Origin: an uncultured Candidatus Saccharibacteria bacterium
GTDB lineage: Bacteria > Patescibacteriota > Minisyncoccia > Phycocordibacterales > CSBR16-119
Assembly: GCA_964355515.1 (NCBI GenBank)
Contig: CAYHDV010000002.1
Span: forward strand, 6,622 to 70,621
Length of the DNA stretch: 64,000 nucleotides
Reading direction: 5' to 3'
Shown here: one piece after another, positions 1 to 64,000 of the stretch
Position numbering within the stretch: position 1 is the first letter of the stretch
How the letters are laid out: each line of letters opens with the position of its first letter
The notes under the pieces: model-generated
Database searches by the model: none
What the model was told of the DNA's origin: nothing
Seen by the model: the letters and a program-made list of their open reading frames with translations, nothing else
Made by a program: the position numbers and the translations under genes

Positions 1-2753
1 GAAGACACGCGACTTCAGATCTAAACGATTTGTATCGAAGAGTAATCAACCGAAACAACCGACTTAAAAAGCTAAAAGAAATTGGAGCACCTGATGTAAT
101 CCTGCGAAACGAAAAGCGAATCATGCAAGAGGCTGTGGATGCTTTGATTGATAACTCAATCGCAAAACATGGAGACTCTGCGATGAACCAAGCACAACGG
201 CGAGCACTAAAATCTCTTGCTGATAACTTGAAATCAAAACAAGGTCTCTTCCGACAAAACTTGCTTGGTAAACGAGTAGACTATTCAGGGCGATCTGTAA
301 TCGTTGTTGGAGCTACTTTGAAAATGAACCAATGTGGTCTACCAAAGAGAATGGCCATGGAACTTTTCCGACCATTTGTTATTGGAAAAATTCTTGAAGG
401 AGAACTTGCTTTCAACATTCGAGGAGCAAACAAACTTATAGAAGAAGGAGTGCCTGAAGTATGGGCTATTCTAGAAGAAATTATCGAAGGAAAGTTCGTT
501 CTTCTTAACCGAGCACCTACACTTCACCGACTTGGAATCCAAGCTTTTAACCCGATTCTTATTGAAGGAAAAGCTATCCAAGTGCATCCTCTTGTTTGTG
601 CTGCCTTTAACGCTGACTTCGATGGAGACCAGATGGCTGTTCATGTGCCACTTTCAGAACTTGCTCAAGCAGAAGCGAGAGATTTGATGGCCGCAAACAA
701 AAACCTTCTAAAACCTCAAGATGGAAACCCTATCGTGAGCCCCGCTCTTGATATGGTTCTTGGATGTTACTGGATGACAAAATCTATGGATGGTGAAAAG
801 GGAGAGGGAATGTATTTCTCTTCTCCAAACGAAGCCATGTCAGCATATGATTATGGAATTATTGATTTCCGAGCAAAGATAAATGTTAAAGCTACAGATA
901 GTGAAAGATATTCTCAATTTAAGGGTGGAATATTCCAAACATCTGTTGGGCGACTATTTTTCAACTCAGTATTTCCAAAAGATTTTGGTTATGTAAATGA
1001 TGAAATGACAAAGAAGCGTCTTTCAAAACTTGTAGATCAGCTTATTGCTCACTACGGTATTGATGATACTCCAAAGGTTCTTGATGCTATCAAGAAGTTT
1101 GGTTATCAATATTCTACAAAATCAGGAATCACTTGGGGTATCGACAACGTAAACGTTCCAGAAGAAAGAGAAGGTATTATTTTGAAAGGACGAGGAGAAG
1201 AAACAGAAATCAGAAGCCAATTCAACGAAGGTCTTCTTTCAGAAGATGAAAAATATCGAAAGATTATTTCACTATGGGAGAGAATAAAAAATGAAATTCA
1301 AGATGTCATGGTGCCATCTCTTGATCCAAGAGGAGCAACATATGACATGATTACTTCTGGAGCCAGAGGTGCTCTTCACCAGATAACTCAGATGGGAGGT
1401 ATTATCGGAACAATCGTTAACACAAAAGGACAACCTCTTGAATTCCCCGTTGTGCGTTCTTACAAAGATGGGCTTTCACCTATCGATTACTTCATTACTA
1501 CTCACGGATCTAGAAAGGGTCTCGCCGACACCGCTCTTAAAACAGCTCAAGCTGGATATCTGACACGACGTCTTGTTGATGTTGCTCAAGATGTGGTTAT
1601 TAACCATGAGGATTGTGGTACAAAGGAACATGTTGTGGCTGTAGCTGAAAACATTTCAGGACTAGAAATTCCACTATCAAAAAATATTTATGGACGAACA
1701 GCCGCAAAAGATGTGGCAACTCCAGACGGAGAAGTTCTATATAAAAAGGGAACAGTTATTACAAAAGAAATTTCTCAAGACATTGAATCAAAAGGAGTTT
1801 TGGAAGTTTCAATCCATACACCACTTAAATGTGCATTGCTACATGGAGTATGTCAAAAATGCTACGGACTAGACTTGGCTCGAGGTAAGAATACTCAAAT
1901 AGGAGAAGCTATTGGTATTATTGCTGCCCAAGCTATTGGAGAACCTGGAACTCAGCTTACACTTCGAACTTTCCACCAAGGAGGAGTTGCCGGAGGAGCC
2001 GACATCACACAGGGTCTTCCTCGTGTTGAAGAGGTATTTGATAGACGAACTCCAAAGAACCCAGCGGTTGTTGCCCAGACAAAGGGTCACATTGTTGCGA
2101 TAAAAGAAGAAGATGGAAGAAAAGTTATTACTGTTCTTTCTGAAACAAAAGTAAAAGGAACAAACACTATTCTTTATGTCACTCCACCACACCGAATTCC
2201 TGTAGTTACTCCAGGTCAAGAAATTTATCCAGGACAACTTCTTACTGATGGTTCTGCAAACATCCAAGAAATATTCAAATATGGGGGAAGAGAGCTTGCC
2301 GAAAAATATGTTATTGATGAGATCAATAAGGTATATGAGTTGCAAGGAGCACCTATAGCCAAGAAACATCTTGAGGTTATCGTAAAGCAAATGTTCTCTC
2401 GAAGACAAGTTACTGAATCAGGAGACAGCTCACTTTCTGTTGGTGAAAAAGTTGAAGCAATTCATCTTCATGAAGAAAATGAAAAAGTGGCAAAAGAAGG
2501 AGGTAGACCAGCAGAAGCGGATGTTATACTACTTGGAATTACTCAAGTGTCACTTTCAGCGAAGAGTTGGCTATCAGCCGCTTCATTCCAGAACACTTCA
2601 CGAGTTCTTATTGCAAATGCAGTAAAGAGAGGAGTAGATGATCTACGAGGTCTCAAAGAAAATGTTATTATTGGAAGAAGAATCCCAGCAGGAACAGGAC
2701 TCAGAGACCCAGAAGATGTAAAGGATGTAGATCTTGAAGGATATAGAGACTAA
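1..2753 (+). CDS. rpoC: DNA-directed RNA polymerase beta' subunit, C-terminal ~915 aa (5'-partial; continues upstream of window)
   Basis: ORF frame is open to nt 3. In-frame upstream residues [17 protein letters not shown] match the conserved beta' motif, NADFDGDQM catalytic motif is present, and large size with typical beta' C-terminal domains. Confidence 0.95.
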
Positions 2754-2762
2754 CCAAAAAAC

Positions 2763-4445
2763 ATGAGTGATCCCGTAGAACAAATAAAAGAGAGAATATC
2801 TATTGTTGATGTTATATCAACCTACATAACTCTTATACCTGCGGGGAAAAACTACAAAGCAGTTTGTCCTTTTCACAATGAAAAAACACCAAGCTTTCAT
2901 GTCTCTCCAGATAGAGGAAGTTATTACTGTTTTGGTTGTGGGGCAAAAGGAGACATATTTTCCTTCGTTCAAGAATTTGAAGGATTGGATTTTAAGGGGT
3001 CTCTATCTGTACTCGCACAAAAAGCAGGAGTAACTCTCACAAAGTTTGTTGGAGAGAAAAAAGAGAAAAATGACAATCTCTACGAAATTATGGAGAAAGC
3101 AACACTCTTTTTTGAGCAGAAATATAAAGAAAGTGAATTCGCTCAATCGTATGTTAAAAAAAGAGGTTTAGAAGAGGAAACTTCAAAACTATTTCGTTTA
3201 GGTTTTGCGCCAGATGATTGGAGAGGTCTTTTCGACCACTTGTCTTCTCTTGGTTATGATAAAAAAGAAATCATGCTTGTTGGCCTGATAAAAGAAGGAA
3301 ATGGAAGTACCTATGATAGATTCAGAAATCGGATAATGTTTCCTATTTTTGATTCAAGTAGTCGAGTGATAGCTTTTACAGGAAGAGCTATGATATCTGA
3401 TGAAAAAACTGCAAAGTATCTAAACAGCCCAGAAACTCCTCTCTTCCAAAAATCAGATATTCTGTATGGCTTACATCTTGCAAAAAATAGCATTAGAAAA
3501 GTAGATTATACAATTCTTGTTGAAGGACAGCTTGATTTGTTACTCTCTTATCAGTCAGGGTATACAAATACCGTTGCTTCATCAGGGACAGCACTCACAG
3601 AAAATACCTCAAAAGGCGAATCCCTGAATCACTTTGGGATAATCAAGAGATTATCAAACAAAGTTATTATTGCTTTTGATCGCGACCAAGCGGGCTTAAA
3701 AGCAATGTATCGTGCTGTAAAAATATTCTTGTCATTGGGAATGGAAGCTAGGACAGCCGATCTTCCAGAAGGCAAAGACCCAGCAGATGTGATAACTCAA
3801 GATGGTAAGGATGCGTGGAAAACTATTCTAAAAAACTCAGAACATAGTATTATATTCTTAACGAGATATATCGCTCAAAAAGAAAAAGACCCAAGACTCG
3901 TTGCAAAAAAAATTCAGGAAAAGATTCTACCTCTTGTTGCCCTAATAGAAAGCTCAATGGAACAATCTTTTTTTGTCAGAGAAATATCTGGGATTGTAAA
4001 TATTGGAGAGCAAGATATTTTTTCTGACCTGAAGAGGGTTATTGCTGGATTTTCTGTTACAATCCAAAAGGGTGAGGTTCTCACACAGGCTAATATTCGA
4101 AGATTTGACAAAGAATCAGAGATAAGAAGAATGCTTGCAGGAATGTATTCACTTTTGTTGGAGCGAGGGGAAATTATTCCCGAAGAAGATACTTTCGTCA
4201 AAGAGATTGTGGATTCTTTTACTGACAAAGAGAAAACCGGGTTCATGTTTGAAATAGAAGAAATCTACAAAGATGATATAAAGAAACTCCGCGAAGATCT
4301 CAAGCTCTATATTGTAGAATCAAAACAATTCTTACTCAAAAATAGGCTATCAGAATTAGAAATAGAAATAAGAAATGGAGGGGGAGAGGAGGTGCTTAGA
4401 AAATATCAAGATATTTTAAAAACCATTAACAGTAATAATATCTAA
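2763..4445 (+). CDS. dnaG: DNA primase
   Basis: N-terminal CHC2 zinc finger (CPFHNEKTPSFHV…CFGCGAKGD). TOPRIM signatures (LVEGQLD, DRDQAG). Position between rpoC and rpoD. Confidence 0.92.
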   Translation: MSDPVEQIKERISIVDVISTYITLIPAGKNYKAVCPFHNEKTPSFHVSPDRGSYYCFGCGAKGDIFSFVQEFEGLDFKGSLSVLAQKAGVTLTKFVGEKKEKNDNLYEIMEKATLFFEQKYKESEFAQSYVKKRGLEEETSKLFRLGFAPDDWRGLFDHLSSLGYDKKEIMLVGLIKEGNGSTYDRFRNRIMFPIFDSSSRVIAFTGRAMISDEKTAKYLNSPETPLFQKSDILYGLHLAKNSIRKVDYTILVEGQLDLLLSYQSGYTNTVASSGTALTENTSKGESLNHFGIIKRLSNKVIIAFDRDQAGLKAMYRAVKIFLSLGMEARTADLPEGKDPADVITQDGKDAWKTILKNSEHSIIFLTRYIAQKEKDPRLVAKKIQEKILPLVALIESSMEQSFFVREISGIVNIGEQDIFSDLKRVIAGFSVTIQKGEVLTQANIRRFDKESEIRRMLAGMYSLLLERGEIIPEEDTFVKEIVDSFTDKEKTGFMFEIEEIYKDDIKKLREDLKLYIVESKQFLLKNRLSELEIEIRNGGGEEVLRKYQDILKTINSNNI

Positions 4446-4454
4446 CCAATTTGT

Positions 4455-5756
4455 ATGGCAACAAAAAAAGCTACAAGTAAAAAAAAGGTTTCTGTAGGGA
4501 AACAAATACCACGAAAAAATAATTCTGAAACTAAAAAGTCAGGGGTTACATCCGTGGCTAAAAAATCAACAAAAAAACCAGCTCCAGTTAGAAAAAATAC
4601 TGTTACAAAAGTTAAAGAAAAGAAGACCGCAACACCTCCAATTAAAAAAGAAAAAAAAACCACTTCTGGAGTTACAAAAAATAAATCAGAAAAAAAACAA
4701 GACCAAGCATCTCTTCTGATAACAAAAGGTAAGAAAAGAGGTTTTATAACCTATGATGAAATTCTAAAAGAGTTTCCAACCATTGAAACGGATGTTGTTT
4801 TTCTTGATGATTTGTATAGCCAGTTTATCGATGCCGGAGTGGATGTTCTAGAAGGAGGGAACCTCCTCCAGCTAGAAGATGAAAATCCAAAGAAAAAAGT
4901 GAGGCTTGGTAGGGAAGATGCAAGTTATGATTCAATTCAAATTTATTTGAAAGAGATTGGGCAGTTTCCACTTATCAAAGCTGCTGAAGAGCGAAACCTT
5001 GCCCAAAGAATAGAAGCAGGGGACGAAGAAGCCAAAAACCTTCTTGCCAGGGCCAACCTGCGACTTGTGGTTTCTATTGCCAAAAAATATTCAAACAGAA
5101 GCTCTGACCTGACACTACTTGATCTTATCCAAGAGGGAAACTTGGGTCTTTTTAAGGCGGTAGAGAAATTTGATTGGACAAAAGGTTACAAATTCTCAAC
5201 TTATGCTACTTGGTGGATAAGACAGTCTATTACTCGAGCACTTGCTGATCAGTCTCGAACAATTCGAATCCCTGTTCACATGGTGGAGACTATTTCAAAA
5301 TATAAACAAATATATCGAAGACTTTCTCAGGACTTGGGGCGAGAACCACTTGCAGAAGAGGTGGCAACAGAGATGGGTGTAGATGTAGAAAAAATCCACA
5401 TCATCGAAAAAATCTCTCAAGATACTACCTCACTTGAAAAGCCGATCAACGATGATGAAGAGAAGTCAACTCTAGCTGAGTTTATTGCGGATGATAAAAT
5501 CTTGCGTCCTGATCAGGAGTCTGCACAGAGAATTCTCCACGATCAAATATTTGAAGTGTTAGATGAGCTCTCTCCAAAAGAAAGAAAAATTCTTGAGATG
5601 AGATATGGGCTTATAAATGGAGTTCAACATACGCTAGAAGAGGTAGGACAAGAATTCGGCGTTACTCGTGAGCGTATTCGTCAGATTGAGGCGAAGGTTC
5701 ATGAAAAGTTGAGGGGTCATGAGAAGATTGCGAGATTGCGGAATCATTTTGATTAA
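4455..5756 (+). CDS. rpoD: RNA polymerase sigma-70 factor RpoD with Lys-rich N-terminal extension
   Basis: Region 2.4 ([15 protein letters not shown]), region 3 (IRIPVHMVE) and region 4.2 HTH ([23 protein letters not shown]). First ~90 aa are a K/T/S-rich low-complexity tail. Confidence 0.92.
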
Positions 5757-5760
5757 AACC

Positions 5761-6110
5761 TGGTCATCCTGGTAGAAGATACTTGTCATCCTGAATTCAT
5801 TTCAGGATCTAAAGCCCTTTTAATCATCACACTCCGTTGTTTTCCCCGCGCAGGCGGGGATCTAAATAATATCTTTCTTTTTCCATCGCTGAAAAAGAAA
5901 CAAAAAAGCTAGACCTCTTCCAAACAAACTAAAAACAACCTACAAATTGCTGTGTCTCGCTAAGCGCTGCGCTACGAGCTCGACACGGGCACAATTTGTA
6001 GGTTGTTTTCTTAACGCTTGTTTGGAAAACGGTCAAAGATTTCAAGTTTTCAAAAACCGTGAATATTTTAAAAGTTAAAGCTCAAATGTCAAAAGGTGAC
6101 TTGTCTTTAT
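5761..6110 (+). repeat. Structured intergenic repeat element, copy A (family 1), with a 78-nt perfect nested hairpin at 5932..6009
   Basis: Blocks 5872..5925 and 6029..6095 are near-identical to 53237..53286 and 53391..53455, and in reverse complement to 13636..13680 and 13518..13556. The central hairpin has an 18-bp perfect stem. Confidence 0.8.
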
Positions 6111-6187
6111 TTTTTCGGGGGGATGTCTCACTGGAGATAAAAACTAGTTTTCAAAAGTTGAACCTCTGAAAGTTTTAAGTAACTAAA

Positions 6188-6226
6188 TAAAAAAACCGTG
6201 TCGCAAACTGCAACACGGTTTTTATC
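6188..6226 (-). terminator. Rho-independent terminator for the 6243..6593 gene
   Basis: Hairpin ccgtgtcgcaaactgcaacacgg followed by a T-run on the minus strand. Confidence 0.6.
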
Positions 6227-6242
6227 TACCAGCAGCACTGAT

Positions 6243-6593
6243 CTACACACCGGTGATCCAGTACCCGGCGGCCAGTATGATAGATAGCCCTCCGGCTATC
6301 AAAAATCCAATAGTGGGTACCCCCAACTTTTTGTTGTTGGAAAGATAGTGTCCAGCCCCTCCAGACAATGCCGACAGAGCCAGGAATATCATTGCCAAAG
6401 CAAAGTTTTTTGAGTCCAAGTATCCCTCTGGGGTGGTATGAGTTATTGACATCACAAGATAGGCGATAGCCATAATTCCCGTTAATAGCGTAAAGAAGAT
6501 ACCAGGACCTTCTGAGGCTTGAATATGCTTGAATTCATAAACAGGCTCTACTGCTCTTTCTCTTTTTATAAGAGTAATTCTTCGATTTTCCAT
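6243..6593 (-). CDS. Small integral membrane protein (3–4 TM), function unknown
   Basis: Clean ORF with hydrophobic helices and a downstream terminator. Confidence 0.55.
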   Translation of the reverse strand: MENRRITLIKRERAVEPVYEFKHIQASEGPGIFFTLLTGIMAIAYLVMSITHTTPEGYLDSKNFALAMIFLALSALSGGAGHYLSNNKKLGVPTIGFLIAGGLSIILAAGYWITGV

Positions 6594-6748
6594 TCTATAT
6601 TTTATTTGTTAAGTTTCCTATATTATATCATAATAAGTATCAATTTGTCAAGCAATACAAAAATTGTGAAAAAGCTTGCTATGAAGCTTTGGATTTGATT
6701 GGTACAATATATGTAGGTCTAATTATTAAAAATTAATTCTATAAATTT

Positions 6749-7015
6749 ATGATTAAAAAAATATCATGGTGGCTAATGTGGATTGGAGCTCTAAACTGGG
6801 GGCTTGTGGGGATTGGAGGATTCATGGGTTCAAACTGGAACCTTGTAAATCTTATCTTTGGTGGGATGCCAGTTCTTGAAATGATTATTTATATTCTTGT
6901 GGGTCTATCAGCTGTTGTGGCCATGAGCTCATGTCAGGGATGTAATGGTTGTGGAAAAGGGAAATGTGAGGCTTGTGCCATGGGTTCATGTTCTATGCAT
7001 GAAAAGAAAATGTAG
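6749..7015 (+). CDS. DUF378-family small membrane protein with Cys-rich C-terminal tail
   Basis: GALNWGLVGIGGF motif is typical of DUF378/YuiB-like proteins. The C-terminal 28 aa carry 8 Cys (CQGCNGCGKGKCEACAMGSCSMH). Confidence 0.6.
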   Translation: MIKKISWWLMWIGALNWGLVGIGGFMGSNWNLVNLIFGGMPVLEMIIYILVGLSAVVAMSSCQGCNGCGKGKCEACAMGSCSMHEKKM

Positions 7016-7033
7016 ATTATTTTAGCCAAAATA

Positions 7034-7063
7034 AAAAGCCCACTTACATAGTGGGCTTTTTTG
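7034..7063. terminator. Bidirectional hairpin terminator between convergent genes
   Basis: aaaaagcccacttacatagtgggctttttt, which overlaps the 3' end of the minus-strand GT2 gene. Confidence 0.6.
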
Positions 7064-7784
7064 TTTCGGGGGCTTTGTACTGATAGTACTTTTTTAGATA
7101 CTCGTACAAGTACCTGATACTAGTTGTGAATACTCCTTCACGATTGAATCTTCTTGGGGAGCTCTTCATAACCAGTTTGGGTTCGAATAGTACTCGTCCC
7201 ACCGTGTTTGCAATCATGATTGCGGTTAAGCCATCGTCTCCCCAGAATTTTTCTGGTGGGAGGCCACCTATGGCATCCAGAGTAGATTTTCTTAGTGCGA
7301 AGTTCCCTCCAATCAGAACGCCAGCTTTTTTCCTAAATATGAAGAAAAGGAAAACATCTGCTTTGGAAAAGATTTTTGCATAAAGACCACTCAACCATTT
7401 TCCTATGCCAGTCAGCCCAAAATCGTATGGGCCAGACACGGCAGCAACTCCAGGGATAGAGAGGTATTTTACGATATCTTCTAGCCAAGTTTCTCCAGGC
7501 TCACAATCCGCATCACAGAAAGCATAAATGTCTGTGTTTTTATCTGATTCATCAACTCCTCTCTGTCTAGCAAAGTTGGTTCCTTGGGTCTTTTCTGCAA
7601 CCACTTTGTCTGCTTTGAGCTTAGCCAGCTCTCCAGTGATATCCCCTGAGTTATTATCAACAACAATAATCTTATAGCTTCCTCTGGGTAGGGTTTGTCT
7701 TTCTAGGGCCTCTAAGGCTTGTGGGATAAACTCTGCTTCATTATAAGCCGGTATAATAACCGATATTCTTGGTATTTTATCCAT
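7044..7784 (-). CDS. Family-2 glycosyltransferase
   Basis: VIIPAYNEAEFI…VVDNNSGD…DADC, a GT2 (GT-A fold) N-terminal signature. Confidence 0.8.
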   Translation of the reverse strand: MDKIPRISVIIPAYNEAEFIPQALEALERQTLPRGSYKIIVVDNNSGDITGELAKLKADKVVAEKTQGTNFARQRGVDESDKNTDIYAFCDADCEPGETWLEDIVKYLSIPGVAAVSGPYDFGLTGIGKWLSGLYAKIFSKADVFLFFIFRKKAGVLIGGNFALRKSTLDAIGGLPPEKFWGDDGLTAIMIANTVGRVLFEPKLVMKSSPRRFNREGVFTTSIRYLYEYLKKYYQYKAPETKKPTM

Positions 7785-7847
7785 GTGTACTTATTTTTCA
7801 GATACTTTAACTTATTGCTTGAATAATTGCCAGGGTTTGTCTATATC

Positions 7848-8888
7848 CTAAATCTCTAGTAGGTAGTAGTTTTCTTGGTCATATACATAGAGTGTATCTT
7901 TGTCATCTATCACGAAAGAGATATTCTGACCTTGAAACAAGGGGAAAATGTTTCTCTTACCTCTCCCATCAAGCTCTACCACGAATAGCCCATCTTCTTT
8001 TGTGATGATAAGCACATCACTTCTTTCGGGGAAGAAATCAAAATGTGAATAAGCTGAAATCTCAGTTATCTCTTTTGGTATTTGACATGTTGGGGCATCA
8101 TCACAGTAAAAAGCTGTGTTGCTTGAATTTTTTTCTAACGCAGATAGGATTGTTTTACCATTGTTTGTTTGCCACACTTCTATTTTCTGTTGCTTTTTTA
8201 TATGCAGCCTAGGCTCTCCAATTGCAAGGATATCCTCTGTCGTTACAATAGCTTCTCCCGTTGTCGTTGCGGTGTTTTGTTCATGAGTTTCCTCTAGCAG
8301 GTCTTCGTATTTTGCAAATGAAATCCTATAGTCTTTGTACTCCTTAGCCCAGTCTTTTTCTGATTCTTCAAAAAGTGCCACCACTTTTTCGTAAAGAGGG
8401 TTTTTTACTTTTGATTCTTCTACTCCACTATTATTTAGAAGATTTGAGGCTGAAGAAAGTTCATCCACTGCCTGATCAATATCAGTTTCTGTTGTGAGGT
8501 ACTTTGGGACTAGAGTCTTTTCTGGGTTTATTGCTACTAGAAATGGAGATACTTCGGTTGTTTTTTGGCTTTCAATTAAAATAGTTTTTTCCCAAGAGTG
8601 GTAGTCTACCAACTCTGTTCGAATAGTGTATTCTCTGGGTTTTAGACTCTGGACGAAGTAGTACCTCTGAAGAAAGCTTGTTAGCTTGCTATCAAGAGGC
8701 TTCTCATCCAAAAGAATTACAACTTCAGTTGTTGGTCTATGAATGTACAGCCCGCCTGTTTTGATAAGTGAGCTATTAGAAAAACGAAATCCTAATGCAT
8801 AGAGAATCAAAAAGGGAAGTATTGATGCAAAGATTGCAACAAAGAAGATAAGTAGTCTATTTCTTTTTTTCTGTGAGAGTGGTTCCAT
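7848..8888 (-). CDS. Membrane-anchored hypothetical protein (N-terminal TM, large extracytoplasmic domain)
   Basis: ORF with one N-terminal hydrophobic helix, sandwiched between two GT2 genes on the same strand. Confidence 0.55.
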   Translation of the reverse strand: MEPLSQKKRNRLLIFFVAIFASILPFLILYALGFRFSNSSLIKTGGLYIHRPTTEVVILLDEKPLDSKLTSFLQRYYFVQSLKPREYTIRTELVDYHSWEKTILIESQKTTEVSPFLVAINPEKTLVPKYLTTETDIDQAVDELSSASNLLNNSGVEESKVKNPLYEKVVALFEESEKDWAKEYKDYRISFAKYEDLLEETHEQNTATTTGEAIVTTEDILAIGEPRLHIKKQQKIEVWQTNNGKTILSALEKNSSNTAFYCDDAPTCQIPKEITEISAYSHFDFFPERSDVLIITKEDGLFVVELDGRGKRNIFPLFQGQNISFVIDDKDTLYVYDQENYYLLEI

Positions 8889-8893
8889 AATAA

Positions 8894-10438
8894 TTATTTT
8901 CTATGTTTTGGTGTTACCCAGAATCCCATATATTTTCCAAACATAAGTCGTGTCTGAGCTTCTATCCCAGGAATTGCACCGAATACAATTATTGTAACAG
9001 GTACGAGAAGCCATTGTAGGAACATATAACCCTTTCTTCTCCATGAATTATATCCTTCTGGTGGTTTCGGTAGGTATCGAAAGGCAACAAGGGCTGAGAT
9101 GAGGATACCTATCATGGATATTGTCATTAGGTATTGAGTCAGGGTTGGTAAATTGTAGGATAGAATTGTCTTGTTGAAATGAGACCCTCCAAGCATAAGA
9201 GGTAGCCATCCAAGTAACAAAATAAAAATTGGATTTGTAGCCAGAGACCAGTATCCATCTATCTGCACTCGTAGTACATCAAACTTTTTTGAAAAAGGAA
9301 TATTTTTATTTTTTATGAAGTTGAAAATAATATAAGGTATATTTTCAGCACCCCACATCCATCTTCGGTGTTGTTTGTAAATATTTTTTATTGTTTGCAA
9401 AAATGTCGGTGCGAGGTTCGCATCCATAGAAACCGGATATGATATAGGTGTTACTGTATAGTTACCATCGTTTGCCATAAATGCATTCCAGAATATTCTA
9501 GAATCTTCTGAAACCATGTTTCTCTGCCAGTAGTTTATTTCATAAAGCGTCTGGAAAGATACTGAGTGTGAAGAAAATGTTACCAGTTTTTCTGGTCGTT
9601 CTTGTTGAATCATTTGCCAAAGTGATCCTGAAGTAGCGGCTACTCGAGAAAAAGCTGGGGCATGCCAGATATTGTTATTGTAGAAAGGAACTGGCTGGAA
9701 AGAAGTTTTGTAAGGGTCTGGAGAGTCCAAGAAGTACCATGTGAGACATGAGAAATATTTGGGAAATATGACAGTGTCGGTATCAAAGTTTGAAACAATT
9801 ACATCTCTATATGGAATATTGTTTGCATCGAGCACCTCTGTCCTTGCTTTATCTATTGCCCAAGAAGTATTGGCTCCTTTTCCAGCATGCTCACCCTCGA
9901 TTCCTGCGGGATGAATTGTCGTAATAAAAAATCCGAAAAGATGAGAATACTTTTTTTGGATATATGCTTGGATTTCTTTTGCATGCTCTTCCTTTGCTCC
10001 TTCACCAGCAAGCACCACAATAATCCTCTTTTTATCATAACTAGCGTCAATAAGTGACTTGAGAGTGCCCTCTACAACTTCCAACGATTCATTATAAAAT
10101 GGAAGAAGAACCATATGCCACAGGTGTTCATATTTGAAATTTTGGAGTTTCTTGTTCCAGTCAAGTTCCATGTTGTACTGCATGCGCTTGTGGTTGTGTA
10201 TTAGATGGATTGATAGGTAGAGAGTTTTTAGTAGCCAAAAAAGGTCAAATGTAATAATAAAAATAGCAGCCCATACGGGTACAAAAATAGATGCAATAAT
10301 TGTACCTAAGATAGTTCCCCAAGTAAGGATACCAGGAAGAGTCTCGAGCAATCGGTATAATACTCGGTCTTTACCTGTTAGATCACTTGCTCGTCCAACA
10401 TGGAACCAAGGATTTTTTGTGTATGGGAGTTGATTCAT
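8894..10438 (-). CDS. Processive membrane GT2 beta-glycosyltransferase (cellulose/chitin/PNAG-synthase-like)
   Basis: QHRRWMWG (QxxRW processivity motif), DTDT and ED motifs, and multiple TM helices at both ends. Confidence 0.75.
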   Translation of the reverse strand: MNQLPYTKNPWFHVGRASDLTGKDRVLYRLLETLPGILTWGTILGTIIASIFVPVWAAIFIITFDLFWLLKTLYLSIHLIHNHKRMQYNMELDWNKKLQNFKYEHLWHMVLLPFYNESLEVVEGTLKSLIDASYDKKRIIVVLAGEGAKEEHAKEIQAYIQKKYSHLFGFFITTIHPAGIEGEHAGKGANTSWAIDKARTEVLDANNIPYRDVIVSNFDTDTVIFPKYFSCLTWYFLDSPDPYKTSFQPVPFYNNNIWHAPAFSRVAATSGSLWQMIQQERPEKLVTFSSHSVSFQTLYEINYWQRNMVSEDSRIFWNAFMANDGNYTVTPISYPVSMDANLAPTFLQTIKNIYKQHRRWMWGAENIPYIIFNFIKNKNIPFSKKFDVLRVQIDGYWSLATNPIFILLLGWLPLMLGGSHFNKTILSYNLPTLTQYLMTISMIGILISALVAFRYLPKPPEGYNSWRRKGYMFLQWLLVPVTIIVFGAIPGIEAQTRLMFGKYMGFWVTPKHRK

Positions 10439-10684
10439 AATTTTTTTGTTTGCACAGGGTTCAATGGAATCTGATTGCCAGTATGCCTTTTGAGTTTATA
10501 TAAAATAGCCTTGTACGGTAAGAGTTTTTTGTGGGTATGCCAGAGATACATCAGAGGCTCAATCACTTAACTATTCTAGCCATTTTATGCCTTTTGTCAA
10601 TTTTAGCCTTGTAAATCAATACATTATAATCTTATGTACCATTTCTTATTAATCTTTCAATTCTAGAATACAGACATCTTAATA

Positions 10685-10713
10685 AAAAGCCGGCGGATCT
10701 GCCGGCTTTTTTT
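10685..10713. terminator. Hairpin terminator
   Basis: aaaaagccggcggatctgccggcttttttt. Confidence 0.6.
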
Positions 10714-11380
10714 ATTTTACCACATTTAAGTTGGCCTCATTTTCTAGAAAGTTCAAGTAGCATTTCACTTCTGTAATCTTAGGTTCTATCATAGGGGTAA
10801 ATTTTTTCTGACCCCATTCTGAGTAAAACTTTAGATTGCCTAAGAATGATTCTTGAGTCTTGAGAAATTCAACAATGTCCAATCCCATTTCTCTAGGAAG
10901 TCCTATGAGCGTTTGTTGGATCCATGCAGTTGAAAGACTTTGACTCATATCTGCGTCTCGCATTATCCTCTTTAGGAGAGAAAGCTCCAAAGATGTATCT
11001 TGATAGGGAAATTGGGTTGCTCGGATCAAGCCCTCTATGCCTTTTTCTCTACCAAGGTCTTCTGAGTGAAGGTATTTCTTCATAGCTCTTACAGATGCTT
11101 CAATTTCAAGATCATCATTTCCGTTCATTTTTCCTGAATGGTTGAAGTCATGGAATATTGCTGCAATTAGGACATTTCTTGTGTCGTATGGGTCTAGACA
11201 ATGATAGACAGCCGCATCGTAACTTTCCCACATTACATGAAGCATATGCCTTAAGTTGTGGTATGGGTTGTGGATGTTTGAGGCGTGTTTGTATAGAACA
11301 CAAAAGTAGTATCGGAGATTTCCAGTGTATCTCCCTTGTTTGTTGTCGATGATGTCGACTATGCTCATATTTCTTGACAT
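10712..11380 (-). CDS. HD-domain phosphohydrolase
   Basis: H…HD…D metal-binding pattern (AAIFHDFNHSG, DADMS). Confidence 0.6.
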   Translation of the reverse strand: MSRNMSIVDIIDNKQGRYTGNLRYYFCVLYKHASNIHNPYHNLRHMLHVMWESYDAAVYHCLDPYDTRNVLIAAIFHDFNHSGKMNGNDDLEIEASVRAMKKYLHSEDLGREKGIEGLIRATQFPYQDTSLELSLLKRIMRDADMSQSLSTAWIQQTLIGLPREMGLDIVEFLKTQESFLGNLKFYSEWGQKKFTPMIEPKITEVKCYLNFLENEANLNVVK

Positions 11381-11501
11381 GATTTCTATATGTATTTGTT
11401 AAAGATTAGATTCATTTAAAGTGTAAAGGATATTGGAAAGCTAAACAATAGATTTTGTCGAACTTTTTGACAAAACTCCAAGAGAAGAATATAATTAAAA
11501 T

Positions 11502-12248
11502 ATGGGCATTCAAGAGAAAATTTTAAATTCTCTACAAAAACTAGGTTTCAGCGACAAAGAATCCAAGGTATATTTGTCTACTCTTGAATTAGGTGAAGCA
11601 ACAATCCAATCTATTTCAAAGCATTCTAAAATAAAGAGAACAAGTATTTATTATGTATTAGATAAACTGAAGAAAGATGGGTTTCTTATTGAATCAAAAA
11701 TAAATAAAAAAGCTCACTACGTGGCTATTTCTCCAAAAGAGCTGATGAAAAAAGTTAGAGAAAATGTGTATGAGTTTGAAAACGTTCTTGATGATTTAGA
11801 AAAAAGAAGACACAGTGTTTATCATAAACCCAGAGTTTATTTTCTCTACGGGGCAGCTGGTTTTAAGCACATCTGGGAAATGATTTTTGATTCAAATTGT
11901 AAGGAGTACTGGATTATAACTGAAGGAGAAAACTTTTTAGGTTTTGTTAAAGAAAAGTATATCTTAAAGGAGATTATAAAAGAGAAACAGAAAAGAGGAT
12001 TGAAAAGTCGGCAACTAATAGTGGATTCGCCCTATGCTAGAGCTTTGATCAAGAAAGACTCAATAGAAAATAGAGTATCCAAGATGCTACCGAAAGGTCA
12101 CCAGATACCTTTTACAGAAATAATTACTGACAAATTTGTGGCTTTCATTTCACCGAGATGGGACAACTTACTTTTTATTACAGAAAATGAAAGTTTTGCA
12201 AAAACAAGACAATCATTGTTTAGGCTAATTTGGGATTCAATTGAATAA
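11502..12248 (+). CDS. TrmB-family HTH transcriptional regulator
   Basis: N-terminus LGFSDKESKVYLSTLELGEATIQSISKHSKIKRTSIYYVLDKLKKDGFL matches the TrmB winged-helix pattern. Confidence 0.6.
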   Translation: MGIQEKILNSLQKLGFSDKESKVYLSTLELGEATIQSISKHSKIKRTSIYYVLDKLKKDGFLIESKINKKAHYVAISPKELMKKVRENVYEFENVLDDLEKRRHSVYHKPRVYFLYGAAGFKHIWEMIFDSNCKEYWIITEGENFLGFVKEKYILKEIIKEKQKRGLKSRQLIVDSPYARALIKKDSIENRVSKMLPKGHQIPFTEIITDKFVAFISPRWDNLLFITENESFAKTRQSLFRLIWDSIE

Positions 12249-12323
12249 AGGTTATTTGAAAATTTAAAAAAATGATATGATGTGTATATAGAGTTTTATA
12301 AATAATTTTTTTAAAAAATAAAC

Positions 12324-12386
12324 ATGGCAAAAGGAAATAATTCACAAAGAAAAGAAGTTAAGAAACCAAAAAAGCCAAAGAAGTAA
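12324..12386 (+). CDS. Tiny Lys-rich ORF (20 aa, MAKGNNSQRKEVKKPKKPKK); speculative
   Basis: ATG…TAA with an A-rich upstream region, followed by hairpin terminator aaaacctcgctagaacaatctggtgaggttttt at 12397..12432. Confidence 0.2.
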   Translation: MAKGNNSQRKEVKKPKKPKK

Positions 12387-12426
12387 AACAAAAACCTCGC
12401 TAGAACAATCTGGTGAGGTTTTTGTT

Positions 12427-12993
12427 TTACTTTCTTTTTTTAATAATAAGGTAGGACATGAGAGAGTTCACCACGATCATGGTTATTGAGTGGAGCATGG
12501 TGGCTATGTTGTAAGTCTCAAGAGAAAACAGGGCTAGACCATGGCGTGAGGCATTCATGGTGTAGAGGATGTGACGCTCTGTCTCGGGGTGATTTTTGGC
12601 TTTTCTTATGGTTGGGATAAAAGCGATTAGGTCAATTGATACCACAATGACAACAGAGAGTGTCGGATCATTTGTTAGTGCCCAAGGGATCAACCCCAAG
12701 AGTGCTACCACTAAGAATATGGTGTCTCTTTTTTCTATATTTTTGAAACCATAGCGAAGAGAAAAAAGAAAAATAATTATGGTAAATATCTCAGAAGCTC
12801 CTGTTGGGATAGCTCCCACCCCAGCCCCTTTTGCCACCTGTCCAAAAAATGTAACCGCAGAAACAATAGACCAGACCAGCCAAGTATAGGGGTGTGGCTG
12901 AATCTCTTTTTTGAATACACTTATAAGGTATGGAATATTTCCAACTATCGCCATCCCGGCTGCAACAAGAGCAATTATGGTTTTTATTAACAT
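12427..12993 (-). CDS. Polytopic membrane protein, unknown function
   Basis: 188-aa ORF with 5–6 hydrophobic helices. Confidence 0.5.
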   Translation of the reverse strand: MLIKTIIALVAAGMAIVGNIPYLISVFKKEIQPHPYTWLVWSIVSAVTFFGQVAKGAGVGAIPTGASEIFTIIIFLFSLRYGFKNIEKRDTIFLVVALLGLIPWALTNDPTLSVVIVVSIDLIAFIPTIRKAKNHPETERHILYTMNASRHGLALFSLETYNIATMLHSITMIVVNSLMSYLIIKKRK

Positions 12994-13035
12994 GAGATGA
13001 TTATATCAGTTTAAGAGAGAAGTATTCGTTTTGGT

Positions 13036-13299
13036 TTGGTACAATTAATCATTATGAGTCCATACTATACATATATCCTCAGGTGCAAAGACGGTACGCT
13101 ATACACAGGGATAGCCACCGACCTTCAAAGGAGATTGGATGAGCACAATAGGGAGGGAAAACTTGGTTCGAAGTACACTCGTGCCAGGCGTCCTGTCGAG
13201 CTTGTTTATTCAAAGAAATTTCCAGATAGGTCGAGCGCCACAAAAGAAGAGTTGAGGATAAAAAGGCTTACGAGAGAGGAGAAGCTGGATCTGATTTAG
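13036..13299 (+). CDS. GIY-YIG nuclease superfamily protein (YhbQ/UPF0213-like)
   Basis: YTYILRCKDGTLYTGIATDLQRRLDEHN, GIY-YIG core. Confidence 0.75.
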   Translation: MVQLIIMSPYYTYILRCKDGTLYTGIATDLQRRLDEHNREGKLGSKYTRARRPVELVYSKKFPDRSSATKEELRIKRLTREEKLDLI

Positions 13300-13356
13300 T
13301 TTTTTTATTTTCAAAAACTTTTCCTTTTTTCTTGGCAAAAAAAGAAGCAAAAAGCC

Positions 13357-13715
13357 AAGACACCTCACTTTTTACTAAAAACACCACAATTTTTCCTAAA
13401 GTCGCTAACCGGCTACGCCTTCAAGCGCTCCTTCTTAACGAAAAAATTATGTTGTTTTCTTACTGTAAAAAGCTCAAGTGTCAAAAACCACTCATCTAAC
13501 ACTTGCAAAACTTTCCGACACTTGAGCTTTAACTTTTAAAATATTCACGGTTTTTTTGATTAGTGCGAAGCTTTAGCGACAGCGATCAGCGTAGCGCCAA
13601 AAAAACCGTGATTTATTTTTTAGGTAAAGTGAGGTGTCTAGCTTTTTTGTTTCTTTTTCAGCAATGGAAAAAGAAAAGTATACTTCTTTAGATCCTGAAA
13701 TAAATTCAGGATGAC
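13357..13715 (-). repeat. Structured intergenic repeat element, copy B (family 1, inverted), bounded by 14-bp terminal inverted repeats; plus one GTCATCC hairpin
   Basis: Reverse complement of 13518..13556 and 13636..13680 matches copy A/C blocks. 12-bp perfect stem cacggttttttt/aaaaaaaccgtg at 13547..13610. TIR agacacctcacttt at 13357..13370 is inverted at 13626..13639. Hairpin gatcctgaaataaattcaggatgac at 13691..13715. Confidence 0.75.
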
Positions 13716-13823
13716 AGAATTTTTACTTCCAGTAATGAAAAAAATGATAGGAGGGTCAATCAGAATATTGACAAACAACTAAAAGACTTGCTTATTTAAA
13801 TTAAGCATGTTATACTTTTATTT

Positions 13824-14492
13824 ATGAGCGATTACAACAGAGGAGGAGATAGAGGGGGGAACAGAGGAGGTGGATTTGGTGGAAACCGTGGGGGAGGATT
13901 CGGTGGCGACAGAGGTGGAAACCGAAAGCCTTCTTTTGGTGGAGACCGACGAAGTGACCGAGGAGGATTCGGTGCCCCAACTATGCACAAAGCAAAGTGT
14001 GACGGTTGTGGAAACATGGCAGAATTGCCATTTAAACCAACTGGAGATAAGCCAGTATTCTGTAGTGCATGTTTTAGTGCCAAGAGAGAAGAATCTGGAG
14101 GCGGAGATCGACGTGATTCACGAGGAGGAGACAGAAAGCCTTCTTTTGGTGGAGACCGAAGAAATGACCGAGACCGACGACCAGCCGGAGGAGATGTAAG
14201 TGGATTGGCACAAAAAGTTGATGCACTTCATGCAAAAATGGACAAAATTCTAAAGTCCCTTAATCTTCCAACAGAAGATGCCCACGAATCTGAAACAGTA
14301 TTCCGAGCGGCAAAGGAACCGATGGCTCCAAAGAAAGCAAAAGTGAAGAATGTAAAAGACGGAGATTTAAAAAAAGCTATATCAAAAATTTCAGCTCCAA
14401 AAGTTGAACTTAAAAAAATAACAAAGAAAGTTGTTAAAAATGTAGCTGTAAAGAAATCAGCTGTAAAGAAAGTTGTAAAGAAAAAGAAATAA
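13824..14492 (+). CDS. RGG-repeat / zinc-ribbon / Lys-rich tail protein (putative nucleic-acid-binding)
   Basis: Repeated GGxRGG(G)FGG and KPSFGGDRR units flank a CxxC-x17-CxxC ribbon (CDGCG…FCSACF). C-terminal third is K/V-rich. Confidence 0.6.
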   Translation: MSDYNRGGDRGGNRGGGFGGNRGGGFGGDRGGNRKPSFGGDRRSDRGGFGAPTMHKAKCDGCGNMAELPFKPTGDKPVFCSACFSAKREESGGGDRRDSRGGDRKPSFGGDRRNDRDRRPAGGDVSGLAQKVDALHAKMDKILKSLNLPTEDAHESETVFRAAKEPMAPKKAKVKNVKDGDLKKAISKISAPKVELKKITKKVVKNVAVKKSAVKKVVKKKK

Positions 14493-14585
14493 TTAAAATC
14501 AAAAATCACCGAAAGGTGATTTTTGATTTGGGGTTTCTTGGAAACAAGCTTTACTATATGTCAATAATACGTTAATCTATTCCTT

Positions 14586-16043
14586 ATGTCAGGAAACGGA
14601 AGTATTGTAAAATTTGATGAAGTGACTTTTCACTTTGGAATAAAAAAGCCCATCATGACTGAGGCTAGTTTTTCTCTTCGGAGAGGCTCAAAAGTGACCC
14701 TCATGGGCCAAAACGGTGCAGGTAAGAGTACTTTGTTTAAACTACTTACAAACTCACTTCAGCCAGAAGAAGGGCGTATTATCATTGATCCCAAGCTCAC
14801 TATCGCGCTTTCTCGGCAGGTTATTCCTAGAGAGGAGCTTGGGTTTACAGTGAGGGAGTTTTTTCAATCAGTTTTCAGAGAAAAGGTGTATGATTTGGAT
14901 CCAAGAATAAAAGATACCCTTGAGATAGTGAACCTCCCTTTGAGTGATTATGATCGAAAGATCAAAGATTTTTCTGGTGGCCAACAAGCTAGACTGCTTC
15001 TTGCCTCTGCATTGATTCAGAAACCAGATCTACTTTTGCTTGATGAGCCTACGAACAACCTAGATCATTCAGGAATTAATCACTTAACTGAATTTCTAAA
15101 AAATTATGATAAAACAGTGGTGGTTATTTCCCATGATGCTGAGTTTCTAAATGCCTTCACTGAAGGTGTGCTTTATTTAGATATATTCACAAAGAAAATT
15201 GATAACTATGTTGGTAATTACTTTGATGTAATCAAGCAGATCGAGATAAGAGTAGAAAAAGAAAAAAGACTAAACGCTCGACTTGATAAGAGTATCCAAG
15301 AAAAAAAGGACAAAGCAAACTTCTTTGCAAACAAGGGAGGGCGACTTCGAGCTGTGGCAAAACAGATGAGAGAAGTAGCAGAGGAGGCTGAGGCAAACAA
15401 AGTAGATGGATACAAAGAAGATAAAACAATCCGACCTTTCGTTATTCCTATTCAAGAAAATATAGGGGGTGAAATTGTAAAAATAGAGTCTGTTGAAAGG
15501 CTTCACAACGGCAAAGTACAAACAAGAGAAGCAAATATTTCTCTAAGAAAGGGAGACAGGCTACTCTTGGCTGGTCCAAATGGAATTGGGAAGAGTACCT
15601 TACTTGAGTCTCTAGCTACAGGGAAGGCAAAGGGTGTGACTATCGCAAGTGGAATTGAGATTGGTTATTATCGGCAGGATTTCTCAACTCTCAACTTTGA
15701 AGATACTGTTTTTAAATCTCTATCTGAAATTATGGATAGGGTAGATGAGCAGGCCCTCAGGTCCATGGCGTCTGGGTTTTTGATTGCAGGAGATATGATG
15801 TACACAAAAATTGGAGATTTGTCCGAAGGGCAGAAGGGCCTTGTAGCATTTGCTAGGCTAGTACTCCAAAAACCAGGACTTCTTATTATGGATGAGCCGA
15901 CAAACCACATAAACTTCCGGCACCTTCCTGTTATCGCAAAGGCTCTTGATCAGTATGAGGGAGTCATGATAGTTGTTTCCCATGTGCCAGAGTTTTTAGA
16001 AAAAATCCACATCAATCAGACATTAGATTTGGGGAAAAAGTAA
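14586..16043 (+). CDS. ABC-F family ATPase (tandem ABC domains, no TMD; ribosome-associated type)
   Basis: Two Walker A motifs (GQNGAGKST, GPNGIGKST), two ABC signatures (LSGGQQARL, LSEGQKGLV), two Walker B motifs and an inter-domain linker. Confidence 0.85.
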   Translation: MSGNGSIVKFDEVTFHFGIKKPIMTEASFSLRRGSKVTLMGQNGAGKSTLFKLLTNSLQPEEGRIIIDPKLTIALSRQVIPREELGFTVREFFQSVFREKVYDLDPRIKDTLEIVNLPLSDYDRKIKDFSGGQQARLLLASALIQKPDLLLLDEPTNNLDHSGINHLTEFLKNYDKTVVVISHDAEFLNAFTEGVLYLDIFTKKIDNYVGNYFDVIKQIEIRVEKEKRLNARLDKSIQEKKDKANFFANKGGRLRAVAKQMREVAEEAEANKVDGYKEDKTIRPFVIPIQENIGGEIVKIESVERLHNGKVQTREANISLRKGDRLLLAGPNGIGKSTLLESLATGKAKGVTIASGIEIGYYRQDFSTLNFEDTVFKSLSEIMDRVDEQALRSMASGFLIAGDMMYTKIGDLSEGQKGLVAFARLVLQKPGLLIMDEPTNHINFRHLPVIAKALDQYEGVMIVVSHVPEFLEKIHINQTLDLGKK

Positions 16044-16079
16044 GGATATAATTTTCATTTTTTATTATATAATTGGGCA

Positions 16080-18805
16080 ATGATGAATATTCGGGCAATA
16101 AAGCTTTTGGCCTTTTCGGGTGTATTTTTATTCTTTCTTTTTGTTGGTTCTCCAAAAGCCTTTGCTGCGTGTGGGGATAGTATCACAGGTGGTTCTGGAA
16201 CAGTTGGAAGTCCTTATCTGATTAGCACACCAACAGAACTTGCAGCGATTTCAAATTGTTTAGGTGGAGGAAATGCAAGTAAATATTTTCTTTTGGATAG
16301 TAATATTGATTTAAATGTTTCTCCATATAACACTGGAACGGTTGGACTCCAATCGGAACAAGTGGCAACGGTTTCTATGGAAAGTTTGATGGGGATTTTT
16401 ATACTATTTCTAATTTGTATTTCAACAGCTCCGGCACTGACTATGTTGGACTCTTTGGGTATGTTTCAAGTGGGGCCACAATTTCAGATCTTATTTTGCA
16501 AAACGCGACAGCCACTGGTGATTACGGTGTTGGAGCACTAGCTGGGGTAAATTACGGTGCCATTTCTCAGGTTGGAGTTATCGATGGATCAATAACAGGG
16601 AGTCAGCGTGTCGGAGGACTTATTGGGTCAAATTACGGTTCCATGACAAAAACATATTCTGATAACAGTGTGTATTTTGTTCCAGTTGGGGCAACATGTT
16701 GTGTGGGTGGACTCGCCGGAGAAGCTTATAGTGGTGGAACAATAAATAATTCGTATTCACGAAGTAATATCGTCATAACATATCATGCTTCTAACCAAGG
16801 AGCTGCTGGTGGGGTGTATGGAAACGACTATACTAGTAGCACCAAAACAAGACTTTATTCAACAGGATCTATTACTATGGTGTCTGGGAACCTTCCGTCA
16901 TCCGTGGGTGGACTTGCTGGATCTAATTATACAAGCACCACAGAATCATACTGGGACACGCAGACATCGGGACTTGGGACATCCAGTGGTGGTGCAGGAG
17001 TTGTCGGGAAAACGACTTCACAGATGAAAACTCAAGGCACATATACTAACTGGGACTTCAGCACCGTGTGGGCCATTGACGGCGTAAATAATGATGGATA
17101 TCCATATTTGTTGTGGCAAGATTTTTCTGATGTGACCGCACCGACAATTAGCTCTGTTTCCTCTGACAAAGCAAATGGCTCTTATAAAGCAGGGGAAGTG
17201 ATTGATATTGATGTGACTTTTTCTGAGGCAGTAACTTCAACTGGAGACGTGACAGTGACTCTTGAAACCGGGGACACTGATCGAACCTGTGTTTTTACCG
17301 TATCAGCAAGCGCAAGTGGAACATGTAACTATACTGTCCAAGCCGGAGACACAACCGCCGACCTTACTGTGAGCTCAATCTCAGGAACAATCGTTGACAC
17401 TTCGTCAAACGCAATGAGTAACTTCGCACCATCAACAAATCTGGCAGCCAACAAAGCGCTTGTGATTGATACAACTGCCCCAACCATTTCGACACTATCG
17501 CCAGCGGATGGTGCAACGGGAGTTTCTGCAACGGCGAACCTTGTTTTGACTTTTGATACAGCGGTTGATGTGGAAACAGGAGAGATCGCGATTAAAAGAT
17601 CTAGTGATGATTTCACCATTGAAACCGTTGATGTGACGAGTGGTTTTGTTACTGGTACCGGAACAACAACCATTACGGTAAATCCGACTACAATATTATC
17701 TAGCCTCACTCAATATTATATCCAAATCGACGCAACGGCATTTGATGACATAGCAGGGAATAGTTATGCAGGAATTTCTAATACGACTTCATGGAATTTT
17801 ACCACTGCTGATACTAGTGTTCCAGTAGTGTCTAGTTTTTCTCCGCTTGATGGAGCGACCGATGTGGAAATTGATGCGAATTTAGTTATTACCTTTGATG
17901 AAATAGTAGACGTAGAAACGGGAAATATCCTCATCAAAAAATCCTCTGATGATTCAACAATTGAAACTATTGATGTCGCAGGGGGGCTTGTAACAGGTAC
18001 AGGAACTGCAATCATTACTATTAATCCCAGCGTGGCTCTTCTTGAAAATACATCATATTACATCAATATTGATGCGACCGCTTTTGATGATGCTTCTGGG
18101 AATAGTTTTGCAGGGATTTCAGACTCATCAACATGGGCCTTTGTGACAGCTTCTAGCAGTTCTGGGTCGTCAACTATTCCTCCACCATTGTGTAGAGCTG
18201 TAGCTACACCGAGCATGGTATACAAAGGAGAAAAAAGTATGATCTCAATAGTGCCAGAGTATATTGCTGGTGTTACTAGGTATTATGTTAAAGATGAGAG
18301 CACTAAAGCTCTCTATGATCAAGGAAGAGATATCACTCTTTACCCCACAAAGACAGGGGAGTATTCATTTGCAACCATAAATGAATGGGGGGCAAATTTT
18401 TGTAGTGTTTCAATCACTGCATTAGAGAAAAAAGCAGAACCTGTTATTTCTATAGATGAAAGTGATTCCTCAGAAAATGATGTAGGCTTTGGTGATCGTG
18501 TAGTAGTGGCTGTGGTAGACTCTGAGCCTACAATAGATGAGGTATCTGGAGAGGATGATAAAAAAATAATTCCGATTCTTCCTTTTACTCGAACTCTAAA
18601 GAGATATAACAAGGGGGATGATGTGCTATTACTTCAAGTTATTCTTAATTTATTAAATGTTGATAATCTTACAAAATTAGAAGAAGATGGAGACTTTGGT
18701 TCTCGGACAGAAAAAGCAGTCAAATCATTTCAAAAATTTTATGAGTTAGAAGAAGATGGAGTTGTGGGTAGAAATACTCGAGGAGCTTTGAATAAGAGAG
18801 ATTAG
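16080..18805 (+). CDS. Large secreted cell-surface protein: signal peptide, GLUG-like repeats, tandem Ig-like domains, C-terminal PG_binding_1; apparent frameshift near 16330
   Basis: ORF 16080..16541 (signal peptide, …DSNIDLNVSPYN) and ORF 16415..18805 form one gene. Frame 2 upstream of 16415 reads HWNGWTPIGTSGNGFYGKFDGDFYTISN, the canonical start of GLUG-type adhesins, back to a stop at 16328. Two 115-aa Ig-like repeats lie at ~17471..18160. C-terminal LLLQVILN…EEDGDFGSRTEKAVKSFQ is a peptidoglycan-binding domain. Confidence 0.7.
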
Positions 18806-18910
18806 AGTTTTTTGGTGTGTTAGGGTTTTGATAAATATCAAAAAATAGACCTTGTTTGACAAAAACATGTGTTAGAGGTAATATCTTTCTAAATTTGAAA
18901 AAAGAAAGAG

Positions 18911-19528
18911 ATGAGCAAAATTAAAGATCCGAAAGAGAAGTACAGATATCTTAAAAGAGAACTGAGGAGCCTTGGCTTCATAAGAGAGACCAAAAAAATG
19001 TGGAATCTCTATCAAGAAAAATTTGGTATTGAGCTTTCAAAGGCCGCCCATGTCCCTTACACAAAAGATGCTGCAAGTTTCATCTTTGACATAAGGGGCT
19101 ATCAGGTGGTTGTCCGGACCACCTACGACCCATCTTTGAAAGATTTTTCTAAAAAGGGAAGTCTGTACGTGGTTATTCGGAAGGACTCACAGGCTATTTT
19201 CTCTAGGCAAATCCATCGTAAGGGAAATTTCCAATACAAAGTGATTCGTTTTGCAAAAGAGCTTGCTAAACAGCTCAAAGTCAGACCACTCGATTCTAGG
19301 AAAATACCAATGATTTTAGAGAGAGTGTCATATGGAAACATGGCATGGAAATCAGTTGATGGTACGGAGAGAAAGGTTTTCTTTGTTGGGTCCCCAAAAG
19401 AAATTCTTGATTTGGTAAAAGCAAAGGATTACTATGATCAATTTGTCACCAAAAAGAGGGGTGTCAAAACCAGGATCAGAGAATTCAAAAAGACATCAAA
19501 GGTGGGAACGCCAGAGAATGTTGATTGA
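18911..19528 (+). CDS. Hypothetical basic protein
   Basis: 205-aa ORF followed by terminator hairpin agccgcccaggatgggcggct at 19539..19566. Confidence 0.5.
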   Translation: MSKIKDPKEKYRYLKRELRSLGFIRETKKMWNLYQEKFGIELSKAAHVPYTKDAASFIFDIRGYQVVVRTTYDPSLKDFSKKGSLYVVIRKDSQAIFSRQIHRKGNFQYKVIRFAKELAKQLKVRPLDSRKIPMILERVSYGNMAWKSVDGTERKVFFVGSPKEILDLVKAKDYYDQFVTKKRGVKTRIREFKKTSKVGTPENVD

Positions 19529-19590
19529 TTTGTTTGAGAGCCGCCCAGGATGGGCGGCTCTTTATATATAAAAAACCAGCATAAAGCTGG

Positions 19591-19953
19591 TTAATTTTGA
19601 GTATCCCTGTAATCATTTGGATAAATAGCCTTGTCTATGCTTTCTAGCAAAAGCCTCATACCCAGTGGATTGTTAGGTGATGTTTTGTTGGAGAAACCAT
19701 TCCACCCTTGTTGACGAATTGCTCGCCTTATCCCTGAGTCCTGTATTTTTTCCGGCAGAGTGCCTTTGGATGTTAAATTCTGCAGTTCAAATTCTGCAGT
19801 TGTTTCCAAGATTTTGCCCCTTTTTACTAGTGCCTCAAAGACACTTTTTGCATAATCCAGATCGTAGAGGTTAAGAGTAATTTCTGTACTGTCTATCAAG
19901 CAAATGAGTACAGTCTCTTTTGGAAGATTTGATAAGTTCACAATTTTTCCCAT
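19591..19953 (-). CDS. Hypothetical protein
   Basis: 120-aa ORF with no recognisable motif. Confidence 0.4.
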   Translation of the reverse strand: MGKIVNLSNLPKETVLICLIDSTEITLNLYDLDYAKSVFEALVKRGKILETTAEFELQNLTSKGTLPEKIQDSGIRRAIRQQGWNGFSNKTSPNNPLGMRLLLESIDKAIYPNDYRDTQN

Positions 19954-20008
19954 TGTTTTTGATTGTTTTTCTTAATGTTATCATTAAACCTACTATAATC
20001 AATAGGCT

Positions 20009-20305
20009 ATGAAAAAGATACTAAAGATAAAGGAGAAAGTTTGGATTTGGCCGGGTGAGACCGCAAACTGGTTTTTCGTGTATGTTGATACTCCTTCAGT
20101 TTTGAAAATAAGAGAAGAGACGAAGGGCAAAAGAGGGTTCGGTGCGGTCAGAGTAGAAGCCAAAGTGGGGAAGACCGTCTGGGAATCTTCTATGTTTTGG
20201 AGTAAAAAAGACAATTGCTACATCTTCCCGATCAAGAAAGAGGTTAGAAGAAAAGAGGGGATACTAGATGGTGATTCTCTAACAATTTTTCTTACTATTG
20301 TATAA
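20009..20305 (+). CDS. DUF1905-family protein
   Basis: GFGAVRVEAKVGKTVWESSMF…YIFPIKKEVRRKEGILDGDSLTI matches the DUF1905 beta-barrel pattern. Confidence 0.6.
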   Translation: MKKILKIKEKVWIWPGETANWFFVYVDTPSVLKIREETKGKRGFGAVRVEAKVGKTVWESSMFWSKKDNCYIFPIKKEVRRKEGILDGDSLTIFLTIV

Positions 20306-20507
20306 TTAAGAAATTAAAAAAGCTATATCCTTGTATAAAGTTTTTTGTGATAATATATTTATATATGGAATCTTTGGATGAAAATCAATTCAATAAATCA
20401 ATGGAATTTTATGAAAGAGGGAAGAATAAGATTGTTTTTGATGCAGGCCTTGAATACATTGACAATCGATTAGAGGAACTTAAAACTATGAGAATAGTCC
20501 AGTAGGT

Positions 20508-20732
20508 TTGGTTAAAATAATGGAGGATTTATCAAATGTTGGAACTACTCTGGGTATCTTGTTCCAAGTAGAAAATCAAGGATCTGAAATACTGGGATTC
20601 TTGGAAAACAAACAAAAGCTTCTTGATAGTTTTGAAAGCTCTCTAGCAGATCTTAATCATGACTATGAAGATGAATATGAAAAATTTATTAAGATGGAAG
20701 AATCTATCAAAAAAAATGATAATCTAAACTAA
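20508..20732 (+). CDS. Small acidic hypothetical protein
   Basis: 74-aa ORF. Confidence 0.35.
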   Translation: MVKIMEDLSNVGTTLGILFQVENQGSEILGFLENKQKLLDSFESSLADLNHDYEDEYEKFIKMEESIKKNDNLN

Positions 20733-20867
20733 AAAACACATCTATCTGATGTGTTTTTTAGTTTATCTTTTGGGGTCAGAGAGAAGATCGGCACCACAAG
20801 AGTATTTCCATTTTTAAATTCCTTAGCCTTGCTTACCTCCACCAACTTCACTACTCTAAATCATGTT

Positions 20868-20920
20868 CTGAGAGCCAGAGAGAAGATTCGAACTCCCGAC
20901 CTTCGCTTTACAAAAGTGTT
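20868..20920 (-). repeat. Duplicated 3' half (53 nt) of tRNA-Thr, 123 bp downstream of the intact gene
   Basis: 20868..20920 is identical to 20991..21043 except one base (T vs C). It covers the T-arm and acceptor 3' strand but lacks the D-arm/5' half. Confidence 0.85.
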
Positions 20921-20995
20921 TGGAATGCTATCCGTAGCATTCCTCACCTCCACCAACTTCGCTAATCTGCTCAAAATAAAAAATCCTATCCTGAG

Positions 20996-21068
20996 AGCCA
21001 GAGAGAAGATTCGAACTCCCGACCTTCGCTTTACAAAAGCGTTGCTCTACCAACTGAGCTACTCTGGC
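20996..21068 (-). tRNA. tRNA-Thr(UGU), 73 nt, CCA not encoded
   Basis: Minus-strand sequence GCCAGAG-TA-GCTC-AGTTGGTA-GAGC-A-ACGCT-TTTGTAA-AGCGA-AGGTC-GGGAG-TTCGAAT-CTTCT-CTCTGGC-T. It has a 7-bp acceptor, canonical D-arm, U33/A37, anticodon TGT and a 5-nt variable loop. Confidence 0.85.
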
Positions 21069-21137
21069 TCTCAAAATAGGATTTAGTTATTTCAGTTACT
21101 TAATCACTGTTTTATTTTATTTATTTTTAAACTTCTG

Positions 21138-21539
21138 TCAATCATTATGCTTGTCTAGGTTCTTCTGAAATTTTGTCAATTCTTTTTTGTAATCTCTGAT
21201 TACCCCTAGAAAGGCAGATGGGTTTTCTCCTGAGCTAACTTTTTTATGAATCAGTCTTTCTTTGACATATTCACGCAGTTCACTGATTACTTGTTTTATC
21301 AGGAAATTTGCGAATACCAATATTTTTAGAAAAAGAAGTATCGCTAGTTTAAAAATATTTTTTCCATACCAAGTTGTTATTTCTTTTGTTTCCACCACCT
21401 TTGTGTAGAGTTTTCTGTCCTTGTGGAGAGAGTCCTCTGGAGCTTTGATTTCTCCTATTCTAATTTTATATATACGAATATATATAAAAAGAAGAGAGAC
21501 TATGAGAGCTATAGCAAAGATGATAATAAAGGCTAACAT
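21138..21539 (-). CDS. Hypothetical protein with C-terminal TM anchor
   Basis: 133-aa ORF. Confidence 0.4.
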   Translation of the reverse strand: MLAFIIIFAIALIVSLLFIYIRIYKIRIGEIKAPEDSLHKDRKLYTKVVETKEITTWYGKNIFKLAILLFLKILVFANFLIKQVISELREYVKERLIHKKVSSGENPSAFLGVIRDYKKELTKFQKNLDKHND

Positions 21540-21545
21540 AAAGTA

Positions 21546-22322
21546 TTAGATTGATTGAACCTTGTATGATTCAATTGTGAGGTTACCCCCATCTTTAAGA
21601 ATTTGAGAGATTGTTTTACTTGGATCCTTGATAAAGACTTGGGAAAGAAGTACTTGCTCTTTGAAATATGAAGCCATTTTTCCTTCAAGAATTTTATCAT
21701 GCATTTCTTTTGGCTTGTTTTCTTTTGCCAATTCTTCTGTAAAAAATTCTCTAGCCTTATCTTTGTCATGTTGAGGGATTTCTTCCTCGGTGATATAGGT
21801 AGGCTTCATTGCTGTTATTTGCATCGCAATATCTTTTGCGATTTGAGTAGTTCCTCCAGAAAGTGCCACCACTGCCACATTTTTATTATTGTGTTGGTAT
21901 GATCCAATAACTGTTCCTGTCATTTCTCCTATTTCACCAAGCTGGATGTTCTCACCAACTTTTTGGATTCCTTCGGCAACTTTGTCATCAGAGATTGCTT
22001 TCATTGCCTCTATACCTTCTGTAAAAGCTTTTTCTACTAGTTCTGCCGCGATAGCTTTGAAGTCTTCATTTTTTGCCACGAAATCAGTTTCGCAGTGCAG
22101 GGTAAGAAGCATCGCTTTTGAGGTAGATTCCTTTATTACGACTATACCATCTTTGGCATCTCGGTCTGCTTTCTTTGCAGCAGCTGCACCTGACTTCTTT
22201 TTAAGGATTATAAGAGCTTTTTCCATATCTCCATCAGCCTCTTCGAGTGCTTTTTTACATTGCATAATTGAGACACTTGTTTGCTCTCTCAATTCCTTCA
22301 CTTGTTCCATTGTTATAGACAT
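21546..22322 (-). CDS. tsf: Translation elongation factor Ts
   Basis: N-terminal UBA-like EF-Ts signature (LREQTSVSIMQCKKALEEADGDMEKAL). Located downstream of rpsB. Confidence 0.9.
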   Translation of the reverse strand: MSITMEQVKELREQTSVSIMQCKKALEEADGDMEKALIILKKKSGAAAAKKADRDAKDGIVVIKESTSKAMLLTLHCETDFVAKNEDFKAIAAELVEKAFTEGIEAMKAISDDKVAEGIQKVGENIQLGEIGEMTGTVIGSYQHNNKNVAVVALSGGTTQIAKDIAMQITAMKPTYITEEEIPQHDKDKAREFFTEELAKENKPKEMHDKILEGKMASYFKEQVLLSQVFIKDPSKTISQILKDGGNLTIESYKVQSI

Positions 22323-22396
22323 GTTGTTTTTTTGGATATTAATTAAAGTGCTAATAAATAGACATAAGATTTATTATATCGTATGTCTAAAAACTT

Positions 22397-23164
22397 TTAA
22401 GCTCTAGCTTCTTTGTAGGCGTTGATAAGTCCTTCAATAAAGTATTTTACACTTGTAATAGACCCATCGTTTGCTGGAATAGGGAAGTTGATTCCTCGAA
22501 TATCACAATCAGTACTTGCAAGTGCGATAATTGGAATGTGGATTCTCTGGGCTTCTGTAACAGCGATATGTTCGTGTCGTGGGTCCACCACAACAACAAG
22601 ATCTGGTGTCTTACCCATATCTTCGATTCCTCCGAAATAATAAGCAAGTTTGTCAGCTTCTCGTTGAATCATCAGCTGTTCTTTTTTTGTATATTTCTTG
22701 ATATCTCCTGTCTCTTGCATTGTTCGGATTTCTTTTATTCGAGCAATTCGTTTTTTGATTTCAGAGAAGTTTGTAAGCGCACCACCAACCCATCGGTCAA
22801 CCACATATGGCATACCAATTGATTCTGCTGCATCTTTCATAATTTTTCTTGACTCAGCTTTTACTCCGACAAAAAGAATTTTCTTGTCTCCTTGAGCAAA
22901 TGTTTTTATATAATCTTTTGCTTCTTCAAATTTTAAAGAAGTCTTTGATAGATCGATAATATCGGTCCCGTTCTTTGTTCCGTACACATAGTCTCTCATA
23001 GAAGGGTGTCTTCGGGCTCGTGAGAACCCGTAGTGTGCTCCTACTTCAAACATTTGTGTGGTTGTATCTTTGTCTGTAGACATATCTTTTTTAAATAGGG
23101 GATATTCGAACCATAATTGATTTGAATAACACCTTGTGATATTGGCCTGAATTTCTAAGGGCAA
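22397..23164 (-). CDS. rpsB: 30S ribosomal protein S2
   Basis: FEVGAHYGFSRARRHPSMRDYVYG…LFVGVKAESRK…VDRWVGGALTNF, the S2 signature. Confidence 0.92.
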   Translation of the reverse strand: MPLEIQANITRCYSNQLWFEYPLFKKDMSTDKDTTTQMFEVGAHYGFSRARRHPSMRDYVYGTKNGTDIIDLSKTSLKFEEAKDYIKTFAQGDKKILFVGVKAESRKIMKDAAESIGMPYVVDRWVGGALTNFSEIKKRIARIKEIRTMQETGDIKKYTKKEQLMIQREADKLAYYFGGIEDMGKTPDLVVVVDPRHEHIAVTEAQRIHIPIIALASTDCDIRGINFPIPANDGSITSVKYFIEGLINAYKEARA

Positions 23165-23347
23165 TTAGCCCCGAACCAAAATGTTTATTATTAATAAAAC
23201 AATCTCTATATGAGATCATTCGACAGGGTCGATAATACCAGAGAAAGTCAGATTTTACAAGGAGAAATTGGGGTGGTTTTTCTTTTATTAAAATCTTTGT
23301 TTTTTTACTTTAAGACTAAAGACTGTGCAATCTTCATGTAATATACC

Positions 23348-23570
23348 CGTCATCCTGAATTTATTTCAGGATCTATTAAATATCAAAAAGATGCTGAAAC
23401 AAGTTCAGCATGACAAGCTCAAGTGTCAGAACCCCCTCAATCTCCCCCTTGAAAAGGGGGAGAGGGGCCCTAGTTCAAATAATCACAAAAGCTCCCAAAC
23501 TTGCGTCATTCCCGCGAACGCGGGAATCCAGAAAAAGAAAACAGCCTCGCGGATTCGCGAGGCTGTTTTA
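23348..23570. repeat. Cluster of hairpin repeats (GTCATCC-type hairpin, ~50-nt block shared with 32.58 kb, terminator hairpin)
   Basis: cgtcatcctgaatttatttcaggatc at 23348..23373. ttgcgtcattcccgcgaacgcgggaatccagaaa at 23502..23535 matches 32582..32616. aaacagcctcgcggattcgcgaggctgttt at 23539..23570. Confidence 0.75.
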
Positions 23571-23611
23571 TAAATATTACTCTATATCAAGAGTCTTTTA
23601 ATCGCCACTTT

Positions 23612-23917
23612 CTATTTTAGTGATCTGAGCACCATGACTAAACCAGCTATAGATGAAAAGCTTGGGTGCTGTATTCTAGCCTTTTCTGCAGACACCACAA
23701 TTGAACTCTTGATGAGTCCAGTATCGATGCCATAGGCCTTTTCAAGGTGTTTACATGTTGAGTAGATCCCCAGTAGCTTAGCTTGGTTAGATTCATCTAT
23801 TAAATCAAGTGCATAGATCTCAGTAAAAAATTTTTGAGTCGCCTTGATAATTTCCAGAGGGTTTTGTGATTCTTGAGCTTTTTTGAAATCATCGAAATAG
23901 GTTGCAATGTCCATCAT
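23612..23917 (-). CDS. Hypothetical protein
   Basis: 101-aa ORF. Confidence 0.4.
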   Translation of the reverse strand: MMDIATYFDDFKKAQESQNPLEIIKATQKFFTEIYALDLIDESNQAKLLGIYSTCKHLEKAYGIDTGLIKSSIVVSAEKARIQHPSFSSIAGLVMVLRSLK

Positions 23918-24033
23918 TATTTTTTAAGTGGTTCAAATTTATTAAGATATTAACATATATAAATTTAAAAGTCAAGCAATATAGAAAATCTCCTTTTTGC
24001 CTTTCTCTCCCTTTTCAAGTATTATTGAATCTA

Positions 24034-25272
24034 ATGAGACAATCTAAACTATTCACCAAAACACGAAAAGAGGCCCCAAAAGATGAGGTGTCAAAAAACG
24101 CACAACTCCTTATTCGAGCTGGTTTTATTCACAAGGAAATGGCTGGCATTTACTCTTTCTTGCCTCTGGGTCTTCGTGTTATTGAGAAGATTTCAGATAT
24201 TATTAGAGAACAGATGTCGCTCGTAGGTGGTATTGAAATGCAGTCAGCTGCATTTCAGAAAAAAGAAACATGGGAGAAGACAGGAAGATGGAATGACGAG
24301 GTTGTCGATAATTGGTTTAAAACATCTCTAAAGGGAGGAGGAGAGCTTGGGCTTGCCTTTACTCACGAAGAGCCTTTGACTGCGATGATGAAAAGCTTCG
24401 TCTCGTCTTACAAGGATCTTCCTGTCTACCCATATGACATTCGTTCAGTGTTTCGAAATGAAGCTCGAGCAAAGTCCGGTGTGATGCGAGGAAGAGAGTT
24501 TTTTTGGAAAGCCCTTTATTCTTTTTCACAGGATGACGCTGAACATTTGGCCTTCTATGAAAAGATGAAAAAAGCCTACAAAAATGTATTTGAGCGAACA
24601 GGTCTTGGAGAGTCTACCTATATCACCTTTGCCTCTGGGGGAAGTTTCTCAAAATATTCTCACGAGTTCCAAACTATTTCTCCAGCAGGAGAAGACATTA
24701 TTTATGTTCACAAAGGCAAGGGTATTGCTGTGAATAAGGAAGTGTATACAGACGAAGTCCTAGCTGAACTTGGGCTTGATAAAAGTGAGCTTGTAGAAGA
24801 GAAAGCAATTGAGACAGGGAATATCTTTTCTCTTGGGACAAAATTCTCAGAACCTCTGGAACTCACGTATACCAATGAAGCAGGAGAAAATAAATTTGTG
24901 GTCATGGGATCATATGGTATTGGTATATCTCGACTTGTTGGCGTTATCGCAGAGACTCTTTCTGACGATCGTGGGCTTATCTGGCCAGCATCGGTATCGC
25001 CTTTTGATATACATTTGATTAGTCTTGGAAAAGATGAGGAGGCAAATGATTTGTATTCTAAACTGAAAGAGCAGGGACTAGAGGTGCTTTTTGATGATAG
25101 AGAGGCTTCTGCAGGAGAAAAATTTGCAGACAGCGATTTGATTGGTATACCACTCCGAGTTGTTGTCTCTGGAAGAAGCTTGGAAGCTGGAGGAGTGGAA
25201 GTAAAAGAGCGAACGACTGAAAAAGGTGAAGTGCTTGCAATTAATGAATTGCTTGGTAGATTTAAAAAATAA
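24034..25272 (+). CDS. proS: Prolyl-tRNA synthetase (short, INS-less form)
   Basis: Class II aaRS motifs (LIRAGFIHKEMAGIYSFLPLGLRV…; FRNEARAKSGVMRGREF), C-terminal anticodon-binding domain, and strong similarity to the ProRS N-terminus. Start moved to the internal Met at 24034, because the upstream part of the track ORF overlaps the neighbouring gene. Confidence 0.8.
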   Translation: MRQSKLFTKTRKEAPKDEVSKNAQLLIRAGFIHKEMAGIYSFLPLGLRVIEKISDIIREQMSLVGGIEMQSAAFQKKETWEKTGRWNDEVVDNWFKTSLKGGGELGLAFTHEEPLTAMMKSFVSSYKDLPVYPYDIRSVFRNEARAKSGVMRGREFFWKALYSFSQDDAEHLAFYEKMKKAYKNVFERTGLGESTYITFASGGSFSKYSHEFQTISPAGEDIIYVHKGKGIAVNKEVYTDEVLAELGLDKSELVEEKAIETGNIFSLGTKFSEPLELTYTNEAGENKFVVMGSYGIGISRLVGVIAETLSDDRGLIWPASVSPFDIHLISLGKDEEANDLYSKLKEQGLEVLFDDREASAGEKFADSDLIGIPLRVVVSGRSLEAGGVEVKERTTEKGEVLAINELLGRFKK

Positions 25273-25274
25273 GT

Positions 25275-26330
25275 ATGTTTAAAAAGATTGAACAATTATA
25301 TAACCGATTTTCAAATGATATCGGGATTGATTTAGGTACAGCCAATACTTTGGTTTATTTGCGCGGTCATGGGATTGTGATTACCGAGCCATCAGTTGTG
25401 GCTATCAATATCAAAACAGACCAAGTGGTGGCAGTGGGATCTGAAGCCAAGAAGATGCTTGGGAGAACTCCGGGCCACATCAAAGCTATTCGCCCTATTG
25501 TTGATGGTGTAATTTCTGATTATGAAATTACAGAAGAAATGCTTAGCTATTTTATTAACAAAGCAGAAAAAATTTCTAAAAAACTTTTTAGACCAAGAGT
25601 GGTGGTGGGTATTCCATCGGACATCACAAATGTCGAGATGAGAGCTGTGGTGGATGCTTCTCGATCTGCAGGAGCAAGAGAAGTATATATTGTAGAAGAG
25701 CCCATGGCCGCGGCTATTGGTATACGGATGCCGATCAAAGAGCCAGTGGGGAGCATGATTGTTGATATTGGTGGAGGGACAACAGACATTGCCGTCATCT
25801 CTCTTGGGGGAATTGTACAGTCAAAAAGTATGAAAGTAGCAGGGGATTTGCTCAATCAAGATATTATGAATTATCTTAAAGATGAATTCAAATTGCTTGT
25901 CGGAGAGAAGACAGCCGAGCATGTAAAAATAACAATTGGTTCAGTATCTGAAAAACAAAATGAAGAAGTTTCTGTGAGAGGGAGAGACCTGATCACTGGT
26001 CTTCCAAGAGAGGTGATTATAACCGCAGGTGATGTTAGGGAGGCTATTTCTGGATCTGTTAACCTGCTTATAGATGGGATAAAGGAGGTGCTGGAAACAA
26101 CTCCACCTGAAATCCTTTCAGACGTCATGAGAAGGGGTATTGTTCTTGTGGGTGGAGGGGCTCTTACTGATGGGCTTGCAGGATTACTTGAGGCAATTCT
26201 AAAAATTCCAATTAGAGTTTCAGAAGACCCTTTGACAGCGGTTGCAAGAGGTACGGGTATTATTTTGGAAGATGTAGAATTTTATAAAGAATCCCTTGTC
26301 CCAGATGACTATGAATTACAAATTCGATAG
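25275..26330 (+). CDS. mreB: Rod-shape-determining actin homologue MreB
   Basis: IGIDLGTANTLVY phosphate-1 motif and actin-fold motifs throughout. Confidence 0.92.
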   Translation: MFKKIEQLYNRFSNDIGIDLGTANTLVYLRGHGIVITEPSVVAINIKTDQVVAVGSEAKKMLGRTPGHIKAIRPIVDGVISDYEITEEMLSYFINKAEKISKKLFRPRVVVGIPSDITNVEMRAVVDASRSAGAREVYIVEEPMAAAIGIRMPIKEPVGSMIVDIGGGTTDIAVISLGGIVQSKSMKVAGDLLNQDIMNYLKDEFKLLVGEKTAEHVKITIGSVSEKQNEEVSVRGRDLITGLPREVIITAGDVREAISGSVNLLIDGIKEVLETTPPEILSDVMRRGIVLVGGGALTDGLAGLLEAILKIPIRVSEDPLTAVARGTGIILEDVEFYKESLVPDDYELQIR

Positions 26331-27123
26331 AAAAAAAAATAAAACAAAAATGGTAACTTTTATAGTTATTATTTTTGTTTTTTTGTTGATCTTTCTTCGG
26401 AAGCCAATATTTTCTTTATTTGGTAATCCGGTGTCAGAGATTAGTACTCCTTTGTGGGGGATAAGTCAGTTTCTTTCTGGAGAAATCACAGAAAACTTTC
26501 TCTCTCTTCAATCAAAAAAAACTCTTGTGAAAAAACTCATGGAACTTCAAGAGTCATTTAAAAGTATGCATTCTTTGGAGCAAGAGAGAGATACACTAGC
26601 TAAGGAAAATACAGAACTTCAAAAGACCTTGGGATTGTACAGAGAATTCCAATTTGATAAAACAGCGAGGGTTTTGGCCAGGCCTCCAAAGATTTCTTAT
26701 GATACCTTGCTGATTGATATAGGAGAAAAAGACGGGGTACTGATGGGGGATTTGGTTTTTTCGGGTGAGAATATTTTGTTGGGAGAAATAAGCGACATAA
26801 GGAGAAGTTCGTCTCTTGTGGAGCTTTATTCAACCCCTCTTCGTGAGACTGAGGTTAGATTGCCAACTTCTGGTTTGGCACTGACTTTTGTGGGTAGAGG
26901 AGGTGGAGCCTTCTCTGTCGCTATTCCTAGAGATATCCCTGCAGAAGAGGGAGAGAGCATTCTCTCTTCAAGAGAGGGTAGTTATTTAGTTGGAGTAATT
27001 TCTCGTATAACAGGAAACCCTCAAGACCCAGTGAAAACAATTATTGCAAAATCTCCGATAAATATGAATTACCTGCACTATGTTTTTATTAAAAGAACAG
27101 TTGTTCATGAGCAAGAAATTTAA
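26296..27123 (+). CDS. mreC: Rod-shape-determining protein MreC
   Basis: N-terminal TM, coiled coil (LEQERDTLAKENTELQK) and beta-rich C-terminal domain, immediately after mreB. Confidence 0.75.
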   Translation: MSQMTMNYKFDRKKNKTKMVTFIVIIFVFLLIFLRKPIFSLFGNPVSEISTPLWGISQFLSGEITENFLSLQSKKTLVKKLMELQESFKSMHSLEQERDTLAKENTELQKTLGLYREFQFDKTARVLARPPKISYDTLLIDIGEKDGVLMGDLVFSGENILLGEISDIRRSSSLVELYSTPLRETEVRLPTSGLALTFVGRGGGAFSVAIPRDIPAEEGESILSSREGSYLVGVISRITGNPQDPVKTIIAKSPINMNYLHYVFIKRTVVHEQEI

Positions 27124-28339
27124 TTTTAAAATTACAGATAGACTAGACGGGACGCTGGTTAGAGTCGGTGTTATTTCCACAATTCATGGTGACATTGAGA
27201 CGCCATCTTTTGTTGTTGTTGGGACAAAGGCAACAGTCAAGACATTAACTCCAGAACAAATAAATGAGCTCGGTGCACAGGTGGTACTTGCAAACACCTA
27301 CCACTTGTATATGCAGCCGGGGGCAGATATTGTCAGAAAAGCAGGAGGCTTTGCTAAAATGATGAATTATTCTGGGCCTACAATGACAGATTCTGGTGGG
27401 TTCCAAGTATTTTCTCTAGGTGAAGCTTTCGGTACAAAGGTTTCAAAAGTAGCAAGCGGAGAAGATAAGACTGTGACAGAAAAAAATAAATCTGAGAACA
27501 AGTCTCACGAAAGATTAGCAAAAATAGACGAAGAAGGAGTGACTTTCAAATCTCATCTTGACGGATCTCTACACAGATTTACACCGGAGTCTTCCATGGA
27601 AGTTCAGTGGGATCTCGGAGCAGATATGATTTTTGCTTTTGATGAATGCACAAGCCCTCTTGCTAACAAAGAATATCAAAGAGAGGCAATGGAAAGAACT
27701 CACAGGTGGGCAAAGAGAAGTCTTGCTCGTCACACAGAGCTTGATCCTGAAAATATTCAAGCACTTTTTGCTGTTGTACAAGGAGGGAGATTTGAAGATT
27801 TGAGAGTAGAATCAGCAAAGACTCTTGCCGAAATGAAATTAGAAACAGGAGAGGAATTTGATGGTTTCGGGATAGGGGGATCTTTCAACAAAGAAGATAT
27901 GGGGAATGCTGTTCGCTGGGTAAATGAACAGTTGCCAGAAGATAAGCCAAGACATCTGCTTGGTATAGGAGACCCTCTAGATTTATTTGAAGGGGTAGAA
28001 AATGGATGCGACCTGTTCGACTGTGTGTCACCGACACGCCTTGCGAGGCACGGTGTCCTCTACACGGTAGATGGTCCCATAAATATTTTTAATGCTAAAT
28101 TTAAAGAAGATTTCTCTTCTATTGATCTAGGGACTCCTTCATATACTTCAAAAAACTATACGAAAGCGTATTTGGCACACTTGTTTCGAGCAGGAGAGAT
28201 GACAGGGCAAACCCTCGCTTCAATCCATAACTTATATTTTATAGTGACACTTGTAGACAAGATTAGAGCTTCAGTAAAAGATGGTACTTTTTTTGAATTT
28301 AAAAAAGAGTTTTTGGGGAGGTATGGGAAGAGGGGGTAG
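27107..28339 (+). CDS. tgt: Queuine tRNA-ribosyltransferase
   Basis: TPSFVVVGTKATVK…LANTYHLYMQPG and the Zn site CDLFDCVSPTRLARHG. Start placed at MSKKFNF. Confidence 0.88.
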   Translation: MSKKFNFKITDRLDGTLVRVGVISTIHGDIETPSFVVVGTKATVKTLTPEQINELGAQVVLANTYHLYMQPGADIVRKAGGFAKMMNYSGPTMTDSGGFQVFSLGEAFGTKVSKVASGEDKTVTEKNKSENKSHERLAKIDEEGVTFKSHLDGSLHRFTPESSMEVQWDLGADMIFAFDECTSPLANKEYQREAMERTHRWAKRSLARHTELDPENIQALFAVVQGGRFEDLRVESAKTLAEMKLETGEEFDGFGIGGSFNKEDMGNAVRWVNEQLPEDKPRHLLGIGDPLDLFEGVENGCDLFDCVSPTRLARHGVLYTVDGPINIFNAKFKEDFSSIDLGTPSYTSKNYTKAYLAHLFRAGEMTGQTLASIHNLYFIVTLVDKIRASVKDGTFFEFKKEFLGRYGKRG

Positions 28340-28400
28340 AGGTTGACCTGTTGTTTATTTTTTGTATAATCAAAATAAACTAACTTAAAAACTGGATAAC

Positions 28401-29063
28401 ATGACACGTTTGAAATACATACGTATGCCTGAGGGAAAAAGGAAAACCCAAATTGGAATTTTAGGAGCTTTTTGTCGAAACTTTTTTCCCATTGGTCTGG
28501 GATATGGATTCCCTGATCCCAAAACTGGAGAAATTATTTTTTTCTCAGCCAAGGAATTAAAAGAATCAAAGGGTATATTTAAGATTACCTCAAAGAAAAG
28601 AGGTAAAAAAACTTCATATTTCTTGGAATCTGAAAGTCTTATGAAAGGGCAAAGGCTCCCAGCTGAAATTGGGTCGCTTTTGTATGATCTTCAAGAATTT
28701 GACAAGTATTTTGGAGCTTATCGGGATTGTGAAGCTCGAGTTTACTCGCTATTAGATTTTACTCTTTCGAGTGTGAGCTCTAATCCTGCTGTTGCGAGAA
28801 GTATCAAGAGCTACTTTGCACCCGATGAAAAATTTCGTGATTTTTTCAAAGAGTGGAAAGCTCTTGTTGATTTAAAAAATGAAAACATTAAAAACCAAGA
28901 GTACGAAAAAGCTTCAGAAGAAAGAATTTCTGAGGTTGATAAAAGTAAAGAAATGGTTGTATACCTCCAGGATAAATTTCCTGGAACTCGTTGCTTCAAA
29001 TTTGAAAAAGTGCTTAGAGACGTTTTGGTTGAAACATCAAAGATGATGTTTGTTGCATTATAG
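28401..29063 (+). CDS. Hypothetical protein
   Basis: 220-aa ORF followed by hairpin terminator gccccgccgaatttcggtggggc at 29064..29104. Confidence 0.45.
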   Translation: MTRLKYIRMPEGKRKTQIGILGAFCRNFFPIGLGYGFPDPKTGEIIFFSAKELKESKGIFKITSKKRGKKTSYFLESESLMKGQRLPAEIGSLLYDLQEFDKYFGAYRDCEARVYSLLDFTLSSVSSNPAVARSIKSYFAPDEKFRDFFKEWKALVDLKNENIKNQEYEKASEERISEVDKSKEMVVYLQDKFPGTRCFKFEKVLRDVLVETSKMMFVAL

Positions 29064-29126
29064 AAAAAAAGCCCCGCCGAATTTCGGTGGGGCTTTCTTA
29101 TTTTCATATATGCTATACTTTCCCTC

Positions 29127-29534
29127 ATGAAAAAGAATGAAAAACAAAAAATAGCAAAAGACACCATTCCACGAAGGTCTTCTGCGGGTATTGGACTTTT
29201 TGCAAGAGAAGATATCAAAAAAGGTGAATTTATTATTGAATATGTTGGGGAGATTGTAGACAGGAAAGAAGCTGACAATAGAGGTGGTAAATATCTTTTT
29301 GAGACAAACAAAAACCGTGTTGTTGATGGTAAAGATAGGTCAAACAAAGCGCGATATATAAATCATGCGTGCAAACCAAATGCTGAAGTGACTATCGAGA
29401 GAGGGCATATAAATATCTATGCTATTAAAAATATAAAAGCCGAAGAGGAGATAAATTATGATTATGGTAAAGAGTATACTGATGAGTATTGTACTCCATG
29501 CCTGTGTTCCACATGCGTAGCTAAGAAGTCTTAA
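29127..29534 (+). CDS. Minimal SET-domain protein (putative protein-lysine methyltransferase)
   Basis: GIGLFAREDIKKGEFIIEYVGE…RYINHACKPNAEV…INYDYG plus a post-SET Cys cluster (CTPCLCSTC). Confidence 0.8.
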   Translation: MKKNEKQKIAKDTIPRRSSAGIGLFAREDIKKGEFIIEYVGEIVDRKEADNRGGKYLFETNKNRVVDGKDRSNKARYINHACKPNAEVTIERGHINIYAIKNIKAEEEINYDYGKEYTDEYCTPCLCSTCVAKKS

Positions 29535-29697
29535 TCCAAAAAAAGATAGCCTTAAAACAAGACTATCTTTTTTAATAGGGAAATGGGATAATTGTTATAT
29601 GGAATTTCTTAGCGGAATGATCAAGGGTTTGATAGATATTATTATGTTGCCATTTACCATATTTTTTGGTGATGGCAAAGATAAAAAATAAAACATT

Positions 29698-30441
29698 ATG
29701 TTATATAGCATAATCTCTGGAATAGCCATTGTTCTTGTTTCTTTTGTGGGGTTATTTTTTACTTCACCAAAAATAAAAAAGTATTTAACAAAACATCTTT
29801 CATTTTTTGTATCTTTTTCTGCCGGAGTATTTTTTCTTGTTTCTTTTGATCTTGTCAAAGAATCAATTGAAATGGGGCCAGTTTCCCTTGTCTTAGTTTC
29901 TGCAATTCTTGGTTTTATATTTTTCTATGTATTTGAAAAAATAATACCAGAATCTCATCACCATCATGGAGATGATTGTGATCATCCTCATAAGAGAAAG
30001 AATTCATTAAAAATGCTTGTGGGTGATGCGTTCCACAAGGTAGCAGATGGATTGATTATTTTTCCAGCATTTATCATAGGCTTTTCTGTTGGATTAGTCA
30101 CTGTTATTGGGATATTGATTCACGAAATTATCTACAATATATCTGAATACTTCGTACTGATTGACTCTGGCTACACAAACAAGCAAGCTCTCACCAGAAA
30201 TGCCCTTACTTCTTTTTCTGTATTTATTGGTATTTTCTTAGGGTCATTGATTCTTTACACAGAAGACATCCAAGTTTTTTTCTTATCCTTTTCTGCTGGG
30301 GCATTTTTATACTTAGTTTTCCACGACTTGATTCCACTACATCTGTTTAGGACTGATAGAGCAAAAGCCTTTAAGCATATCTTGTTTTTTGTCGCTGGTA
30401 TAGGGGTACTTTTCTTAGCCACCTTCCATCTCCCACATTAG
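29698..30441 (+). CDS. ZIP-like divalent-metal transporter (His-rich loop)
   Basis: 7–8 TM helices, cytoplasmic loop HHHHGDDCDHPH and HEIIYNISEYF resembling the ZIP HExxE region. Family assignment is tentative. Confidence 0.45.
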   Translation: MLYSIISGIAIVLVSFVGLFFTSPKIKKYLTKHLSFFVSFSAGVFFLVSFDLVKESIEMGPVSLVLVSAILGFIFFYVFEKIIPESHHHHGDDCDHPHKRKNSLKMLVGDAFHKVADGLIIFPAFIIGFSVGLVTVIGILIHEIIYNISEYFVLIDSGYTNKQALTRNALTSFSVFIGIFLGSLILYTEDIQVFFLSFSAGAFLYLVFHDLIPLHLFRTDRAKAFKHILFFVAGIGVLFLATFHLPH

Positions 30442-30466
30442 AAATTTTTGTGTATAATCTCTTATT

Positions 30467-32512
30467 ATGAATACCTTCGTACTAAAGAGCGAATATAGCC
30501 CTGCTGGAGATCAGCCAGAAGCCATCGCTGGCTTGGTAGATGGTCTGAAGAAGGGTTTGCGTAAGCAAACCCTTCTTGGAGTTACAGGGTCTGGGAAGAC
30601 CTATACAATTGCAAATGTTATAGAAAAAATCCAAAAGCCGACCCTCGTGATCGCTCACAACAAAACCCTCGCAGCTCAGCTTGCTCAGGAGTTCAAAGAA
30701 TTTTTCCCAGACAATGCAGTTCATTATTTCGTGTCCTATTACGACTACTACCAGCCAGAAGCCTACGTGCCGGTGACTGATACTTACATTGAAAAGGACG
30801 CATCTATCAACAAAGAGATAGACAGACTTCGACATGCGTCCACACAGTCTTTGCTTACAAGAAATGATGTGATCATTGTCGCTTCGGTATCCTGTATCTA
30901 TGGTCTGGGTTCCCCAAAAGAATATGAGAAACGTTTTATCTTTTTTAACAAAGACCAACAAATAAAAAGAATTGAACTTTTCAAGAAACTTATTGAGATG
31001 CAATACGAAAGAACAAATGCTGATTTGGAACCAGGCAAGTTTCGTGCTGTTGGAAATACTATAGAGATCATGCCAATTTCTTTTAAAAAAATGTATCGAC
31101 TAGAATTAGTGGGGAATCAAGTGGTAACACTAAAGGTTATAGACCCTGTGACATCGACCATTCTCGAAGAGCCAGATGAATTGTTTATTGCTCCTGCAAA
31201 GCACTTTATGACTAGTGCCGAAGGTAGAGATTCTGCTATTTCTTCAATAAAAGCAGAGCTAGATATTCATCTCAAAAAACTAGAAAAAGGTGGAAAAATT
31301 CTTGAAGCAGAAAGACTTAAGAGGAGAACCAATTATGACTTGGCGATGATACGAGAGGTTGGATATTGTTCTGGAATTGAAAATTACTCTAGGCATCTAT
31401 CAGGGAAAATGCCAGGCGAAGCACCAGATACTCTTTTGGAATATTTTCCTCATGACAAAAATGGTAATCCAGAGTTCCTCACTGTTATCGATGAGTCTCA
31501 TGTTACACTCCCTCAACTTCGGGCAATGTATGCAGGAGATCAGGCAAGAAAGGAGAACTTGGTTGAGTTTGGTTTCAGGCTACCTTCCGCAAAAGATAAT
31601 AGACCTCTTCAATATGAAGAGTTTACAAAAAGGGTTGGTGGTACGATATATGTTTCTGCCACACCCGGTGAGGTTGAAAGATCCGAGAAGACAGTTGAGC
31701 AGATTATCCGGCCAACAGGGCTTGTCGATCCAGAAATAATTATCCGGCCAATTGTCCCAGAAAAAGATGGATACAAAGGTCAGATTCAGGATTTTATTGA
31801 CGAAGCGGAAAAAGAAATAGTCAAAGGTGGTCGAGTACTTGCGACAACCCTTACAAAGAAAATGGCAGAGGATTTGTCGGAATATCTAAAAGAGAGAGAA
31901 ATAAAAGCGGCCTATATTCACAGCGATATCAAGACAATAGAGAGAATTCAAATTATTACAGAGTTTAGAAAAGGGAAGTTTGATATTCTTGTCGGGGTGA
32001 ATCTCCTTCGAGAGGGGCTTGATATGCCAGAAGTCACACTTATTGGTATTTTAGATGCGGACAAAGAAGGTTTTCTACGCTCAGAAACATCTCTTGTTCA
32101 GACAATTGGACGCGCAGCCAGAAATATAGATGGAAGGGTTATTCTCTATGCCGATAGGATGACTGGTTCTATGGAGAGAGCCATAGCTGAGACTAAGCGT
32201 CGTCGGGATATTCAGCTAGAGTACAACAAGAAAAATGGTATCACTCCAAAGACTATTATAAAAAGTATAAAAGATATTACAGAGGCGCTTCAGTCAGATC
32301 ATGAAAAAGCTGTGAATTTGGAACTAGAAACAGAATTTTCAAAAATCGAAAATCTCCCAACAAAAAAGAAAGAGCTTGAATTGAAAAAAATAATAAAAAG
32401 AAAAGAGAGCGATATGAACAAAGCTGTTGGAGAGCTAGACTTTGAAACAGCTGCGATTATACGAGATGAGCTTACTATTCTTCGTGGAATGCAGATGACT
32501 ACTAAGCTTTAA
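30467..32512 (+). CDS. uvrB: Excinuclease ABC subunit B
   Basis: GVTGSGKTYTIANVIEK Walker A, helicase motifs and a C-terminal UVR domain (AAIIRDELTILRG). Confidence 0.95.
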   Translation: MNTFVLKSEYSPAGDQPEAIAGLVDGLKKGLRKQTLLGVTGSGKTYTIANVIEKIQKPTLVIAHNKTLAAQLAQEFKEFFPDNAVHYFVSYYDYYQPEAYVPVTDTYIEKDASINKEIDRLRHASTQSLLTRNDVIIVASVSCIYGLGSPKEYEKRFIFFNKDQQIKRIELFKKLIEMQYERTNADLEPGKFRAVGNTIEIMPISFKKMYRLELVGNQVVTLKVIDPVTSTILEEPDELFIAPAKHFMTSAEGRDSAISSIKAELDIHLKKLEKGGKILEAERLKRRTNYDLAMIREVGYCSGIENYSRHLSGKMPGEAPDTLLEYFPHDKNGNPEFLTVIDESHVTLPQLRAMYAGDQARKENLVEFGFRLPSAKDNRPLQYEEFTKRVGGTIYVSATPGEVERSEKTVEQIIRPTGLVDPEIIIRPIVPEKDGYKGQIQDFIDEAEKEIVKGGRVLATTLTKKMAEDLSEYLKEREIKAAYIHSDIKTIERIQIITEFRKGKFDILVGVNLLREGLDMPEVTLIGILDADKEGFLRSETSLVQTIGRAARNIDGRVILYADRMTGSMERAIAETKRRRDIQLEYNKKNGITPKTIIKSIKDITEALQSDHEKAVNLELETEFSKIENLPTKKKELELKKIIKRKESDMNKAVGELDFETAAIIRDELTILRGMQMTTKL

Positions 32513-32514
32513 AG

Positions 32515-32828
32515 CTTGTGCCCCTCTCCTGGGGAGGAGTGAGGTTGGGGCGAGGTCGTAATCAATTACAAAGCTCTCAATCTTGCGTCTTTCCCGCGAA
32601 CGTGGGAATCCAGAAATAAACCACCCACATTCATAAAACGTACCGTCTTTGCGAGGCACGAAGCAATCCAGAGTGATGAATTTCTGGATTGCCACGTCGC
32701 CAAGCTCCTCGCAAAGACGCTAGGTGCATTGTCTCTGTATTGTAAACCCTGGATTCCCGTGTACACAGGAATGAAGAGTTGAGGGTTTAGTCATCAACCA
32801 AAAAACACCCTTTCGGGTGTTTTTTGGT
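32515..32828. repeat. Cluster of nested hairpin repeats downstream of uvrB, ending in a terminator
   Basis: 32582..32616 matches the ~50-nt block at 23502..23535. 13-bp inverted repeat ccgtctttgcgagg/cctcgcaaagacg at 32643..32720 encloses an inner hairpin. ggattcccgtgtacacaggaatg at 32748..32774. Terminator aaaaaacaccctttcgggtgtttttt at 32801..32828. Confidence 0.75.
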
Positions 32829-33005
32829 TTGCTACCAATCAGTCTCATCTGTCAGAGCGTCATCGCTATCCTCATCGTCTTCATCTAGCAAATCATCACC
32901 TGACCCCATTAATTCGTCATCTTCTAACTCATCATAATCATTATTTGACATAGCGTTTTTCACTTGTAGCTACTAATGAATAATCCTATATAAAGGGTTT
33001 AAAAT

Positions 33006-33065
33006 TTATTTCTTTTTTGCTGTTTTCTTTGCTACTTTCTTTTTTGCTGCTTTTTTTGCTGCCAT
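33006..33065 (-). CDS. Tiny Lys/Ala-rich ORF (19 aa MAAKKAAKKKVAKKTAKKK); speculative
   Basis: ATG…TAA on the minus strand inside a ttttgctgc-type repeat. Confidence 0.15.
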   Translation of the reverse strand: MAAKKAAKKKVAKKTAKKK

Positions 33066-33267
33066 ATTATTGTCATGAAAAAATCTTTTATTAAAAACGA
33101 CCCACGACTTTCACATTCTATCTCCGCAGGATGTATATCTGATTTTGACACAGGGAACCTAGAGGATAAGTACATGCAAACATATTGTACGACCAAATAT
33201 AAAAAATATAAATAATCAAAAATCTATTTTGGGGATAAATGTTAACCTCTGATGTATAATAAATTTT

Positions 33268-34368
33268 ATGGAAGAAATAAGAAAAGAAGAATCAGGTATA
33301 TCTGGGTTTTTGGCAAGGAAGAGACACTGGATTGCTCCCGTGGCTATCTTTGGGGGGTTTATTGGTGATATGTTTACCTTGAATCAGATAGACCAGATTT
33401 TCGACAATGCTGTTTTGATAGTGCATCTTCTTATTTCAGGTTTTGCGATAGCCATGCTTTTTACCACCGGCTCAAAAATCGGAGAAAAAATCAACATATC
33501 TCTGAAGTCTTCCATACTAGAAGCACTAATGCTGTTTTCTTTTGGGGGACTTTTTTCAGGTTTCGCAATTTTCTATACTAGGTCCGGCTCATTTGCTTCG
33601 AGCTGGCCTTTTATTGTTATCATGCTTCTTCTTATGCTTGGCACAGAGCTTTATAAGAAAGTTTATCGAAAAATGGTTTTTCAGATAACAATATATTTTA
33701 TTGCCATCTTTTCTTACATGATTATTCTTGTACCTCTTCTTTTAAACAAGATGGGGTCAGTTGTTTTTGTATTAAGCGGAATATCTACAATAGGTATAAT
33801 CTATGTTTATTTTAAAATACTGAGGTTACTAAACAAAAATAGGTATGAAGAGTATATAGGTAAGATAACAATATCTATAGGTTTATTTTTTGTTATTTTT
33901 AATTTTGCTTATTTCACAAACATAATTCCTCCTGTTCCGTTGTCCCTCAAATTTACGGCAGTTTACCACCATGTAGAAAAACTCTACCCCGGGTATGAAG
34001 CTACATATGAGTCAAATCCTTGGTACAACATTTTTAGAAAAAGAAGTCGAGTATTTCATCGATTTGGTTCTGAGCCTGTGTGGGTATTTGCGTCTGTGTT
34101 TGCCCCTACTTCTTTTTCTGCAGAAGTAAATCACGTCTGGGAATACTTTGATACTGAGACATTGAAATGGGTTTATAAAGGGCGAGTTCCTCTGACTATC
34201 CAAGGGGGAAGTAAGAAAGGTTGGGCAGGGTTTAGCTACAGAGAAGATATCCAAGATGGTAGATGGAGAGTGGGCGTGGAAACAAAGCAGGGCCAAGTAA
34301 TAGGCTATGTCTACATAAGAGTTATCTCAGTGGAAGAGCCACCAAGACTTACAACAGAGAGACCTTAG
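33268..34368 (+). CDS. Polytopic membrane protein with C-terminal soluble domain, unknown function
   Basis: 366-aa ORF with ~7 TM helices in the first 230 aa. Confidence 0.5.
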   Translation: MEEIRKEESGISGFLARKRHWIAPVAIFGGFIGDMFTLNQIDQIFDNAVLIVHLLISGFAIAMLFTTGSKIGEKINISLKSSILEALMLFSFGGLFSGFAIFYTRSGSFASSWPFIVIMLLLMLGTELYKKVYRKMVFQITIYFIAIFSYMIILVPLLLNKMGSVVFVLSGISTIGIIYVYFKILRLLNKNRYEEYIGKITISIGLFFVIFNFAYFTNIIPPVPLSLKFTAVYHHVEKLYPGYEATYESNPWYNIFRKRSRVFHRFGSEPVWVFASVFAPTSFSAEVNHVWEYFDTETLKWVYKGRVPLTIQGGSKKGWAGFSYREDIQDGRWRVGVETKQGQVIGYVYIRVISVEEPPRLTTERP

Positions 34369-34370
34369 AT

Positions 34371-34964
34371 TTAATTCTCTATCTCTTTATTTTCTTCTAC
34401 AATTTCCCAGAATGCATCCACCCCTTTTTTTGTAATAGCGGAAAAGGGAATTAGTCTCACAAATGGTGGGACTTCATTTCCTGCTTTCTTCAGAGAAGCT
34501 GAGAGTTCTTTTTGATTTAGCTTATCTGTTTTGTTTAAAAGTCCGATGATTTTTCCGGATTGTGAAGACTCAAGGATTTCGAGCATTTCTCTATCCAAAT
34601 CAGTCATACCTATTTTTGCATCCATAACCACAACATGGGTTCTGTTTGGCACTTCCGTCTCATCTACAAACCAAAGAATAAGTTGTCTGAGTTTTTCTTG
34701 CTCGGTTTTACTCATTTTTGCATATCCATATCCTGGAAGGTCTACAAAATACAAAGAATTATTTATATCATAAAAGTTGATTTCTCTTGTTTTCCCAGGG
34801 GTTCCAGATGGTCTCGCAAGAGTATTTCTACCCAAAAGTGCGTTTATACTTGAAGATTTCCCTGCGTTTGATCTCCCATAGAAAACAAACTGGGGCTTAT
34901 CCTTATCCCAAAATTCCTTACCAAGTACAACACCTTTTATAAATTCAGCACTCGTTATTTTCAT
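34371..34964 (-). CDS. engB: Ribosome-biogenesis GTPase EngB/YsxC
   Basis: GRSNAGKSSSINALLGRNTLARPSGTPGKTREINFY is the EngB G1–G2 signature, with DLPGYG as G3. Confidence 0.88.
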   Translation of the reverse strand: MKITSAEFIKGVVLGKEFWDKDKPQFVFYGRSNAGKSSSINALLGRNTLARPSGTPGKTREINFYDINNSLYFVDLPGYGYAKMSKTEQEKLRQLILWFVDETEVPNRTHVVVMDAKIGMTDLDREMLEILESSQSGKIIGLLNKTDKLNQKELSASLKKAGNEVPPFVRLIPFSAITKKGVDAFWEIVEENKEIEN

Positions 34965-35020
34965 AGTGTTTAGTATATGTAAAAAGATGTGTAATCACAA
35001 GCTTGTGGTAGTCGGGTGCA

Positions 35021-35058
35021 AAAATGGGTCGCGAGCAAAAGCTCGCGACCCATTTTTT
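35021..35058. terminator. Hairpin terminator
   Basis: aaaatgggtcgcgagcaaaagctcgcgacccatttttt. Confidence 0.6.
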
Positions 35059-35063
35059 AAAAA

Positions 35064-36434
35064 TTAATATCTCTTCCTAAAACCTTGTTTTCTTTGCACC
35101 GGAGATGCAGTTATCTGTGTTCCTTCTTGAACAAATGTTAGAGCTTTTCCTTTTTGTTTAGCTCGTCCTGTTCGTCCAATTCGGTGCACATAGTCTTCCT
35201 GAGTTTGTGGGAGGTCGTAGTTTATAACATGGGACACATCATCCACATGGATTCCTCGAGCTGCCACATCTGTGGCTACTAGCACTCGCACCTCTCCTTT
35301 TTTGAAAGATTCAAGGGCTCGTTGTCTTTGGGTGTGGTTCTTGTTTCCATGGATAGAAGTTGCCCTTATTCCTTCGGCAACAAGCTCTTTTGAAAGCTTC
35401 TCCACACTGTGCTTCATAGAACCGAAAATAATTACCCTGTTGAAACTCTTATCTTCAAAAAGCTTTACAAGTGTTTCGAATTTTGAGTGTGCTCCATATT
35501 TAACCACATTTTGTTCGATACTATCTATAACATCTTTTTTCCTTACAGAAACAATTACTGGATCGTTCAAGAATTCATGAGTGAGCTGTTGAGTTGCTGG
35601 CGTCATTGTTGCTGAGAAAAATAGAGTTTGTCTATTTTTTGGAGTTGCTTGTAGGATTTTTTTCATATCATTGATAAATCCCATATCAAGCATTCGGTCA
35701 GCTTCATCGAGCACCACTGTTGATATTTCCTTTGGTTTTATTGCACCTCGGTCAATCAAGTCGATAACTCGTCCAGGTGTCCCAATAATAAATTGGTTTG
35801 TTCTTTGGAGCATTTTTAATTGTGGGTGAATACTCATTCCTCCTACACAAGTTACAGAGTAGATTTGTAGGTTTCGAGCCATTTTTCGTAGCTCTTCTTG
35901 GATTTGGATTGCGAGCTCTCTTGTAGGAGCTAGAATCAGAGTTTTCATTGAGGGTGTATCCATTGTTTGTTGTACAAGAGGCACCAGGAAAGCTGCTGTT
36001 TTACCAGTTCCTGTTTCAGCTAGACCAATTATATCTCGCCCTTCTAGAGAAGCGGGGATTGTTTGGTCCTGAATAGGTGAGGGAACTTTGATTCCCATGT
36101 TTGTCACTATCTGTGCTAGCTTTGGAGTGATATTAAATTCATTGAAGCTTTTATGTTTTGGAACATAGATTTCTTCTTTGATTTCAATAGGATTTGTGTT
36201 GATAAAGATAGATGGGTCAAAGGTTGGCATTTTTCTTCCTCCTCCATTTTTCTTTCCACCTCGGTTAGACCCTCCAGATCCACCAAAAGGCTTTCGTCCA
36301 CCAGAACGATTGTTGTTATTTCCAAACTTGGAATCATTATTAAATTTTCGTACGCGTGGCGTAGATAAAGAAGGGGATTGTCGTAATCCAGATTTTGAAT
36401 TACCACGATCTCCTCGAGTTTTTATATTATTCAT
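35064..36434 (-). CDS. DEAD-box ATP-dependent RNA helicase with RGG-rich N-terminal tail
   Basis: Q-motif/AETGTGKTAAF, DEAD (VLDEADRMLDMGF), SAT and HRIGRTGR motifs. N-terminal 70 aa are G/R/N-rich. Confidence 0.9.
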   Translation of the reverse strand: MNNIKTRGDRGNSKSGLRQSPSLSTPRVRKFNNDSKFGNNNNRSGGRKPFGGSGGSNRGGKKNGGGRKMPTFDPSIFINTNPIEIKEEIYVPKHKSFNEFNITPKLAQIVTNMGIKVPSPIQDQTIPASLEGRDIIGLAETGTGKTAAFLVPLVQQTMDTPSMKTLILAPTRELAIQIQEELRKMARNLQIYSVTCVGGMSIHPQLKMLQRTNQFIIGTPGRVIDLIDRGAIKPKEISTVVLDEADRMLDMGFINDMKKILQATPKNRQTLFFSATMTPATQQLTHEFLNDPVIVSVRKKDVIDSIEQNVVKYGAHSKFETLVKLFEDKSFNRVIIFGSMKHSVEKLSKELVAEGIRATSIHGNKNHTQRQRALESFKKGEVRVLVATDVAARGIHVDDVSHVINYDLPQTQEDYVHRIGRTGRAKQKGKALTFVQEGTQITASPVQRKQGFRKRY

Positions 36435-36615
36435 TATTATTTTTTTCTATTAAAGGAGATTCGAGTCTCCGGCGTGCAGACATTAATCCAAACGATTATT
36501 TAAGCGTCTGTTACCTTTGAGCTCTACACAAATATCAAAAGATATAGAGAGAATAGCATGGTTGCATCATAAAGTCAAGATAACAAAAATACCCCATAAC
36601 GGGGTATTCAGATCT

Positions 36616-36816
36616 TCAGCGGAAGAGGTTTATCATTCTTTGAATTACATCAGGAACATTGTTTTTTATTTCCACTGGTAGTGCATAGAGCCTTTTGTAC
36701 TTTTTGTCCAGTTCTATTTTCCAATTTTCTCCATAGAGATGTTTATATAATTCTTCATCTCCGATACAATCGTCTTCTTCTTTGTATATCGCAGTATTCA
36801 ATATGTTTCTGACCAT
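36616..36816 (-). CDS. Small hypothetical protein
   Basis: 66-aa ORF with terminator hairpin ataccccataacggggtat just downstream. Confidence 0.35.
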   Translation of the reverse strand: MVRNILNTAIYKEEDDCIGDEELYKHLYGENWKIELDKKYKRLYALPVEIKNNVPDVIQRMINLFR

Positions 36817-36988
36817 CGTGCCATAATTTGTTTATTTTATTATATCTGAAAAATTCTCTTGTTGCAATAGTTTGGGACAATCGGTGGCAAGGAAACCCAC
36901 TTATTTTAGATAAAAAATAACTTACCTATTATTAAGCTCAGAATACAAATCGCAAGGGCGGCCCTTGCGATTTGCTACTCTTATTATC

Positions 36989-37189
36989 TTATTTATCACC
37001 AAAGTATTTCCCTGCAACACTCACTGCAAATGAAGGCAATATGATGAAAACACATGTCATGAGAAGTTTCATAAGTGTTATATTTGGTTGCGTGTTGTCA
37101 TCTGGTCCGCCAAAGATAACAAGAGAAATTCCTATAATCCCAAACATAATTGATGCATATATAAATATTCGTGGTGCTAGTTTTTTCAT
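36989..37189 (-). CDS. Small two-TM membrane protein
   Basis: 66-aa hydrophobic ORF. Confidence 0.4.
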   Translation of the reverse strand: MKKLAPRIFIYASIMFGIIGISLVIFGGPDDNTQPNITLMKLLMTCVFIILPSFAVSVAGKYFGDK

Positions 37190-37261
37190 ATATTTATTAT
37201 ATCACTTAGATACTTGCTATCAAAGATTAAAAAATCGCCCAGTTGGGCGATTTTTGTATGC

Positions 37262-37651
37262 TTAGAATAGTGACTTGTATTTCTCCCGATTTTCCCAAAG
37301 GAAATAGATATTAATAAGGAAGAAAACATTTCCCATAATAGCTCCTGATGTTAGCAATCCTCCATCCATAAATGCGTGGAAGCCAACAATGTTTAATGTA
37401 ATAGGAAGGATCAGCAGGGAAACAAGAGCCATTTTGTTTTTTATAATAAGTGCAAGCGAGATAAGGAAAACGACAGCCATCATCCACATGATATATCCGG
37501 CATTTGTCAGCATCATGACAAAGTCAAACGCTTCTGGTGTATTGTAGAGGTCTGATGTTGGTGCTGGGAATATGCCAAGCACTCCAAGTATTGGCATAAC
37601 AAGGATAAGTGATAATACAATTTTCAAAACTATGTTTATTATTTTTTTCAT
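37262..37651 (-). CDS. Membrane protein (4 TM), unknown function
   Basis: 129-aa ORF followed by terminator at 37690..37722 (aaaaggctgaccttaccggtcagcctttt). Confidence 0.45.
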   Translation of the reverse strand: MKKIINIVLKIVLSLILVMPILGVLGIFPAPTSDLYNTPEAFDFVMMLTNAGYIMWMMAVVFLISLALIIKNKMALVSLLILPITLNIVGFHAFMDGGLLTSGAIMGNVFFLINIYFLWENREKYKSLF

Positions 37652-37724
37652 ATGTTTGAATTATATCATGTATAAATAGAGTGTACAAAAAGGCTGACCT
37701 TACCGGTCAGCCTTTTATTGTGGG

Positions 37725-38114
37725 TTATGCCAAGAGATATCCTCTCAGCTTCTCCTTTTCTCTTTCCGACAAATCCTCCGCTTTTTGGTTGTCTACGAGC
37801 TCACACTTGTTGTGAGTGAAATCAACACCCACACCTGCGACCGTTTCATTTATTTCCCGTAGGAAATTATCTGAAACCGACATCGCAACCACCTTGGCTG
37901 TTGGGTTACCCTTTGATTCTTTAAGGGAAACAGTTTTAATTTTCTTTTCAAGTATGTACGTGCCTGACAAGAAAAAGAGGTCAAATTTTATTCCTGTGTC
38001 AACTTCTTCTATGGAGTGAACGGAGGCCCTACCTTTATACAATTCTTGGAGGATCTTTGTGATTTGGTCACTGTTATGACTGTCATATACTAGTACTTTT
38101 TTAATATCTCCCAT
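37725..38114 (-). CDS. Hypothetical cytoplasmic protein
   Basis: 129-aa ORF. Confidence 0.4.
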   Translation of the reverse strand: MGDIKKVLVYDSHNSDQITKILQELYKGRASVHSIEEVDTGIKFDLFFLSGTYILEKKIKTVSLKESKGNPTAKVVAMSVSDNFLREINETVAGVGVDFTHNKCELVDNQKAEDLSEREKEKLRGYLLA

Positions 38115-38302
38115 CTTTCTTTTAATTTTGATTTTAAAAAAACATTACAGTAATTATTAGAAATGTCAAGAGGGATTTATAATTCTTATCCTTAGGGGCG
38201 AGCACTTTGCTTAAGGATAATTAGTCTTTGTATTTAGACCTATTGTTGCCACCACTTAACTGAAGGTTCTAGTCTCCTTAGAGATTCTGGTATAATAATT
38301 AT

Positions 38303-38707
38303 ATGCAAAAACAAAGAATTACATTTTGGGTAATATGGTTATTGAAAGCCATCACCGCCTTTATTCTTCTCCAAACATTATTTTTTAAATTTACGGGACA
38401 TCCGCAATCAGTAGAGCTTTTTACCAAACTTGGACTATTTGGATTAGATGAATCTATTGGAAGAATAGGAACTGGAATAATTGAGCTACTTGTTTCCATA
38501 ATCCTTCTTATCCCTAGAACAGCAATTCTGGGGTCTTTGGGTGTAGTAGGGCTTATGACAGGAGCACTTTATTTCCACATAACGATTCTTGGCTTTGATG
38601 GAGCAAATGGTCAGCTTGCAGTTATGGCTTCCTTTGCTTTAGTTTCAGGTGTAGTAGTTTTTATTTTTGAATATATAGAATCACGATCTAGAAAGATTAG
38701 AGTCTAA
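38303..38707 (+). CDS. DoxX-like 4-TM membrane protein
   Basis: Size and topology fit, and an extended -10 (ggtataat) lies at 38283. Confidence 0.45.
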   Translation: MQKQRITFWVIWLLKAITAFILLQTLFFKFTGHPQSVELFTKLGLFGLDESIGRIGTGIIELLVSIILLIPRTAILGSLGVVGLMTGALYFHITILGFDGANGQLAVMASFALVSGVVVFIFEYIESRSRKIRV

Positions 38708-38751
38708 AGAGAAGCCTCTTTTTAGACATGAGATAATCTAAAAGAACCTTC

Positions 38752-39015
38752 CTAAAAAAGAGGGTTCTTCTTTAATGTGTGACCCAGAATAAACGCGAAT
38801 CCTGTGTAGGGAAGACTAGATATAAAAAGTACAAAATAATTTAGTCTTCCTTTTGCGATTATGCTAATAGTTATAAATTTAAATAGTATATTCAAAAAAA
38901 GAAAAGCCACAGGAAAGACAAGTATATCTATTCCCATATGATGCATGGCAATATATATAATAAATCCTGAGACTAAAAATAAATCCACAAAAGCCATGAT
39001 GATGCTCCATGTCAA
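38752..39015 (-). CDS. Small membrane protein
   Basis: 87-aa hydrophobic ORF. Confidence 0.4.
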   Translation of the reverse strand: MTWSIIMAFVDLFLVSGFIIYIAMHHMGIDILVFPVAFLFLNILFKFITISIIAKGRLNYFVLFISSLPYTGFAFILGHTLKKNPLF

Positions 39016-39250
39016 AAGGAGAGTAGAGATTTTTTAAATAATAAGAAGATTTTTGTCAGTCAAATCTTCCAGCAAGGTGAGCTTCTCTTCAGAGCTAATA
39101 TCGGAAGATTTTTGTAAGAAAGTTATAAACGAATCTTTGTATTTCATTTTTTGATTATATCAAGGAAAAGAAAGATGTAAGGGTGTGTCGCCCAGAGGTT
39201 AGCCTTTTCTCTTATCTTGAAAAGGAGTATGCTCTAGGGATAGATATTAT

Positions 39251-40324
39251 ATGCAGATACTAGTAAACAATCCTCTAGAGCAAACAATCCTTTTTGGAGT
39301 CATCTTCCTGGTTGTTTTTGTACTTACTTTCCGGAAAAAGGATGGGTATACGACATTTGCATTTACACAAGAATTAAAAGGCTTTGCCATTCTAACTGTC
39401 ATATTGGGGCATATTGGATATTTTCTGTCGAGCAATCAAGAATTTTTGTTTCCTTTTTCAATTATGATGGGGGTTGGGGTGAATCTGTTTTTGTTTTTGT
39501 CTGGGTATGGAATAACTTTTTCCCAAATTACAAAAGGGGAGAGTGTGGTGCAGTTTTATAAAAAAAGACTCCTCAAGTTGTTTATACCATTTTGGATTAT
39601 TCTTGGAGCGTTTGTGGCGTCTTCATATATATTCTTAGAGAAAGTATATTCTTGGGGCTTCTTAGCTCAGTCATTTTTTGGAGTATTCACAAGCGCAAAT
39701 ATATTCACAGATATTAATTCTCCGCTTTGGTATTTCACATTCATCATCTTCTGCTATCTTGTGTTTCCTTTGGTGTTCAATAAAAAAAGACCTTGGATAA
39801 GTGCTTTTCTTTTGTATTTGATTACTTGGTTTGTGGTAAAGGCGGATCCTGATGTGCTTGCTGATGTCATTGGCCTCTACAGAGTGCATCTCCTAGTTTT
39901 TCCTCTTGGGATGCTATCTGCGTGGTTTGTTTCTTCTAAATCCCATCTCCTCGCACCACTTGGTCAAATATACAAAAAGTACAATACCTATTTTTATCCA
40001 GTAGTTATTCCCGTACTTCTTTTGCTTGTCGGGTACTTTGCAGTTCATTCAGGGATAGGGGAGTCAGTCGCGAGTGAGCAAGTACGAAGTCTGCTTGTAG
40101 TAGGAGCACTCTTGCTCTTGTTTATAATAAAAAAAAGAGAGTCAAAACTCTTTAGCTTGTTCGGTAAGTATTCATACGAAATATATTTGTTCCATTGGCC
40201 GCTTTTGTATTACTATGATTTCCTCTACAAATACATGCCAGCATGGATTGCTACAGTGCTGTACTTGATTATCTTTCTTGGGCTAGGGAAGTTGTTTCAG
40301 AAGATTGTAGAAAAAATAAAGTAA
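39251..40324 (+). CDS. Acyltransferase-3 family membrane O-acyltransferase
   Basis: 10 TM helices and the N-terminal ELKGFAILTVILGHIG motif typical of acyltransferase_3 (OatA-like). Confidence 0.7.
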   Translation: MQILVNNPLEQTILFGVIFLVVFVLTFRKKDGYTTFAFTQELKGFAILTVILGHIGYFLSSNQEFLFPFSIMMGVGVNLFLFLSGYGITFSQITKGESVVQFYKKRLLKLFIPFWIILGAFVASSYIFLEKVYSWGFLAQSFFGVFTSANIFTDINSPLWYFTFIIFCYLVFPLVFNKKRPWISAFLLYLITWFVVKADPDVLADVIGLYRVHLLVFPLGMLSAWFVSSKSHLLAPLGQIYKKYNTYFYPVVIPVLLLLVGYFAVHSGIGESVASEQVRSLLVVGALLLLFIIKKRESKLFSLFGKYSYEIYLFHWPLLYYYDFLYKYMPAWIATVLYLIIFLGLGKLFQKIVEKIK

Positions 40325-40403
40325 GAGGGCTGAATTTATTTTTTTGTAAGTTAATAAATACTATTTAGACAAAAAAAGCCCACCTTGCGGTTGGGCTTAA
40401 ATT

Positions 40404-40808
40404 CTAATTTTCAGGACCTTCTATTCTAAAAGTAGCCTTGATACCTCTGTCACTGAAGAAATCTTCAGATGCTTTTTTGAGTTGTTCTTGTCCTCCCTTT
40501 AACCCTTTAAGTGAGGCAGCGAGTAATGAACCGGGTGTGATTAAATCAAGTTGCTCTATTGAGACCTTACCATCGACACCTTCAACACCACACTCAAATC
40601 CATAAAGCTTTGTCCAATCTTCTCCTTTTGTTTGAGCTTCTGGGCTGTTGAGGTCTATGGGCTCAGGGTCTGAAGTTATTGTCGTTTTGGTTGGGTTCTG
40701 TCTTAACTTGTCCCAGTAGATAACATCTACCCCTTTTTTAAATTGATTGATTGTCATGCGTGTACGTTTAATTTGTTCAGATATTACATTATTTACACAA
40801 AATGTCAA
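40404..40808 (-). CDS. Hypothetical protein (island gene 1); true start possibly at internal Met (MTINQF)
   Basis: First 17 codons lie within a ~60-nt block that is also found as 5'-UTR at 41799..41835. Confidence 0.45.
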   Translation of the reverse strand: MTFCVNNVISEQIKRTRMTINQFKKGVDVIYWDKLRQNPTKTTITSDPEPIDLNSPEAQTKGEDWTKLYGFECGVEGVDGKVSIEQLDLITPGSLLAASLKGLKGGQEQLKKASEDFFSDRGIKATFRIEGPEN

Positions 40809-40835
40809 AATGGAAGTGGAAGCCTTACTCTGGGC

Positions 40836-40876
40836 TTATTTAGCAAGTATTTAGCAAGGACAGTCCTAGCTAGTTA
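40836..40876. repeat. Palindromic island repeat (family 3, long form)
   Basis: tatttagcaagtatttagcaaggacagtcctagctagtta matches 42484..42523. Confidence 0.8.
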
Positions 40877-40953
40877 GAGGCTCCGAACTTGGGATGAAGT
40901 TCGAATAGAAATAATAAAAGGCTGAATGCATTTGCAGACAGCCTTTATTGAAG

Positions 40954-41160
40954 TTAGTCGTCATTTAAATACCTTTTGTTTCTCTGTTCTTGGGCAGAAT
41001 CAAACATTTTTTTACGATTATTACTGATATCAGTTCCCGTAATCATATCTGAACTTTTACCTGTCCCTAGGCACGAATGGCAATCAGTTGGGCTTGAATG
41101 ACCTCTACTAGTTTTAAAATGAATCTTTCCTGTTCCGTTGCAAGTTGTACATTTTCCCAT
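40954..41160 (-). CDS. Small DnaJ-type CxxCxGxG zinc-finger protein
   Basis: CTTCNGTGK…CHSCLGTGK. Confidence 0.55.
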   Translation of the reverse strand: MGKCTTCNGTGKIHFKTSRGHSSPTDCHSCLGTGKSSDMITGTDISNNRKKMFDSAQEQRNKRYLNDD

Positions 41161-41166
41161 ATATTT

Positions 41167-41769
41167 TTATTTACTTTTCATCACATTTGGGATTTGTGCC
41201 AAGAAATCTGGAACCCAGAAATCATCAAACCAGTACATTGTAGCGAGAACGGCTCTCTTTATTAAATCTCTTGCAGATTCCTCATCTAATACACCTTTAT
41301 GGTCTGCGTCTTCCAATAGTGTTGCCATAAGTTCAATAAAATATTGAATAGTATCTGTAAAGGTGGGTACTATACGTTGGCCCATATTTTTTACAGGTAC
41401 ATAGGTTATCATTTCATCGTCTATTGGGATTTTAAAATCAGAAAGTTGTTCTTTTTTAATGCCGATAGTGTTTGCAAGCGAAAGGATGTTCACAATCATT
41501 TTTAGAGTAGCAGTTTTTTGGATTAAGGGAATGTTTCCCAGTTTTTCATCAGGCTGAGCCATCCACTGTAAATTACGAACGCCTTTCTTTTCAAAAGGAA
41601 CTTCGTCATTAATTTTGTTGGCGGATTTTAAGATATGGAGTAACCCGTGATTTAAAGAGAAGATCTTTTTTCGTTCATCTGTTAGGCTTCCAATAACAGG
41701 GTAATTTTCTTCGTTGAAAATGTACCTTGAGTTTACATACTCAAAAGCATCGGTGAGGTTTTTTATCAT
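41167..41769 (-). CDS. Hypothetical protein (island gene)
   Basis: 200-aa ORF, 7 bp upstream of the zinc-finger ORF. Confidence 0.45.
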   Translation of the reverse strand: MIKNLTDAFEYVNSRYIFNEENYPVIGSLTDERKKIFSLNHGLLHILKSANKINDEVPFEKKGVRNLQWMAQPDEKLGNIPLIQKTATLKMIVNILSLANTIGIKKEQLSDFKIPIDDEMITYVPVKNMGQRIVPTFTDTIQYFIELMATLLEDADHKGVLDEESARDLIKRAVLATMYWFDDFWVPDFLAQIPNVMKSK

Positions 41770-41978
41770 TGTTTGTACTAATTTAATTTACTCAAATACT
41801 ACATTATTTACACGAAATATCAAAGTATGTTCGAACTTCTAAGTACGGTAATAAAAAATAACCTTACAAAATAAGGCTATTTTTTGAGGCTCCCACTATT
41901 GGATACGTTTAGAACTCTTAATTGGAGTGGTATTAAGAGTGATTTACATTTTAGTGGACTACTAGAACTTAGTAGTAG

Positions 41979-42389
41979 TTATTCAAAGTAATCGCTGTCT
42001 ACTTTTTTGACTTGATATGTGGCAACAATACTAACACCTAAATTAAATTCAATCATTAATTTTGCCAGTTCTTTACCGTTTATAAGTACTATTTCCATAG
42101 ATGACCTATTCCTCTCAATTGTCTCTCTTGCTTGTTTTGTATATTCAGAAGTAGTAATAAAAACACCCTTATTTGCACCTCGACTAGACATTGATCCAAT
42201 AAAATTACGCAACTCAACATCTCCAACACTGTTTTCCCAACGTTTTGCTTGTATATAAATTTTACTCAAACCAAGTCTGTCTTCACTAATAATTCCGTCT
42301 ATTCCACCATCTCCCGATTTACCGATAACAACTCCAGCGTCTTTTAGTGATCCGCCATAACCCATTGAGGTTAATAACTTTACAACCAA
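41979..42389 (-). pseudogene. Mrr-like restriction endonuclease catalytic domain, N-terminally truncated at a palindromic repeat
   Basis: Mrr_cat motifs (GKSGDGGIDGI…IYIQAKRW…VELRNFIGSM). The reading frame extends upstream (…NEILTEELLERVKLISPSDFEYLVV) to a stop that abuts repeat 42457..42483. There is no ATG start and no Mrr_N domain. Confidence 0.65.
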
Positions 42390-42456
42390 ATACTCAAAAT
42401 CACTTGGCGAAATTAATTTAACTCGTTCAAGTAGTTCTTCGGTAAGAATTTCATTT

Positions 42457-42523
42457 AACTAGCGAGGACTGTCCTAGCTAGTTATATTTAGCAAGTATTT
42501 ACCAAGGACAGTCCTAGCTAGTT
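42457..42523. repeat. Two adjacent palindromic island repeats (short form 42457..42483, long form 42484..42523)
   Basis: aactagcgaggactgtcctagctagtt, then tatatttagcaagtatttaccaaggacagtcctagctagtt. Confidence 0.85.
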
Positions 42524-42539
42524 ATGCTTGAGGCATCTC

Positions 42540-43484
42540 CTAGCCACCATAAAAATACTTTTTAAACATCGCATACCCACGTTGAAACCTCTGTTCATCA
42601 TTCCGTTCTACACCCACCCACATACTTCGGAACGCTGGACGAATATATTGTAACTCGATGCGGTTTTGGAGATTCGCGTCGATAGGACCCTCGTATTGAT
42701 CGAGGATTTTATCAAGTACATTTTGTCCGTAATGCAAGAGCCACCTAAATTCATCTGCGGGATCACCGTACTCTCGATCTCCAAAATCAATGATCTTGAC
42801 TTGCTTTTCAGTAGCGTCCCACAATACGTTATCCATCTTCAGATCGCCGTGCTTGAGTACTGATTTGAATTCGTCGTTGAGTGTCGCTCGCAGATTTGCC
42901 AGGTATTGCAAGGTTGTTTCTTGCTCATCCTGGCTTAATCGAGGTAAAGCGAAGGTTTTAACATTTTCTTCAAGTGTACGGAATGTTTGTTCTGGATCGG
43001 ATCGCCTCACATTATATTTCTCAATAATATCGAGAGGTGTGGCATGTAATTGAGACAAAAAAGAAGCTATCTGATGTATTGCAGTATCCTTTTCGTCTTC
43101 GGGTAATTTGTTGAGCATTTCAGCACTCAAAGGGTCACCATGTATATATTCGTAAGACCCAAATGATCCATCATCAGCTACGTATGTATATTCGGGTATT
43201 TGAACTCCGTCAATATGTTGATTCAAGTACGTTAGTAGACGAGCTTCATCAAGTAACGATTCGTGGGGTGCGTTCGCTTTTGGGAGTCGATACACCAACT
43301 TGTTGTCGAGGATAATAATTTCATGGTCTGAGCCACTCACAATATATTCCGCTTTATCGTAACTAATGTTCGGTTCGTGTTGCTTGATTTTTTCTAAGAG
43401 TATTGTTGTTCTCAATGACTCTTCAGTTCTCTTTTTTTCTGATCTGTCCATATACGTTGATAGTATAGCAAAAAGAAAAGCCAA
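42540..43484 (-). CDS. Aminoglycoside/small-molecule phosphotransferase (APH/ChoK kinase-like fold)
   Basis: HGDLKMDNVLWD catalytic loop and IDFGD metal-binding motif. Confidence 0.75.
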   Translation of the reverse strand: MAFLFAILSTYMDRSEKKRTEESLRTTILLEKIKQHEPNISYDKAEYIVSGSDHEIIILDNKLVYRLPKANAPHESLLDEARLLTYLNQHIDGVQIPEYTYVADDGSFGSYEYIHGDPLSAEMLNKLPEDEKDTAIHQIASFLSQLHATPLDIIEKYNVRRSDPEQTFRTLEENVKTFALPRLSQDEQETTLQYLANLRATLNDEFKSVLKHGDLKMDNVLWDATEKQVKIIDFGDREYGDPADEFRWLLHYGQNVLDKILDQYEGPIDANLQNRIELQYIRPAFRSMWVGVERNDEQRFQRGYAMFKKYFYGG

Positions 43485-43666
43485 GCAATTTCTTACTTGA
43501 CTATTCTTTATAAAAGCTCCCCCTAGTGGACGCGTTCAGAACTCTCAACTGGGTTCAAATTAAAAGAGATATTGAGTTTTCTAAGATTTTTGAAAGGTTT
43601 CCAATGATAGTACTTCAGAAATAAACAAAAAGAAAACCCACCGAAGTGGGTCTCACTTGGTGGGCT

Positions 43667-43693
43667 TAACTAGCGAGAACTGTCCTAGCTAGT
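43667..43693. repeat. Palindromic island repeat (short form)
   Basis: aactagcgagaactgtcctagctagtt. Confidence 0.85.
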
Positions 43694-43817
43694 TATTGTT
43701 GCCCCAACTGGCGGAGGATGTTAGGACTTATTTGATTACCTATGGGGGTGGCATACCCCAATACCCCGCCATAAAACCGGAGTCCCAAAAAGTAAGTGTC
43801 TAGACGATTGGGTCCTA

Positions 43818-44822
43818 CTAACTAAATCTGAATTTCCAATAATCGACTTTACTTTTAAAGCTAATAAATAAATTAATCAAACAAACTACTATTCTAGGCA
43901 TTACTCGATCAATTAAAAAATATATTATTACTAACATGCTAGCTAAAAATAGTTGGTTATCGCTATAATTTTTAAAGAAAAAAAGAATTTTTGAATGAGA
44001 AAGTGCCATATAATCAATTATAAAAAATATCACAAGAATAACCGAAATAAATAATAATGCATGGAAAGATATTATATAATCAGAACCAAGTAATTTAAAT
44101 TTTTGATTATCAACAATAGGAATAAGGTCTTTTTCAGTGTACTTATCTTGTCGAAATAAAAGAAAAAAATTATCCCTGTCTATTTCGAGAGTAGAATCTA
44201 CCCACAACTTCCCGCCAATTTTTTTACCAGTTAGAGATAAGATATCCCATAGGCATTTAAGTATCACTATAATTAACTTGATCGTAGTCTCTTTAAAGAA
44301 AATTTTAGTTTTTAAGAAAATAAGACCCCTGAGTTTTGTGGTGTCTATGTGTAAATTATAGATATAATCCACTAGTTCTCTGAGAAAAATATTTTTATTT
44401 GTTTGAGTATCAAAAATCAATTTAGATTTAACATTTAATACAAATCTTTCATCTTCTCTTAAATCTACTGGTTGCCAAGATTTTTCACTTTCTTTAAGTG
44501 ATTCTTCAGTAGGAGATCCAGTATCATCCGGATTGTAGATAATATGATTATCGAGCAAATATTTACTTGCTTTTGAAATAAAAATAAATAAAGGTGCTTT
44601 ATATTCACTATCAATATTTTTATGGTAAAAACCGACCTTAATAAGAACAACACTGTCCGGTTTACCTTCCTTGGTTATTGCAGGTTTAAATTTTGATTTA
44701 TAAGAATAAGCCTTAACAATACTAAATCCAGATACCCCAGGATGTTCATTCCAAGGTATCCTATCTTCATTTTCAACAATTGTAAGTAAGTCGAGAAAAG
44801 ACTTATTATTAGGGATTTCCAT
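43818..44822 (-). CDS. Hypothetical protein with C-terminal TM helices (island gene)
   Basis: 334-aa, very AT-rich ORF. Confidence 0.45.
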   Translation of the reverse strand: MEIPNNKSFLDLLTIVENEDRIPWNEHPGVSGFSIVKAYSYKSKFKPAITKEGKPDSVVLIKVGFYHKNIDSEYKAPLFIFISKASKYLLDNHIIYNPDDTGSPTEESLKESEKSWQPVDLREDERFVLNVKSKLIFDTQTNKNIFLRELVDYIYNLHIDTTKLRGLIFLKTKIFFKETTIKLIIVILKCLWDILSLTGKKIGGKLWVDSTLEIDRDNFFLLFRQDKYTEKDLIPIVDNQKFKLLGSDYIISFHALLFISVILVIFFIIDYMALSHSKILFFFKNYSDNQLFLASMLVIIYFLIDRVMPRIVVCLINLFISFKSKVDYWKFRFS

Positions 44823-44953
44823 AATAAAGCAAATATAACATAAATAACTAGCGAGGACTAACTAGCGAGGACTGTCCTAGCTAGTCCTAATAAAGCAAAT
44901 ATAACATAAATAACTAGCGAGGACTAACTAGCGAGGACTGTCCTAGCTAGTCC
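44823..44953. repeat. Tandem 66-bp duplication (x2), each unit carrying two palindromic-repeat halves
   Basis: taataaagcaaatataacataaataactagcgaggactaactagcgaggactgtcctagctagtcc repeated at 44822..44887 and 44888..44953, abutting the start codon of the 43818..44822 gene. Confidence 0.85.
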
Positions 44954-45213
44954 TGACCTAATGTTTCAGAGCGAACAGCTTTTTCAATTGCAAAAAATTG
45001 TGAGGCCTCTGATGGTTTTCCGATTGACTCAAAAATTATATTTCTTGTTCCGATCTCACGGATGAGAATTTTTACACCTGTTCTTTCCTTGTCGTCAGGT
45101 CTGATATCTTTTGGTAATGCAATAAGATCATCAAAAAGATTTTCTGCAAAATCCAATAGCCATACTTTCGCACCATGTGAGGTGAAAAACTCTTCTCTTT
45201 TCATTTTATTCAA
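44947..45213 (-). CDS. Hypothetical protein
   Basis: 88-aa ORF. Confidence 0.35.
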   Translation of the reverse strand: MNKMKREEFFTSHGAKVWLLDFAENLFDDLIALPKDIRPDDKERTGVKILIREIGTRNIIFESIGKPSEASQFFAIEKAVRSETLGQD

Positions 45214-45488
45214 TTTTAGTTAAACACTTTTTCTGAATGCTAACACAGTATAAAATACTTGTAAAGTTAGTAGAATCTTAGTGCCGCCAACACTTAAGCC
45301 TAAATCTTTTATGGTCACTTTAACTAGGAAGGATTGTTCTTTTAATATACTAACGTTTATTAAAATCACCTTGATTTATAAAACCGCAAGGATTGTTTTT
45401 TCTAATTAAAAATAAGAGTGGCTACTTTTTTAAAATTTGACATATTTATATTTGTAATATACAATAATAAAAAATAGAATATTGAAAT

Positions 45489-46199
45489 ATGGATAAATAT
45501 TGTGAAAATCCGATCGAAAATGAACTCTTTCAAAGAGCCCATCGGTTGATGGAAGAAACAGGGCAGAGTATTCGCAACCATGAGAAAAACTTTTATAGCT
45601 TGGCTGTGCATGAGTTTATAAAAGAAAAATATTCTTATGGCATAGGTCATCTAAAAAGGCAGATTATAATGCCAATGCCTAAAGAAGAATTAGGCAAATG
45701 CCTTAGCAGATGTGAATTAAAAAAGTATTATTCAAGTCTAACTGATCATTCTTGGCCTAAAGATTCTTTTTATCAATACAGCTTTCATGAATGTAATGGT
45801 GAATCGCTAGACTATTTGATGTATGGTTATGCTATATGTGGAGATGAGTTGATTCCTTGCGCATTTTTTATGAATTTCCTTATGACATGGAAAATTCCTG
45901 AAATTCCTAATCAACTTTTCCCTGATGAATATGCCATTGATTATATGGGCTTGAATTCTGGGAAAAATCCTGAGTGTTATATAGGAGTCAGCGTTCCTAA
46001 AGAACAGACAGAAGAATGGCTGATCTCAGCAAGTAAAACTGCTTTCCCATTGGAATATCTGGTTCAAAAACAAAATGAAGAATCAAAAGAAAATTCCGAA
46101 TGGGAGAGAGAAATATTGATGGGTCCACAAGAAATGATTGGATGTCTTTCCGGGGATAATAAAGATTTGGCGATAAAATGGCTCATGAAAAATCAATAA
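45489..46199 (+). CDS. Hypothetical Cys-containing protein (island gene)
   Basis: 236-aa ORF. A sigma70-like promoter (ttgaca-17-tatacaat) lies at ~45437..45472. Confidence 0.45.
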   Translation: MDKYCENPIENELFQRAHRLMEETGQSIRNHEKNFYSLAVHEFIKEKYSYGIGHLKRQIIMPMPKEELGKCLSRCELKKYYSSLTDHSWPKDSFYQYSFHECNGESLDYLMYGYAICGDELIPCAFFMNFLMTWKIPEIPNQLFPDEYAIDYMGLNSGKNPECYIGVSVPKEQTEEWLISASKTAFPLEYLVQKQNEESKENSEWEREILMGPQEMIGCLSGDNKDLAIKWLMKNQ

Positions 46200-46209
46200 T
46201 TAATAAGCT

Positions 46210-46539
46210 ATGGGAAATATAAATAAAAAATTGAAAGCAATTTATTTTCATTGGGTTATAAATTATGCTGGGCCTCCACCCAGATCCCTTTCTTCTACTT
46301 TTGAGGATTACCTCTACTTAGAGAGGTATACTTTTCTTGGAGATGATCGATGGCTTGAAAAAGTTCTCGCTGAATGTAATTTGGTTGATAAGGTTGAATT
46401 TGATGAGCAAATGGTTTTAATCGAAGAACAATTCAATACTTATTCGGACCAGCAACAGAAGAAGCGTGATAAAAGGATGGCTAAAGCATGGAAAACCCAT
46501 TTGTCTAATTGTGATAAAGAGGGGATTCTTCCTTTTTAA
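46210..46539 (+). CDS. Hypothetical protein
   Basis: 109-aa ORF, 10 bp after the previous gene, with a terminator-like hairpin at 46566..46598. Confidence 0.4.
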   Translation: MGNINKKLKAIYFHWVINYAGPPPRSLSSTFEDYLYLERYTFLGDDRWLEKVLAECNLVDKVEFDEQMVLIEEQFNTYSDQQQKKRDKRMAKAWKTHLSNCDKEGILPF

Positions 46540-46721
46540 CACTTTGTTCTTTTTAATTAGATTATCAAAAAATCCCCAAACATTTTGGGGATTTTTTTTA
46601 TAAATTAAAAGAAACACTGAGCTCTCTAAGATTTTTGAGATGTTTCAGATGGTGACACCTCAGAACTAATAAAAAATCTCCCGACCACTGTGTGTGAGGG
46701 AGATTTTCTAGGAAATACTTT

Positions 46722-46970
46722 TTAAGTATTCTCTAGTGTTAATTCGAAAGAACATCTTTTTGTACCAATACTCGTGCGAGTCTTTAATTTCTCTGTCGCA
46801 ACTTCTATTGCCTCTCTTAGGGAGCCTACTTTTATTTCATCCTCCCAAGATGTATCGACTGAATTATTTGGCACAATTGATGAAGACACTTCAATTTTAA
46901 GTCTATACTTTTCCATTTTATTGAGATTTAATTGGTTATCACAAAAGACAAAATCTTCTCTGAAAACCAA
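46722..46970 (-). CDS. Hypothetical protein
   Basis: 82-aa ORF. Confidence 0.3.
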   Translation of the reverse strand: MVFREDFVFCDNQLNLNKMEKYRLKIEVSSSIVPNNSVDTSWEDEIKVGSLREAIEVATEKLKTRTSIGTKRCSFELTLENT

Positions 46971-47038
46971 TCAAATATAATGTGAGAGAACGACATTGTT
47001 TATATAATATCATACTATATTTATTTGTCAAAAATTGT

Positions 47039-47153
47039 TCCGGGAGCAGGGGGATCGCCCTCGACTAAAATTTTTGAAAAAATTTTGTCTGGGCACCAGC
47101 TCGCCTATTTTTCTTATTAGAAAAATATGGCTCCGCTGTTCGATCCCTGCCCG
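47039..47153. repeat. Fragments resembling the tRNA-Asn 3' end (direct at 47039..47066, inverted at 47129..47153)
   Basis: tccgggagcagggggatcgccctcga and ggctccgctgttcgatccctgcccg, compared with the gene's ggtcgcaggttcgatccctgctcccgga. Confidence 0.6.
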
Positions 47154-47270
47154 AAAGCCAAGCAGTTGGCTTTCTTCCCGTCGCTCAAAAAATCAAAAGC
47201 CGCCTTTTCAGGCGACTTAAGATTTTTACGAGCTCCGGGAGCAGGGATCGAACCTGCGACCAATCGATTA

Positions 47271-47850
47271 CACATTTTCCTAATGTTTCCAAAAGGGGTG
47301 GACTATATCATATCCAGTCATCATTTCTGATGCGATGGACCGAGGCGCTTCGACCACGCTTTTCGTGGGCTACTCCCTTGTGGGATAGTCTCTGAACCTT
47401 CAATTGGATTTCTCCAAAAGCTTGGCTGCTGATTACCCACAGCATTACCTGTTTGGGCTTCCAGACAATTCACCTCGTTTTCAACCTACATTTCTATAGG
47501 AAGCTGCGTTACACCGTCGTGCACTTCAGCATGACAATTTGCACAAAGTAAGACACATTTGTCTAGTTCTTTTTGTACTTTTATCCATGCTCTTGTAACA
47601 CCTCTTGCAGAAATTCCAAAAGATTTTTTGGAAGGATCGATATGATGGAAGTTTAATGCCCTTGATGATTTTTTATAACCACAAATGACACATACACCTC
47701 CTTTATATTCGATCGATTTCGTCATGAGAAGTTTCCTTCTTTTGACAACTGCTTTTTTAAGGTATTCTGCACGATCAGCATATGTTCTTTTTTCTTTGCT
47801 TGGCATATACACTGTATTCTACCATGCTTAGAAAAAGGGAACGTGAGTTC
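47271..47850 (-). ncRNA. Group I self-splicing intron (580 nt) with embedded HNH ORF
   Basis: Conserved core elements on the minus strand: GGTTCAGAGACTA (P7 5' strand/R element) and GATATGATATAGTCCACC (S element/P7 3' strand). The intron ends in G before the 3' exon and the 5' exon ends in U. Confidence 0.75.
47486..47812 (-). CDS. Intron-encoded HNH homing endonuclease
   Basis: CVICG…NFHHIDPSKK…LLCANCHAEVHDG, an HNH zinc-finger nuclease motif. Lies entirely inside the group I intron. Confidence 0.8.
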   Translation of the reverse strand: MYMPSKEKRTYADRAEYLKKAVVKRRKLLMTKSIEYKGGVCVICGYKKSSRALNFHHIDPSKKSFGISARGVTRAWIKVQKELDKCVLLCANCHAEVHDGVTQLPIEM

Positions 47851-47946
47851 ACAGTCGATTGCTCTACCGCTGAGCTATCCCGGAATACTGGCATATCTAA
47901 TTAAAGATACTAAAATATTCTATCAAAAAAGTGGTAAAATGCAACC

Positions 47947-48171
47947 ATGTATATAAAGGTTATGGTTGTCGCAAATGCGAAAAAAGAGAGCTTTGTCCAA
48001 AAAAGTGAGAATTCCTTCATTGCCTCTGTTAAAGAGCCCGCAGAGCGAAATTTGGCTAATAAAAGAATGCTAGAACTTGTGGCTGGGCAATATGGAATAG
48101 ACCAGAAGAAGGTCAGAATTGTAAATGGTCATCACCACCCAAGTAAGCTTCTTTCTGTGGATATTGATTAA
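47947..48171 (+). CDS. DUF167/YggU-family protein
   Basis: IKVMVVANAKKESF…ANKRMLELVAGQYGIDQKKVRIVNGHHHPSK pattern. Confidence 0.6.
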   Translation: MYIKVMVVANAKKESFVQKSENSFIASVKEPAERNLANKRMLELVAGQYGIDQKKVRIVNGHHHPSKLLSVDID

Positions 48172-48207
48172 TCTGCTATAATTAGGTTATTAGTAACATA
48201 ATCAAAT

Positions 48208-48594
48208 ATGCTTATGGAAAATACAAAAATCAACTTAAAGGCTACTGGGATGGATCTTACAGATGCGATTCGGGATTATGTAGAAAAGAGGGTTACTAAT
48301 TTAGATAAACTTATTTCCAAAGTAGAGTCAGATGTGTTGATAGAATTTGAAGTTGGGAAGACAACCAATCATCATAATAATTCAGAATCTTTGTTCAAGG
48401 CGGAATGCAGGGTGACTTTTTCTGGAAAGGATTACTATGCATCAACAAGTGAGTCTGAATTGTACTCAGCAATTGATATTGTAAAAGATAAGATTTTCCA
48501 AGATATCAAACAAGATAGAGATAGATCAAGAAACCTATTCATTAGAAGCGCAAGAAGTCTGAAAAAAAGAATCAAGGGTTTTAAACCTTGGTAG
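48208..48594 (+). CDS. hpf: Ribosome hibernation promoting factor (RaiA/HPF family)
   Basis: N-terminal I(N)LKATGMDLTDAIRDYVEKRV…LIEFEV and overall length. Confidence 0.75.
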   Translation: MLMENTKINLKATGMDLTDAIRDYVEKRVTNLDKLISKVESDVLIEFEVGKTTNHHNNSESLFKAECRVTFSGKDYYASTSESELYSAIDIVKDKIFQDIKQDRDRSRNLFIRSARSLKKRIKGFKPW

Positions 48595-48653
48595 GATTGT
48601 AGAAAAAAGTGTCAGACTTTAGATGGTTTTTAGGAATATGATATACTGAAATT

Positions 48654-48944
48654 ATGAAAGATGATTATGTAACAAAAAAAGATCTTCAAGATTTTGGTGA
48701 GAAGCTTGAGCAAAGAATTGAGCAAAGAATTGATCAAAAGATCGAAGAAAAGCTTGAACCTATTCGATATGATTTAAACAAGCTGGGAGTCACTCAAGAA
48801 CAAATGATGCATAGCATACAAGCAATAATTGAAATGCTTGCTCCAAATCTAGAAAGAACAACTGATCATGGATACAGAATCGTCGCAAACGAAGAAAAAA
48901 TTAAAGAGCATGATATTCAAATAGGGGTGTTGCAAAAGAAGTAG
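48654..48944 (+). CDS. Hypothetical coiled-coil protein
   Basis: 96-aa ORF. Confidence 0.35.
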   Translation: MKDDYVTKKDLQDFGEKLEQRIEQRIDQKIEEKLEPIRYDLNKLGVTQEQMMHSIQAIIEMLAPNLERTTDHGYRIVANEEKIKEHDIQIGVLQKK

Positions 48945-48964
48945 GTTGAGTACAGAAAATCCGC

Positions 48965-49789
48965 TTAGGCGGATTTTTTGTACTCTTGTTCTTTCTTTCC
49001 TTCGGGGATTATTTTTTCAATAATAAAGTTGTTGTTTTCAAATCTGGCACTTGAGATTTTGATTCTTTTTCCATCTTCAAAATAATAGACTCCAGGCCAA
49101 CCAAGATATGCTCTATATTTTCTAAATTTTATTTCATCTGTATCTGTCTCCAAGATCTCCCCATCTTTTTTGGTTATTTTTTTTGAATAGGTTGAGAGGT
49201 CATGCTTCTGATCTTGGGCTGTCAGCTTTTCGGAATTCATACCCATAAGAATATTTGATAGTAGGGCTCCTCCTATTTCAAAAAGTTTTTGATGTAGATC
49301 TGGACTGTATTCTGCCCCAGTTAATTTTAAAGATTCTTGGATGACAATAGGCCCGTGATCCATTTTTTCATCAAGCTTTATTATAGTAACCCCAGTTTCT
49401 CGGTCACCAGATAGAATCGAGCTTTGGATAGGTGTAGCCCCTCGGTGGAGAGGAAGGAGAGAAGGATGCACATTTAGAAATCCATGCTTTGGAATATCCA
49501 GAATATCTTTTTTAAGTATTTTTCCATAAGCAACAACGACACAAACATCTGGGTTTATTTGTTTTAGAGTTAATTCAAACTGCTCATCCAATTTCTCTGG
49601 TGTTAAAACTGGTATGTTGTTTTCAAGACCCCAAGATTTGGCTGGGCTTTGTTGTATTTCGAGACCCCGTCCTTTTGGGCGGTCTGGATTTGTAACTATA
49701 TGAGTAGGGAAGAGGCCTTGCTTTGCAATTTGCTCTAAGACAATTACTGCTGGCTCTGGGGTGCCAAAAAATACGAAGTTAGGCTTCAT
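48965..49789 (-). CDS. fmt: Methionyl-tRNA formyltransferase
   Basis: FFGTPEPA…NVHPSLLPLHRGATPIQ (formyltransferase SLLP motif). Start placed at MKPNFVFFG, overlapping def by 11 nt. Confidence 0.85.
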   Translation of the reverse strand: MKPNFVFFGTPEPAVIVLEQIAKQGLFPTHIVTNPDRPKGRGLEIQQSPAKSWGLENNIPVLTPEKLDEQFELTLKQINPDVCVVVAYGKILKKDILDIPKHGFLNVHPSLLPLHRGATPIQSSILSGDRETGVTIIKLDEKMDHGPIVIQESLKLTGAEYSPDLHQKLFEIGGALLSNILMGMNSEKLTAQDQKHDLSTYSKKITKKDGEILETDTDEIKFRKYRAYLGWPGVYYFEDGKRIKISSARFENNNFIIEKIIPEGKKEQEYKKSA

Positions 49790-50276
49790 AGGGTAATTCT
49801 TTGATATCAGTGGCTTTGTCAATAAATAGAATCCCATCTAAATGGTCAATTTCATGTTGGAAAATTCTACCAAGCATACCACTTGCTTGGTATTCATGCT
49901 TTTCTCCTTTTTCGTTGTAGGCAATTATTGTCACCTTGGATGGACGTTCTACATTTCCATATATTCCACGAATAGACAGGCATCCTTCTTCTGAAACATC
50001 TGTTGCTTTTGAATAATGAGTAATAACTGGGTTTATAAAAATCATATCGTGAGCATGTGGCTTGTCTTCAAACATTTTGTGAGAAACAATAAACATCCTG
50101 CGAGTATCTGCAATTTGTGGGGCAGACAGACCAATACCATCTGATTGGGTTTCAAGCGATTCTTTCATATCAGAAATAAGCGACTGGACAGAGTCACTTT
50201 CAATTTGGTCTATCGGGATTTCTTTTGCCACTTCACGAAGAGCCGGGTGGCCTAGTTGTATGATTTCTTTTGGCAT
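49779..50276 (-). CDS. def: Peptide deformylase
   Basis: EGCLSIRG and HEIDHLDG motifs. Confidence 0.9.
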   Translation of the reverse strand: MPKEIIQLGHPALREVAKEIPIDQIESDSVQSLISDMKESLETQSDGIGLSAPQIADTRRMFIVSHKMFEDKPHAHDMIFINPVITHYSKATDVSEEGCLSIRGIYGNVERPSKVTIIAYNEKGEKHEYQASGMLGRIFQHEIDHLDGILFIDKATDIKELPYEA

Positions 50277-50356
50277 GTGGCTATATTAAAGCATGAAAGA
50301 TTATAGTTGACAAACATTGTTGACTGGTGCAGTATCAGTGTAAATAAAAAGGTACT

Positions 50357-50644
50357 ATGGAAATACAAATTGAGAAAAAATACTCTAGACTTGCAATAAG
50401 CAAAGAAGTGGAGGGTCACAAGGGAGTAAGTGTTATCTGTTATAAAAATACAGGGAAACCTATAGACATTGGTCCGGGGGCTTGTTACGTGAGAGCTGTG
50501 GGATCCGAGCTCTTTACCAAAAGATTCTTCAAGGTTGAGCAATCCAAAGGAAAGTGGAATCTTCTCGTGAGAGAGCTTCATCATCTGGAATTTAAATCTG
50601 TTCCAGAGTTAAATCTACTCTCTATGGAGTTTTACTTCGTGTAA
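50357..50644 (+). CDS. Hypothetical small protein (uncertain)
   Basis: 95-aa ORF ending at the strong bidirectional terminator 50645..50679 (aaaaagccccgcgccgttggcgcggggcttttt). Confidence 0.3.
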   Translation: MEIQIEKKYSRLAISKEVEGHKGVSVICYKNTGKPIDIGPGACYVRAVGSELFTKRFFKVEQSKGKWNLLVRELHHLEFKSVPELNLLSMEFYFV

Positions 50645-50676
50645 AAAAGCCCCGCGCCGTTGGCGCGGGGCTTTTT

Positions 50677-51975
50677 CTATTTTTGTTTTTTAATATAATC
50701 AGCCATCTTGTCTATATCGAGAGTTTTTTGTGACCGAGTTTTCATGTCTCGTACAATCACAGAACCTTCGAGTGCTTCCTTGTGGCCAAAGATAAGTACT
50801 TGATTCACTCCAAGCTTTTCTGCAATTCCGAGCTGTTGTGACAATCCATCTTTTGAAAGTGAGTGAGCTACTGGGATTTTTGCATTTCTAAGTTCTTCTA
50901 TAATAGCGAGGCTCTTTAACTTTGCTTCTTGTCCAAGCTGGATAAAGTATACCTGAGGCTTTTTCTTTACTTTTGGTTTGATATCTTTTTCTGTTACTTC
51001 GATTATTCTATCTACTCCAAAAGCAAACCCAACAGCAGGAACCTCTTTTTTACCACCTATAATTTTTGCAAGATAGTCGTACCTTCCTCCACCTCCTAGA
51101 GCAAGAGGTTTTATTTCTTCTCCGGATTCAGTTTTTTCTGGTGTGGTAAAAAATTCAAAAACAGTATGACTGTAATAATCAAGACCTCGAACCAGCTTGT
51201 GATCTATTTCATATTCAATTCCCAATTGATCAAGATATTCTAGAACCTCCTTGAAGTGTTTCTTGCTTAGAGTATTAAGAGAGGATATAGACTGAGGCGC
51301 TTCCTTGTTTACCTCGATGGTCTTTTCATCCTTTGAGTCGAGGATTCGCATTGGATTTGTCTTCATCCTTTGTCTATCAGTTGCCCCTAGTTTGTTTATA
51401 TGTTTTCGATAATACGCAGTGAGTGTCTTTAGATAATCCTTTCTTGAATCAGCATCACCGAGTGAGTTTATTTTTAGAGTAATTTGTTTTATACCTGACT
51501 CTTTTAAAATAAGATGAGCTAGATGAATTGCCATCACATCAGACACAGTCTTTGTGCTTCCAAGTATTTCAACTCCAAACTGCCAGAACTGCCGGTATCG
51601 TCCTCTTTGAGGTTTGTCGTGTCGATACACAGGACCAAAAGTATAAAACATCACTGGCTGTGGTTGAGTATGCATCCCGTGCTCTATGTAAGCTCGCATA
51701 ATCCCGGCTGTTGTTTCTGGGCGCATTGCCAGCTTGTCTGTACCTTTTGTTTTGAGAGTATATATTTCTTTGTCTACAATATCAGTTCCTTCTCCTACAC
51801 CTTTTAAGAACACATCTTCTTGTTCAAGAGTTGGAGTCTCAATTGGTTGAAGTCCATAGTATTCACAAATCTCTTGAGCTTTTTCATAAAAACCTTGAAG
51901 AGCATAGTATTGATCTCCCATCATGTCTCTCATCCCTTTCACTGATTGTAATTCTTTTTTGTTATCGTTTGCCAT
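50677..51975 (-). CDS. hisS: Histidyl-tRNA synthetase
   Basis: MRPETTAGIMRAY, FGPVYRHDKPQRGRYRQFWQFGVE and a C-terminal anticodon-binding domain. Confidence 0.92.
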   Translation of the reverse strand: MANDNKKELQSVKGMRDMMGDQYYALQGFYEKAQEICEYYGLQPIETPTLEQEDVFLKGVGEGTDIVDKEIYTLKTKGTDKLAMRPETTAGIMRAYIEHGMHTQPQPVMFYTFGPVYRHDKPQRGRYRQFWQFGVEILGSTKTVSDVMAIHLAHLILKESGIKQITLKINSLGDADSRKDYLKTLTAYYRKHINKLGATDRQRMKTNPMRILDSKDEKTIEVNKEAPQSISSLNTLSKKHFKEVLEYLDQLGIEYEIDHKLVRGLDYYSHTVFEFFTTPEKTESGEEIKPLALGGGGRYDYLAKIIGGKKEVPAVGFAFGVDRIIEVTEKDIKPKVKKKPQVYFIQLGQEAKLKSLAIIEELRNAKIPVAHSLSKDGLSQQLGIAEKLGVNQVLIFGHKEALEGSVIVRDMKTRSQKTLDIDKMADYIKKQK

Positions 51976-51977
51976 AA

Positions 51978-52610
51978 TTATTTTTCAAAATTTACATCAC
52001 CTGGTAGTACTCCGATATCCTCAAAGGGAAGCAACCTCACCAACGCTCTCCCCACCATATACTTTGATGGGACTGTCCCCCATATACGAGAATCAGAACT
52101 CTTGGCTCTATTGTCTCCCATCACAAAGTAATCGTCTGGTCCAACCTTTTTTTCAAGTTTGTTTGAAGCAGGGAACTCTACAAAGCTCTGATCCAAGACA
52201 AACCCTTCAGGATAGTCATTGTTGTAAATAGTAACAGTTGAACCATCGATACTTACTGTTTCTCCTGGTAGACCAATCACTCTTTTTATGAAGAATATTT
52301 TTGGGTTTTGGGGGTATCTGAGTATCGCAACATCTCCTCTTTTGGGATTGGAAATATGGTAACTAAGCTCATCTACAATCAGATATTGGCCACTGTCAAA
52401 GGTGGGGTCCATTGATTCTCCATGAACAACAAATGGTTGGGCTACAAACATTCTGATAGGGACAACAATAAACATTGCGATGAATATAAATTTTAATGTT
52501 TCCCAGATTGTAGACTTAGTAGAGCTAGAAGGCTTTGGAATAAAAGACTCCTTACTATTTGATGATTGATTCATGACGTCAATTGTACTACACCAAACTA
52601 CTTGATGCAA
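51978..52610 (-). CDS. lepB: Signal peptidase I
   Basis: GESMDPTF (Ser box), GDNRAKSSDSRIWG (box E) and an N-terminal TM. Confidence 0.88.
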   Translation of the reverse strand: MHQVVWCSTIDVMNQSSNSKESFIPKPSSSTKSTIWETLKFIFIAMFIVVPIRMFVAQPFVVHGESMDPTFDSGQYLIVDELSYHISNPKRGDVAILRYPQNPKIFFIKRVIGLPGETVSIDGSTVTIYNNDYPEGFVLDQSFVEFPASNKLEKKVGPDDYFVMGDNRAKSSDSRIWGTVPSKYMVGRALVRLLPFEDIGVLPGDVNFEK

Positions 52611-52636
52611 AACTGCAAGTGTTGTATCGTTAGTAC

Positions 52637-53209
52637 ATGTTTTTAATTACAGGACTTGGTAATCCAGGAGAAGAATATATTAAGACTAGACACAATGTTG
52701 GGTTCTTGTTGTTGGATAAAATTGCCGGAGATGTTTCTTGGCAAAAAGATAAATATGCAGATGCGGAGTATTGGCAGGGGGATTTTGAAGGGTCTACTAC
52801 AATCTTTCTAAAGCCTCTGACTTTTATGAACTTATCAGGAAAGTCCGTGAAGGAGTTTATGAAGAAAGATGGTATTGATATGAATCGATTTGTAGTGATA
52901 CATGATGATATTGATTTACCAATAGGGTCATTTAAAATTTCTTATGATAGAGGTTCAGGCGGACACAATGGTATAAAATCCATAATCTCTGATCTAGAAG
53001 ACAATGCATTTCTTCGGATAAGAATTGGAATTGCTCCGGTAGATGAAGAGGGTATCACTCACAGACCAGAAGACACTGCAAATTTCGTGTTGAAAGAATT
53101 TTCGAAAGGGGATTTGGAAAAAGTTTTTGCACTTGCGCCGCGCATTCGCGCGGCGCTCCAAACCTTTATGGAGTTTGGTAGGGAAGTTATGATGAATAAA
53201 TTTAATTAG
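52637..53209 (+). CDS. pth: Peptidyl-tRNA hydrolase
   Basis: MFLITGLGNPGEEYIKTRHNVGF. Confidence 0.9.
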   Translation: MFLITGLGNPGEEYIKTRHNVGFLLLDKIAGDVSWQKDKYADAEYWQGDFEGSTTIFLKPLTFMNLSGKSVKEFMKKDGIDMNRFVVIHDDIDLPIGSFKISYDRGSGGHNGIKSIISDLEDNAFLRIRIGIAPVDEEGITHRPEDTANFVLKEFSKGDLEKVFALAPRIRAALQTFMEFGREVMMNKFN

Positions 53210-53224
53210 CTTTTTGTTTTTTTT

Positions 53225-53480
53225 GTTAAAAATTATTTTCTTTTTCCATCGCTGAAAAAGAAACAAAAAAGCTAGACCTCTTCCAAAATATCTAAAAAAT
53301 AGATACATTCTCGGTGCTACGCTAAGCGCTATCGCTACGAGCTACGCACTATTCGAGAATGTATCTATTTTTCTTAACGATATTTTAGAAAACGGTCAAA
53401 GATTTCAAGTTTTAAAAAACCGTGAATATTTTAAAAGTTAAAGCTCAAGTGTCGTAAGATTTTGCAAGTGATCAAATATC
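53225..53480 (+). repeat. Structured intergenic repeat element, copy C (family 1), with a 76-nt perfect hairpin at 53296..53371
   Basis: Blocks 53237..53286 and 53391..53455 match copy A. The hairpin stem sequence differs from copy A but stays perfectly paired, and the loop core cgctaagcgct…cgctacgagct is conserved. Confidence 0.8.
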
Positions 53481-53575
53481 TCAAGTGTTGAAGATTTGAA
53501 AAACATTCTAAATAAAAAGCCCCGCGCAACTGCGTGGGACTTTTAGGTAATGTCTAGTACCCAGCATTAGATTGC

Positions 53576-53848
53576 TCAGAGTGGAATGAAGGTTCTTTCT
53601 AAAAAGTACTTTTGGGTGTCTTTTATGGCTATCGATAGATAGAGTAGTATCACCAATGAAAAACCAAACCAGAAACCTATTTCCAAAATGGTATTTCCAA
53701 GATTGAATAATACTTGGATGAATGTAAACAGTAGGACGAGAACCAATCCTCCAAGAGTGGCATAGAATAGTATTAATAAAACTCCAAGAAATACAACGAA
53801 AATCATTTCGCTGATACAAAGAGTCACGCGGGTTAGTTTCATTATCAT
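53576..53848 (-). CDS. Small two-TM membrane protein (uncertain)
   Basis: 90-aa hydrophobic ORF with terminator aaaaagccccgcgcaactgcgtgggactttt at 53515..53547. Confidence 0.35.
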   Translation of the reverse strand: MIMKLTRVTLCISEMIFVVFLGVLLILFYATLGGLVLVLLFTFIQVLFNLGNTILEIGFWFGFSLVILLYLSIAIKDTQKYFLERTFIPL

Positions 53849-53946
53849 GATAGAAGGATCTTAGTTAACTTGAGTTTAAGTTACTATAAAATTATCAGAA
53901 GTCAAACAATCAAAAAACCACCCATTCGGGTGGTTTTTTGATTTAT

Positions 53947-55014
53947 TTATTTTGCGTCTTTGTCTAGATACGCAAGAGTCATTTTTTGTTCTGATGGTTC
54001 AAACAATGTGATTTGGAAATCATATGTTTTTCCAAGAGAAAGTTTTTCTCGAAGTTTGTCTGTTCCTCCAAATAGTGAGTTGTGTACAAGTCCAGCCACT
54101 CCTTCTTGTATAGATACAAGAGCTCCATGCTTGTTGAACTTGATAACAGCTCCTTTCACGATATCTCCTTTCTTGTAAGTCTCTTTGTGCTTACCCCATG
54201 GGTTTTGCTTTAGAGCCTTGATAGAAAGAGAAACCTTTCCTTCTTTAATTTCGATTATTTTAGCGTTAACTTTGTCTCCTAGTTTGAATAGCTCTCGTGG
54301 ATTTTCTACAAGACCCCAATCAAGTTCTGAGATGTGCACTAGTCCTTCTAGTCCTTCTTCTAGTTTTAGGAATACTCCGAAGTCTACCACTCCTGCAATT
54401 TCTCCTGATACTTCATCTCCGAGAGAGTACTTTCCTACAATTTCTTTTTTCTCTTCTGGGTTTGTATCTTTTTCAGAGAAGATAAGCTTTCCTTCTTTTG
54501 GATTAGCAGCAAGCATGATCACGCTTACTCGGTCTCCAACAAGTTTTTTTAGTTCAAGAAGAATTGCATCTTTGTCTCCATTTTCGATTCGTGGGTAGTG
54601 CTCAGGTTTTAGTTGAGATGCGGGCAGGAATCCTTGAAGTCCTTGCCAGTCGATGATAAGTCCACCTTTGTTTGCTTCTTTTACAAGAAGAGAAAAGATA
54701 GTCTTGTCTTTGATTGCTGACTCAGCATCTTTCCAAAGAAGGGCTTGCTTGGCCTCCTTTAGAGAAAGCTCTGTATACCCATTGTTGTTTTCTTTTTCTA
54801 CAACCTTTGCTTTGATGATGTCTCCAATATTTAGGTTTTTAATTATTTCTCGTGAAGAGTTATATTCTCGTCCATAAATAATTCCTGTTCCATATGGAGC
54901 AAGGTCGGCGTATACAGCACCGCTTTGGATATCAATAATGATTCCTTCAACAAGTGTCCCAATTTCTGGCTTTACTTTTGAATCTTCTACAATTGTTTTT
55001 AAATCTATTGTCAT
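53947..55014 (-). CDS. rpsA: 30S ribosomal protein S1 (short, four S1 domains)
   Basis: Four repeats of the S1 OB-fold pattern (G…V.G.V……G.FV.L…..GL.H.SE). Confidence 0.85.
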   Translation of the reverse strand: MTIDLKTIVEDSKVKPEIGTLVEGIIIDIQSGAVYADLAPYGTGIIYGREYNSSREIIKNLNIGDIIKAKVVEKENNNGYTELSLKEAKQALLWKDAESAIKDKTIFSLLVKEANKGGLIIDWQGLQGFLPASQLKPEHYPRIENGDKDAILLELKKLVGDRVSVIMLAANPKEGKLIFSEKDTNPEEKKEIVGKYSLGDEVSGEIAGVVDFGVFLKLEEGLEGLVHISELDWGLVENPRELFKLGDKVNAKIIEIKEGKVSLSIKALKQNPWGKHKETYKKGDIVKGAVIKFNKHGALVSIQEGVAGLVHNSLFGGTDKLREKLSLGKTYDFQITLFEPSEQKMTLAYLDKDAK

Positions 55015-55530
55015 AAAATTTTAATTCCGCCTGTGTTACAAGGCGGAAGGCTTGTGAGATAAAAAAGCTTCTTATTTCATCCAAATCTGAAAATAAGGGG
55101 TTAACTTCATTCCTCGGCTTATAACGAGTAATACTTTAGCATAATAGCGGGGGATAGCAAGGGTATTTGGGGGCTTGGAATATTAATATAAAAAAGCTTG
55201 ACAAATAATCTGTATATGCTAGACTATAGGTATAAGTACATTGTATAAGTTCAATTGTTTTTATGTTTTTAAAAATTTGGAGGTATTTTTGAGAGAGGTG
55301 GGTCCTCATCTTAAAGCCAAGAGAATTTTATAAAAACTTTATTTTTGTAATCTTAATAAGTAATCTTAGCATTTTTCAATTTTTGGTTGATGAGAAAAAT
55401 CTTAAGATAGTGTCTCATTTGAGATGCGATGACGTGCCCACATAAGAGCCGACTTTCTGTCGGCTCTTTTTTTGTACAGGTTAAACTTTTTTACTTGTCT
55501 CATCCCAGCGTCAGCGGTATACTGCTATAC

Positions 55531-56145
55531 ATGGTAATCACACATTTTGGAAAACAATTTTTTAAAGTAGCCTTTGGCGACATTTCTTTAGCCTTTAACC
55601 CAATCTCTAAGGATTCAAAAGAAGGTGGTAAAACAAAGTTTGGTTCTACTATAGTATTTTCTACGGTAAATCATCCTGATTATAATGGTATCGAAAATGC
55701 TTCCCACGGAGACAATGTTCCATTTATTGTAGATGGTCCCGGTGATTATGAAATCCAAGATATTTTTATCAAAGGAGTAGCTTCAGAGACTGAAATTGAT
55801 GGAAAGGAGTATATAAATACAATCTATACTTTAACTCTTGAAGATATGAACATTTGTTTTCTGGGAGCGATTTTTAATTCTGAATTAACTATTGAGCAAA
55901 AAGAGATAATAGGAAACCCAGACATCGTCTTTGTCCCTGTCTCAAATACCCTTCTTTCTCCCACAAAAGCCCAAAAGCTAGCCACAAGTCTAGAGCCTTC
56001 AATTATTATTCCCATGGATTACGACCCAGCTTCCCTGAAAGCTTTTTTGAAAGAGTCCGGATCAGAAGGTCTAAAGCCCGTTGATAAATTAACTATTAAG
56101 AAGAAAGATATTATCGGAAAACAAGGCGAGGTTGTTTATTTTTAA
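55531..56145 (+). CDS. Metallo-beta-lactamase-fold protein (UPF0173-like) with degenerate His motif
   Basis: MVITHFGKQFFKVAFGD…VFSTVNHPDYNG pattern. Start set at 55531, because the upstream extension of the track ORF covers a terminator hairpin. Confidence 0.5.
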   Translation: MVITHFGKQFFKVAFGDISLAFNPISKDSKEGGKTKFGSTIVFSTVNHPDYNGIENASHGDNVPFIVDGPGDYEIQDIFIKGVASETEIDGKEYINTIYTLTLEDMNICFLGAIFNSELTIEQKEIIGNPDIVFVPVSNTLLSPTKAQKLATSLEPSIIIPMDYDPASLKAFLKESGSEGLKPVDKLTIKKKDIIGKQGEVVYF

Positions 56146-56371
56146 TTTATTTTTCTCATGGAAAATTGGAGTAGTAAAAAAAAGAATCTTTTTCTCATGG
56201 TTTCAGTTGCCGTGTCCATGCTCTTCATTATTATGTTGTGGCTTTTTGTTTTTCCTCCGGAGTATTTCAAAGAAGGTAAGAATGATGGTGTTTTTGACAC
56301 TCTTAAAACAGAATTTTCTAATTTATAAAAAGAGCATTATCACTTATAATGTGATATAATTAATAAATATT

Positions 56372-58837
56372 ATGGCAAAAAAAGAAGCAGAAAAAAAATC
56401 AGAAGAGGCCCCAAAACACCAAGGGATCATCTCAACAAATATTGTAAAAGAAATGAAAGAATCCTATCTGGCATACGCCATGTCAGTTATCGTTTCTCGA
56501 GCTCTCCCTGATATTCGTGACGGATTAAAGCCAGTACACCGGAGAATTCTCTATGCTATGCACAAGCTTGGGGTTGTATATAGTGCCAAATTCGTGAAGT
56601 CTGCGCGTATCGTCGGAGAGGTAATCGGTAAGTACCACCCTCATGGAGACACCTCAGTATACGACGCCATGGTAAACACTGCTCAGACTTTCTCTTATCG
56701 ATATCCATTTGTTGTTGGCCAGGGTAACTTCGGTTCTATCGATGGAGACAACGCAGCTGCTATGCGTTATACCGAAGCAAAGATGTCAAAGATTTCAAGT
56801 GAGCTTCTTCGAGACATCGAAAAAGATACAATTGACTACCAACCAAACTACGACGGAGCTTTCAAGGAGCCTACTGTTCTTCCAGCTGCAGTGCCTGCAC
56901 TTCTTTTGAATGGGACACTTGGTATAGCTGTTGGTATGGCGACAAACATCGCGCCTCACAATTTGGGAGAAATAGTAGATGCCACAAAACATCTTATAGA
57001 TAACCCAGATGCTACAACAGAAGATTTGATGCAATTTGTCCAAGGTCCAGATTTCCCAACAGGAGGAATTGTCTATGGCAAAAAAGATCTTCTACATGCA
57101 TACAACACAGGGCGTGGAGGAGTTGTGTGTCGTGGTGAAGCTGAAATAGTGGAGATGAAAGCAGGGAACTTCGCTGTTATTATCACCTCTATTCCATATC
57201 GAGTAAACAAGTCCAGGCTCATTGAGTCTATTGCAGACCTTGTGCGTGACAAAAAGCTTGTAGGTTTAAAGGATCTCCGAGATGAATCAACTCGAGATAT
57301 CAGAGTGGTTATCGAGCTTAAGAGTTCTGCTCAGCCACAAAAAGTTCTAAACTTTCTATACAAAAATACTCAATTAGAACAAAAGTTCAACTTCAACATG
57401 GTGGCACTAGTGGATGGTGTGCCCCAGACACTTTCTCTGAAATCAATGCTTGCTGAGTTTATCTCTTTTAGACAAGTGGTTATCGTGAGAAGAACTAAAT
57501 TTGATTTGGCAAAAGCAGAAGCGCGCGAGCACATCTTGCTTGGACTTAAAATTGCACTTGATAAGATTGACGAAGTTATCAAAACAATTAGAGCCTCAAA
57601 AGACAAAGAAGAAGCAAAAATCAATTTGATAAAGAAGTTCAAATTCTCTGATCTTCAAGCAGAGGCTATTTTGGAAATGAGACTCCAAAAACTCGCTGGT
57701 CTAGAGCGAAAGGCAATAGAAGAAGAACTCAAAGAAAAACAAGCCCTTATCAAGGCCTTGAAAGCACTCTTGGCTTCTCCAAAGATGATTCTTAAAACTA
57801 TTTCTGAAGAGCTCGCAGAAATCCGAGAAAAATACGATGATGGTCGCCGAACACATATTATCAAAGGTGGTGTGAAAAATATCTCAGCCGAAGATTTGAT
57901 TCCAAACAAGGAAGCGGTTTTGGTGTTTACTCAGGGTGGATACGTGAAGCGAACAGATCCAAGTGAATACAAAAAACAAAAGCGTGGAGGAGTTGGTGTT
58001 GTGGATATATCCACAAAAGAAGAAGACGTGGTGACAATACTTCTAAATACAAGTACTCACAGTGACCTCCTATTCTTTACTGATTATGGTAAAGCTTACC
58101 AAATCAAGATGTATGAAATCCCAGAAGGGCGTCGCGCCACAAAAGGTAAATCTATCGTAAACTTTATCCAGCTTGGTGGAGATGAGCAGGTGACAAGTAT
58201 TGTGGCTCTCGATCCAGAAAAGAAACACGATAACAAATATTTGTTACTTACTACAAAAGAAGGAGTCATCAAGAAAACTTCAGCAGAGAGTTTCAAAGAT
58301 GTGAGAAGAAGTGGCTTGATTGCTATAAGCCTAAAAGACGGTGATAAACTTTATTCTGCAAAGTTTATAAATGATGGAGACCAAATATTCCTTGCCACAA
58401 AAGAAGGTCAGGCGATTCGTTTCGAGGAAGCAGATGTGCGAGAAATGGGTAGAACTGCCGCAGGGGTGCGAGGAATGAAATTGAAAAAGGCAGATGAGAT
58501 TGTGGGGGTTGGTATTTTGCCCAAGACCTCAAAAGAGGCAAATGTCTTGGTTCTTACAGAAAATGGTTTTGGAAAGCAGACAAAAATTTCTGAATACAAA
58601 GTCCAGAACAGAGGCGGGTCAGGAGTTAAGACTGTGAAGATAACAGCTAAAACAGGGAAGCTTATTGTGGCTCGGTTGGTAGATGAAGATTCAGAAGAGC
58701 TTATTGCTATTTCAAACAAAGGTCAGATAATAAGAACAGGTATTGAATCAATCAATACCCTAGGTAGAGACACACAGGGAGTGACAGTTATGAAGCTTCG
58801 GGATGGGGACAAACTTGCCTCAGCGACAGTATTATAA
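56372..58837 (+). CDS. gyrA: DNA gyrase subunit A
   Basis: [20 protein letters not shown], active-site [10 protein letters not shown] and C-terminal beta-pinwheel repeats. Confidence 0.95.
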
Positions 58838-58962
58838 AAAACAAAAACGCCTCTGGCGTTTTTGTTTTTGAGTAGATACTCCAAGTCTTATTATTATACG
58901 CAGGGGTGTTTTCTCCACATCCTAAATAAGAAGAAAGTTTGGTTGTTTGATACAATACAATC

Positions 58963-59502
58963 ATGAATGATACAACTTTTTCAGACCCAGAAAAGATATT
59001 AAAACAATTTCCAATAAGACCATCTGAAGTTGTGGCAGATATTGGAGCTGGAATGGGTGTTTATAGCAGACTCGCGGCACATGCTGTGGGGAAACATGGA
59101 TCTGTTTATGCTATAGATGTTCAAATCTCTTTTGTAGATTCTCTGAAAAAAACAGCTATAAAAGAAGACTTGGAACAACTCCACGTTCTTTGGGCAGATG
59201 CTGAGCTTCCAAATGGGACAAAACTTGCAGATGACTCAGTCGATGTCGTGATACTGACAAATGTTCTCTTTACCATTGAAGACAAGCCGGGATTGCTAGC
59301 GGAAATAAAACGAATTCTTAAATCAAATGGAAGAATACTAGTGGTTGATTGGCAGGATAGTTTCGGGGGTATTGGACCGCACCCTAGCCATGTTGTCCCT
59401 GAGAAAACCGCTAGAAATTTATTTACAACACATGGGTTTGATTTTATCAAAAATGTTTCTGCCGGAGAGCACCATTATGGTATGATTATACATAACAAAT
59501 AA
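58963..59502 (+). CDS. Class I SAM-dependent methyltransferase
   Basis: VADIGAGMGVYS (motif I), VVILTNVL and ILVVDW motifs. Confidence 0.75.
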   Translation: MNDTTFSDPEKILKQFPIRPSEVVADIGAGMGVYSRLAAHAVGKHGSVYAIDVQISFVDSLKKTAIKEDLEQLHVLWADAELPNGTKLADDSVDVVILTNVLFTIEDKPGLLAEIKRILKSNGRILVVDWQDSFGGIGPHPSHVVPEKTARNLFTTHGFDFIKNVSAGEHHYGMIIHNK

Positions 59503-59504
59503 TT

Positions 59505-60821
59505 ATGACTGAGAAAAAAAACATATTTCAAACAGTACTCCTTGTTGTTTTTGGCTTTGGTATTGTCCTTGCGGTTACTTTGTTTTCTTTATCAAAGGCT
59601 ACTTCTTCCAAGAATGTTTCAAATGTCGTGTTTTGGGGGACATTTCCTCCCAGCTCTATGCTGGAAGCACTTGACCTTATAAATGATAATTCAGAAACAA
59701 ATTTTGTATCTGTTACCTATGTAGAGAAAAATCCCGAAACTTACAATGCAGAACTTGTGGAAGGATTTGCCTCAGGGACAGGTCCTGATATTTTCCTCAT
59801 AAATCAAGACATGATTGTTCCATATCAAAACAAAATTTCTCCTCTTCCATATGAGAGTTTCCCAGAAAGAGATTTTGCACTTAGATACACCGATGGTGCA
59901 AAAATCTTTCTTTCAAACGAAGGAGTATTCGCCTTTCCTTTGGGGGTGGATCCTCTGGTGATGTATTACAACAAAAGCATGTTCAATACTGCTGGGATAG
60001 TGAATCCTCCGTCTCTGTGGTCACAGTTTAGTGGACTAGTTCCTCTTCTCACAAAAAAAGATGAAAACAAAAATATCCTCAAAAGTGGTCTTGCCTTTGG
60101 TCAATTCTCAAATATCCAATATGCAAATAATATTTTAGAAACAATGCTACTCCAGCTGGGTGACCCTATCGTAGTCCGAGACGCTGTGGGCAATTTTTCT
60201 TCTGTAGTAAACAATTCAAACAGCACCGCCACAAATCCCTTGATTCTTTCTATGGAGTTTTTTACCAACTTCTCAGACCCTCTTCTAGACACGTATTCTT
60301 GGAACAGCGCACTATCTAGTGCAGAAGATATGTTCGTTCAAGATAGACTTGCCATATATTTTGCGCCAGCGAGTCGTTTTCTGGATATCCAACGAAAAAA
60401 CATAAACCTTAACTACGATATATCAAAAATCCCCCAAGTAAATGAAAACACAAACTTCGTTACCTCAGGTGAGTTTTATGCTATTGCTGTTGCCAAGAGC
60501 TCGAAGTCTCCTCAGGCATCTTTCACAGCTGCGAACCTCATTTCAAATGGTCCTGCCACAAATTCTATCGTTAGTGCAAATAAGCTCGCTCCAGTCCGAA
60601 GAGACCTACTAACCACAAACCCTCTAGACTCGTACGGGAGAGCGCTCCGAGAATCTGCCCTTATTTCTTATACATGGCTAAACCCAGACGCGGGAGCGAC
60701 TCAAGCCTATTTCAAAGAAGCGATAGATACTGTTGTTCGTGGTTCTGTGAGCGCTTCTGCTGCTGCAAGAAGAGTAGATAGTCAGCTTGTATTATTATTA
60801 AATTCTTTTAACCAAAAATAA
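59505..60821 (+). CDS. Membrane-anchored ABC-type extracellular solute-binding protein (SBP family 1), orphan
   Basis: N-terminal TM anchor, VVFWGTF…ASGTGPDIFL…DPLVMYYNKSMFNTAGIVNPPSLW, typical of sugar SBPs. No permease or ATPase is adjacent. Confidence 0.65.
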   Translation: MTEKKNIFQTVLLVVFGFGIVLAVTLFSLSKATSSKNVSNVVFWGTFPPSSMLEALDLINDNSETNFVSVTYVEKNPETYNAELVEGFASGTGPDIFLINQDMIVPYQNKISPLPYESFPERDFALRYTDGAKIFLSNEGVFAFPLGVDPLVMYYNKSMFNTAGIVNPPSLWSQFSGLVPLLTKKDENKNILKSGLAFGQFSNIQYANNILETMLLQLGDPIVVRDAVGNFSSVVNNSNSTATNPLILSMEFFTNFSDPLLDTYSWNSALSSAEDMFVQDRLAIYFAPASRFLDIQRKNINLNYDISKIPQVNENTNFVTSGEFYAIAVAKSSKSPQASFTAANLISNGPATNSIVSANKLAPVRRDLLTTNPLDSYGRALRESALISYTWLNPDAGATQAYFKEAIDTVVRGSVSASAAARRVDSQLVLLLNSFNQK

Positions 60822-60823
60822 TT

Positions 60824-61276
60824 ATGAAAGCTTTATTAAAAAGATTCTTACTGGTTCCGCTTATCTTATCTCAATTGTTTTTCTTGCCGGGTAGTGTGCT
60901 GATTGCCAATGCGGCTGAAAACGGTACACCAGGGCACATAATCCCAGACTGCAATCAGGGGGTAAATAGTGATGGTCAATTCACAAATAGCTCTGGAGTG
61001 GAAGACGCTTGTGACTTTGAGGACCTCCTACAATTAGTGAGAAACCTTATTCGGTTTATGGCTCTGTACCTCACAGCTCCAGCCCTGACTATTGCTATAG
61101 CATACGCTGGGGCTCTACTTCTTTTCTCTGGTGGAGGAAATGAAGGGAAGAGAAAGGAAGCAAAAGATGTATTTGAGAAGGTTATACTGGGGCTTATAGC
61201 CATGGTAGCCGCGTGGTTTATAGTAGAAGCAATATACACAGGTCTAGGGTATGGAGGATTTCTGCAGTTTAGCTAG
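60824..61276 (+). CDS. TrbC/VirB2-like pilin paralog 1 (signal peptide + 2 TM)
   Basis: Sec signal peptide, variable Cys-containing N-domain, then TM–charged loop (GGGNEGKRKEAKD)–TM. Confidence 0.55.
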   Translation: MKALLKRFLLVPLILSQLFFLPGSVLIANAAENGTPGHIIPDCNQGVNSDGQFTNSSGVEDACDFEDLLQLVRNLIRFMALYLTAPALTIAIAYAGALLLFSGGGNEGKRKEAKDVFEKVILGLIAMVAAWFIVEAIYTGLGYGGFLQFS

Positions 61277-61404
61277 TGTATACTAGGTATGTACTTTTTG
61301 ATTTGGTTCTTTGAGCCATAAGCCAAAAAGAAAAACAATTATTTTTTAATTAATAAAAAGGTGAGGCCTTCTGCGAAAAAGCTGGTGGAATCCCTTCTAA
61401 TATA

Positions 61405-61812
61405 ATGAATTTATTTTTAGTAAAATTATATAATCTACTGAATCCTCTAAGTGTTTTTGCTCAGCACGATGGCTCTAACTCAACAACTTCTACTGGAGGT
61501 GTTGTTGAAAACATCCAAATAGAGTTTACAAACCCTCTAGGAGGCAATGGCACAAATCCTCTCGGGATAGATAGCCTTACAGAGCTTCTCTCTGCATTAC
61601 TAAAAATTATAATCACTGTAGGGATTCCACTTGTGGTCTTGGCTATTATCTATACTGGATTTCTCTTCGTCTCTGCGATGGGGGACAAAGCAAAGATAGA
61701 GGAAGCCAGAAGAGCTTTTCTTTGGACAGTTGTAGGAGCTATTATTATACTTTCATCTTGGGTTATTGCAGAAGCCATAGAAGGGACAATTACTCAAATT
61801 ATCAACTCATAA
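61405..61812 (+). CDS. TrbC/VirB2-like pilin paralog 2
   Basis: Signal peptide (SVFA|Q), then TM–GDKAKIEEARR–TM. Confidence 0.55.
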   Translation: MNLFLVKLYNLLNPLSVFAQHDGSNSTTSTGGVVENIQIEFTNPLGGNGTNPLGIDSLTELLSALLKIIITVGIPLVVLAIIYTGFLFVSAMGDKAKIEEARRAFLWTVVGAIIILSSWVIAEAIEGTITQIINS

Positions 61813-61821
61813 CAATTTATT

Positions 61822-62373
61822 ATGATAACTAACTCTATTAAAAAAATATTTGTAAGTACATTGTCTGCCTTTGCAATAATATCTTTTATTGTTTTGGTAC
61901 CCAATTATTCTTTGGCTCAAACACTGGAAAACCCTTTTGGTAATATAAACAACACACTAGGGAATACCCAGCTTGAGGGTGGAGATATTGGGAATTTTGA
62001 TCCTGGGCAAACAACCTTGGGAGGGAACTATATACCTGGGACTGGATATACCCCTCCTTCTGGTGGTTCAACTGGTGGCACTTGTAGTACTGTCTATGTG
62101 TCAGGAACAGGTCTTGGGGGTATCTTGGATCTTATAGGGTGTTTTTTCCGGTCTATTATTCCACTTCTTGTTACCGCAGCGGTAATTGTTTTCGTATATG
62201 GAGTTGTAAACTATATCCGAAATGCAGATAGTGCAGACCAAAGAAAAGAGGGAGGGATGTTTATGCTTTATGGGGTTATCGCCTTGTTTGTTATGGTTTC
62301 TATTTGGGCTCTCGTGGGTATCCTGGGGGCGACCCTTGGGGTGGATGCTGTTCTTCCACAGTTGCCAGAATAA
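61822..62373 (+). CDS. TrbC/VirB2-like pilin paralog 3 (Gly-rich variable domain)
   Basis: Signal peptide (SLA|Q), Gly/Thr-rich 60-aa insert, then TM–NADSADQRKEGG–TM. Confidence 0.55.
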   Translation: MITNSIKKIFVSTLSAFAIISFIVLVPNYSLAQTLENPFGNINNTLGNTQLEGGDIGNFDPGQTTLGGNYIPGTGYTPPSGGSTGGTCSTVYVSGTGLGGILDLIGCFFRSIIPLLVTAAVIVFVYGVVNYIRNADSADQRKEGGMFMLYGVIALFVMVSIWALVGILGATLGVDAVLPQLPE

Positions 62374-62446
62374 AAGCTTTACATTTGCCAGTACATGATA
62401 TAATCAAAGAGTATTTTATTAGTTATTAGTTTAATATTGAATTTAT

Positions 62447-62803
62447 ATGAAAAAAATTATTTTATCAATGACAGGTCTTATGGCTCTTGCACCAGCATTT
62501 GCTTTTGCACAAACTCAGCCAACATTATTTGACATATTGACACTTAAAATAGCGCCAATCTTGAATGCTATTATTCCACTTCTTATCACAGCCGGAGTGA
62601 TCTTCTTTGTTTTGGGAATTGTGCAATATGTTATTGCTGATGATGAAGAAGCAAAGAAAAAAGGAAAAGACAGAATGCTATACGGTATTATTGGACTCTT
62701 TGTTATAGTTACTTTCTGGGGACTTGTAACAGTTCTTCAAAACACTCTTGGTATATCTGCTCCTAGTGTTCCTCCAACAATTAATATCAACCCATCACAA
62801 TAA
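62447..62803 (+). CDS. TrbC/VirB2-like pilin paralog 4
   Basis: Signal peptide (AFA|Q), then TM–DDEEAKKKGKDR–TM. Confidence 0.6.
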   Translation: MKKIILSMTGLMALAPAFAFAQTQPTLFDILTLKIAPILNAIIPLLITAGVIFFVLGIVQYVIADDEEAKKKGKDRMLYGIIGLFVIVTFWGLVTVLQNTLGISAPSVPPTININPSQ

Positions 62804-62815
62804 TTTTCTTTTATC

Positions 62816-63148
62816 GTGTTTCTTCTACCATACATAGCCTTTGCTGCTCCTGAAAATATAAACGAGCTTGTTCGAGTGATAAACAAATTTATCATCAATC
62901 CTATAATCGTTTTGCTTTTTATTGGTGCACTATTGTTCTTTGTATGGGGACTGATCATGTTTATCAAAGATAGCGCGAGTGCTGATGGACGTACAAAAGG
63001 TGCAAACAATATCATGTATGGGCTTCTGGGTATGCTTATCATGGTTTCAGTATTCTTTATACTCGGAGTCATCATGGACACCTTTGGGGTTGATAATATC
63101 AACTTAAATCCAGGAGCAGATCAGGACTTCGTGACTATTGATCTATAG
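62816..63148 (+). CDS. TrbC/VirB2-like pilin paralog 5
   Basis: Short signal peptide (AFA|APE), then TM–DSASADGRTKGAN–TM. Confidence 0.55.
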   Translation: MFLLPYIAFAAPENINELVRVINKFIINPIIVLLFIGALLFFVWGLIMFIKDSASADGRTKGANNIMYGLLGMLIMVSVFFILGVIMDTFGVDNINLNPGADQDFVTIDL

Positions 63149-63204
63149 AAAAAACACCAGAGAAATCTGGTGTTTTTTGTATGGGGAAATCTGAGAGTTC
63201 ATCT

Positions 63205-63357
63205 TTTTTGTCATTCCCGCATGTTCGGGAACCCAGAACACCTCAATATTCTAATTTTTTGTCCTCCCTGCGTAGGCGGTACTTCAAAATACCTTAATAT
63301 TCTAATCTTGTGTCATCCCTGCGTAGGCAGGGATCCAGAGTATCTAGATATTCTAAA
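63205..63357. repeat. Three tandem ~51-bp repeats, each a GTCATYCC-type hairpin plus the conserved tail YYAATATTCTAA
   Basis: Units 63205..63255, 63256..63306 and 63307..63357. Confidence 0.8.
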
Positions 63358-63390
63358 TGGACGGGTTTCTATTCTAAAATCAAAGAAATA

Positions 63391-63425
63391 AAAAAGCCCC
63401 GCGTGAAATTCACGCGGGGCTTAAA
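63391..63425. terminator. Bidirectional hairpin terminator
   Basis: aaaaaagccccgcgtgaaattcacgcggggctt. Confidence 0.65.
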
Positions 63426-63449
63426 CTCAAGGCTTACTTTTTTGATCCA

Positions 63450-64000
63450 TCATTTCTGGTTTGCTATCATGGAAGCGATCAATGCTTCGGTGGCACTACT
63501 GGTGCCACCTCCACCACCTGAAGAGGTAAAAATAACCTCTTTCACTGAGCCTCTTATCTTGAGCATTCTCTCAATGGCTGCATGGATGTCTTTATCCGGC
63601 ATTTTTGCGTATGGATTTTTTACCCCTCCTTCGTAGAGATCAACCACTTTTCCATCTTTTATGAACTTTCCAGATCGTAATATGCTGGCAACTTTCGCGA
63701 CAGTCGTGATCTGGGCCTCTTGTCCTTCTCTTTCACCAAGCATGATGATTTTTCCTTCTCTTGCCTTTAGTACTTCAGGATTGATTGCAAGAGTTTTTTG
63801 AGGGAGTACCTTAATTATTTTAATTCCCCACTCAACAACATCGACAGATCCATCGCCACAGTCAGTGCAAGTAAGTCCATGCTTATGAGTGACTGCTTTG
63901 AAAATTGCTTCTCCAAAAGAAAGTTCCTTATACGGACTTTCGTTTTTGGAACATTTTTCTGAATCATCAATCTGTTGGTATGTGAAAGAATCTGCTACAT
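63450..64000 (-). CDS. Hypothetical protein with zinc ribbon and C-terminal Gly-rich motif (5'-partial; continues beyond window end)
   Basis: Frame is open to the window edge. …KCSKNESPY…LTCTDCGDGSVD… and C-terminal VIFTSSGGGGGTSSATEAL. Family not recognised. Confidence 0.5.
   Translation of the reverse strand, partial: VADSFTYQQIDDSEKCSKNESPYKELSFGEAIFKAVTHKHGLTCTDCGDGSVDVVEWGIKIIKVLPQKTLAINPEVLKAREGKIIMLGEREGQEAQITTVAKVASILRSGKFIKDGKVVDLYEGGVKNPYAKMPDKDIHAAIERMLKIRGSVKEVIFTSSGGGGGTSSATEALIASMIANQK

Follow-up and report, generated by a model that had tools for sequence, protein, structure and literature searches.

A palindromic repeat recently spread among the intergenic spacers of an uncultured CPR bacterium, with a hairpin apparently maintained by paired mutations

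Copies of the repeat and the genes around them

The window, a 64,000-nt stretch of a contig from an uncultured Paceibacteria/Nomurabacteria-like CPR bacterium, carries a repeat in several of its intergenic spacers. The genes adjoining the copies include rpoD, rpoB and pth; the names rpoD and pth, given in a preliminary description of this DNA, are correct by Pfam. That description reported three copies with shared blocks. The blocks recur as it said: block 1 (TTCCATYGCTGAAAAAGAAACAAAAAAGCTAGAC) and block 2 (AACCGTGAATATTTTAAAAGTTAAAGCTCAA) are each found three times in the window at one mismatch or fewer, against none expected from shuffled sequence, and the recurring blocks are 31-34 nt long. 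The family is larger than three, however. With copies B2 and D added there are five (A, C, B1, B2 and D) in about 80 kb of the contig, on both strands, as suits the earlier claim of a multi-copy element in both orientations (Table 1). The host is A/T-rich (36-40% GC), and parts of the blocks are homopolymer-rich.

Copies A and C, and only these, were used to train a covariance model (R1), which recovers B1, D and B2 as well as a homologue in another species (locus L009, positions 665-804, 31.3 bits, E = 2.6e-5). The units are 170-230 nt long and, when the copies are read directly, show no conserved ORF, so the element is non-coding, as had been proposed. Outside the limits of the copies, A/C identity drops to about 40%. 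Copy A had been placed at 5761-6110, and an element is present there, but the homologous unit covers only part of that interval, and 5761-5868 contains two different small palindromes instead. Copy C, placed at 53225-53480, has to be trimmed in the same way. The two copies were also said to sit right after the stop codons of rpoD and pth. The genes are right; copy C starts 22 nt past the pth stop codon, and copy A starts 112 nt past that of rpoD. Each of the two lies between convergent genes, and the native terminators are still beside both.

The remaining copy had been described as a single copy B, bounded by 14-bp terminal inverted repeats (AGACACCTCACTTT) that were taken as a sign of mobility. 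The repeated sequence is real, but it lies inside two separate copies, B1 and B2, as a conserved internal segment, and it occurs in copy D as well; the argument from terminal repeats is lost, since the supposed repeats are two convergent copies. B1 and B2 are 65% identical and stand tail to tail, convergent in the orientation first used and divergent in the RNA sense. The hairpin of B2 is held together with 11 G·U pairs on the minus strand. B1 is one long imperfect palindrome from GACAC (13517) to GUGUC (13638). Although the palindrome of the short form spans GACAC to GTGTC, conserved sequence reaches beyond it in all copies, into the small hairpin P1 and, in the long form, also into block 2. 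The stem cacggttttttt, previously counted as a third version of the same stem, belongs to this shorter form.

Table 1. Coordinates of the repeat copies, their parts and the sites compared with relatives (window positions unless stated)
Feature	Position	Strand	Details
Copy A, long form	5869-6097	-	limits set by the drop in A/C identity; layout on the minus strand: promoter-like block 2, short 5' hairpin, 123-nt long hairpin, U-run, hairpin P1
Copy A long hairpin	5912-6034	-	R1 136.5 bits; foot GACC/GGUC, 14-bp outer stem, asymmetric internal loop GUUAA/A, 20-bp inner stem, AGC-rich apex
Copy A P1 hairpin	5874-5900		TTTCTTTTTC, 7-nt loop, GAAAAAGAAA
Copy A sigma-70-like promoter	6065-6092	-	TTGACA-16-TAAAAT, 11/12 positions in a consensus scan; motif match alone
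Copy C, long form	53232-53460	-	layout as copy A
Copy C hairpin	53275-53397	-
Copy C P1 hairpin	53237-53263
Copy C promoter-like site	53428-53455	-	ACGACA-16-TAAAAT, 9/12
Copy B1, short form	13508-13686	+	R1 41.7 bits, E = 2e-8
Copy B1 hairpin	13546-13610	+	CACGGU7G...CA7CCGUG, then AUUUAUUUUUU
Copy B1 P1 hairpin	13650-13676	+
Copy B1 promoter-like site	13515-13542	+	CCGACA-16-TAAAAT, 9/12
Copy B2, degenerate	13314-13482	-	R1 35.1 bits, E = 2e-6
Copy D	2529-2710 of locus L084		same contig, 4.5 kb upstream of the window
Small palindrome GTCATCCTGAA-N5-TTCAGGATC	5785-5809	+
Same palindrome, further copy	13691-13715	-
Same palindrome, further copy	23349-23373	+
Same palindrome, further copy	23390-23414	-
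Tract absent from closest relative	5757-6172		rpoD-terminator spacer; L004 has 5 nt between the rpoD stop codon and the same terminator
Tract absent from relative L005	13300-13785		spacer from the GIY-YIG gene to the next gene's promoter

A long hairpin with paired changes

In its basic form the unit is an imperfect hairpin some 125 nt long. Its foot, GAC(C/A)...G(G/U)GUC, is conserved, and copies A, C and B2 and the other-species homologue share an asymmetric internal loop, CGUUAAG/UAG, of 5 nt opposite 1 nt, together with its closing G·U pair. The stems and the apex are the variable parts. An A-run and a U-run border the inner stem, and the apex of copy C has five UAGC motifs. A conserved loop core had been presented as a key feature, which does not survive comparison with the homologue: its apex is completely different, and what it keeps is the foot (GACC/GGUC) and the internal loop. 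After the U-run comes P1, a short U/A-rich hairpin found in three different sequences, all of which pair; copy D and the homologue have a hairpin of different sequence at the same position.

All three regions of the window fold far better than shuffled versions of themselves (z from -5 to -8). Within the 123-nt hairpin, copies A and C are 73% identical, against 93.5% in the flanks (p = 5e-5). Their stems had been said to differ completely between copies, but 35 of the 48 predicted hairpin pairs are unchanged between A and C; 11 pairs carry a change in both partners and 2 in a single partner, giving G·U, and none is broken. The inner helix tells the same story over a wider comparison, with 67 of 68 pairs standard across 17 positions in four independent versions, one of them from another species, and with 5-9 two-sided changes and 0-1 one-sided change per comparison. 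For these counts the helices were aligned from the internal loop outwards, since MAFFT alignments of the six copies put the arms out of register. The earlier statement that pairing is kept through covariation is borne out by these counts, and from the pattern of changes we read the hairpin as one that is maintained by paired mutations.

Strand, promoter-like sites and possible transcript

The wobble pairs, the excess folding energy and the layout of promoter-like site and U-run all point to the strand opposite to the one implied in the preliminary description. The minimum free energy is 10-23 kcal/mol lower on the opposite strand in all six copies; base composition accounts for part of this gap, and measured against shuffles the excess on that strand is still larger by 4-10 kcal/mol. 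In the five contig copies, 36 G·U pairs fall on the opposite strand and 5 on the other, and the homologue has the same bias (5 and 0), counts which are not independent because there are six copies only, several with shared ancestry. The only mismatches tolerated are those that form G·U on one specific strand. Since the copies lie in both orientations with respect to a steady GC skew, the asymmetry is not explained by a mutation bias linked to replication. An intermediate of single-stranded DNA would produce the same strand asymmetry as RNA.

The order on the strand bearing the G·U pairs is promoter-like site, hairpin, U-run, and U-rich sequence follows the hairpin in every copy. The promoter-like site is best in copy A, where the edge of the conserved unit takes in the first two bases of TTGACA. 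Copies C, B1 and D have poor -35 hexamers, and B2 and the homologue, which lack block 2, show just a weak TAAGAA resembling a -10 site. The promoter-like hexamers of the short form are located within the 5' arm of its palindrome, so that a transcript starting there could not include the outer pairing, which is nevertheless preserved. A simple terminator scan did not call the element's hairpins terminators, owing to their A/U-rich stems and large loops.

Filled and empty sites

Comparison with relatives suggests that the repeat arrived recently. The tract absent from the closest relative at rpoD contains copy A, a pair of small palindromes (at 5785-5809 and at 5844-5859) and 75 nt of unassigned sequence. 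The tract absent beside the GIY-YIG gene holds B2, B1, the small palindrome at 13691-13715 and about 70 nt more, and the distance from the GIY-YIG stop codon to the next ATG is 524 nt here against 64 nt in L005. In a third relative, L180, with 94.8% DNA identity, homology is lost just past the pth stop codon, a few bases before copy C. In L004, L005, L181 and L182 the corresponding spacers lack the element, it was not found in two relatives of the 90% RpoD cluster, and 1.27 Mb around rpoD of 80 related species contain no copy except the homologue in L009. Logan contigs of the same organism end within block 1 or block 2, and the same array was independently assembled in another sample at 98% identity.

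No empty site can be defined for copy D because the gene upstream of rpoB differs in relatives. The 416-nt filled tract at copy A, a composite of several modules, has TTAA(G/A) at both edges; no target-site duplication is definable at B, C or D, nor is a conserved cleavage motif, and strict terminal inverted repeats were not found at the unit ends. Pfam searches of the window and its flanks found no transposase (including Y1), recombinase, reverse transcriptase or RAYT within about 80 kb. The empty sites in close relatives, the patchy distribution and the assembly breaks inside the repeat together support the mobility first suggested, or at least a recent insertion of the element. A MITE in the strict sense is unproven, since neither a target-site duplication nor a partner transposase can be demonstrated.

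The main element keeps company with small palindromes in A, B1, D and the homologue. GTCATCCTGAA-N5-TTCAGGATC has four matches against none expected. Four palindromes in the window fit the dRS3 consensus ATTCCC-N8-GGGAAT at one mismatch or fewer, against 0.19 expected. Those adjoining the main element are the variants GTCATCCTGAA...TTCAGGATC and CCCCGCGCAGGCGGGG, and the element is not flanked by them on both sides.

Searches and rejected identities

Exact patterns for block 1, block 2 and AGACACCTCACTTT-N2-3-CTAAAAA had no match in one genome per GTDB species, in JGI metagenomes or in IMG/VR, and BLASTN against phage and plasmid records returned nothing. An Rfam search, as the preliminary description suggested, found no family matching the element at the gathering threshold: over the window only a tRNA and a group I intron pass, and permissive scans of the three loci gave chance-level matches only. 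In 80 related loci, a search for long hairpins with AGC-rich apices yielded nothing homologous, and a motif search for TAAGAAA with a paired arm found only the homologue in L009. A full-text literature search found no description of interspersed palindromic repeats in CPR/Patescibacteria genomes.

Several known identities were considered and rejected. The variable arms do not look like guides or spacers, having no other match in the window and, in IMG/VR, only 15-16-mer matches at chance frequency with no extension beyond the A-runs. 6S RNA is a single-copy long hairpin whose large central bubble mimics an open promoter; this element is multi-copy, its loop is small, and the permissive Rfam scans contain no 6S match. 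A retron ncRNA was rejected as no reverse transcriptase is nearby, and an integron attC site as there is no cassette array. REPIN/REP sequences with a RAYT gene have two conserved REP arms, inverted around a variable spacer, which is the opposite pattern to the variable arms and conserved flanks and loop seen here, and no Y1 transposase lies in the roughly 80 kb. A type I toxin-antitoxin system is contradicted by the lack of a conserved small ORF: an ATG in the P1 loop opens peptides of 7-16 aa that differ between copies, and it is absent from D. A link to the neighbouring GIY-YIG gene was dropped because L005 and L182 carry that gene and lack the element.

Resemblance to known repeats

ERIC sequences (IRU) of enterobacteria are imperfect palindromes of about 127 bp. 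The element resembles them as a non-coding imperfect palindrome of about 125 nt that is intergenic (often transcribed), lies in either orientation and forms a long RNA hairpin; forms with and without internal extra segments exist in both systems. There is no sequence similarity, however, and the host belongs to another phylum. The arms here diverge strongly within one genome while the flanks are about 94% identical, and the unit includes a promoter-like block and a second small hairpin. ERIC has an orientation-dependent effect on the transcript (PMC3049150).

The Correia elements (CREE) of Neisseria are likewise small palindromes repeated in intergenic spacers, and they too occur either full-length or shortened internally. 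CREE make a TA target duplication, contain an IHF site and have well-defined conserved terminal inverted repeats. None of these three features can be demonstrated for this element, and the CREE arms are conserved whereas those here are variable. Passages in PMC2649163 and PMC1797815 describe promoters created at CREE ends and hairpin transcripts bound or cut by RNase III; the full TTGACA at the unit edge of copy A may be compared with such end promoters.

The arrays themselves recall the NIMEs of Neisseria (RS units with dRS3), which are intergenic arrays of different modules separated by 20-25-bp palindromes with conserved ends and variable centres, like the four in the window that fit the dRS3 consensus. 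RS units, to our knowledge, are not noted for covarying hairpins. A dRS3-specific recombinase of the Piv/IS110-like type was not seen in about 80 kb of this genome. NIMEs had not been seen outside Neisseria (PMC1797815); shared ancestry is very unlikely, and the likeness may have arisen by convergence.

BOX elements of Streptococcus pneumoniae are modular too, with conserved end modules, a variable middle and stable hairpins, and they are intergenic and influence neighbour genes, as shown or suspected (PMC3049150). What varies in BOX is the copy number of the boxB module, whereas here it is the stem sequence itself. The host's native bidirectional terminators share the A-run and U-run flanks (e.g. 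AAAAAGCCCCGCGCC...GGCGCGGGGCTTTTT), but the element differs from them in its A/U-rich stems of 18-20 bp and its structured 40-nt apex, and is not called by the consensus scan.

Interpretation

The repeat has recently spread among the intergenic spacers of this bacterium, and it is a new example of a known bacterial mini-repeat type, not a new type of system. Our preferred reading, to which we give about an even chance, is a lineage-restricted, non-coding, multi-copy palindromic intergenic repeat of the MITE-like kind to which ERIC, Correia, BOX and NIME-RS elements belong, and one that is probably expressed as a small hairpin RNA acting locally. The strand carrying the G·U pairs would be the one transcribed. 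In A and C transcription would start from the element's own promoter-like site; in B1 and D it could start there or come as read-through from the upstream gene. The product would be a short hairpin RNA ending at the U-run or at P1. Its main effects would be local, namely termination or insulation between neighbour genes, possibly donation of a promoter, and service as a recombination substrate, and we do not infer a role as a trans-acting regulator.

The same structure could belong to a foldback element acting at the DNA level, which seems rather unlikely to us. Either it would move or recombine in the form of single-stranded DNA, or a site-specific recombinase with its gene elsewhere in the genome would act on it; candidates would be a hairpin-recognising enzyme of the IS200/IS605 or RAYT type, or a Piv/IS110-type enzyme as on Neisseria dRS3. 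The promoter- and terminator-like features would then be by-products of A/T-rich palindromic sequence, a view that the short form favours, being one long imperfect palindrome with its "promoter" within the arms. Strand-specific G·T tolerance is also expected of a single-stranded DNA substrate, although palindrome repair in DNA alone would not favour G·T on one strand. The mosaic arrays with their small palindromes, the excess of dRS3-consensus matches and the loss of synteny exactly at copy C in the roughly 95%-identical relative fit as well, and Neisseria arrays of this kind are proposed recombinase substrates (PMC1797815). Against it stand the absence of a transposase, recombinase, reverse transcriptase or RAYT within about 80 kb, and that of a definable target-site duplication or cleavage motif. 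The two orientations relative to replication are unusual for movers that use the lagging-strand template, with five copies too few to judge.

Alternatively, the copies could be a true family of trans-acting small RNA genes, each with its own promoter, long hairpin body and terminator. Paralogues would be kept because the RNA itself regulates something or binds a protein, with the G·U-closed loop and the (U)AGC motifs of the apex as binding sites. The correct order of promoter-like site, hairpin and U-run on the G·U strand agrees with this, as do covariation that reaches a second species, the loop conserved in A, C, B2 and L009 and the five UAGC motifs of copy C. Yet the apex with AGC motifs is not conserved in the homologue, which like B2 lacks a good promoter; a search of the window found nothing complementary to the variable arms; Rfam gives no match; and about five copies per 80 kb break assemblies. 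The element is missing from syntenic sites in its nearest relatives and from the rpoD neighbourhood of about 80 related genomes, a pattern that suits an invader better than a conserved regulator, and we consider the gene family improbable.

In a more ambitious reading, which we consider improbable, a mobile small-RNA gene together with the dRS3-like palindromes around it would form a NIME-like intergenic mosaic in CPR. The RNA would be a self-promoted hairpin of about 75-160 nt, and a host or element-encoded protein would recognise the loop CGUUAAG/UAG and the foot, leaving the double-stranded arms free to change. If true, such a mosaic would be the first outside Neisseria and would shape transcription boundaries and recombination in tiny genomes.

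Chance similarity of low-complexity sequence, or chimeric metagenome joins, might be suspected in an A/T-rich genome (36-40% GC) with partly homopolymer-rich blocks, but this has practically no probability, being refuted by 31-34-nt blocks that recur against none expected and by an array assembled independently at 98% identity, and it is also at odds with the folding z-scores and with a covariance model that recovers the remaining copies and the other-species homologue.

Consequences for the genome

The compensatory pattern, together with the one-strand wobble bias, makes this repeat a convenient test case for separating constraint on RNA from constraint on single-stranded DNA. Assemblies also break at the repeats, in places that can be predicted, a point of importance for binning and closing such genomes. 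If the modules carry working promoters and terminators, transcription of core genes would be rewired, as rpoD, rpoB and pth adjoin copies. CPR/Patescibacteria genomes are small and compact. Here, mosaic arrays of hairpin modules have lengthened several spacers from about 50-65 nt to about 500 nt.

Copies and limits of the repeat

The palindromic intergenic repeat is real. Each of its two conserved sequence blocks, block 1 and block 2, occurs three times at no more than one mismatch, with none expected in shuffled sequence, and regions A, B and C fold far more stably than their shuffles (z of -5 to -8). The preliminary description counted three copies; there are five in about 80 kb (A, C, B1, B2 and D, the last just outside the window), which would suggest, by extrapolation, dozens per genome. 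Homology between A and C is confined to the intervals in the table, with about 40% identity beyond either side. Two unrelated small palindromes lie in the first 100 nt of the interval originally drawn for A. What had been taken for a single copy B is two copies, lying tail to tail in the orientation used then, of which B2 is degenerate and 65% identical to B1. The 14-bp terminal inverted repeat assigned to that copy is an internal conserved segment, found once each in B1 and B2 and present in D too. Independent Logan assemblies of the same organism terminate within block 1 or block 2, as expected of a dispersed repeat.

The window lies within a 151.5-kb metagenome contig (ENA ERZ4201063 NODE_43). 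The host, which is uncultured, belongs to the Candidate Phyla Radiation (CPR), and its RpoD is matched best, at 85-88%, by MAGs that carry the label Paceibacteria or Nomurabacteria; GC content is 34-40%, and GC skew is steadily positive throughout the window. No Rfam family matches the repeat, and neither do phage and plasmid records, GTDB species genomes, JGI metagenomes or IMG/VR. It is a lineage-restricted palindromic repeat family in a CPR bacterium.

The repeat has a long form (A, C) and a short form (B1, D), which are collinear in their 3' halves and so represent variants of a single unit. Read on the strand opposite the one first described, the long form runs from block 2 through a small hairpin, a 123-nt hairpin and UAGCUUUUUUG to P1, a 10-bp U/A hairpin. 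From its GACC/GGUC foot the 123-nt hairpin rises through 14 bp of outer stem to an asymmetric internal loop, with GUUAA facing A; above this come 20 bp of inner stem, closed by a G·U pair, and an AGC-rich apex of 40 nt. In the short form, block 2 is the 5' arm of one long imperfect palindrome from GACAC to GUGUC, with the core CACGGU7G-apex-CA7CCGUG followed by AUUUAUUUUUU and P1.

Locations of the repeat and of other features (L-numbers are compared sequences; L084 covers the contig upstream of the window)
Feature	Location	Setting
Copy A	window 5869-6097	between rpoD (4455-5756, +) and convergent gene for a 116-aa membrane protein
Copy C	window 53232-53460	between pth (52637-53209, +) and convergent 90-aa gene
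Copies B1; B2	window 13508-13686; 13314-13482	between small GIY-YIG gene (13036-13299, +) and zinc-ribbon/RGG protein gene (13824-14492, +)
Copy D	L084 2529-2710	same contig, 4.5 kb upstream of window, between 71-aa gene and rpoB promoter
Homologue of the repeat	L009 665-804	
Synteny break where C starts	window 53209-53232; L180 4254-4280	
Small-hairpin family	window 5785-5809, 13691-13715, 23349-23373, 23390-23414, 5844-5859; L084 about 2730-2860; L044 20774-20859	
dRS3-consensus palindromes	window 23508-23527, 32590-32609, 32753-32772, 63213-63232	
Further mosaic arrays of hairpin modules	window 32512-32795, 23340-23570, 63204-63356	intergenic
13-bp stem with 50-nt structured loop	window 32644-32719	part of the further arrays
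Start region of zinc-ribbon/RGG-repeat gene	window 13790-13826	
rpoB leader	L084 2943-3162; L004 1085-1329; L009 805-1021; L013 224-490	L084 instance just upstream of window
Group I intron and overlapping or adjoining ORF	window 47279-47560 (-) and 47486-47812 (-)	
Region of hypothetical genes and palindromic boxes	window 40767-46676	
Perfect 66-nt tandem duplication	window 44822-44953	within the preceding region
tRNA-Thr (UGU)	window 20995-21068 (-)	within 20820-21095
Partial duplicate of tRNA-Thr 3' half	window 20858-20920	123 nt from the tRNA

Conservation of pairing and strand

A and C share 93.5% identity in their flanks and only 73% in the hairpin (p = 5e-5). The earlier claim of completely different stems is not upheld. 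Their 48 predicted pairs show 11 two-sided changes, two one-sided changes (to G·U) and no broken pair. Trained on A and C only, a covariance model scored B1 at 41.7 bits, D at 39.6 and B2 at 35.1, and gave one match in 80 related genomes, in L009 (31.3 bits, E 2.6e-5). Foot (GACC/GGUC), loop (GCGUUAAG/UAG) and U-run are all retained in this homologue, as is a hairpin resembling P1; the stems and the apex differ. The loop core earlier singled out is not the feature conserved across species. The inner helix, taken as 17 positions counted outward from the conserved loop, has standard pairs at 17/17 in A, C and L009 and 16/17 in B2; pairwise among these four there are 5-9 two-sided changes and just 0-1 one-sided. 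P1 exists in three differing versions, all fully paired (UUUCUUUUUC/GAAAAAGAAA, CCUACUUUUCU/AGAAAAGUAGG and UUACUUUUUU/AAAAAAGUGA). Preservation of structure through compensation, as first proposed, is thus borne out and reaches a second species.

The opposite strand is the more stable in all six copies (the five local ones and L009), by 10-23 kcal/mol, a difference much of which is compositional, this strand being G+U-rich. The folding excess over dinucleotide-type shuffles is also larger on it, by 4-10 kcal/mol in every copy. Minimum-energy structures of the five local copies hold 36 G·U pairs on the opposite strand versus 5 on the other, and those of L009 hold 5 versus 0; given the common ancestry of B1 with D and, in part, of A with C, these counts are not independent. 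A, C, B2 and L009 share the conserved G·U pair closing the inner helix; on the other strand this pair would be an A·C mismatch. Replication-linked mutation bias is an unlikely source of the asymmetry, because copies face both directions relative to the uniform GC skew. The asymmetry means that what matters, or what mutates, is the hairpin in single-stranded form and in one particular sense, as RNA or as single-stranded DNA, and not the double-stranded cruciform that had been suggested.

Promoter-like sequence

Block 2 carries, on the opposite strand, (TT/AC/CC)GACA, 16 nt and TAAAAT, scoring 11/12 in A and 9/12 in C and B1; D has an identical promoter-like sequence. Host promoters read from the sequence share this architecture (TTGACA-17-TATACT for rpoB, TTGCTT-17-TATACT for the zinc-ribbon gene). 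Three copies have a weak -35 hexamer, and B2 and L009 have just a poor TAAGAA at the corresponding site. The short form places the promoter-like site within the 5' arm of its preserved palindrome. The predicted start, about 7 nt past TAAAAT, is CACGG; it lies ahead of the entire long hairpin in A and C, and is the first base of the hairpin in B1 and D, with a U-run directly after. This layout fits a putative short hairpin RNA, about 75 nt long from the short form and about 160 nt from the long. A terminator scan did not call the A/U-rich, large-loop hairpins of the repeat.

Insertion, distribution and overall reading

In L004, a relative with 85% RpoD identity, a bidirectional terminator stands 5 nt after the rpoD stop codon; its counterpart here is at 6189-6223, so the 416 nt at 5757-6172 are extra in this genome. 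In L005 (RpoD 88%) the GIY-YIG stop is 64 nt from the next ATG, with a homologous promoter, compared with 524 nt here. Homology to L180, which is 94.8% identical over 4.26 kb, ends just past the pth stop, a few bases before C; downstream of pth L180 has wholly different genes (acetyltransferase, isochorismatase, lycopene cyclase). A 98% identical contig from another sample shares the A array and again ends in block 1. In two relatives of the 90% RpoD cluster the spacers are short and lack the element, and neither BLASTN nor the covariance model found a further copy in 1.27 Mb of sequence around rpoD from 80 related species.

A distribution so patchy, in several copies and with some sites filled and others empty, is the pattern of a mobile or recombining repeat, which supports the mobility originally proposed. 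It is unlike that of a conserved regulatory RNA, and a true trans-acting small-RNA family, to which the compensated, strand-specific hairpin might otherwise point, is improbable. We consider it equally doubtful that the repeat is purely a DNA-level substrate of recombination or transposition. Mobility and a constraint on single-stranded DNA would suit such a substrate; the annotated genes across about 80 kb include no transposase, recombinase or reverse transcriptase, and no clear target-site duplication was found (TTAA(G/A) flanks the A tract at both edges, but the tract comprises several modules). With terminal repeats, target-site duplication and a partner transposase not demonstrated, the repeat cannot be classed as a strict MITE.

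Closest in behavior are ERIC elements, which are likewise imperfect palindromes of about this size, lie in both orientations and fold when transcribed; Correia elements, which come in long and short forms, create promoters and are substrates of RNase III (PMC2649163); the RS modules of NIME arrays; and BOX elements (PMC3049150). Unlike in these, conservation here falls on the flanks, foot and internal loop, and variation on the arms. There is good evidence for recent insertion and for strand-specific structural constraint. Judging from sequence, the chances seem about even that this is a MITE/ERIC/Correia-like element whose own promoter would drive its transcription into a short hairpin RNA acting locally.

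Accompanying palindromes and neighboring features

Small palindromes with conserved ends and variable centers adjoin the repeat in A, B1, D and L009. One family has the conserved ends GTCAT...ATC, as in GTCATCCTGAA-N5-TTCAGGATC (four occurrences versus none expected), and a related form was found in another species. The dRS3 consensus ATTCCC-N8-GGGAAT has four matches in the window at no more than one mismatch, versus 0.19 expected. Further mosaic arrays include three tandem 51-nt units, each with a small palindrome. These arrays resemble the neisserial intergenic mosaic elements described in PMC1797815, where NIME arrays built on dRS3 are stated not to have been seen outside Neisseria; the likeness is probably convergent.

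The -10 hexamer TATACT of the zinc-ribbon/RGG-repeat gene is just 7 nt upstream of the ATG, a spacing that suggests an mRNA with little or no leader; the layout is identical in the L005 homologue. The rpoB leader, about 200 nt from promoter to start codon, is conserved in several Paceibacteria, including the stretch ...TAGCCTGATTGAG..., and may act in cis as a regulatory RNA of the RNA polymerase operon. At 55.5 bits, a group I intron exceeds the Rfam threshold, and a 106-108-aa ORF overlapping or adjoining it has a faint HNH match. A region of many hypothetical genes, with an Mrr-like nuclease gene, recurring palindromic boxes (AACTAGCGAGGACTGTCCTAGCTAGTT and variants) and 75-nt and 43-nt repeats besides the tandem duplication, may represent either an island or a group of operator sites. 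The partial tRNA-Thr duplicate is 94% identical to the 3' half of the gene, and more short repeats lie close by.

Follow-up and report, generated by a model that had tools for sequence, protein, structure and literature searches.

The DNA next to the 3' end of tRNA-Asn in the window (the whole 64-kb stretch that was analyzed, part of a Patescibacteria genome that is Paceibacteria-like) is best explained, with a probability of roughly three in four, as a decayed tRNA-linked island with two layers, namely a stack of element remnants left by large serine recombinases (LSRs) between 41889 and 47231, and a separate layer of REP-like palindromes. Worn-down islands linked to a tRNA gene are a known kind of genomic island; the integrase at this tRNA-Asn was a serine recombinase and not of the tyrosine type that is usually assumed for tRNA islands. 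As neither an LSR gene nor a Y1 transposase gene is found in the 64-kb window, both mechanisms rest on relatives and metagenome contigs.

tRNA-Asn and the break in gene order

The tRNA-Asn(GUU) gene (47233..47884, minus strand) comprises two exons, read from the sequence at 47884..47851 and 47270..47233, which are separated by a group I intron (47850..47271, minus strand; Rfam RF00028, 55.5 bits) with an internal HNH ORF (47812..47486; Pfam HNH). The island thus lies beside an intron-bearing tRNA gene, as had been claimed. In four relatives (L022, L001, L002, and L003), the tRNA-Asn orthologues are devoid of the intron and the same gene order, PDF-Fmt-HPF-DUF167-tRNA-Asn, is conserved. The window diverges from all four exactly at the tRNA-Asn 3' end, and nothing left of 47233 matches their tRNA-Asn loci. 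The closest relative available is L022, whose Fmt is 72% identical to that of the window. This synteny comparison, together with windowed GC and k-mer analyses, bears out the sequence-only reading of a decayed integrative island at tRNA-Asn with a defence remnant, a truncated Mrr nuclease. The GC content of the island is 0.348, vs. 0.379 +/- 0.008 in equally long windows elsewhere, none of which is as low, and tetranucleotide deviation across the window peaks at 40-47 kb. While an AT-rich segment of about 6.9 kb had been described and the shift is indeed there, the low GC stems from 43.7-47.2 kb (0.326), the part from 40.4 to 43.7 kb (0.372) being close to average.

A GC shift this small (3 points, limited to half of the region) would also suit vertical inheritance of a rapidly evolving stretch of accessory genes and spacers that merely looks foreign, and with a closest relative at only 72% Fmt identity gene order could have decayed otherwise. 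Such a history is hardly credible considering that gene order breaks exactly at the tRNA end, that two precise attL-type junctions carry tails 77-86% identical to copies in distant genomes, and that 5.3 kb now separate the ancestral terminator from the tRNA.

The tRNA 3' end itself harbors the GCTCC core of a present, unoccupied attB (47232..47236, plus strand), which in antisense reading corresponds to the base past the discriminator, the discriminator, and the last three acceptor bases. The present B arm includes the intrinsic terminator hairpin of tRNA-Asn (47197..47218, minus strand; terminator scan and sequence). Further left are a degenerate direct copy of the tRNA-Asn 3' end, comprising T arm and acceptor (47037..47066, minus strand; fuzzy match and alignment, 7 differences), and an exact inverted 13-mer of the T arm, GTTCGATCCCTGC (47138..47150, plus strand; local alignment). 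The direct copy is what is left of an earlier att junction or of a tRNA copy once present there. Fragments of the tRNA 3' end at 47039..47153 had been proposed as att remnants; the fragments are real, but the main att remnants are the three LSR tails described below. As tyrosine integrases typically leave directly repeated tRNA 3' ends as their scar, the ~30-nt direct copy and the inverted 13-mer could suggest a classical tyrosine-integrase island with att sites at 47037-47153, the rest being unrelated variable DNA. This is quite unlikely, since these copies bracket only ~170 bp and not the island, Pfam scans of the island ORFs revealed neither a gene nor a fragment of a tyrosine integrase, and three LSR tails with a common GCTCC account far better for 5.3 kb. 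At most, a tyrosine integrase could be responsible for a small, additional, older event.

Displaced recombinase tails and their junctions

An element of ~100 nt is found in three copies in the island (41889-41991, 43516-43624, and, partially, 46602-46672), each of which is the displaced 3' tail of an LSR gene. Tail 1 (41889..41991, plus strand; tblastn and nhmmer) starts at GCTCC, forms the attL of unit 1, and reads (R)LPLLDTFRTLNWSGIKSDLHFSG... up to a stop; its nhmmer E-value of 7.9e-15 was obtained with a model built from sequences that include tail 1 itself. Tail 2 (43516..43624, plus strand) is complete, also starts at GCTCC, forms the attL of unit 2, and reads (K)LPLVDAFRTLNWVQIKRDIEFSKIFERFPMIVLQK followed by a stop; it scores 5.6e-20 with nhmmer, being one of the 14 sequences behind the model, and exhibits 86% amino-acid identity to the C-terminus of the LSR fragment P0002 and 77% DNA identity to L003. 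Tail 3 (46602..46672, plus strand; tblastn, 5.6e-4) reads IKRNTELSKIFEMFQMVTPQN followed by two stops and matches tail 2 with 77% identity and also P0002; its 5' half, including GCTCC, is absent. Because tail 3 is without a core, units 2 and 3 can be delimited from each other only approximately. The tails read as protein, and changes between copies, including those between tails 1 and 2, are mostly synonymous (e.g., CTA/TTG and CTC/CTT/CTG). By nhmmer, no further tail was detected in the window, including left of 41889.

Regarding the proteins to which such tails belong, the metagenome ORFs P0002, P0003, P0006, P0039, and P0041 have the tail joined to the motif ...EHTKADE...FESSE..EKR...PF...QPIGL. 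A profile of this module matches 5418 proteins, whose full-length members (~500 aa) associate Resolvase, Recombinase, and Zn_ribbon_recom domains with the module at the extreme C-terminus. Among 120 full-length LSR homologues, 45 run into an antisense tRNA T arm, 49 end 1-3 codons after GL(R/P), and about 20 have the tail. Complete LSR genes of relatives terminate within antisense tRNA-Asn, their tail being found at the opposite end of the element: tRNA-Asn is overlapped in antisense by the LSR 3' end in L052 and L056/L057, with tails upstream, and in L054 the LSR runs into a tRNA-Asn with an intron. The C-terminus of P0293 equals the antisense of the window tRNA-Asn over 11/11 residues.

The same GCTCC is present at attB (window, L022, and L003), at attR (LSR-GCTCC-tRNA in L052, L056, and L054), at attL (X-GCTCC-tail), and at attP-like junctions (LSR-GCTCC-tail in L054 and L026). 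On the left of tail 1, window positions 41835-41891 align with sequence flanking the unoccupied tRNA-Asn site of L022, having GGTAA.AAAAAATA.CCTTA...AAGGCTATTTTT in common; this places the ancestral tRNA-Asn terminator, the B arm left by the first insertion, at 41851..41888, now 5.3 kb from the tRNA. Since GCTCC is common to all four junction types and the left flank of tail 1 resembles the empty-site terminator of L022, 41889-47231 consists of LSR-element remnants stacked in tandem. Beyond this stack is a stretch of atypical composition (40404..41850, minus strand) with three hypothetical ORFs (134, 68, and 200 aa), one palindrome copy (40837-40876), and a 43-nt promoter-like repeat that is present twice (40767-40809 and 41782-41824). 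This segment, 40404-41888, lies past the ancestral terminator and therefore outside the demonstrable insertion; it does not belong to the LSR-derived stack.

The attachment site of the element would lie within the last ~35 codons of the LSR gene, so that upon integration the LSR ORF would end in antisense tRNA sequence (attR) while its natural 3' tail would come to lie at the other extremity of the element (attL). The window would then retain two complete attL junctions (41889 and 43516), the partial tail at 46602, and the ancestral terminator at 41851-41888, tail 1 probably being the oldest; all recombinase genes would have been lost, presumably by decay, leaving only cargo, to which belong the APH-like kinase, the truncated Mrr, and the hypothetical genes.

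A terminator hairpin in tRNA sense precedes attL at 9-14 nt from GCTCC in window tails 1 and 2, L003, L022, L052, and L056a/b/c; in the window, that of the former B arm of the attB of unit 2 is at 43479..43502 (minus strand; terminator scan), 13 nt from the core of tail 2. The attL of L026 is without such a hairpin. Integration followed by decay leaves unexplained why a hairpin stands at this distance before almost every attL, and why recombinase genes are gone without trace while the tRNA end is intact.

An unlikely alternative, in which the units of tail, cargo, and terminator are recombinase-less cassettes serially captured at tRNA-Asn by an LSR acting in trans, would fit these hairpins; every capture would regenerate the terminator-GCTCC-tRNA target, much like the ccr-less pseudo-SCC elements that stack at rlmH. 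Consistent with it, not even a fragment of an LSR body is found in the 64-kb window, short units of this kind, in which a tail accompanies one gene or two, are known from L025, L026, L003, and L056, and CcrB is the best NCBIfam match of the LSR. However, canonical LSRs recombine attP and attB only, and an attL-like site (B-type arm, core, and P' arm) is no known LSR substrate. Neither a circular form nor an identical unit at two places was seen, the L026 attL has no hairpin, and metagenomes frequently contain truncated LSR fragments with a tail attached, hence real recombinase genes do decay. Integration of complete elements with later decay is therefore preferred.

Cargo genes and the palindrome layer

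The Mrr-type (type IV) restriction endonuclease (41979..42455, minus strand, with an ORF at 41979-42389; Pfam Mrr_cat, 3.5e-32) covers only positions 180-315 of the 317 in the PADLOC mREase_IV model. Its N-terminus is missing, in agreement with the sequence-only reading, the frame is open up to a palindrome at 42457, and it is probably a pseudogene. The APH-like kinase is likewise recovered, as a 314-aa phosphotransferase ORF read from a TTG start (42540..43484, minus strand; Pfam APH, 1.1e-23) in the cargo of unit 1, an ATG start at 43452 being more likely; PADLOC gives weak kinase matches only. As for the proposed DnaJ-type zinc-finger mini-protein, two CxxCxGxG motifs are present in the 68-aa ORF, which nevertheless scores under the Pfam cut-off for DnaJ_CXXCXGXG. 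A 334-aa hypothetical ORF with hydrophobic helices near its C-terminus (43818..44822, minus strand; ORF list) has a sub-threshold match to Pfam DUF6831 (17.7 bits vs. a cut-off of 25), its AF2 model being too poor for use (pLDDT 42), and an 88-aa hypothetical ORF (44947..45213, minus strand) has its stop codon within a palindrome copy. In unit 2, two hypothetical ORFs of 236 and 109 aa (45489..46539, plus strand; ORF list), followed by a terminator (46566-46599), have no Pfam match above the curated cut-off and no PADLOC match, nor has the 236-aa ORF, the one searched there, any NCBIfam match. The cargo of unit 3 is a hypothetical ORF of 82 aa (46722..46970, minus strand; ORF list) with no Pfam or PADLOC match and a strong sigma-70-like promoter at 47031..47004 (promoter scan, 11/12).

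The 27-mer palindrome and its variants are found at 40837-40876, 42457-42483, 42485-42524, 43668-43694, and twice within 44846-44953, with a degenerate trace at 45319-45340. Eight copies cluster in 4.1 kb, where none is expected by chance, and none occurs in the remaining 60 kb, as had been stated for the window; they occupy 4 of about 10 intergenic gaps rather than nearly every one. Two adjacent palindromes (42457..42524) mark the Mrr truncation point, the first of which folds as a hairpin (-9.3 kcal/mol, z = -6.2). The copy at 43668..43694 has one mismatch and also folds as a DNA hairpin (z = -2.5). A perfect 66-bp tandem duplication (44822..44953; 100% identity, repeat search and sequence) has in each copy one palindrome and one extra left half-site (AACTAGCGAGGACT AACTAGCGAGGACT GTCCTAGCTAGTC).

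Contrary to what had been supposed, the palindrome is not locus-specific: it recurs, with the core ACTAGCTAGGAC-N-GTCCTAGCTAGT, in 33 metagenome contigs, and it folds as a single-stranded DNA hairpin. In at least 12 contigs the 25-bp palindrome directly adjoins a 223-aa ORF with HFH and YIHLNP motifs, both flanks being visible in 10, and solo palindromes outnumber this gene. The 223-aa protein matches Pfam Y1_Tnp above the cut-off (33 bits), its best NCBIfam match being REP_Tyr_transpos; it has no sequence match among solved structures.

From their position between genes, the palindromes had suggested cassette-like units. They could accordingly be sites of cassette recombination, either LSR att sites or like the attC of integrons, or else act on the island genes as operators or terminators, their near-perfect dyads and extra half-sites resembling protein-binding sites and the accessory genes of L061 (Fic toxins) also being separated by them. 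This is very unlikely: their 25-27 bp fall well short of the length of an attC site, IntI is absent, they are unlike the LSR junctions and cross the borders of the LSR units, no T-run follows them as in intrinsic terminators, and elsewhere the same repeat flanks the Y1/HUH gene in independent contigs. An operator role is conceivable and would be compatible with a REP origin. The palindrome is instead best taken as a separate layer, a hairpin repeat of REP-like type. The Y1/HUH (RAYT-like) transposase that belongs to it would have its gene outside the window, and copies of the repeat would later have spread among the dispensable spacers of the island, one of them marking the break in Mrr.

As in REP/RAYT systems and REPINs, a short extragenic palindrome forming a DNA hairpin flanks a Y1/HUH gene on both sides, solo repeats outnumber the gene, and the doublets and additional half-sites are reminiscent of BIMEs and REPINs (PMC2817692, PMC5581495). 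Unlike them, the 223-aa protein reaches 36 bits on the NCBIfam RAYT equivalog (cut-off 80), the palindrome has neither the GTAG nor the CGTC tag of the classical REP superfamilies, the window copies are few and clustered rather than dispersed, and the host is a CPR bacterium. To label the palindrome an IS200/IS605-like MITE family would be equally fair. A literature search found no report of REP/RAYT in CPR bacteria.

Relation to known integrative systems

In the SCC/SCCmec elements of staphylococci, the large serine recombinases CcrAB/CcrC integrate at the 3' end of rlmH/orfX. The island is similar in having a conserved gene whose 3' end is the target of LSR integration, tandem stacking, persistence of recombinase-less units in the stack, and accessory or defensive cargo, and CcrB (top), XisF, and CcrA are the best NCBIfam matches of the Patescibacteria LSR, with 76 bits against a Ccr cut-off of 900, i.e., similarity at family level only. 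It differs in that the target is a tRNA gene and not a protein gene, the att site is in the 3' end of the LSR gene itself, with the last ~35 codons swapped, and no recombinase survives in the window. SSV-type integrases of archaeal fuselloviruses also have attP inside the int gene and a tRNA target, integration partitioning the integrase ORF; these are, however, tyrosine recombinases whose gene is split into two large parts, whereas the Patescibacteria LSR exchanges only its last ~35 codons and its ORF continues into antisense tRNA. The tycheposons of Prochlorococcus are likewise tRNA-adjacent islands with repeated integration at one site, newer elements pushing older ones inward, and with degenerate remnants and extra att copies scattered in the island, but they have tyrosine recombinases in 910/937 elements and partial tRNAs as scars (10.1101/2020.12.28.424599), while in the present island an LSR did the integrating and left its own 3' tail as the scar.

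Neither the integrase family nor the repeat family was found described for these tiny uncultured bacteria. The window and its relatives suggest that LSRs of a family widespread in Patescibacteria would, where active, insert elements serially at GCTCC at the tRNA-Asn 3' end.

Gene order and composition at the tRNA-Asn end

To the right of the island, genes for PDF, Fmt, HPF and a DUF167 protein can be found. The split tRNA-Asn gene at the right edge itself was called neither by ARAGORN nor by Rfam at the gathering threshold, and its exons were read by hand from the minus strand. The tRNA-Asn(GUU) read in this way is complete, with exon 1 at 47884..47851 (-) and exon 2 at 47270..47233 (-), the end coordinate noted for the island, 47270, being the first base of exon 2. 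A group I intron of 580 nt is located after U35 (47271-47850 (-); Rfam match 47279-47560(-)) and harbors an HNH endonuclease ORF (47812..47486 (-)). The same tRNA-Asn position carries a group I intron in the locus of a distant relative, L054 (11511-11766 (-)), while six other relatives are intron-less.

When Fmt was searched against one genome per species, the close matches were exclusively MAGs of Patescibacteria type, with the loci L022 (72% identity) and L001 (67%) at the top; a look-up of the window Fmt protein in the exact-match index returned no record. The order PDF-Fmt-HPF-DUF167-tRNA-Asn is kept in L022, L001, L002, and L003, all with an intron-less tRNA, and the genes of the window from 47.9 to 58.8 kb have the same order in L022. 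Left of 47233, no match to any of these four loci was found, and in L022 the position after tRNA-Asn is occupied by a CsoR/copper-ATPase cluster. Since the order is kept on the right and nothing matches left of 47233, the break lies exactly at the tRNA 3' end. The sequence-only reading had proposed an insertion directly at this end, and both comparisons agree with it: the inserted DNA ends at 47231, adjoining a GCTCC core, and the four relatives conserving the right flank differ from the tRNA end onward in a comparison made from that side. Between HPF and Fmt, a 96-aa ORF without family match (48654-48944 (+)) can be found; in L022 there is no gene between Fmt and HPF, whose stops are 14 nt apart, and the ORF is a second small insertion within the conserved block.

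While the GC content of the whole window is 0.376, that of the island is 0.348, against 0.379 ± 0.008 in windows of equal length elsewhere, none of which is equally low, and the tetranucleotide deviation has its maximum for the window across 40-47 kb. The AT-richness attributed to the island thus holds overall, with a matching tetranucleotide peak, but the GC effect is confined to 43.7-47.2 kb (0.326).

Regarding the cargo, two identifications made by eye were confirmed, namely an N-terminally truncated Mrr, whose ORF spans just positions 180-315 of the 317-position type IV REase model, and an APH-like kinase (Pfam APH match, 1e-23). Instead of the architecture in which an N-terminal DNA-recognition domain precedes Mrr_cat, the C-terminal portion alone is encoded; the reading frame is open until a palindrome at 42457, and on its sequence the truncated Mrr is a probable pseudogene. 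For the proposed DnaJ-type zinc-finger mini-protein, two CxxCxGxG motifs are present in a 68-aa ORF but the score is under the Pfam cut-off. None of the remaining island ORFs reached a curated family cut-off, no homologue of the island proteins occurs in any locus compared, and single-sequence AF2 models of the 334-aa (pLDDT 42) and 200-aa (pLDDT 50) ORFs were unusable for fold searches. As PADLOC, applied to all ten island ORFs, detects just the broken Mrr and weak kinase matches, the earlier label of defence island rests on the Mrr remnant and on the restriction-modification cargo of intact relatives, nothing further supporting it.

Recombinase-gene tails and attachment junctions

The inserted DNA is subdivided by displaced 3' tails of a large serine recombinase (LSR) gene. 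On the + strand, 41887-41988 (at tail 1) and 43514-43621 (at tail 2) are homologous, and a partial third copy is located at 46602-46672 (tail 3). The tail translates as (M/K/R)LPL(L/V)DxFRTLNWxxIKxD..., and the copies differ mainly by synonymous changes (CTA/TTG, CTC/CTT/CTG, GAC/GAT), from which it follows that the tail evolved as coding DNA. L003 and L022 each have two copies of it as well, and L001 also carries it, in all cases downstream of tRNA-Asn and oriented relative to it as in the window; tail 2 and an L003 copy are 77% identical as DNA, although the Fmt proteins are just 49% identical. A wider tail profile gave no additional copy in the window, the GAGGCTCC motif at 40877 included, and a scan of viral contigs with the tail pattern gave 0 matches. 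The idea that this ~100-nt element is tRNA-like, or else a relative of the group I intron core as a weak tblastn match at 47375-47422 (E = 0.25-0.6) suggested, was dropped in view of the coding-type substitutions and the LSR homology. A free-standing small gene, as 35-37-aa ATG ORFs in L003 and L022 might indicate, was likewise rejected: the window copies have no ATG start, the first codon being AAG after a TAA stop in tail 2 and AGG in tail 1, and the ORFs directly follow terminators, with no space for a promoter or a ribosome-binding site.

In database ORFs the tail is fused to a module reading ...ITKxDYDKKLKELKxKQY...EHTKADESYYITASTV..LAK.A.EIFESSEV.EKRA.LN.LLQN...GKK..F..RSPF......QPIGL, directly followed by PLVDAFRTLNW..., the profile of which has 5418 protein matches among 1.84 billion representatives. 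Members of ~500 aa exhibit Resolvase, Recombinase, and Zn_ribbon_recom domains and have the module as their extreme C-terminal part, so that the tail-bearing module belongs to the LSRs; LSR domains were assigned by Pfam scan in the database proteins P0070, P0104, P0134, P0136, P0149, and P0172 and from precomputed Pfam families in P0223, P0201, and P0193. With LSR C-terminal fragments as queries, PHROGs and PDB sequence searches returned nothing. Among 120 full-length homologues of one member, about 20 bear the tail, 49 terminate 1-3 codons after "GL", and in 45 the residues after "GL" are those of a tRNA T arm translated in antisense (DSNLRP, DSNPRP or similar). The C-terminus of P0293, ...GLREQGSNLRPIA, is the antisense reading of the window tRNA-Asn at 47233-47265, with 11/11 residues identical.

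Intact elements of this family can be found in relatives. In L052 and L056/L057, a 5-9-kb element with tail copies upstream terminates in the LSR gene, whose final ~40 nt overlap tRNA-Asn on the opposite strand, and in L054 the LSR runs into the intron-bearing tRNA-Asn, a second full LSR ending in the tail being located upstream. An HTH_17 (Xis-like) gene belongs to the LSR gene row of L052, L054, and L056, and is immediately upstream of the LSR in L052 alone. Directly upstream of the recombinase gene, L054 has an N6_N4 methyltransferase together with MvaI/BcnI (8374-10004) and L056 has Dcm together with Vsr (8637-10035). The combination of Resolvase, Recombinase, and zinc-ribbon recombinase domains present in the elements of relatives is absent from the window: tblastn queries comprising 16 LSR sequences, both full-length proteins and C-terminal fragments, detected no LSR body fragment in the 64 kb, and a Pfam scan of the island ORFs revealed no integrase and no HTH_17.

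Across the aligned loci, a GCTCC core is common to four junction types. The attB type (terminator-GCTCC-tRNA) occurs in the window at 47232, in L022 and in L003; attR (LSR-GCTCC-tRNA) in L052, L056, and L054; attL (X-GCTCC-tail) in the window at 41889 and 43516 and in L003, L022, L025, L026, L052, and L056; and an attP-like type (LSR-GCTCC-tail) in L026, L027, and L054. Because the core is common to all of them, the attachment site lies within the last ~35 LSR codons. Integration at the tRNA end would move the natural tail of the LSR to the far side of the element. To our knowledge, an attachment site within the integrase gene is otherwise known from the archaeal SSV-type tyrosine integrases, which this LSR resembles in using its own 3' end. 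For LSR elements in general, crossover is expected with a two-base stagger at the centre of sites of ~40-50 bp. A conserved TTNAGAACTYT block is found 20-30 nt from the core, where, going by established LSR structural work, the zinc-ribbon domain would be predicted to touch the P' half-site. In L026 (1696-3101), an LSR gene is interrupted by an IS30-type transposase gene (HTH_38), which leaves the last 118 codons and the tail; this locus carries a second attL, the B arm of which is that of the empty tRNA-Asn site in L003.

In the window itself, attL-type junctions occur twice and attB once, the latter empty; all three have GCTCC, and attR is absent. Left of tail 1, the sequence 41835-41891 can be aligned to the terminator-bearing flank at the empty tRNA-Asn site of L022, so that the 5.3 kb of 41889-47231 were inserted between the tRNA and its ancestral terminator. 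The locus is a dead remnant, not an active element. Three stacked units can be delimited. Unit 1 (41889-43515) comprises tail 1, the truncated Mrr, two palindromes, and the APH kinase; unit 2 (43516-46601) comprises tail 2, a palindrome, the 334-aa ORF, duplicated palindromes, and ORFs of 88, 236, and 109 aa; unit 3 (46602-47231) comprises the partial tail 3, an 82-aa ORF, tRNA-like scraps, and the present terminator. As to these scraps, fragments at 47039-47153 had been taken for remnants of integrase attachment sites, a claim upheld as far as their likeness to the tRNA end goes: a degenerate ~30-nt direct copy (47037-47066) and an inverted exact T-arm 13-mer (47138-47150) are present. Outside the stack, the segment 40404-41888 has ORFs of 134, 68, and 200 aa, one palindrome, a duplicated promoter-like 43-mer, and an odd composition. 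The 43-nt repeat (TTGACA-N16-TAATAT, minus strand) precedes the 134-aa and 200-aa ORFs at 40767-40809 and 41782-41824; these two copies are 86% identical, and a weaker third is located outside the island (38128-38170).

Palindromic repeats and an associated Y1 transposase gene

The palindrome, a 25-27-bp repeat, had been described as restricted to the island and as present in nearly every gap. Within the window the restriction is real, the 27-mer and its close variants occurring at four island sites alone and shuffles giving none; the sites are also intergenic, but they occupy just 4 of ~10 intergenic gaps. They are located at 40837-40876, at 42457-42524 (two copies, abutting the broken Mrr), at 43668-43694, and at 44846-44953 (two copies, each with an extra half-site, within a perfect 66-bp tandem duplication at 44822-44953), and a degenerate trace is found at 45319-45340. 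Altogether 8 copies occur in 4.1 kb, whereas the remaining 60 kb contain 0. The 88-aa ORF takes its stop codon from one copy, and another copy marks the truncation point of Mrr. The 66-bp duplication begins at the first base of the 334-aa ORF start codon, and reflects a recent duplication or else collapse/expansion in the assembly. The best copies form hairpins in DNA folding (-9.3 kcal/mol and z = -6.2 for the best one), and no T-runs follow the window palindromes.

Beyond the window, one metagenome contig of 154 kb has 4 exact sites, and a metagenome scan with a 21-base pattern identified 33 contigs, several of them with gene-length spacing of the copies. The conserved core is a perfect dyad, ACTAGCTAGGAC-N-GTCCTAGCTAGT, frequently accompanied by extra half-sites. 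In viral contigs, 24 single matches to the 14-base core were obtained, none with the full dyad, and they were attributed to chance. In contig L061, a 223-aa ORF bearing HFH and YIHLNP motifs is located between the first two palindromes. Its homologues (60-73% identity) are immediate neighbours of the palindrome in at least 12 of the 33 contigs. On both sides of this Y1 gene, the palindrome is visible in 10 contigs (L059, L061, L062, L063, L071, L075, L078, L081, L084, and L090), and one flank is visible in 3 further contigs where the gene region runs to the contig end (L060, L065, and L086). The 223-aa protein passes the Pfam Y1_Tnp cut-off (33 bits vs 23), fails that of its top NCBIfam match, REP_Tyr_transpos (36.4 bits vs 80), and has no match in a PDB sequence search; a Y1 transposase gene of this type is absent from the 64-kb window. 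In L061 (1127-3525), the repeats stand between the Y1 gene and two Fic/DOC-family genes, and accessory genes punctuated by the palindrome therefore recur outside the window. In L062 (3-1259), a palindrome-flanked Y1 gene immediately adjoins an Fmt homologue (48% identity to the window Fmt).

The attC sites of integrons are ~55-140 bp long, are built as R''/L''/L'/R', and have an IntI tyrosine recombinase close by. An integron cassette array or CALIN was rejected for the island, which lacks any IntI-like ORF and whose repeats measure 25-27 bp and are associated with a Y1 transposase instead. In REP/RAYT systems, RAYT genes are flanked by inverted REPs and solo REPs far outnumber the gene (PMC2817692, PMC5581495), REPs usually exceeding 100 per genome (PMC2817692); a GTAG or CGTC tag at one REP end is described (PMC3733652). 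The hairpin-forming, extragenic palindromes (20-40 nt in such systems, 25-27 nt here) and, in the metagenome contigs only, the flanked Y1/HUH gene are alike, whereas the score of the 223-aa protein under the curated value and the absence of a GTAG/CGTC tag from the core ACTAGCTAGGAC-N-GTCCTAGCTAGT, which carries CTAG, are different. Since LSR tails are absent from the palindrome-bearing contigs and the palindrome is absent from the LSR loci and the loci of relatives, the two repeat systems are independent; the palindromes were either added over the island later or arrived with its DNA.

Terminators, possible capture in trans and significance

At nearly every attL, an intrinsic terminator hairpin is located 9-14 nt before GCTCC in tRNA-sense orientation, as in window tails 1 and 2 (41851-41888 and 43479-43502), L003, L022, L052, and L056a-c. 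The right end of each unit thus resembles a former attB, and it appears that a new terminator for the tRNA came with every stacked unit. Neither these terminators nor the total absence of LSR fragments is predicted if elements simply integrated and their recombinase genes then decayed at random. Both features, left unexplained by decay, would fit units that lacked their own recombinase and were captured in trans, like ccr-less pseudo-SCC elements. However, canonical LSRs are not known to use attL-like donors, the attL of L026 has no hairpin, and truncated LSR genes fused to tails are common elsewhere; capture in trans is considered unlikely. Joined with the palindromes, it would make the tRNA-Asn locus an LSR-driven gene-capture platform with hairpin-aided movement of genes by Y1, a tentative reading given a probability of roughly one in five. 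On such a platform, units consisting of an LSR tail, one or a few genes, and a terminator would enter at GCTCC in trans, every insertion would supply a new terminator and so rebuild a usable target beside the tRNA, and REP-like hairpins might let the Y1 transposase move the genes between them.

The locus, built by an LSR and with REP-like repeats laid on top, works like an SCC-type composite island or like a tycheposon-type tRNA island (10.1101/2020.12.28.424599). The literature searched holds no account of LSR/tRNA integration, of this LSR family or of its tRNA targeting in Patescibacteria, and no report of REP/RAYT or similar repeats in them. Patescibacteria/CPR have tiny genomes, otherwise thought poor in mobile DNA, and their gene gain and loss are little understood. 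A large LSR family (5418 profile matches) lands at tRNA 3' ends with the attachment site in its own last codons; intact members bear restriction-modification cargo and decayed ones leave the orphan tail as a recognisable scar. This tail can be searched for, which maps integration hot spots and delimits islands in fragmentary MAGs, and natural attB/attP pairs can be read from the junctions, with practical use in the discovery of serine-integrase tools. The association of the palindrome with Y1 extends REP/RAYT-like repeats to CPR genomes. The accepted view of how such systems work is unchanged, a new host group and a new arrangement being added; if the capture platform were true, Patescibacteria would keep accessory and defence genes in a stack resembling an integron or a pseudo-SCC element.

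Follow-up and report, generated by a model that had tools for sequence, protein, structure and literature searches.

A tRNA-Asn(GUU) gene of a Patescibacteria-like genome interrupted between positions 35 and 36 by an IA-type group I intron with a predicted HNH homing-endonuclease gene

Group I introns between positions 35 and 36 of tRNA-Asn(GUU) are a published class in Patescibacteria. Nakagawa et al (mSystems 2026, PMC13011429; preprint July 2025, 10.1101/2025.07.03.662931) described 15 of them in 95 complete Patescibacteria genomes, classed them as IA (the class of nearly all Patescibacteria tRNA introns, and of 25 of the 28 introns at 35/36), and reported HNH genes of family PF01844 in four of the 15. 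In this complete-genome survey, endonuclease-bearing IA introns at 35/36 occurred in Patescibacteria only. According to the same paper, the insertion type had been listed earlier, as Asn.4Ug, by Williams 2020. The ORF-less intron of GCA_016700035.1 (Saccharimonadia) self-splices in vitro at 35/36, and changing its terminal G to C abolishes the reaction (PMC13011429). We analysed a 64-kb stretch of DNA, which as a whole we call the window, that contains a locus of this kind.

Group I introns with an ORF are also found in the anticodon loop of other bacterial tRNAs, such as the cyanobacterial tRNA-fMet intron with its homing-endonuclease gene (I-Ssp6803I), a tRNA-Arg intron with a LAGLIDADG gene and a tRNA-Leu intron with an HNH gene. 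They share this architecture with the window's intron but interrupt a different tRNA, at 33/34, 36/37 or 34/35, and are mostly of class IC; the endonucleases of the tRNA-fMet intron and its like belong to the PD-(D/E)XK or LAGLIDADG family, unlike the one in the window. Two further likenesses are the introns of Anabaena tRNA-Leu and Azoarcus tRNA-Ile. These (Reinhold-Hurek and Shub, 1992) are self-splicing group I introns in the anticodon loop whose exon alignment is helped by the anticodon stem, as we propose below for the window. However, they are IC3 introns of about 200–250 nt, lie at other positions and have no ORF.

We scanned species-representative genomes with a pattern made of P7, the J8/7 core and the tRNA 3' half, which gave at least 120 loci. 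Among the matches listed, 118 resolve as tRNA-Asn(GUU) with an intron at 35/36; 31 of these 118 introns are endonuclease-sized (450–602 nt), and about 25 of the 31 contain an intact homologous HNH ORF. The scan shows that the element is far commoner than the complete-genome survey suggested. The original prediction had regarded an ORF-bearing intron in tRNA-Asn as unusual, which does not agree with either the published class or the 31 long introns among the matches listed. The window's copy is an ordinary member of that class and brings no new principle.

Its closest described counterparts are the four HNH introns of Patescibacteria genomes GCA_023898525.1, GCA_016699425.1, GCA_001029735.1 and GCA_000503835.1 (PMC13011429), which interrupt the same gene at the same site. 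Like the window's intron, they have a GCAGC guide sequence, P7.1 and P7.2, and the GAUAUAGUCC core; their lengths are 568–606 nt (580 nt in the window), and their HNH proteins are homologous to the window's over the whole length at 52–66% identity. Both intron and protein of the window can be aligned end to end with those entries, the closest being GCA_023898525.1 (66% protein identity), and the window's own sequence is absent from the Table S3 entries of that paper. All helices of the window's ribozyme can be aligned with the spliced GCA_016700035.1 intron, which has the same P1 logic and terminal G. That intron measures just 234 nt, its P1 loop is 5 nt long and it lacks an endonuclease gene; the published in vitro splicing concerns an ORF-less relative, whereas the window's intron carries an ORF. 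We make one small addition to the published description, which does not give the location of the ORF: in the window, its place is the P1 loop, with an overlap into the guide sequence and P2. A second point, the presence of endonuclease-bearing copies in genomes labelled as other phyla, is a lead that depends on MAG labels.

Such introns also matter for annotation. Standard tRNA finders miss the split tRNA-Asn or call it tRNA-Thr (the same miscall is reported for ARAGORN and tFind in PMC13011429), so the genomes appear to be without tRNA-Asn and completeness estimates are distorted, as has already been pointed out (PMC13011429).

The window is identical to metagenome contig NODE_43 of ENA assembly ERZ4201063, and two further samples yielded the same interrupted tRNA-Asn on assembly, at 100% identity (three samples in all). 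The GC content of the window is 37.6%, and its best protein matches are loci labelled Paceibacterota, Parcubacteria and Patescibacteria. By gene order and these matches, the host looks like a CPR/Patescibacteria genome, in line with the CPR-type host first proposed. The interrupted gene and its surroundings are laid out as follows.

47851..47884, minus strand: 5' exon of tRNA-Asn(GUU), positions 1–35 with nucleotide 17 absent (sequence; ARAGORN on the joined exons)
47271..47850, minus strand: group I intron, subgroup IA-type, 580 nt, with the omega G at 47271 (RF00028, helix map, covariation)
47233..47270, minus strand: 3' exon of tRNA-Asn(GUU), U36 to discriminator G73, CCA not encoded (sequence; ARAGORN on the joined exons)
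47187..47218, minus strand: hairpin and T-run resembling an intrinsic terminator, 15 nt past the tRNA 3' end

The two halves, 580 nt apart, have the coordinates and sequence originally claimed. The 5' exon (47884..47851, minus strand, UCCGGGAUAGCUCAGCGGUAGAGCAAUCGACUGU) is 34 nt long and ends in CUGU, with U35 as its last base. The 3' exon (47270..47233, minus strand, UAAUCGAUUGGUCGCAGGUUCGAUCCCUGCUCCCGGAG) is 38 nt long, begins with UAAUCG and has the discriminator G at its end; G73 is an identity element of tRNA-Asn. Joined into a 72-mer, the exons are called by ARAGORN as tRNA-Asn(gtt) with a complete cloverleaf and the 7-nt loop CUGUUAA, in agreement with the original prediction, and the ligated product is predicted to read ...CUGUUAAUCG... 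across the exon junction. One detail needed correction: the 3' half had been said to begin with A36, but the base at 47270 is U36, and the intron lies between U35 and U36. All four pairs of the anticodon stem covary in a 26-sequence alignment (see below), and the joined exons are identical to the uninterrupted tRNA-Asn of two related metagenome contigs (L136 and L178) at 61–64 of 72 positions. The interrupted gene is thus tRNA-Asn(GUU) of a Patescibacteria-like bacterium. No uninterrupted tRNA-Asn gene was found elsewhere in the 64-kb window, where the sole uninterrupted tRNA gene is a complete tRNA-Thr(UGU) at 20995..21068 (minus strand). Neither default ARAGORN nor the Rfam tRNA model detected the split gene in the genomic DNA of the window, and no consensus promoter was called upstream of it on the minus strand.

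The intron starts with GAACUC, ends in AUGUG and is exactly 580 nt long; its terminal G (47271) and the core elements GGTTCAGAGACTA and GATATAGTCC are present as predicted. The Rfam model Intron_gpI (RF00028) matches 47279..47560 on the minus strand with 55.5 bits (gathering score 50, E 2.3e-11, model positions 1–253). When the whole window was scanned with Rfam at permissive settings, neither a second intron nor another RNA exceeded a gathering score. The helices, all on the minus strand and taken from the helix map, are listed below from the 5' end of the intron.

47839..47850, minus strand: hairpin GAAC-UCAC-GUUC at the extreme intron 5' end
47504..47508, minus strand: internal guide sequence 5'-CGCAG-3' (pair of intron nucleotide 1 covaries in relatives)
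47485..47500, minus strand: P2 hairpin CCUAUA-GAAA-UGUAGG (six of six pairs covary)
47341..47477, minus strand: outer span of P3, 47477..47471 with 47347..47341 (covariation)
47467..47461 with 47432..47427, minus strand: P4, inside P3 (covariation)
47457..47436, minus strand: P5/P5a, inside P3 (covariation)
47425..47397, minus strand: P6/P6a, inside P3 (covariation)
47390..47386, minus strand: P7 5' strand GACUA, inside P3
47385..47374, minus strand: P7.1, inside P3 (covariation)
47368..47354, minus strand: P7.2, inside P3 (covariation)
47313..47339, minus strand: P8, UCCA...UGGA with inner CAUCA-GAAA-UGAUG (covariation)
47301..47305, minus strand: P7 3' strand UAGUC, partner of GACUA at 47390..47386 (invariant in 26 of 26 sequences)
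47279..47296, minus strand: P9 hairpin CCUUUUG-GAAA-CAUUAGG (covariation)

Apart from mismatches in P9, the helices P1 to P9, including P7.1 and P7.2, are all base-paired in the window. P1 is formed by CGCAG with the first intron base (G1), U35 (in a G.U wobble), G34, U33 and C32. P7, the guanosine-binding helix, is a pseudoknot with P3. The first intron G (47850) belongs to the GAAC hairpin and can also form the intron-side pair of P1, opposite C47508. A GAAC...GUUC hairpin directly after the splice site is seen in many relatives, with or without an ORF (e.g., L019, L049, L032, L042 and GCA_023898525). Bases on the 5' side of the guide sequence showed no P10 pairing with the 3' exon.

We assessed the fold with an alignment of 26 sequences, consisting of the window's intron without the ORF, the spliced GCA_016700035.1 intron and 24 ORF-less relatives. 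From this alignment, RNAalifold retrieved the anticodon stem, P1 to P6a, P7.1, P7.2, P8 and P9, and P7 was added afterwards. Standard pairs occupy 94.7% of cells, vs 33–45% when partners are slid by 1–3 columns, and the covariation score is 0.57, vs 0.07–0.14 with slid partners. Compensatory changes occur at 43 of the 63 pairs. Together with the RF00028 score, this covariation bears out the proposed group I intron. P7.1 and P7.2, between P7 and the 3' strand of P3, are the hallmark of subgroup IA and make the intron IA-type.

The sole long ORF within the intron lies on the minus strand.

47486..47806 (from the ATG at 47806, 106 aa) or 47486..47812 (from the GTG at 47812, 108 aa), minus strand: HNH homing-endonuclease ORF (ORF call, Pfam, homologues)

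The ORF matches Pfam HNH (PF01844) with 27.5 bits at a cut-off of 21.4, which supports the 108-aa HNH ORF of the original prediction; an NCBIfam search gave no meaningful match. Its product is 48–67% identical to 23 homologues from other tRNA-Asn introns among the matches listed, and retains 25 of the 25 residues invariant across them, including CxxC, HH, CxNCH and the last His. The His/Asn/His and Cys4 zinc motif is present, with C39, C42, H54, H55, C88, N90, C91, H92 and H96 conserved. From these comparisons, the ORF is an intact HNH gene and its product a predicted homing endonuclease. Our literature search found no biochemical data on any member of this HNH family, only the survey by Nakagawa et al and its preprint.

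The distance from the guide sequence to the intron 3' end is 237 nt in the window (median 235 nt in 115 introns among the matches listed). Median P1-loop length is 8 nt for the 84 ORF-less introns and 320 nt for the 31 long ones among the matches listed. As the guide-to-3'-end length is at the family norm and the excess is all in the P1 loop, the ORF occupies L1. Its last ten codons (...GUA ACG CAG CUU CCU AUA GAA AUG UAG) cross the guide sequence and P2, with the stop UAG (47488..47486) inside the P2 3' strand. This overlap could couple translation to RNA folding. The C-terminal "QLP" of the HNH proteins is encoded by the guide sequence and P2 (47486..47520, minus strand, in the window), and in longer ORFs J2/3 and P3 are read as the tail "VEKxGEF" (L004, L014, L024, L025, L037, L051, L060, L105 and L109). 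These conserved C-terminal tails probably reflect RNA rather than protein constraint.

The gene order tRNA-Asn / DUF167 / S30AE / fmt / def is shared with loci labelled Paceibacterota, Parcubacteria, Kaiserbacteria, Nomurabacteria and Patescibacteria, and at syntenic Patescibacteria loci the ORF of the intron is intact, decayed or absent. Five introns (L010, L045, L059, L090 and L098) have shortened HNH ORFs in otherwise conserved ribozymes, and L050 is a 450-nt intron without an ORF whose ribozyme is otherwise conserved; these six look like endonuclease genes in decay. We also scanned metagenomes with the DUF167 protein encoded next to the tRNA. The closest relative with this synteny is L124, whose flanking proteins are 72–90% identical to the window's (HisRS 90%). 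Its tRNA-Asn gene has the same place and orientation but is uninterrupted; 15 nt around the insertion site are identical to the window's, and the site reads TCGACTGT followed across the insertion point by TAATCGA. L124 is thus the intron-less allele in a related genome that a mobile intron would lead one to look for, and L136 and L139 are also intron-less at the syntenic tRNA-Asn site. Intron gain, ORF decay and absence at one site form the pattern expected of a homing element, and we consider the intron and its HNH gene to be such a putative mobile element.

Our preferred reading, in which we are highly confident, is that tRNA-Asn is cut between U35 and U36 by a mobile, self-splicing IA intron with an HNH gene, splicing and endonuclease activity both being predicted. 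In the precursor RNA, P1 would arise by pairing of CGCAG (47508..47504) with C32–U35 and the first base of the intron, U35 taking part in a G.U wobble. Free guanosine at P7 would then cut after U35, the terminal G (47271) would replace that guanosine at P7, and ligation of the exons would give mature tRNA-Asn(GUU). Instead of a P10 helix, the anticodon stem would keep the exons together, and this covarying stem probably aligns the 3' exon; stem-aided exon alignment is reported for the Anabaena pre-tRNA intron (reference 29 of PMC13011429). That the window's copy would splice is an analogy with the in vitro splicing of its ORF-less homologue. The HNH protein would most likely cut intron-less tRNA-Asn near the insertion site, with repair copying the intron in (homing); both this activity and its target are predictions from sequence.

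It is unlikely that the locus is instead a decaying remnant, either a poorly splicing pseudogene or a merely inherited intron with an inactive endonuclease. Such a history would fit P9, in which five of seven pairs are formed and two U.U mismatches stand where relatives pair, a near-invariant Ser (in TRSW) that is Ala in the window's endonuclease, and the endonuclease decay that is common in relatives (the six introns named above). However, the core helices, the guide sequence, P7 and the terminal G are all intact, the ORF is full length with every invariant residue kept, the identical interrupted gene was assembled from three different samples, and there is no other tRNA-Asn within the 64-kb window.

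It is very unlikely that the ORF product is mainly a splicing helper (maturase), or is recruited elsewhere, rather than a homing endonuclease. Among solved structures, the best match, 6me0_C (E 4.4e-5), would allow this, being the HNH domain of a maturase/reverse transcriptase from a group II intron, but it spans the HNH nuclease module only. Moreover, most intron relatives among the matches listed are without any ORF, one ORF-less homologue was spliced protein-free in vitro (PMC13011429), and presence, decay and loss of the ORF at a single site are what a selfish endonuclease gene would show.

The remaining point is the exact splice site. At both 33/34 and 35/36, a U precedes the intron and a G closes it, which leaves the choice to the RNA structure. 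In ORF-less relatives, GCAG(C) is invariant directly ahead of the P2 hairpin, and its counterpart in the window is CGCAG (47508..47504). Two other candidate guide sequences, ACAGU at intron positions 36–40 and GUAG near the stop codon, were rejected because ORF-less relatives show the conserved GCAGC before P2. In 108 of 115 related introns among the matches listed, intron nucleotide 1 has its pairing partner in the base 5' of GCAG (shuffled mean 65, maximum 77), and the pair types in these 108 introns vary (A-U 44, G-C 37, C-G 14, G.U 11, U-A 2). This covariation fixes the register of P1, in which U35 and G form a wobble; the check set out with the original prediction, whether an internal guide sequence pairs up to U35 at the end of the exon, comes out in its favour, with CGCAG as the guide. 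A U.G wobble in P1 marks the 5' splice site of group I introns. As the wobble is at U35 and U33 is in a Watson-Crick pair, the splice site is 35/36.

That the gene is a split tRNA-Thr(UGU) with its intron two bases further 5', at 33/34, is hardly credible: intron-mode ARAGORN reports tRNA-Thr(tgt) i(33,580) and the U and G at that boundary permit it, but U33 faces A and the wobble G faces U35, the exons resemble uninterrupted tRNA-Asn genes and have discriminator G73, the window already has a complete tRNA-Thr(UGU) at 20995..21068, the same two-base miscall is documented, and the 35/36 junction of a homologue was sequenced after in vitro splicing (PMC13011429).

Among the matches listed, tRNA-Asn 35/36 introns of 541–572 nt with homologous HNH ORFs occur in MAGs labelled as follows.

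Acidobacteria/Acidobacteriota (MAG label): L014, L037, L063
Nitrospira group/Nitrospirota (MAG label): L024, L030, L098
Deltaproteobacteria (MAG label): L015, L090
Omnitrophica/Omnitrophota (MAG label): L076
Ignavibacteriaceae/Ignavibacteria (MAG label): L112

Their HNH proteins are 50–61% identical to the window's, inside the Patescibacteria range of 48–67%. In a rough neighbour-joining tree, these copies cluster together and are nested among the Patescibacteria copies. It is possible, although we would not count on it, that the HNH-bearing tRNA-Asn 35/36 intron is one element moving between Patescibacteria and unrelated phyla; the spread is a lead that rests on MAG labels and an unsupported tree. 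If episymbiotic Patescibacteria do swap the element with their hosts or neighbours, it would be a tracer of such contacts.

Several labels in the scan were themselves odd. L111 (CAYTFL010000170.1), 1,963 bp long and assigned to a bin named "Candidatus Woesearchaeota archaeon", has a bacterial-type tRNA-Asn with a 35/36 intron and is probably a mis-binned bacterial contig; Williams 2020 (bioRxiv 10.1101/2020.01.27.920355) suspected mis-binning in a similar Pacearchaeota case. In addition, "binchicken" TPA MAGs labelled Saccharibacteria, Gammaproteobacteria or Eubacteriales (including L021, L040, L057, L059, L072, L075, L113 and L120) have exons and flanks typical of other Patescibacteria groups, and organism names given there may not be reliable. 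Within the window, the interval 50586..50747 between def and hisS gave sub-threshold matches to Rfam amino-acid operon leaders on both strands (29–33 bits vs 50–55), and is most likely a hairpin or terminator rather than a leader.

Follow-up and report, generated by a model that had tools for sequence, protein, structure and literature searches.

Gene organisation of the locus

The 64-kb stretch of DNA analysed in our study (the window) was found to contain five small pilin-like genes in tandem, preceded by genes for a methyltransferase (MTase) and a membrane-anchored protein with the solute-binding protein (SBP) fold (Table 1). The locus lies in the core chromosome among housekeeping genes, between gyrA and rbfA-infB. 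The genome belongs to the Patescibacteria, class Paceibacteria, as assigned from the source names of homologs; those labelled as pilin by their sources came from Candidatus Paceibacterota, Nomurabacteria, and Wolfebacteria. All five ORFs were found on the + strand, exactly where a preliminary description had placed them, and the gaps between ORF1 and ORF5 measured 128, 9, 73, and 12 bp, two within and two slightly below the range of 13–130 bp given there. The MTase and SBP genes are spaced by 2 bp, as are the SBP gene and ORF1. The hairpin that follows P5 has arms of 17 nt (94% complementary), a loop of 4 nt, an A-run on the 5′ side and a T-run on the 3′ side; it was read directly from the sequence, a simple terminator scan having given no flag on it, and the operon ends there.

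Table 1. Features of the pilin locus, with positions in the window
Feature	Position	Strand	Assignment or evidence
SAM-dependent methyltransferase (MTase), class I, 179 aa	58963..59502	+	Pfam Methyltransf_31/11/25
SBP-fold protein, membrane-anchored, 438 aa	59505..60821	+	Pfam SBP_bac_8 + SBP_bac_1
ORF1, pilin P1, 150 aa	60824..61276	+	PF18895, 32.0 bits
ORF2, pilin P2, 135 aa	61405..61812	+	PF18895, 36.7 bits
ORF3, pilin P3, 183 aa	61822..62373	+	PF18895, 27.4 bits
Extended -10 element TGATATAAT, P3-P4 spacer	62396..62404	+	consensus match
ORF4, pilin P4, 118 aa	62447..62803	+	PF18895, 48.9 bits, best of the five
ORF5, pilin-like P5, 110 aa, GTG start	62816..63148	+	HMM of non-window relatives
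Terminator-like hairpin directly 3′ of the P5 stop codon	63145..63182	+	inverted repeat I2

The extended -10 element may act as an internal promoter that serves P4-P5. The pattern TGnTAnnnT was present in the equivalent P3-P4 spacer at 12 of 14 loci, in the strict form TGnTATAAT at six, and the aligned P4 leaders also had AAGGTCG and TTATTAG boxes in common.

Architecture and family of the five proteins

Hydropathy and alignment agreed with the preliminary description that ORF1-ORF5 share a C-terminal module of two transmembrane (TM) segments and a loop that is acidic and then basic. Two hydrophobic segments of ~19–25 residues were present at the end of each ORF (Kyte-Doolittle 19-residue peaks 1.9–2.9), and the loop between them was NEGKRKEAKD in ORF1, GDKAKIEEARR in ORF2, ADSADQRKEG in ORF3, DDEEAKKKGKDR in ORF4, and SASADGRTKG in ORF5. 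A Sec-type signal peptide had been attributed to all five proteins. It was clear in ORF1, ORF3, and ORF4, whose leaders open with a K-rich n-region, continue with a hydrophobic core, and have a site of the A-x-A or FAQ/LAQ type; it was weak in ORF2, where the N-terminus (MNLFLVKLYNLLNPLSVFA, followed by Q) was weakly hydrophobic, and no canonical one was found in ORF5, where the leader had 10 residues (MFLLPYIAFA, followed by AP) and was devoid of an n-region. The leader was short or absent in all the P5 orthologs, and absent in more distant genomes.

The N-terminal segments were variable, with a Gly/Thr-rich one in ORF3 and one Cys pair in ORF1 as described before; ORF3 also contained a Cys pair, which had gone unmentioned. 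In P1, the signal peptide was followed by a conserved Cys pair (IIPDC...CDF) in the mature N-terminus, kept in the orthologs, and by the TM-loop-TM core at about residues 75–140. P2 contained a near-invariant N-terminus, then a Gly/Thr/Asn-rich segment, and the core at about residues 60–124. P3 contained a signal peptide, a Gly/Thr-rich hypervariable segment of 23–86 aa among orthologs, and a Cys pair immediately ahead of the first TM segment (TM1), with the core at about residues 104–171. P4 had a classical signal peptide (AFAFA, followed by Q) and a mature N-terminus that is very short, with the core at about residues 33–98, whereas P5 consisted of a core at about residues 22–88 and a variable C-terminal tail. 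The conserved Cys pairs just ahead of TM1 would fit an extracytoplasmic N-terminus. The AF2 model of P4 was a helical hairpin of helices 27–63 and 67–101 (pLDDT >90 over residues 41–90); in fold searches with the small proteins, the matches were generic helical hairpins only.

The proposed T4SS_pilin identity was upheld by the Pfam HMMs, four of the five ORFs scoring above the PF18895 gathering score of 26.6 bits. ORF5 scored 17.2 bits, under that score, but an HMM built from relatives outside the window, P5 orthologs included, recovered it at 93.8 bits (E 1.7e-28). Among the cassette pilins of 11 loci, PF18895 was matched by 52 of 53; because so many such genes match one Pfam family, the array is far beyond chance. 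No other family recurred in more than two of the 53. The TrbC family PF04956 was matched by 17 of the 53 at E <= 0.01 (best E 6.7e-7), and the best match in the window was ORF2 (22.9 bits, E 1e-4), below the gathering score of 27.9 bits. These scores indicate superfamily-level kinship, not membership of the TrbC model. The nearest NCBIfam model was NF045849 (Mycoplasma ICE pilin-like conjugal transfer protein), the top match for ORF2-ORF5 at 23–33 bits, all below the cutoff of 40.

The P4-class HMM scored 15.7 bits against the VirB2 of p271A and 13.4 bits against TraM of pKM101, both of which are virB3-adjacent pilins of MPF_T plasmids. These scores were not reached by any of 1000 full shuffles or by any of 1000 hydropathy-preserving (block) shuffles, whereas hhalign of the pilin family with four IncN-type VirB2 proteins was weak (probability 8.7%, E 0.004). 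Overall, this is modest evidence that the sequences are kin to genuine VirB2 beyond composition and hydropathy. Hits to holins or immunity proteins and a lipoprotein topology had been named in the preliminary description as evidence against pilins; the searches (Pfam, NCBIfam, PHROGs, PADLOC) gave no holin, immunity or defence hits, and no lipobox cysteine was found. On sequence grounds, the five ORFs are assigned to the VirB2/TrbC-superfamily pilins, in the Pfam T4SS_pilin family, as the preliminary description had proposed.

The conserved unit and its five pilin classes

The unit of MTase, SBP, and five pilin genes was found again in all 16 related contexts. The MTase gene was directly 5′ of the SBP gene in 15 of them and absent in one (L033), and six pilin genes were present instead of five at two loci (L023 and L033). 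Wherever the SBP gene was intact, five to six pilin genes followed it, at SBP identities down to 26%; the unit was kept in L010 despite different flanks, and in L033 at that lowest identity. The SBP, previously taken for an orphan neighbour, is instead a conserved partner of the array. The text of PMC12102498, a survey of such arrays, does not contain the words 'solute', 'substrate-binding' or 'ABC', and names 'methyltransferase' only for KsgA near virB4; the partnership is apparently undescribed.

The SBP contained an N-terminal TM helix (about residues 2–32) followed by a two-lobe SBP domain, and scored above threshold with PF13416 (50.2 bits) and PF01547 (47.5 bits). In sequence searches against the PDB there was no match at E <= 1e-3. 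The top Foldseek matches in the PDB of its AF2 model (pLDDT 94.2, pTM 0.88) were oligosaccharide-binding proteins (5f7v, 4r9g, 6rjy, MalE) and UgpB, with E values of about 1e-21 to 1e-19. The family has invariant aromatic and polar residues, which may be compatible with a sugar pocket. No ABC permease was found in the 64-kb window or adjoining the SBP gene in any of the 16 contexts, and the sole ABC protein in the window was of the double-ATPase ABC-F type (14586–16043). By its fold the protein is an SBP, yet it does not qualify as part of a working ABC importer. It has the two-lobe fold in common with the CUT1-type oligosaccharide SBPs MalE, Lmo0181, AbnE, and UgpB (Foldseek E 7e-22, TM-score 0.6–0.7), whereas it is 13–17% identical to them, carries a TM anchor and no lipobox, has no permease or ATPase genes nearby, and is followed by pilin genes wherever its own gene is intact. 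The PDB sequence matches of the MTase were generic MTases (3dh0, 3i9f) and, at E 1.5e-9, phosphoethanolamine N-methyltransferases.

The order P1-P5 was kept in 10 of 10 complete loci where the DNA let classes be assigned. Identity was 50–70% between same-position orthologs and 15–48% across positions (paralogs). In a tree of 11 loci, P1, P2, and P5 were each monophyletic, and therefore the duplications are older than these lineages; P3 was the sister class of P4, and in the core tree the P5 class was sister to the other pilin classes. The divergence of the pilin orthologs about equals that of the adjacent MTase (61–72% identity) and SBP (59–65%), so the pilins have no overall rate excess. The least conserved region was the mature N-terminal segment (21–33% in sequence, and variable in length); its variation between species is still in line with lineages adapting differently to host contact. 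Long identical DNA tracts, recombination-grade repeats, and silent-copy features were not found in the array, and its sole DNA repeat was one of 62 nt with 71% identity between P3 and P4. Judged by these comparisons, the array is an old, fixed-order set of five classes and not a fast-diversifying locus. The tandem diversification and antigenic variation read into it before were not borne out, since each of the five ancient classes has an ortholog, in fixed order, in every related genome checked.

Relation to type IV secretion and possible functions

[quoted passage not shown] The locus defines no new kind of system. An array in PMC12102498 is two or more PF18895/PF04956 genes of a Patescibacteria genome, in tandem or with one non-pilin gene between. 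The window contains four consecutive PF18895 genes (E < 0.001, >50% profile coverage) with a fifth adjoining, and would count as one of these arrays. The published arrays are of the same Pfam family and phylum, and consist likewise of tandem divergent paralogs on the chromosome with no relaxase nearby; their mean identity is 25% and the maximum 54%, against 15–48% for the window paralogs. In contrast to them, the window unit is joined to an SBP gene, and usually to an MTase gene too, and contains five ancient classes in fixed order rather than open-ended variation. In S. epibionticum, and in the Microgenomatia examples listed in Table S3 of PMC12102498, the array is a few genes from virB4, whereas here virB4 is absent for at least 60 kb upstream and for 10 kb downstream.

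VirB4, VirB6, and VirD4 were not found within the 64-kb window, as stated in the preliminary description, nor in the 10 kb that follow it on the 151-kb contig, and in 15 other contexts no virB4 lay closer than 10 kb to the cassette. Because the ATPase module of this genome was not located, the T4SS link rests on family membership and on the literature. In the literature, 2474 virB4 genes were reported among 3035 Patescibacteria genomes. Of 1948 assemblies, 813 have the pilin separate from virB4, VirB2-like arrays are widespread in the phylum, and the Paceibacteria genomes of Table S3 contain VirB4, VirB3, VirB6, and TrsD (PMC12102498). In S. epibionticum, both the T4SS and its array of pilins are essential (PMC10633639; PMC12857230), and a Patescibacterium pilus made by such genes, never seen so far, is treated in reviews as a possibility (PMC12857230).

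As a whole, the locus is best explained, and in our judgement fairly probably, as VirB2-like pilins of the kind of chromosomal non-conjugative T4SS that Patescibacteria typically have, encoded in one operon-like MTase-SBP-P1-P5 unit. In the assembly that we infer, with its VirB4 dependence, its major and minor subunits, and its parts for the SBP and MTase, each pilin would be inserted in the cytoplasmic membrane as a helical hairpin, its charged loop on the inner side and its two termini on the outer; cleavable Sec signal peptides would serve P1, P3, and P4, and P5 would enter without a leader. Their extraction and polymerisation would fall to a VirB4-type ATPase module (VirB4/TrsD/VirB3/VirB6), with its genes at another place in the genome, and the product may be a short heteromeric pilus or conduit where the host is contacted. 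P4 is probably the major subunit, on the basis of its promoter motif and sequence features: the bulk subunit would be the one that is served by a separate promoter, exposes the shortest N-terminus, and matches the family best. P1-P3 would be minor or surface-decorating subunits, and their Cys-bridged or Gly/Thr-rich N-terminal segments would form the exposed, lineage-variable part. The SBP-fold protein, on the outer face of the membrane, could be a glycan receptor, an adhesin or a cargo-capture component that works together with the structure.

The diderm MPF_T pilins (TraM of pKM101, PDB 8cw4; VirB2 of Agrobacterium; TrbC of RP4) contain a signal peptide, as P1, P3, and P4 do, and a short mature N-terminus, as P4 does. 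Like the window pilins, they have two hydrophobic helices, a charged loop, and ~70–100 mature residues, and the similarity between the two groups is weak and non-random. The window array differs in the absence of adjacent virB3/virB4, in having five co-conserved paralogs against the one pilin of diderms, and in the long N-terminal extensions and Cys pairs of several paralogs; the cyclisation and acetylation enzymes TraF and TraX were not seen here. The host here is monoderm and therefore has no outer membrane to span, unlike the diderm MPF_T systems. PrgF of the Enterococcus plasmid pCF10 and the Mycoplasma ICE Mbov_0395 family (NF045849) are small two-TM proteins of monoderm MPF_FATA systems. 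They resemble the window pilins in their monoderm hosts and acidic-then-basic loop, and P5 in particular as a bare TM-loop-TM protein without a signal peptide; unlike the window array, PrgF and Mbov_0395 are single genes in conjugative elements beside virB4-like genes.

In a second reading, the five proteins stay in the membrane as VirB2/PrgF-like subunits and form a fixed-stoichiometry heteromeric ring or channel of a monoderm-type translocon, with no extended pilus, much as PrgF and similar small two-TM proteins may do when Gram-positive bacteria conjugate. We consider it unlikely. The likeness of P5 to PrgF speaks for it. Patescibacteria are monoderm, with a T4SS of the MPF_FATA type that is normally pilus-free (PMC12102498), and five classes kept in each genome resemble the subunits of one complex rather than one pilin plus variants. 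The PrgF profile of PMC12102498 matches 627 Patescibacteria proteins, and in Nomurabacteria/Parcubacteria a PrgF match lies 3 CDS from a T_virB2 match, the spacing of P2 to P5, although these loci of Table S3 may not be this cassette. The similarity to PrgF was marginal, however (5–7 bits, reached by 3–30 of 1000 shuffles; hhalign E 0.045). Exposed filament surfaces are the more typical setting for long, hypervariable, Cys-bridged extracellular segments such as those at the N-termini here, which reach 86 aa in P3, and the putative dedicated promoter of P4 suggests unequal stoichiometry.

The T4SS of Patescibacteria is essential in the single species tested, is devoid of a relaxase, and is suspected of transferring material between epibiont and host; experimental work on it has been in Saccharimonadia only. 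In this locus, the Paceibacteria pilins are a stable five-class set with a conserved promoter structure, paired with a tethered SBP that has no transporter. The class of the major subunit, the binding of host cell-wall glycans by the SBP, and the SBP-pilin interaction are testable handles. A bolder extension of the pilin reading, which we think distinctly improbable, is that a large Paceibacteria clade has uncoupled its pilins from the virB4 cluster and placed them in an operon with a tethered oligosaccharide-type SBP and an MTase, the five classes forming a heteromeric surface conduit that the SBP feeds or docks to host glycans. If true, this would be a pilus-based organelle for nutrient or signal capture without a described counterpart, in which an SBP works with a T4SS-pilin assembly in place of an ABC permease.

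A diversification or antigenic-variation locus, with duplicates that evolve fast or switch so as to evade host defences or widen the host range, is a very improbable reading of the array. This idea was put forward in PMC12102498 by analogy with the virB2 duplicates of Bartonella and Anaplasma, which likewise occur as several divergent tandem copies in a host-associated bacterium. The low identity of the paralogs, the variability of the mature N-terminal segment in sequence and length, and the sixth gene at L023 and L033 agree with it. The Bartonella and Anaplasma copies are read as antigenic or host-range variants (PMC12102498), whereas the window classes are orthologously fixed and evolve at the rate of their neighbourhood. 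Every paralog has its same-position ortholog in fixed order, P1, P2, and P5 are monophyletic, long identical tracts and silent copies are lacking, and the five genes each have their own start and an intact frame. The locus thus argues against antigenic variation as the default reading of such arrays.

A T4SS-independent uptake device, in which the SBP captures a host oligosaccharide and hands it to a five-protein channel of 10 TM helices replacing the ABC permease, has a slim chance of being correct. The SBP gene is fixed directly 5′ of the pilin genes with no permease or importer ATPase gene nearby, its confident model is nearest to the oligosaccharide-binding proteins of ABC importers, the invariant residues may suit a sugar pocket, and a T4SS ATPase was not found in the window or the next 10 kb. 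The small proteins are nevertheless members of a family defined by T4SS pilins and kin to genuine VirB2, the same family lies inside virB4 clusters in other Patescibacteria classes and is essential there, and the unit encodes no energising component. We know of no SBP-dependent transporter made of such two-TM subunits, which also counts against this reading.

Holins, bacteriocin-immunity proteins or generic two-TM proteins, with the Pfam match as an artefact of hydrophobic composition, are disfavoured and have hardly any chance of being right: in favour are the shortness, hydrophobicity, and low information content of the proteins and the generic hairpins that were all the fold searches gave, but the holin, immunity, and defence searches (Pfam, NCBIfam, PHROGs, PADLOC) gave no hits, no relative was found among 2.9 million viral contigs, 52 of 53 proteins match one Pfam family, hydropathy-preserving shuffles did not reproduce the VirB2 score, and the synteny from gyrA to rbfA-infB is that of the core chromosome, not of a prophage or bacteriocin locus.

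Architecture and family of the pilin-like proteins

The five pilin-like genes, P1 to P5, were found at positions 60824-63148 of the window, as the preliminary description had reported; all lie on the + strand, behind the genes of a SAM-dependent methyltransferase (MTase) and a TM-anchored solute-binding-protein-fold protein (SBP). The gaps from P1 to P5 were 128, 9, 73 and 12 bp, and gaps of 2 bp each separated MTase from SBP and SBP from P1. The C-terminal end of every protein contained the two hydrophobic helices already described, seen as two strongly hydrophobic segments split by a loop of 10-14 residues, acidic then basic. The signal peptide formerly assigned to each ORF was found in textbook Sec form in P1, P3 and P4 (ending ANA↓A, LAQ or FAQ); the N-terminus of P2 was weakly hydrophobic, and P5 lacked a full signal peptide, its leader comprising 10 residues (MFLLPYIAFA↓AP) with no n-region. 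The lipoprotein reading was ruled out, as none of the five proteins contained a cysteine in the N-terminal leader or a lipobox cysteine. The first 20 residues of P2 were near-invariant among close relatives despite their weak hydrophobicity, a conservation unusual for a leader; distant P2 orthologs contained ordinary signal peptides at this position.

Features of the window and of the related loci (positions are those of the window unless a locus is named)
Feature	Position	Strand	Remark
MTase gene	58963-59502	+	SAM methyltransferase
SBP gene	59505-60821	+	SBP-fold protein
P1	60824-61276	+	150 aa
P2	61405-61812	+	135 aa
P2 leader	61405-61464		MNLFLVKLYNLL(N/T)PL..FA
P3	61822-62373	+	183 aa
P4 5' leader	62374-62446		P3-P4 spacer
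Extended -10-like element	62396-62404		TGATATAAT
P4	62447-62803	+	118 aa
P5	62816-63148	+	110 aa, GTG start
Terminator-like hairpin	63145-63182	+	17-nt inverted repeat then T-run, directly 3' of P5 stop codon
Tandem repeats	63204-63356		three copies of 51 nt
Terminator of convergent gene	63394-63422		
Convergent gene pair	63450 to past window end	-	377 aa and 143 aa
Convergent gene pair, L001	L001:11004-12137 and 12229-12660		
Intact tRNA-Thr(UGU)	20995-21068		
SET-domain protein	29127-29534		135 aa
Mrr-type restriction endonuclease	41979-42389		stand-alone
Split tRNA-Thr(UGU)	47232-47884	-	580-nt group I intron
Group I intron core	47279-47560		Rfam RF00028, 55.5 bits
Intron ORF	47486-47812		108 aa
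P5-class gene, L011	L011:13285-14346		353 aa
SBP relative, L012	L012:10001-11314		three ORFs
Reverse transcriptase, L025	L025:15035-16441		RVT_1
Tyrosine integrase, L033	L033:18088-19008		

The Pfam family PF18895 (T4SS_pilin) scored P1 to P5 at 32.0, 36.7, 27.4, 48.9 and 17.2 bits, so that P1-P4 passed the curated gathering score of 26.6 but P5 did not; P5 scored 93.8 bits against an HMM of relatives built without ORF4 of the window. P2 matched TrbC/VirB2 (PF04956) at 22.9 bits, under the model threshold, and the best NCBIfam match of P2-P5 was NF045849, the Mycoplasma ICE 'pilin-like conjugal transfer protein' (23-33 bits, cutoff 40). Among 53 cassette pilins from 11 loci, each scanned singly, PF18895 was matched by 52 and PF04956 by 17 (best E 6.7e-7). 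Judged by these profile scores, membership of the five-gene family in PF18895 is solid, and the earlier family call (T4SS_pilin, TrbC/VirB2-like) was right.

A conserved unit with five pilin classes

Sixteen genomic contexts were collected by looking up the exact proteins found as homologs of the pilins or the SBP and by scanning species-representative genomes with the SBP; all 16 contained the same MTase-SBP-pilin unit. The methyltransferase came first in 15 contexts and was missing in L033. Behind the SBP, 13 contexts had five pilin genes and two (L023, L033) had six; in L008 the pilin run was cut by the contig end. The linkage between SBP and array held down to 26% SBP identity, and the unit was intact in L010 despite different flanking genes. 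The preliminary description had treated the SBP as an orphan; it is indeed anchored, upstream and without importer genes nearby, but in a unit kept in 16 of 16 contexts it is a conserved partner of the array. Only one SBP relative, at 29% identity in a Campbellbacteria MAG (L012), had no pilin array behind it; under the standard code its gene is split over three ORFs, perhaps because it is decaying or because the assembly is faulty. Downstream of the cassette, L025 has gained a reverse transcriptase and L033 a tyrosine integrase, and the usual rbfA-infB neighbours were missing from both retrieved regions; therefore, the cassette stays in place and the flank behind it is restructured.

The order P1-P2-P3-P4-P5 was found by BLAST assignment in all 10 complete loci tested, and L023 contained one extra P3/P4-like copy. 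Among three genomes, identity was 50-70% between orthologs at the same position, 15-48% between cross-position pairs and 59-72% for the neighbouring MTase and SBP. P1, P2 and P5 were each monophyletic in a neighbour-joining tree built on 91 core columns, and P3 and P4 were sister classes in it. The only DNA shared between paralogs was a single 62-nt tract of 71% identity. By these comparisons, the five genes are ancient classes and not recent duplicates. ORF4 and ORF5, which lie in the same frame in the window, are not a single gene split by a read-through stop, because other loci had P4-P5 gaps of 3-16 nt and no constant frame. The hairpin core was nearly constant in length (63-70 aa) with 42-54% identity, and the mature N-terminal segment was the most variable part (21-33% identity; 23-86 aa in P3). 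Cysteine pairs directly before TM1 were conserved in P1, P3 and, in distant loci, P4, which fits an extracytoplasmic N-terminus. The P5-class gene of L011 encoded 353 aa against about 100 elsewhere, its two-TM core being followed by a long C-terminal extension.

The P3-P4 spacer (58-249 bp) was the longest array gap in most loci. When the P4 leader of the window was compared with the equivalent spacers in L004-L035, an extended -10-like promoter motif, TGnTAnnnT, was found in 12 of 14 loci, and in its strict form, TGnTATAAT, in six including the window. It was followed by conserved AAGGTCG and then TTATTAG/A boxes, about 20-45 nt before the P4 ATG, and this leader could be regulatory. P4 had the shortest mature N-terminus of the five and the strongest family score. 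From these two features and the -10-like element, we infer that P4 may be the major subunit and that P4-P5 would receive extra transcription.

Relation to type IV secretion

No ORF matching VirB4, VirD4 or VirB6 was found in the 64-kb window, in agreement with the preliminary description, and every ORF above 400 aa was otherwise assigned. By Pfam, the other large ORFs marked housekeeping chromosome (RpoC, DnaG, RpoD, EF-Ts, S2, MreB/MreC, TGT, UvrB, HisRS, Def/Fmt, LepB, Pth, S1, GyrA). Beyond the window end, read from the 151,508-bp metagenomic contig ENA ERZ4201063 NODE_43 that contains the window, the 10 kb following the array encoded two proteins without assignment, RbfA, IF-2, DUF4446, an aminotransferase and ClpB. 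The sources of the pilin and SBP homologs were named Candidatus Paceibacterota, Paceibacteria, Nomurabacteria, Wolfebacteria or Parcubacteria, which places the organism of the window in class Paceibacteria of the Patescibacteria (CPR).

A previous study searched 3035 Patescibacteria genomes with the same Pfam models and reported 383 assemblies that together contain 441 VirB2 arrays (2-11 genes each; mean identity 25%, maximum 54%); of 1948 assemblies, 1135 had a pilin gene close to virB4 (Quinonero-Coronel et al., 2025; PMC12102498). In Southlakia epibionticum the T4SS and its pilin array were reported to be essential (Wang et al., 2023; PMC10633639). This species contains six divergent VirB2-like pilins, and a pilus on a monoderm has been raised as a possibility in a 2025 review (PMC12857230). 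Since arrays are reported in PMC12102498 and in the S. epibionticum literature, tandem VirB2-like arrays in Patescibacteria are an already published kind of feature. Our comparison adds the conserved cassette of MTase, SBP and five pilin classes, apart from virB4, and evidence against reading the array as diversification; no mention of SBP or MTase together with pilins was found in the searchable literature.

Four annotated TrbC/VirB2 pilins adjoining virB3 on MPF_T conjugative plasmids were used for comparison, one being the pKM101-type TraM (pilus structure 8cw4). The P4-class HMM scored two of them at 15.7 and 13.4 bits, values that no shuffle reached, whether full (1000) or preserving the hydropathy layout (1000). 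The hhalign match of the family to the four IncN-type VirB2 was weak (probability 8.7%, E 0.004) and in register, matching the signal-peptide cleavage site and then the 'IP' motif at the TM1 start. When the family profile was searched against PDB sequences, pKM101 TraM ranked first (E 0.26, not significant alone). Kinship with VirB2 thus appears supported at a modest level.

P1-P5 are probably pilins of the chromosomal T4SS of Patescibacteria. They would be inserted as N-out/C-out hairpins, and a VirB4 module encoded elsewhere would assemble them into a heteromeric pilus or conduit with P4 as bulk subunit. P1-P3 would bear exposed, lineage-variable N-termini, and the tethered SBP would cooperate with this assembly, either as receptor or for capture; the MTase may also have a role.

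A membrane complex that stays unextended, in the manner of PrgF-type subunits, is unlikely, yet deserves some weight. PrgF scored 5-7 bits against the class HMMs, a level that 3-30 of 1000 shuffles also attained, and hhalign gave E 0.045; this marginal similarity provides a lead only. Four Paceibacteria genomes in Table S3 of PMC12102498 (three Nomurabacteria, one Parcubacteria group) contain VirB4/VirB3/VirB6/TrsD with one proximal pilin and, far from virB4, a T_virB2 and a PrgF match three CDS apart. This distal spacing equals that of P2 to P5, and these are at most candidate cassette loci.

Antigenic or host-range variation was suggested for such arrays by analogy with Bartonella and Anaplasma (PMC12102498), and the preliminary description had proposed tandem diversification. 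For this locus an antigenic-variation role is improbable: the orthologous classes are fixed and divergence proceeds at an ordinary rate, and both speak against it.

It is highly improbable that the SBP feeds a channel independent of a T4SS.

The predicted SBP model (pLDDT 94.2, pTM 0.88) contained an N-terminal TM helix followed by a two-lobe fold; its closest solved structures were UgpB and oligosaccharide binders of ABC importers, namely Lmo0181 and the mannooligosaccharide, arabino-oligosaccharide and maltodextrin binders (E 7e-22 to 1e-19, 13-17% identity). By sequence, no PDB match of the SBP reached E 1e-3, and no importer permease or ATPase was found near it in any context examined. The MTase was a generic class I enzyme, and its similarity to phosphoethanolamine N-methyltransferases (E 1.5e-9) is only a lead.

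An artefact of generic two-TM proteins, holins for example, is scarcely credible: no other family recurred in more than two of the 53 cassette pilins, and a phage, holin or defence origin was ruled out, as P1-P5 had no matches in PHROGs or PADLOC and no relatives in 2.9 million viral contigs.

Other features of the window

A convergent gene pair lay directly downstream of the cassette, and most related loci had its counterpart in that position, with sizes of 309-538 aa and 143-246 aa; the window pair had no Pfam or PDB match. Between the array terminator and that of the convergent gene were three tandem repeats, with copies 69-73% identical to the first, each containing a short GC-rich hairpin (gtcatTCCCgc...GGGAa) and ending in AATATTCTAA. 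Two further genes of the window encoded a SET-domain protein (E 5e-26 against Pfam SET) and an Mrr-type restriction endonuclease that stands alone. Besides an intact tRNA-Thr(UGU) gene, a second copy was found by ARAGORN in intron mode only, its anticodon loop split by a group I intron whose ORF was HNH-type homing-endonuclease-like.
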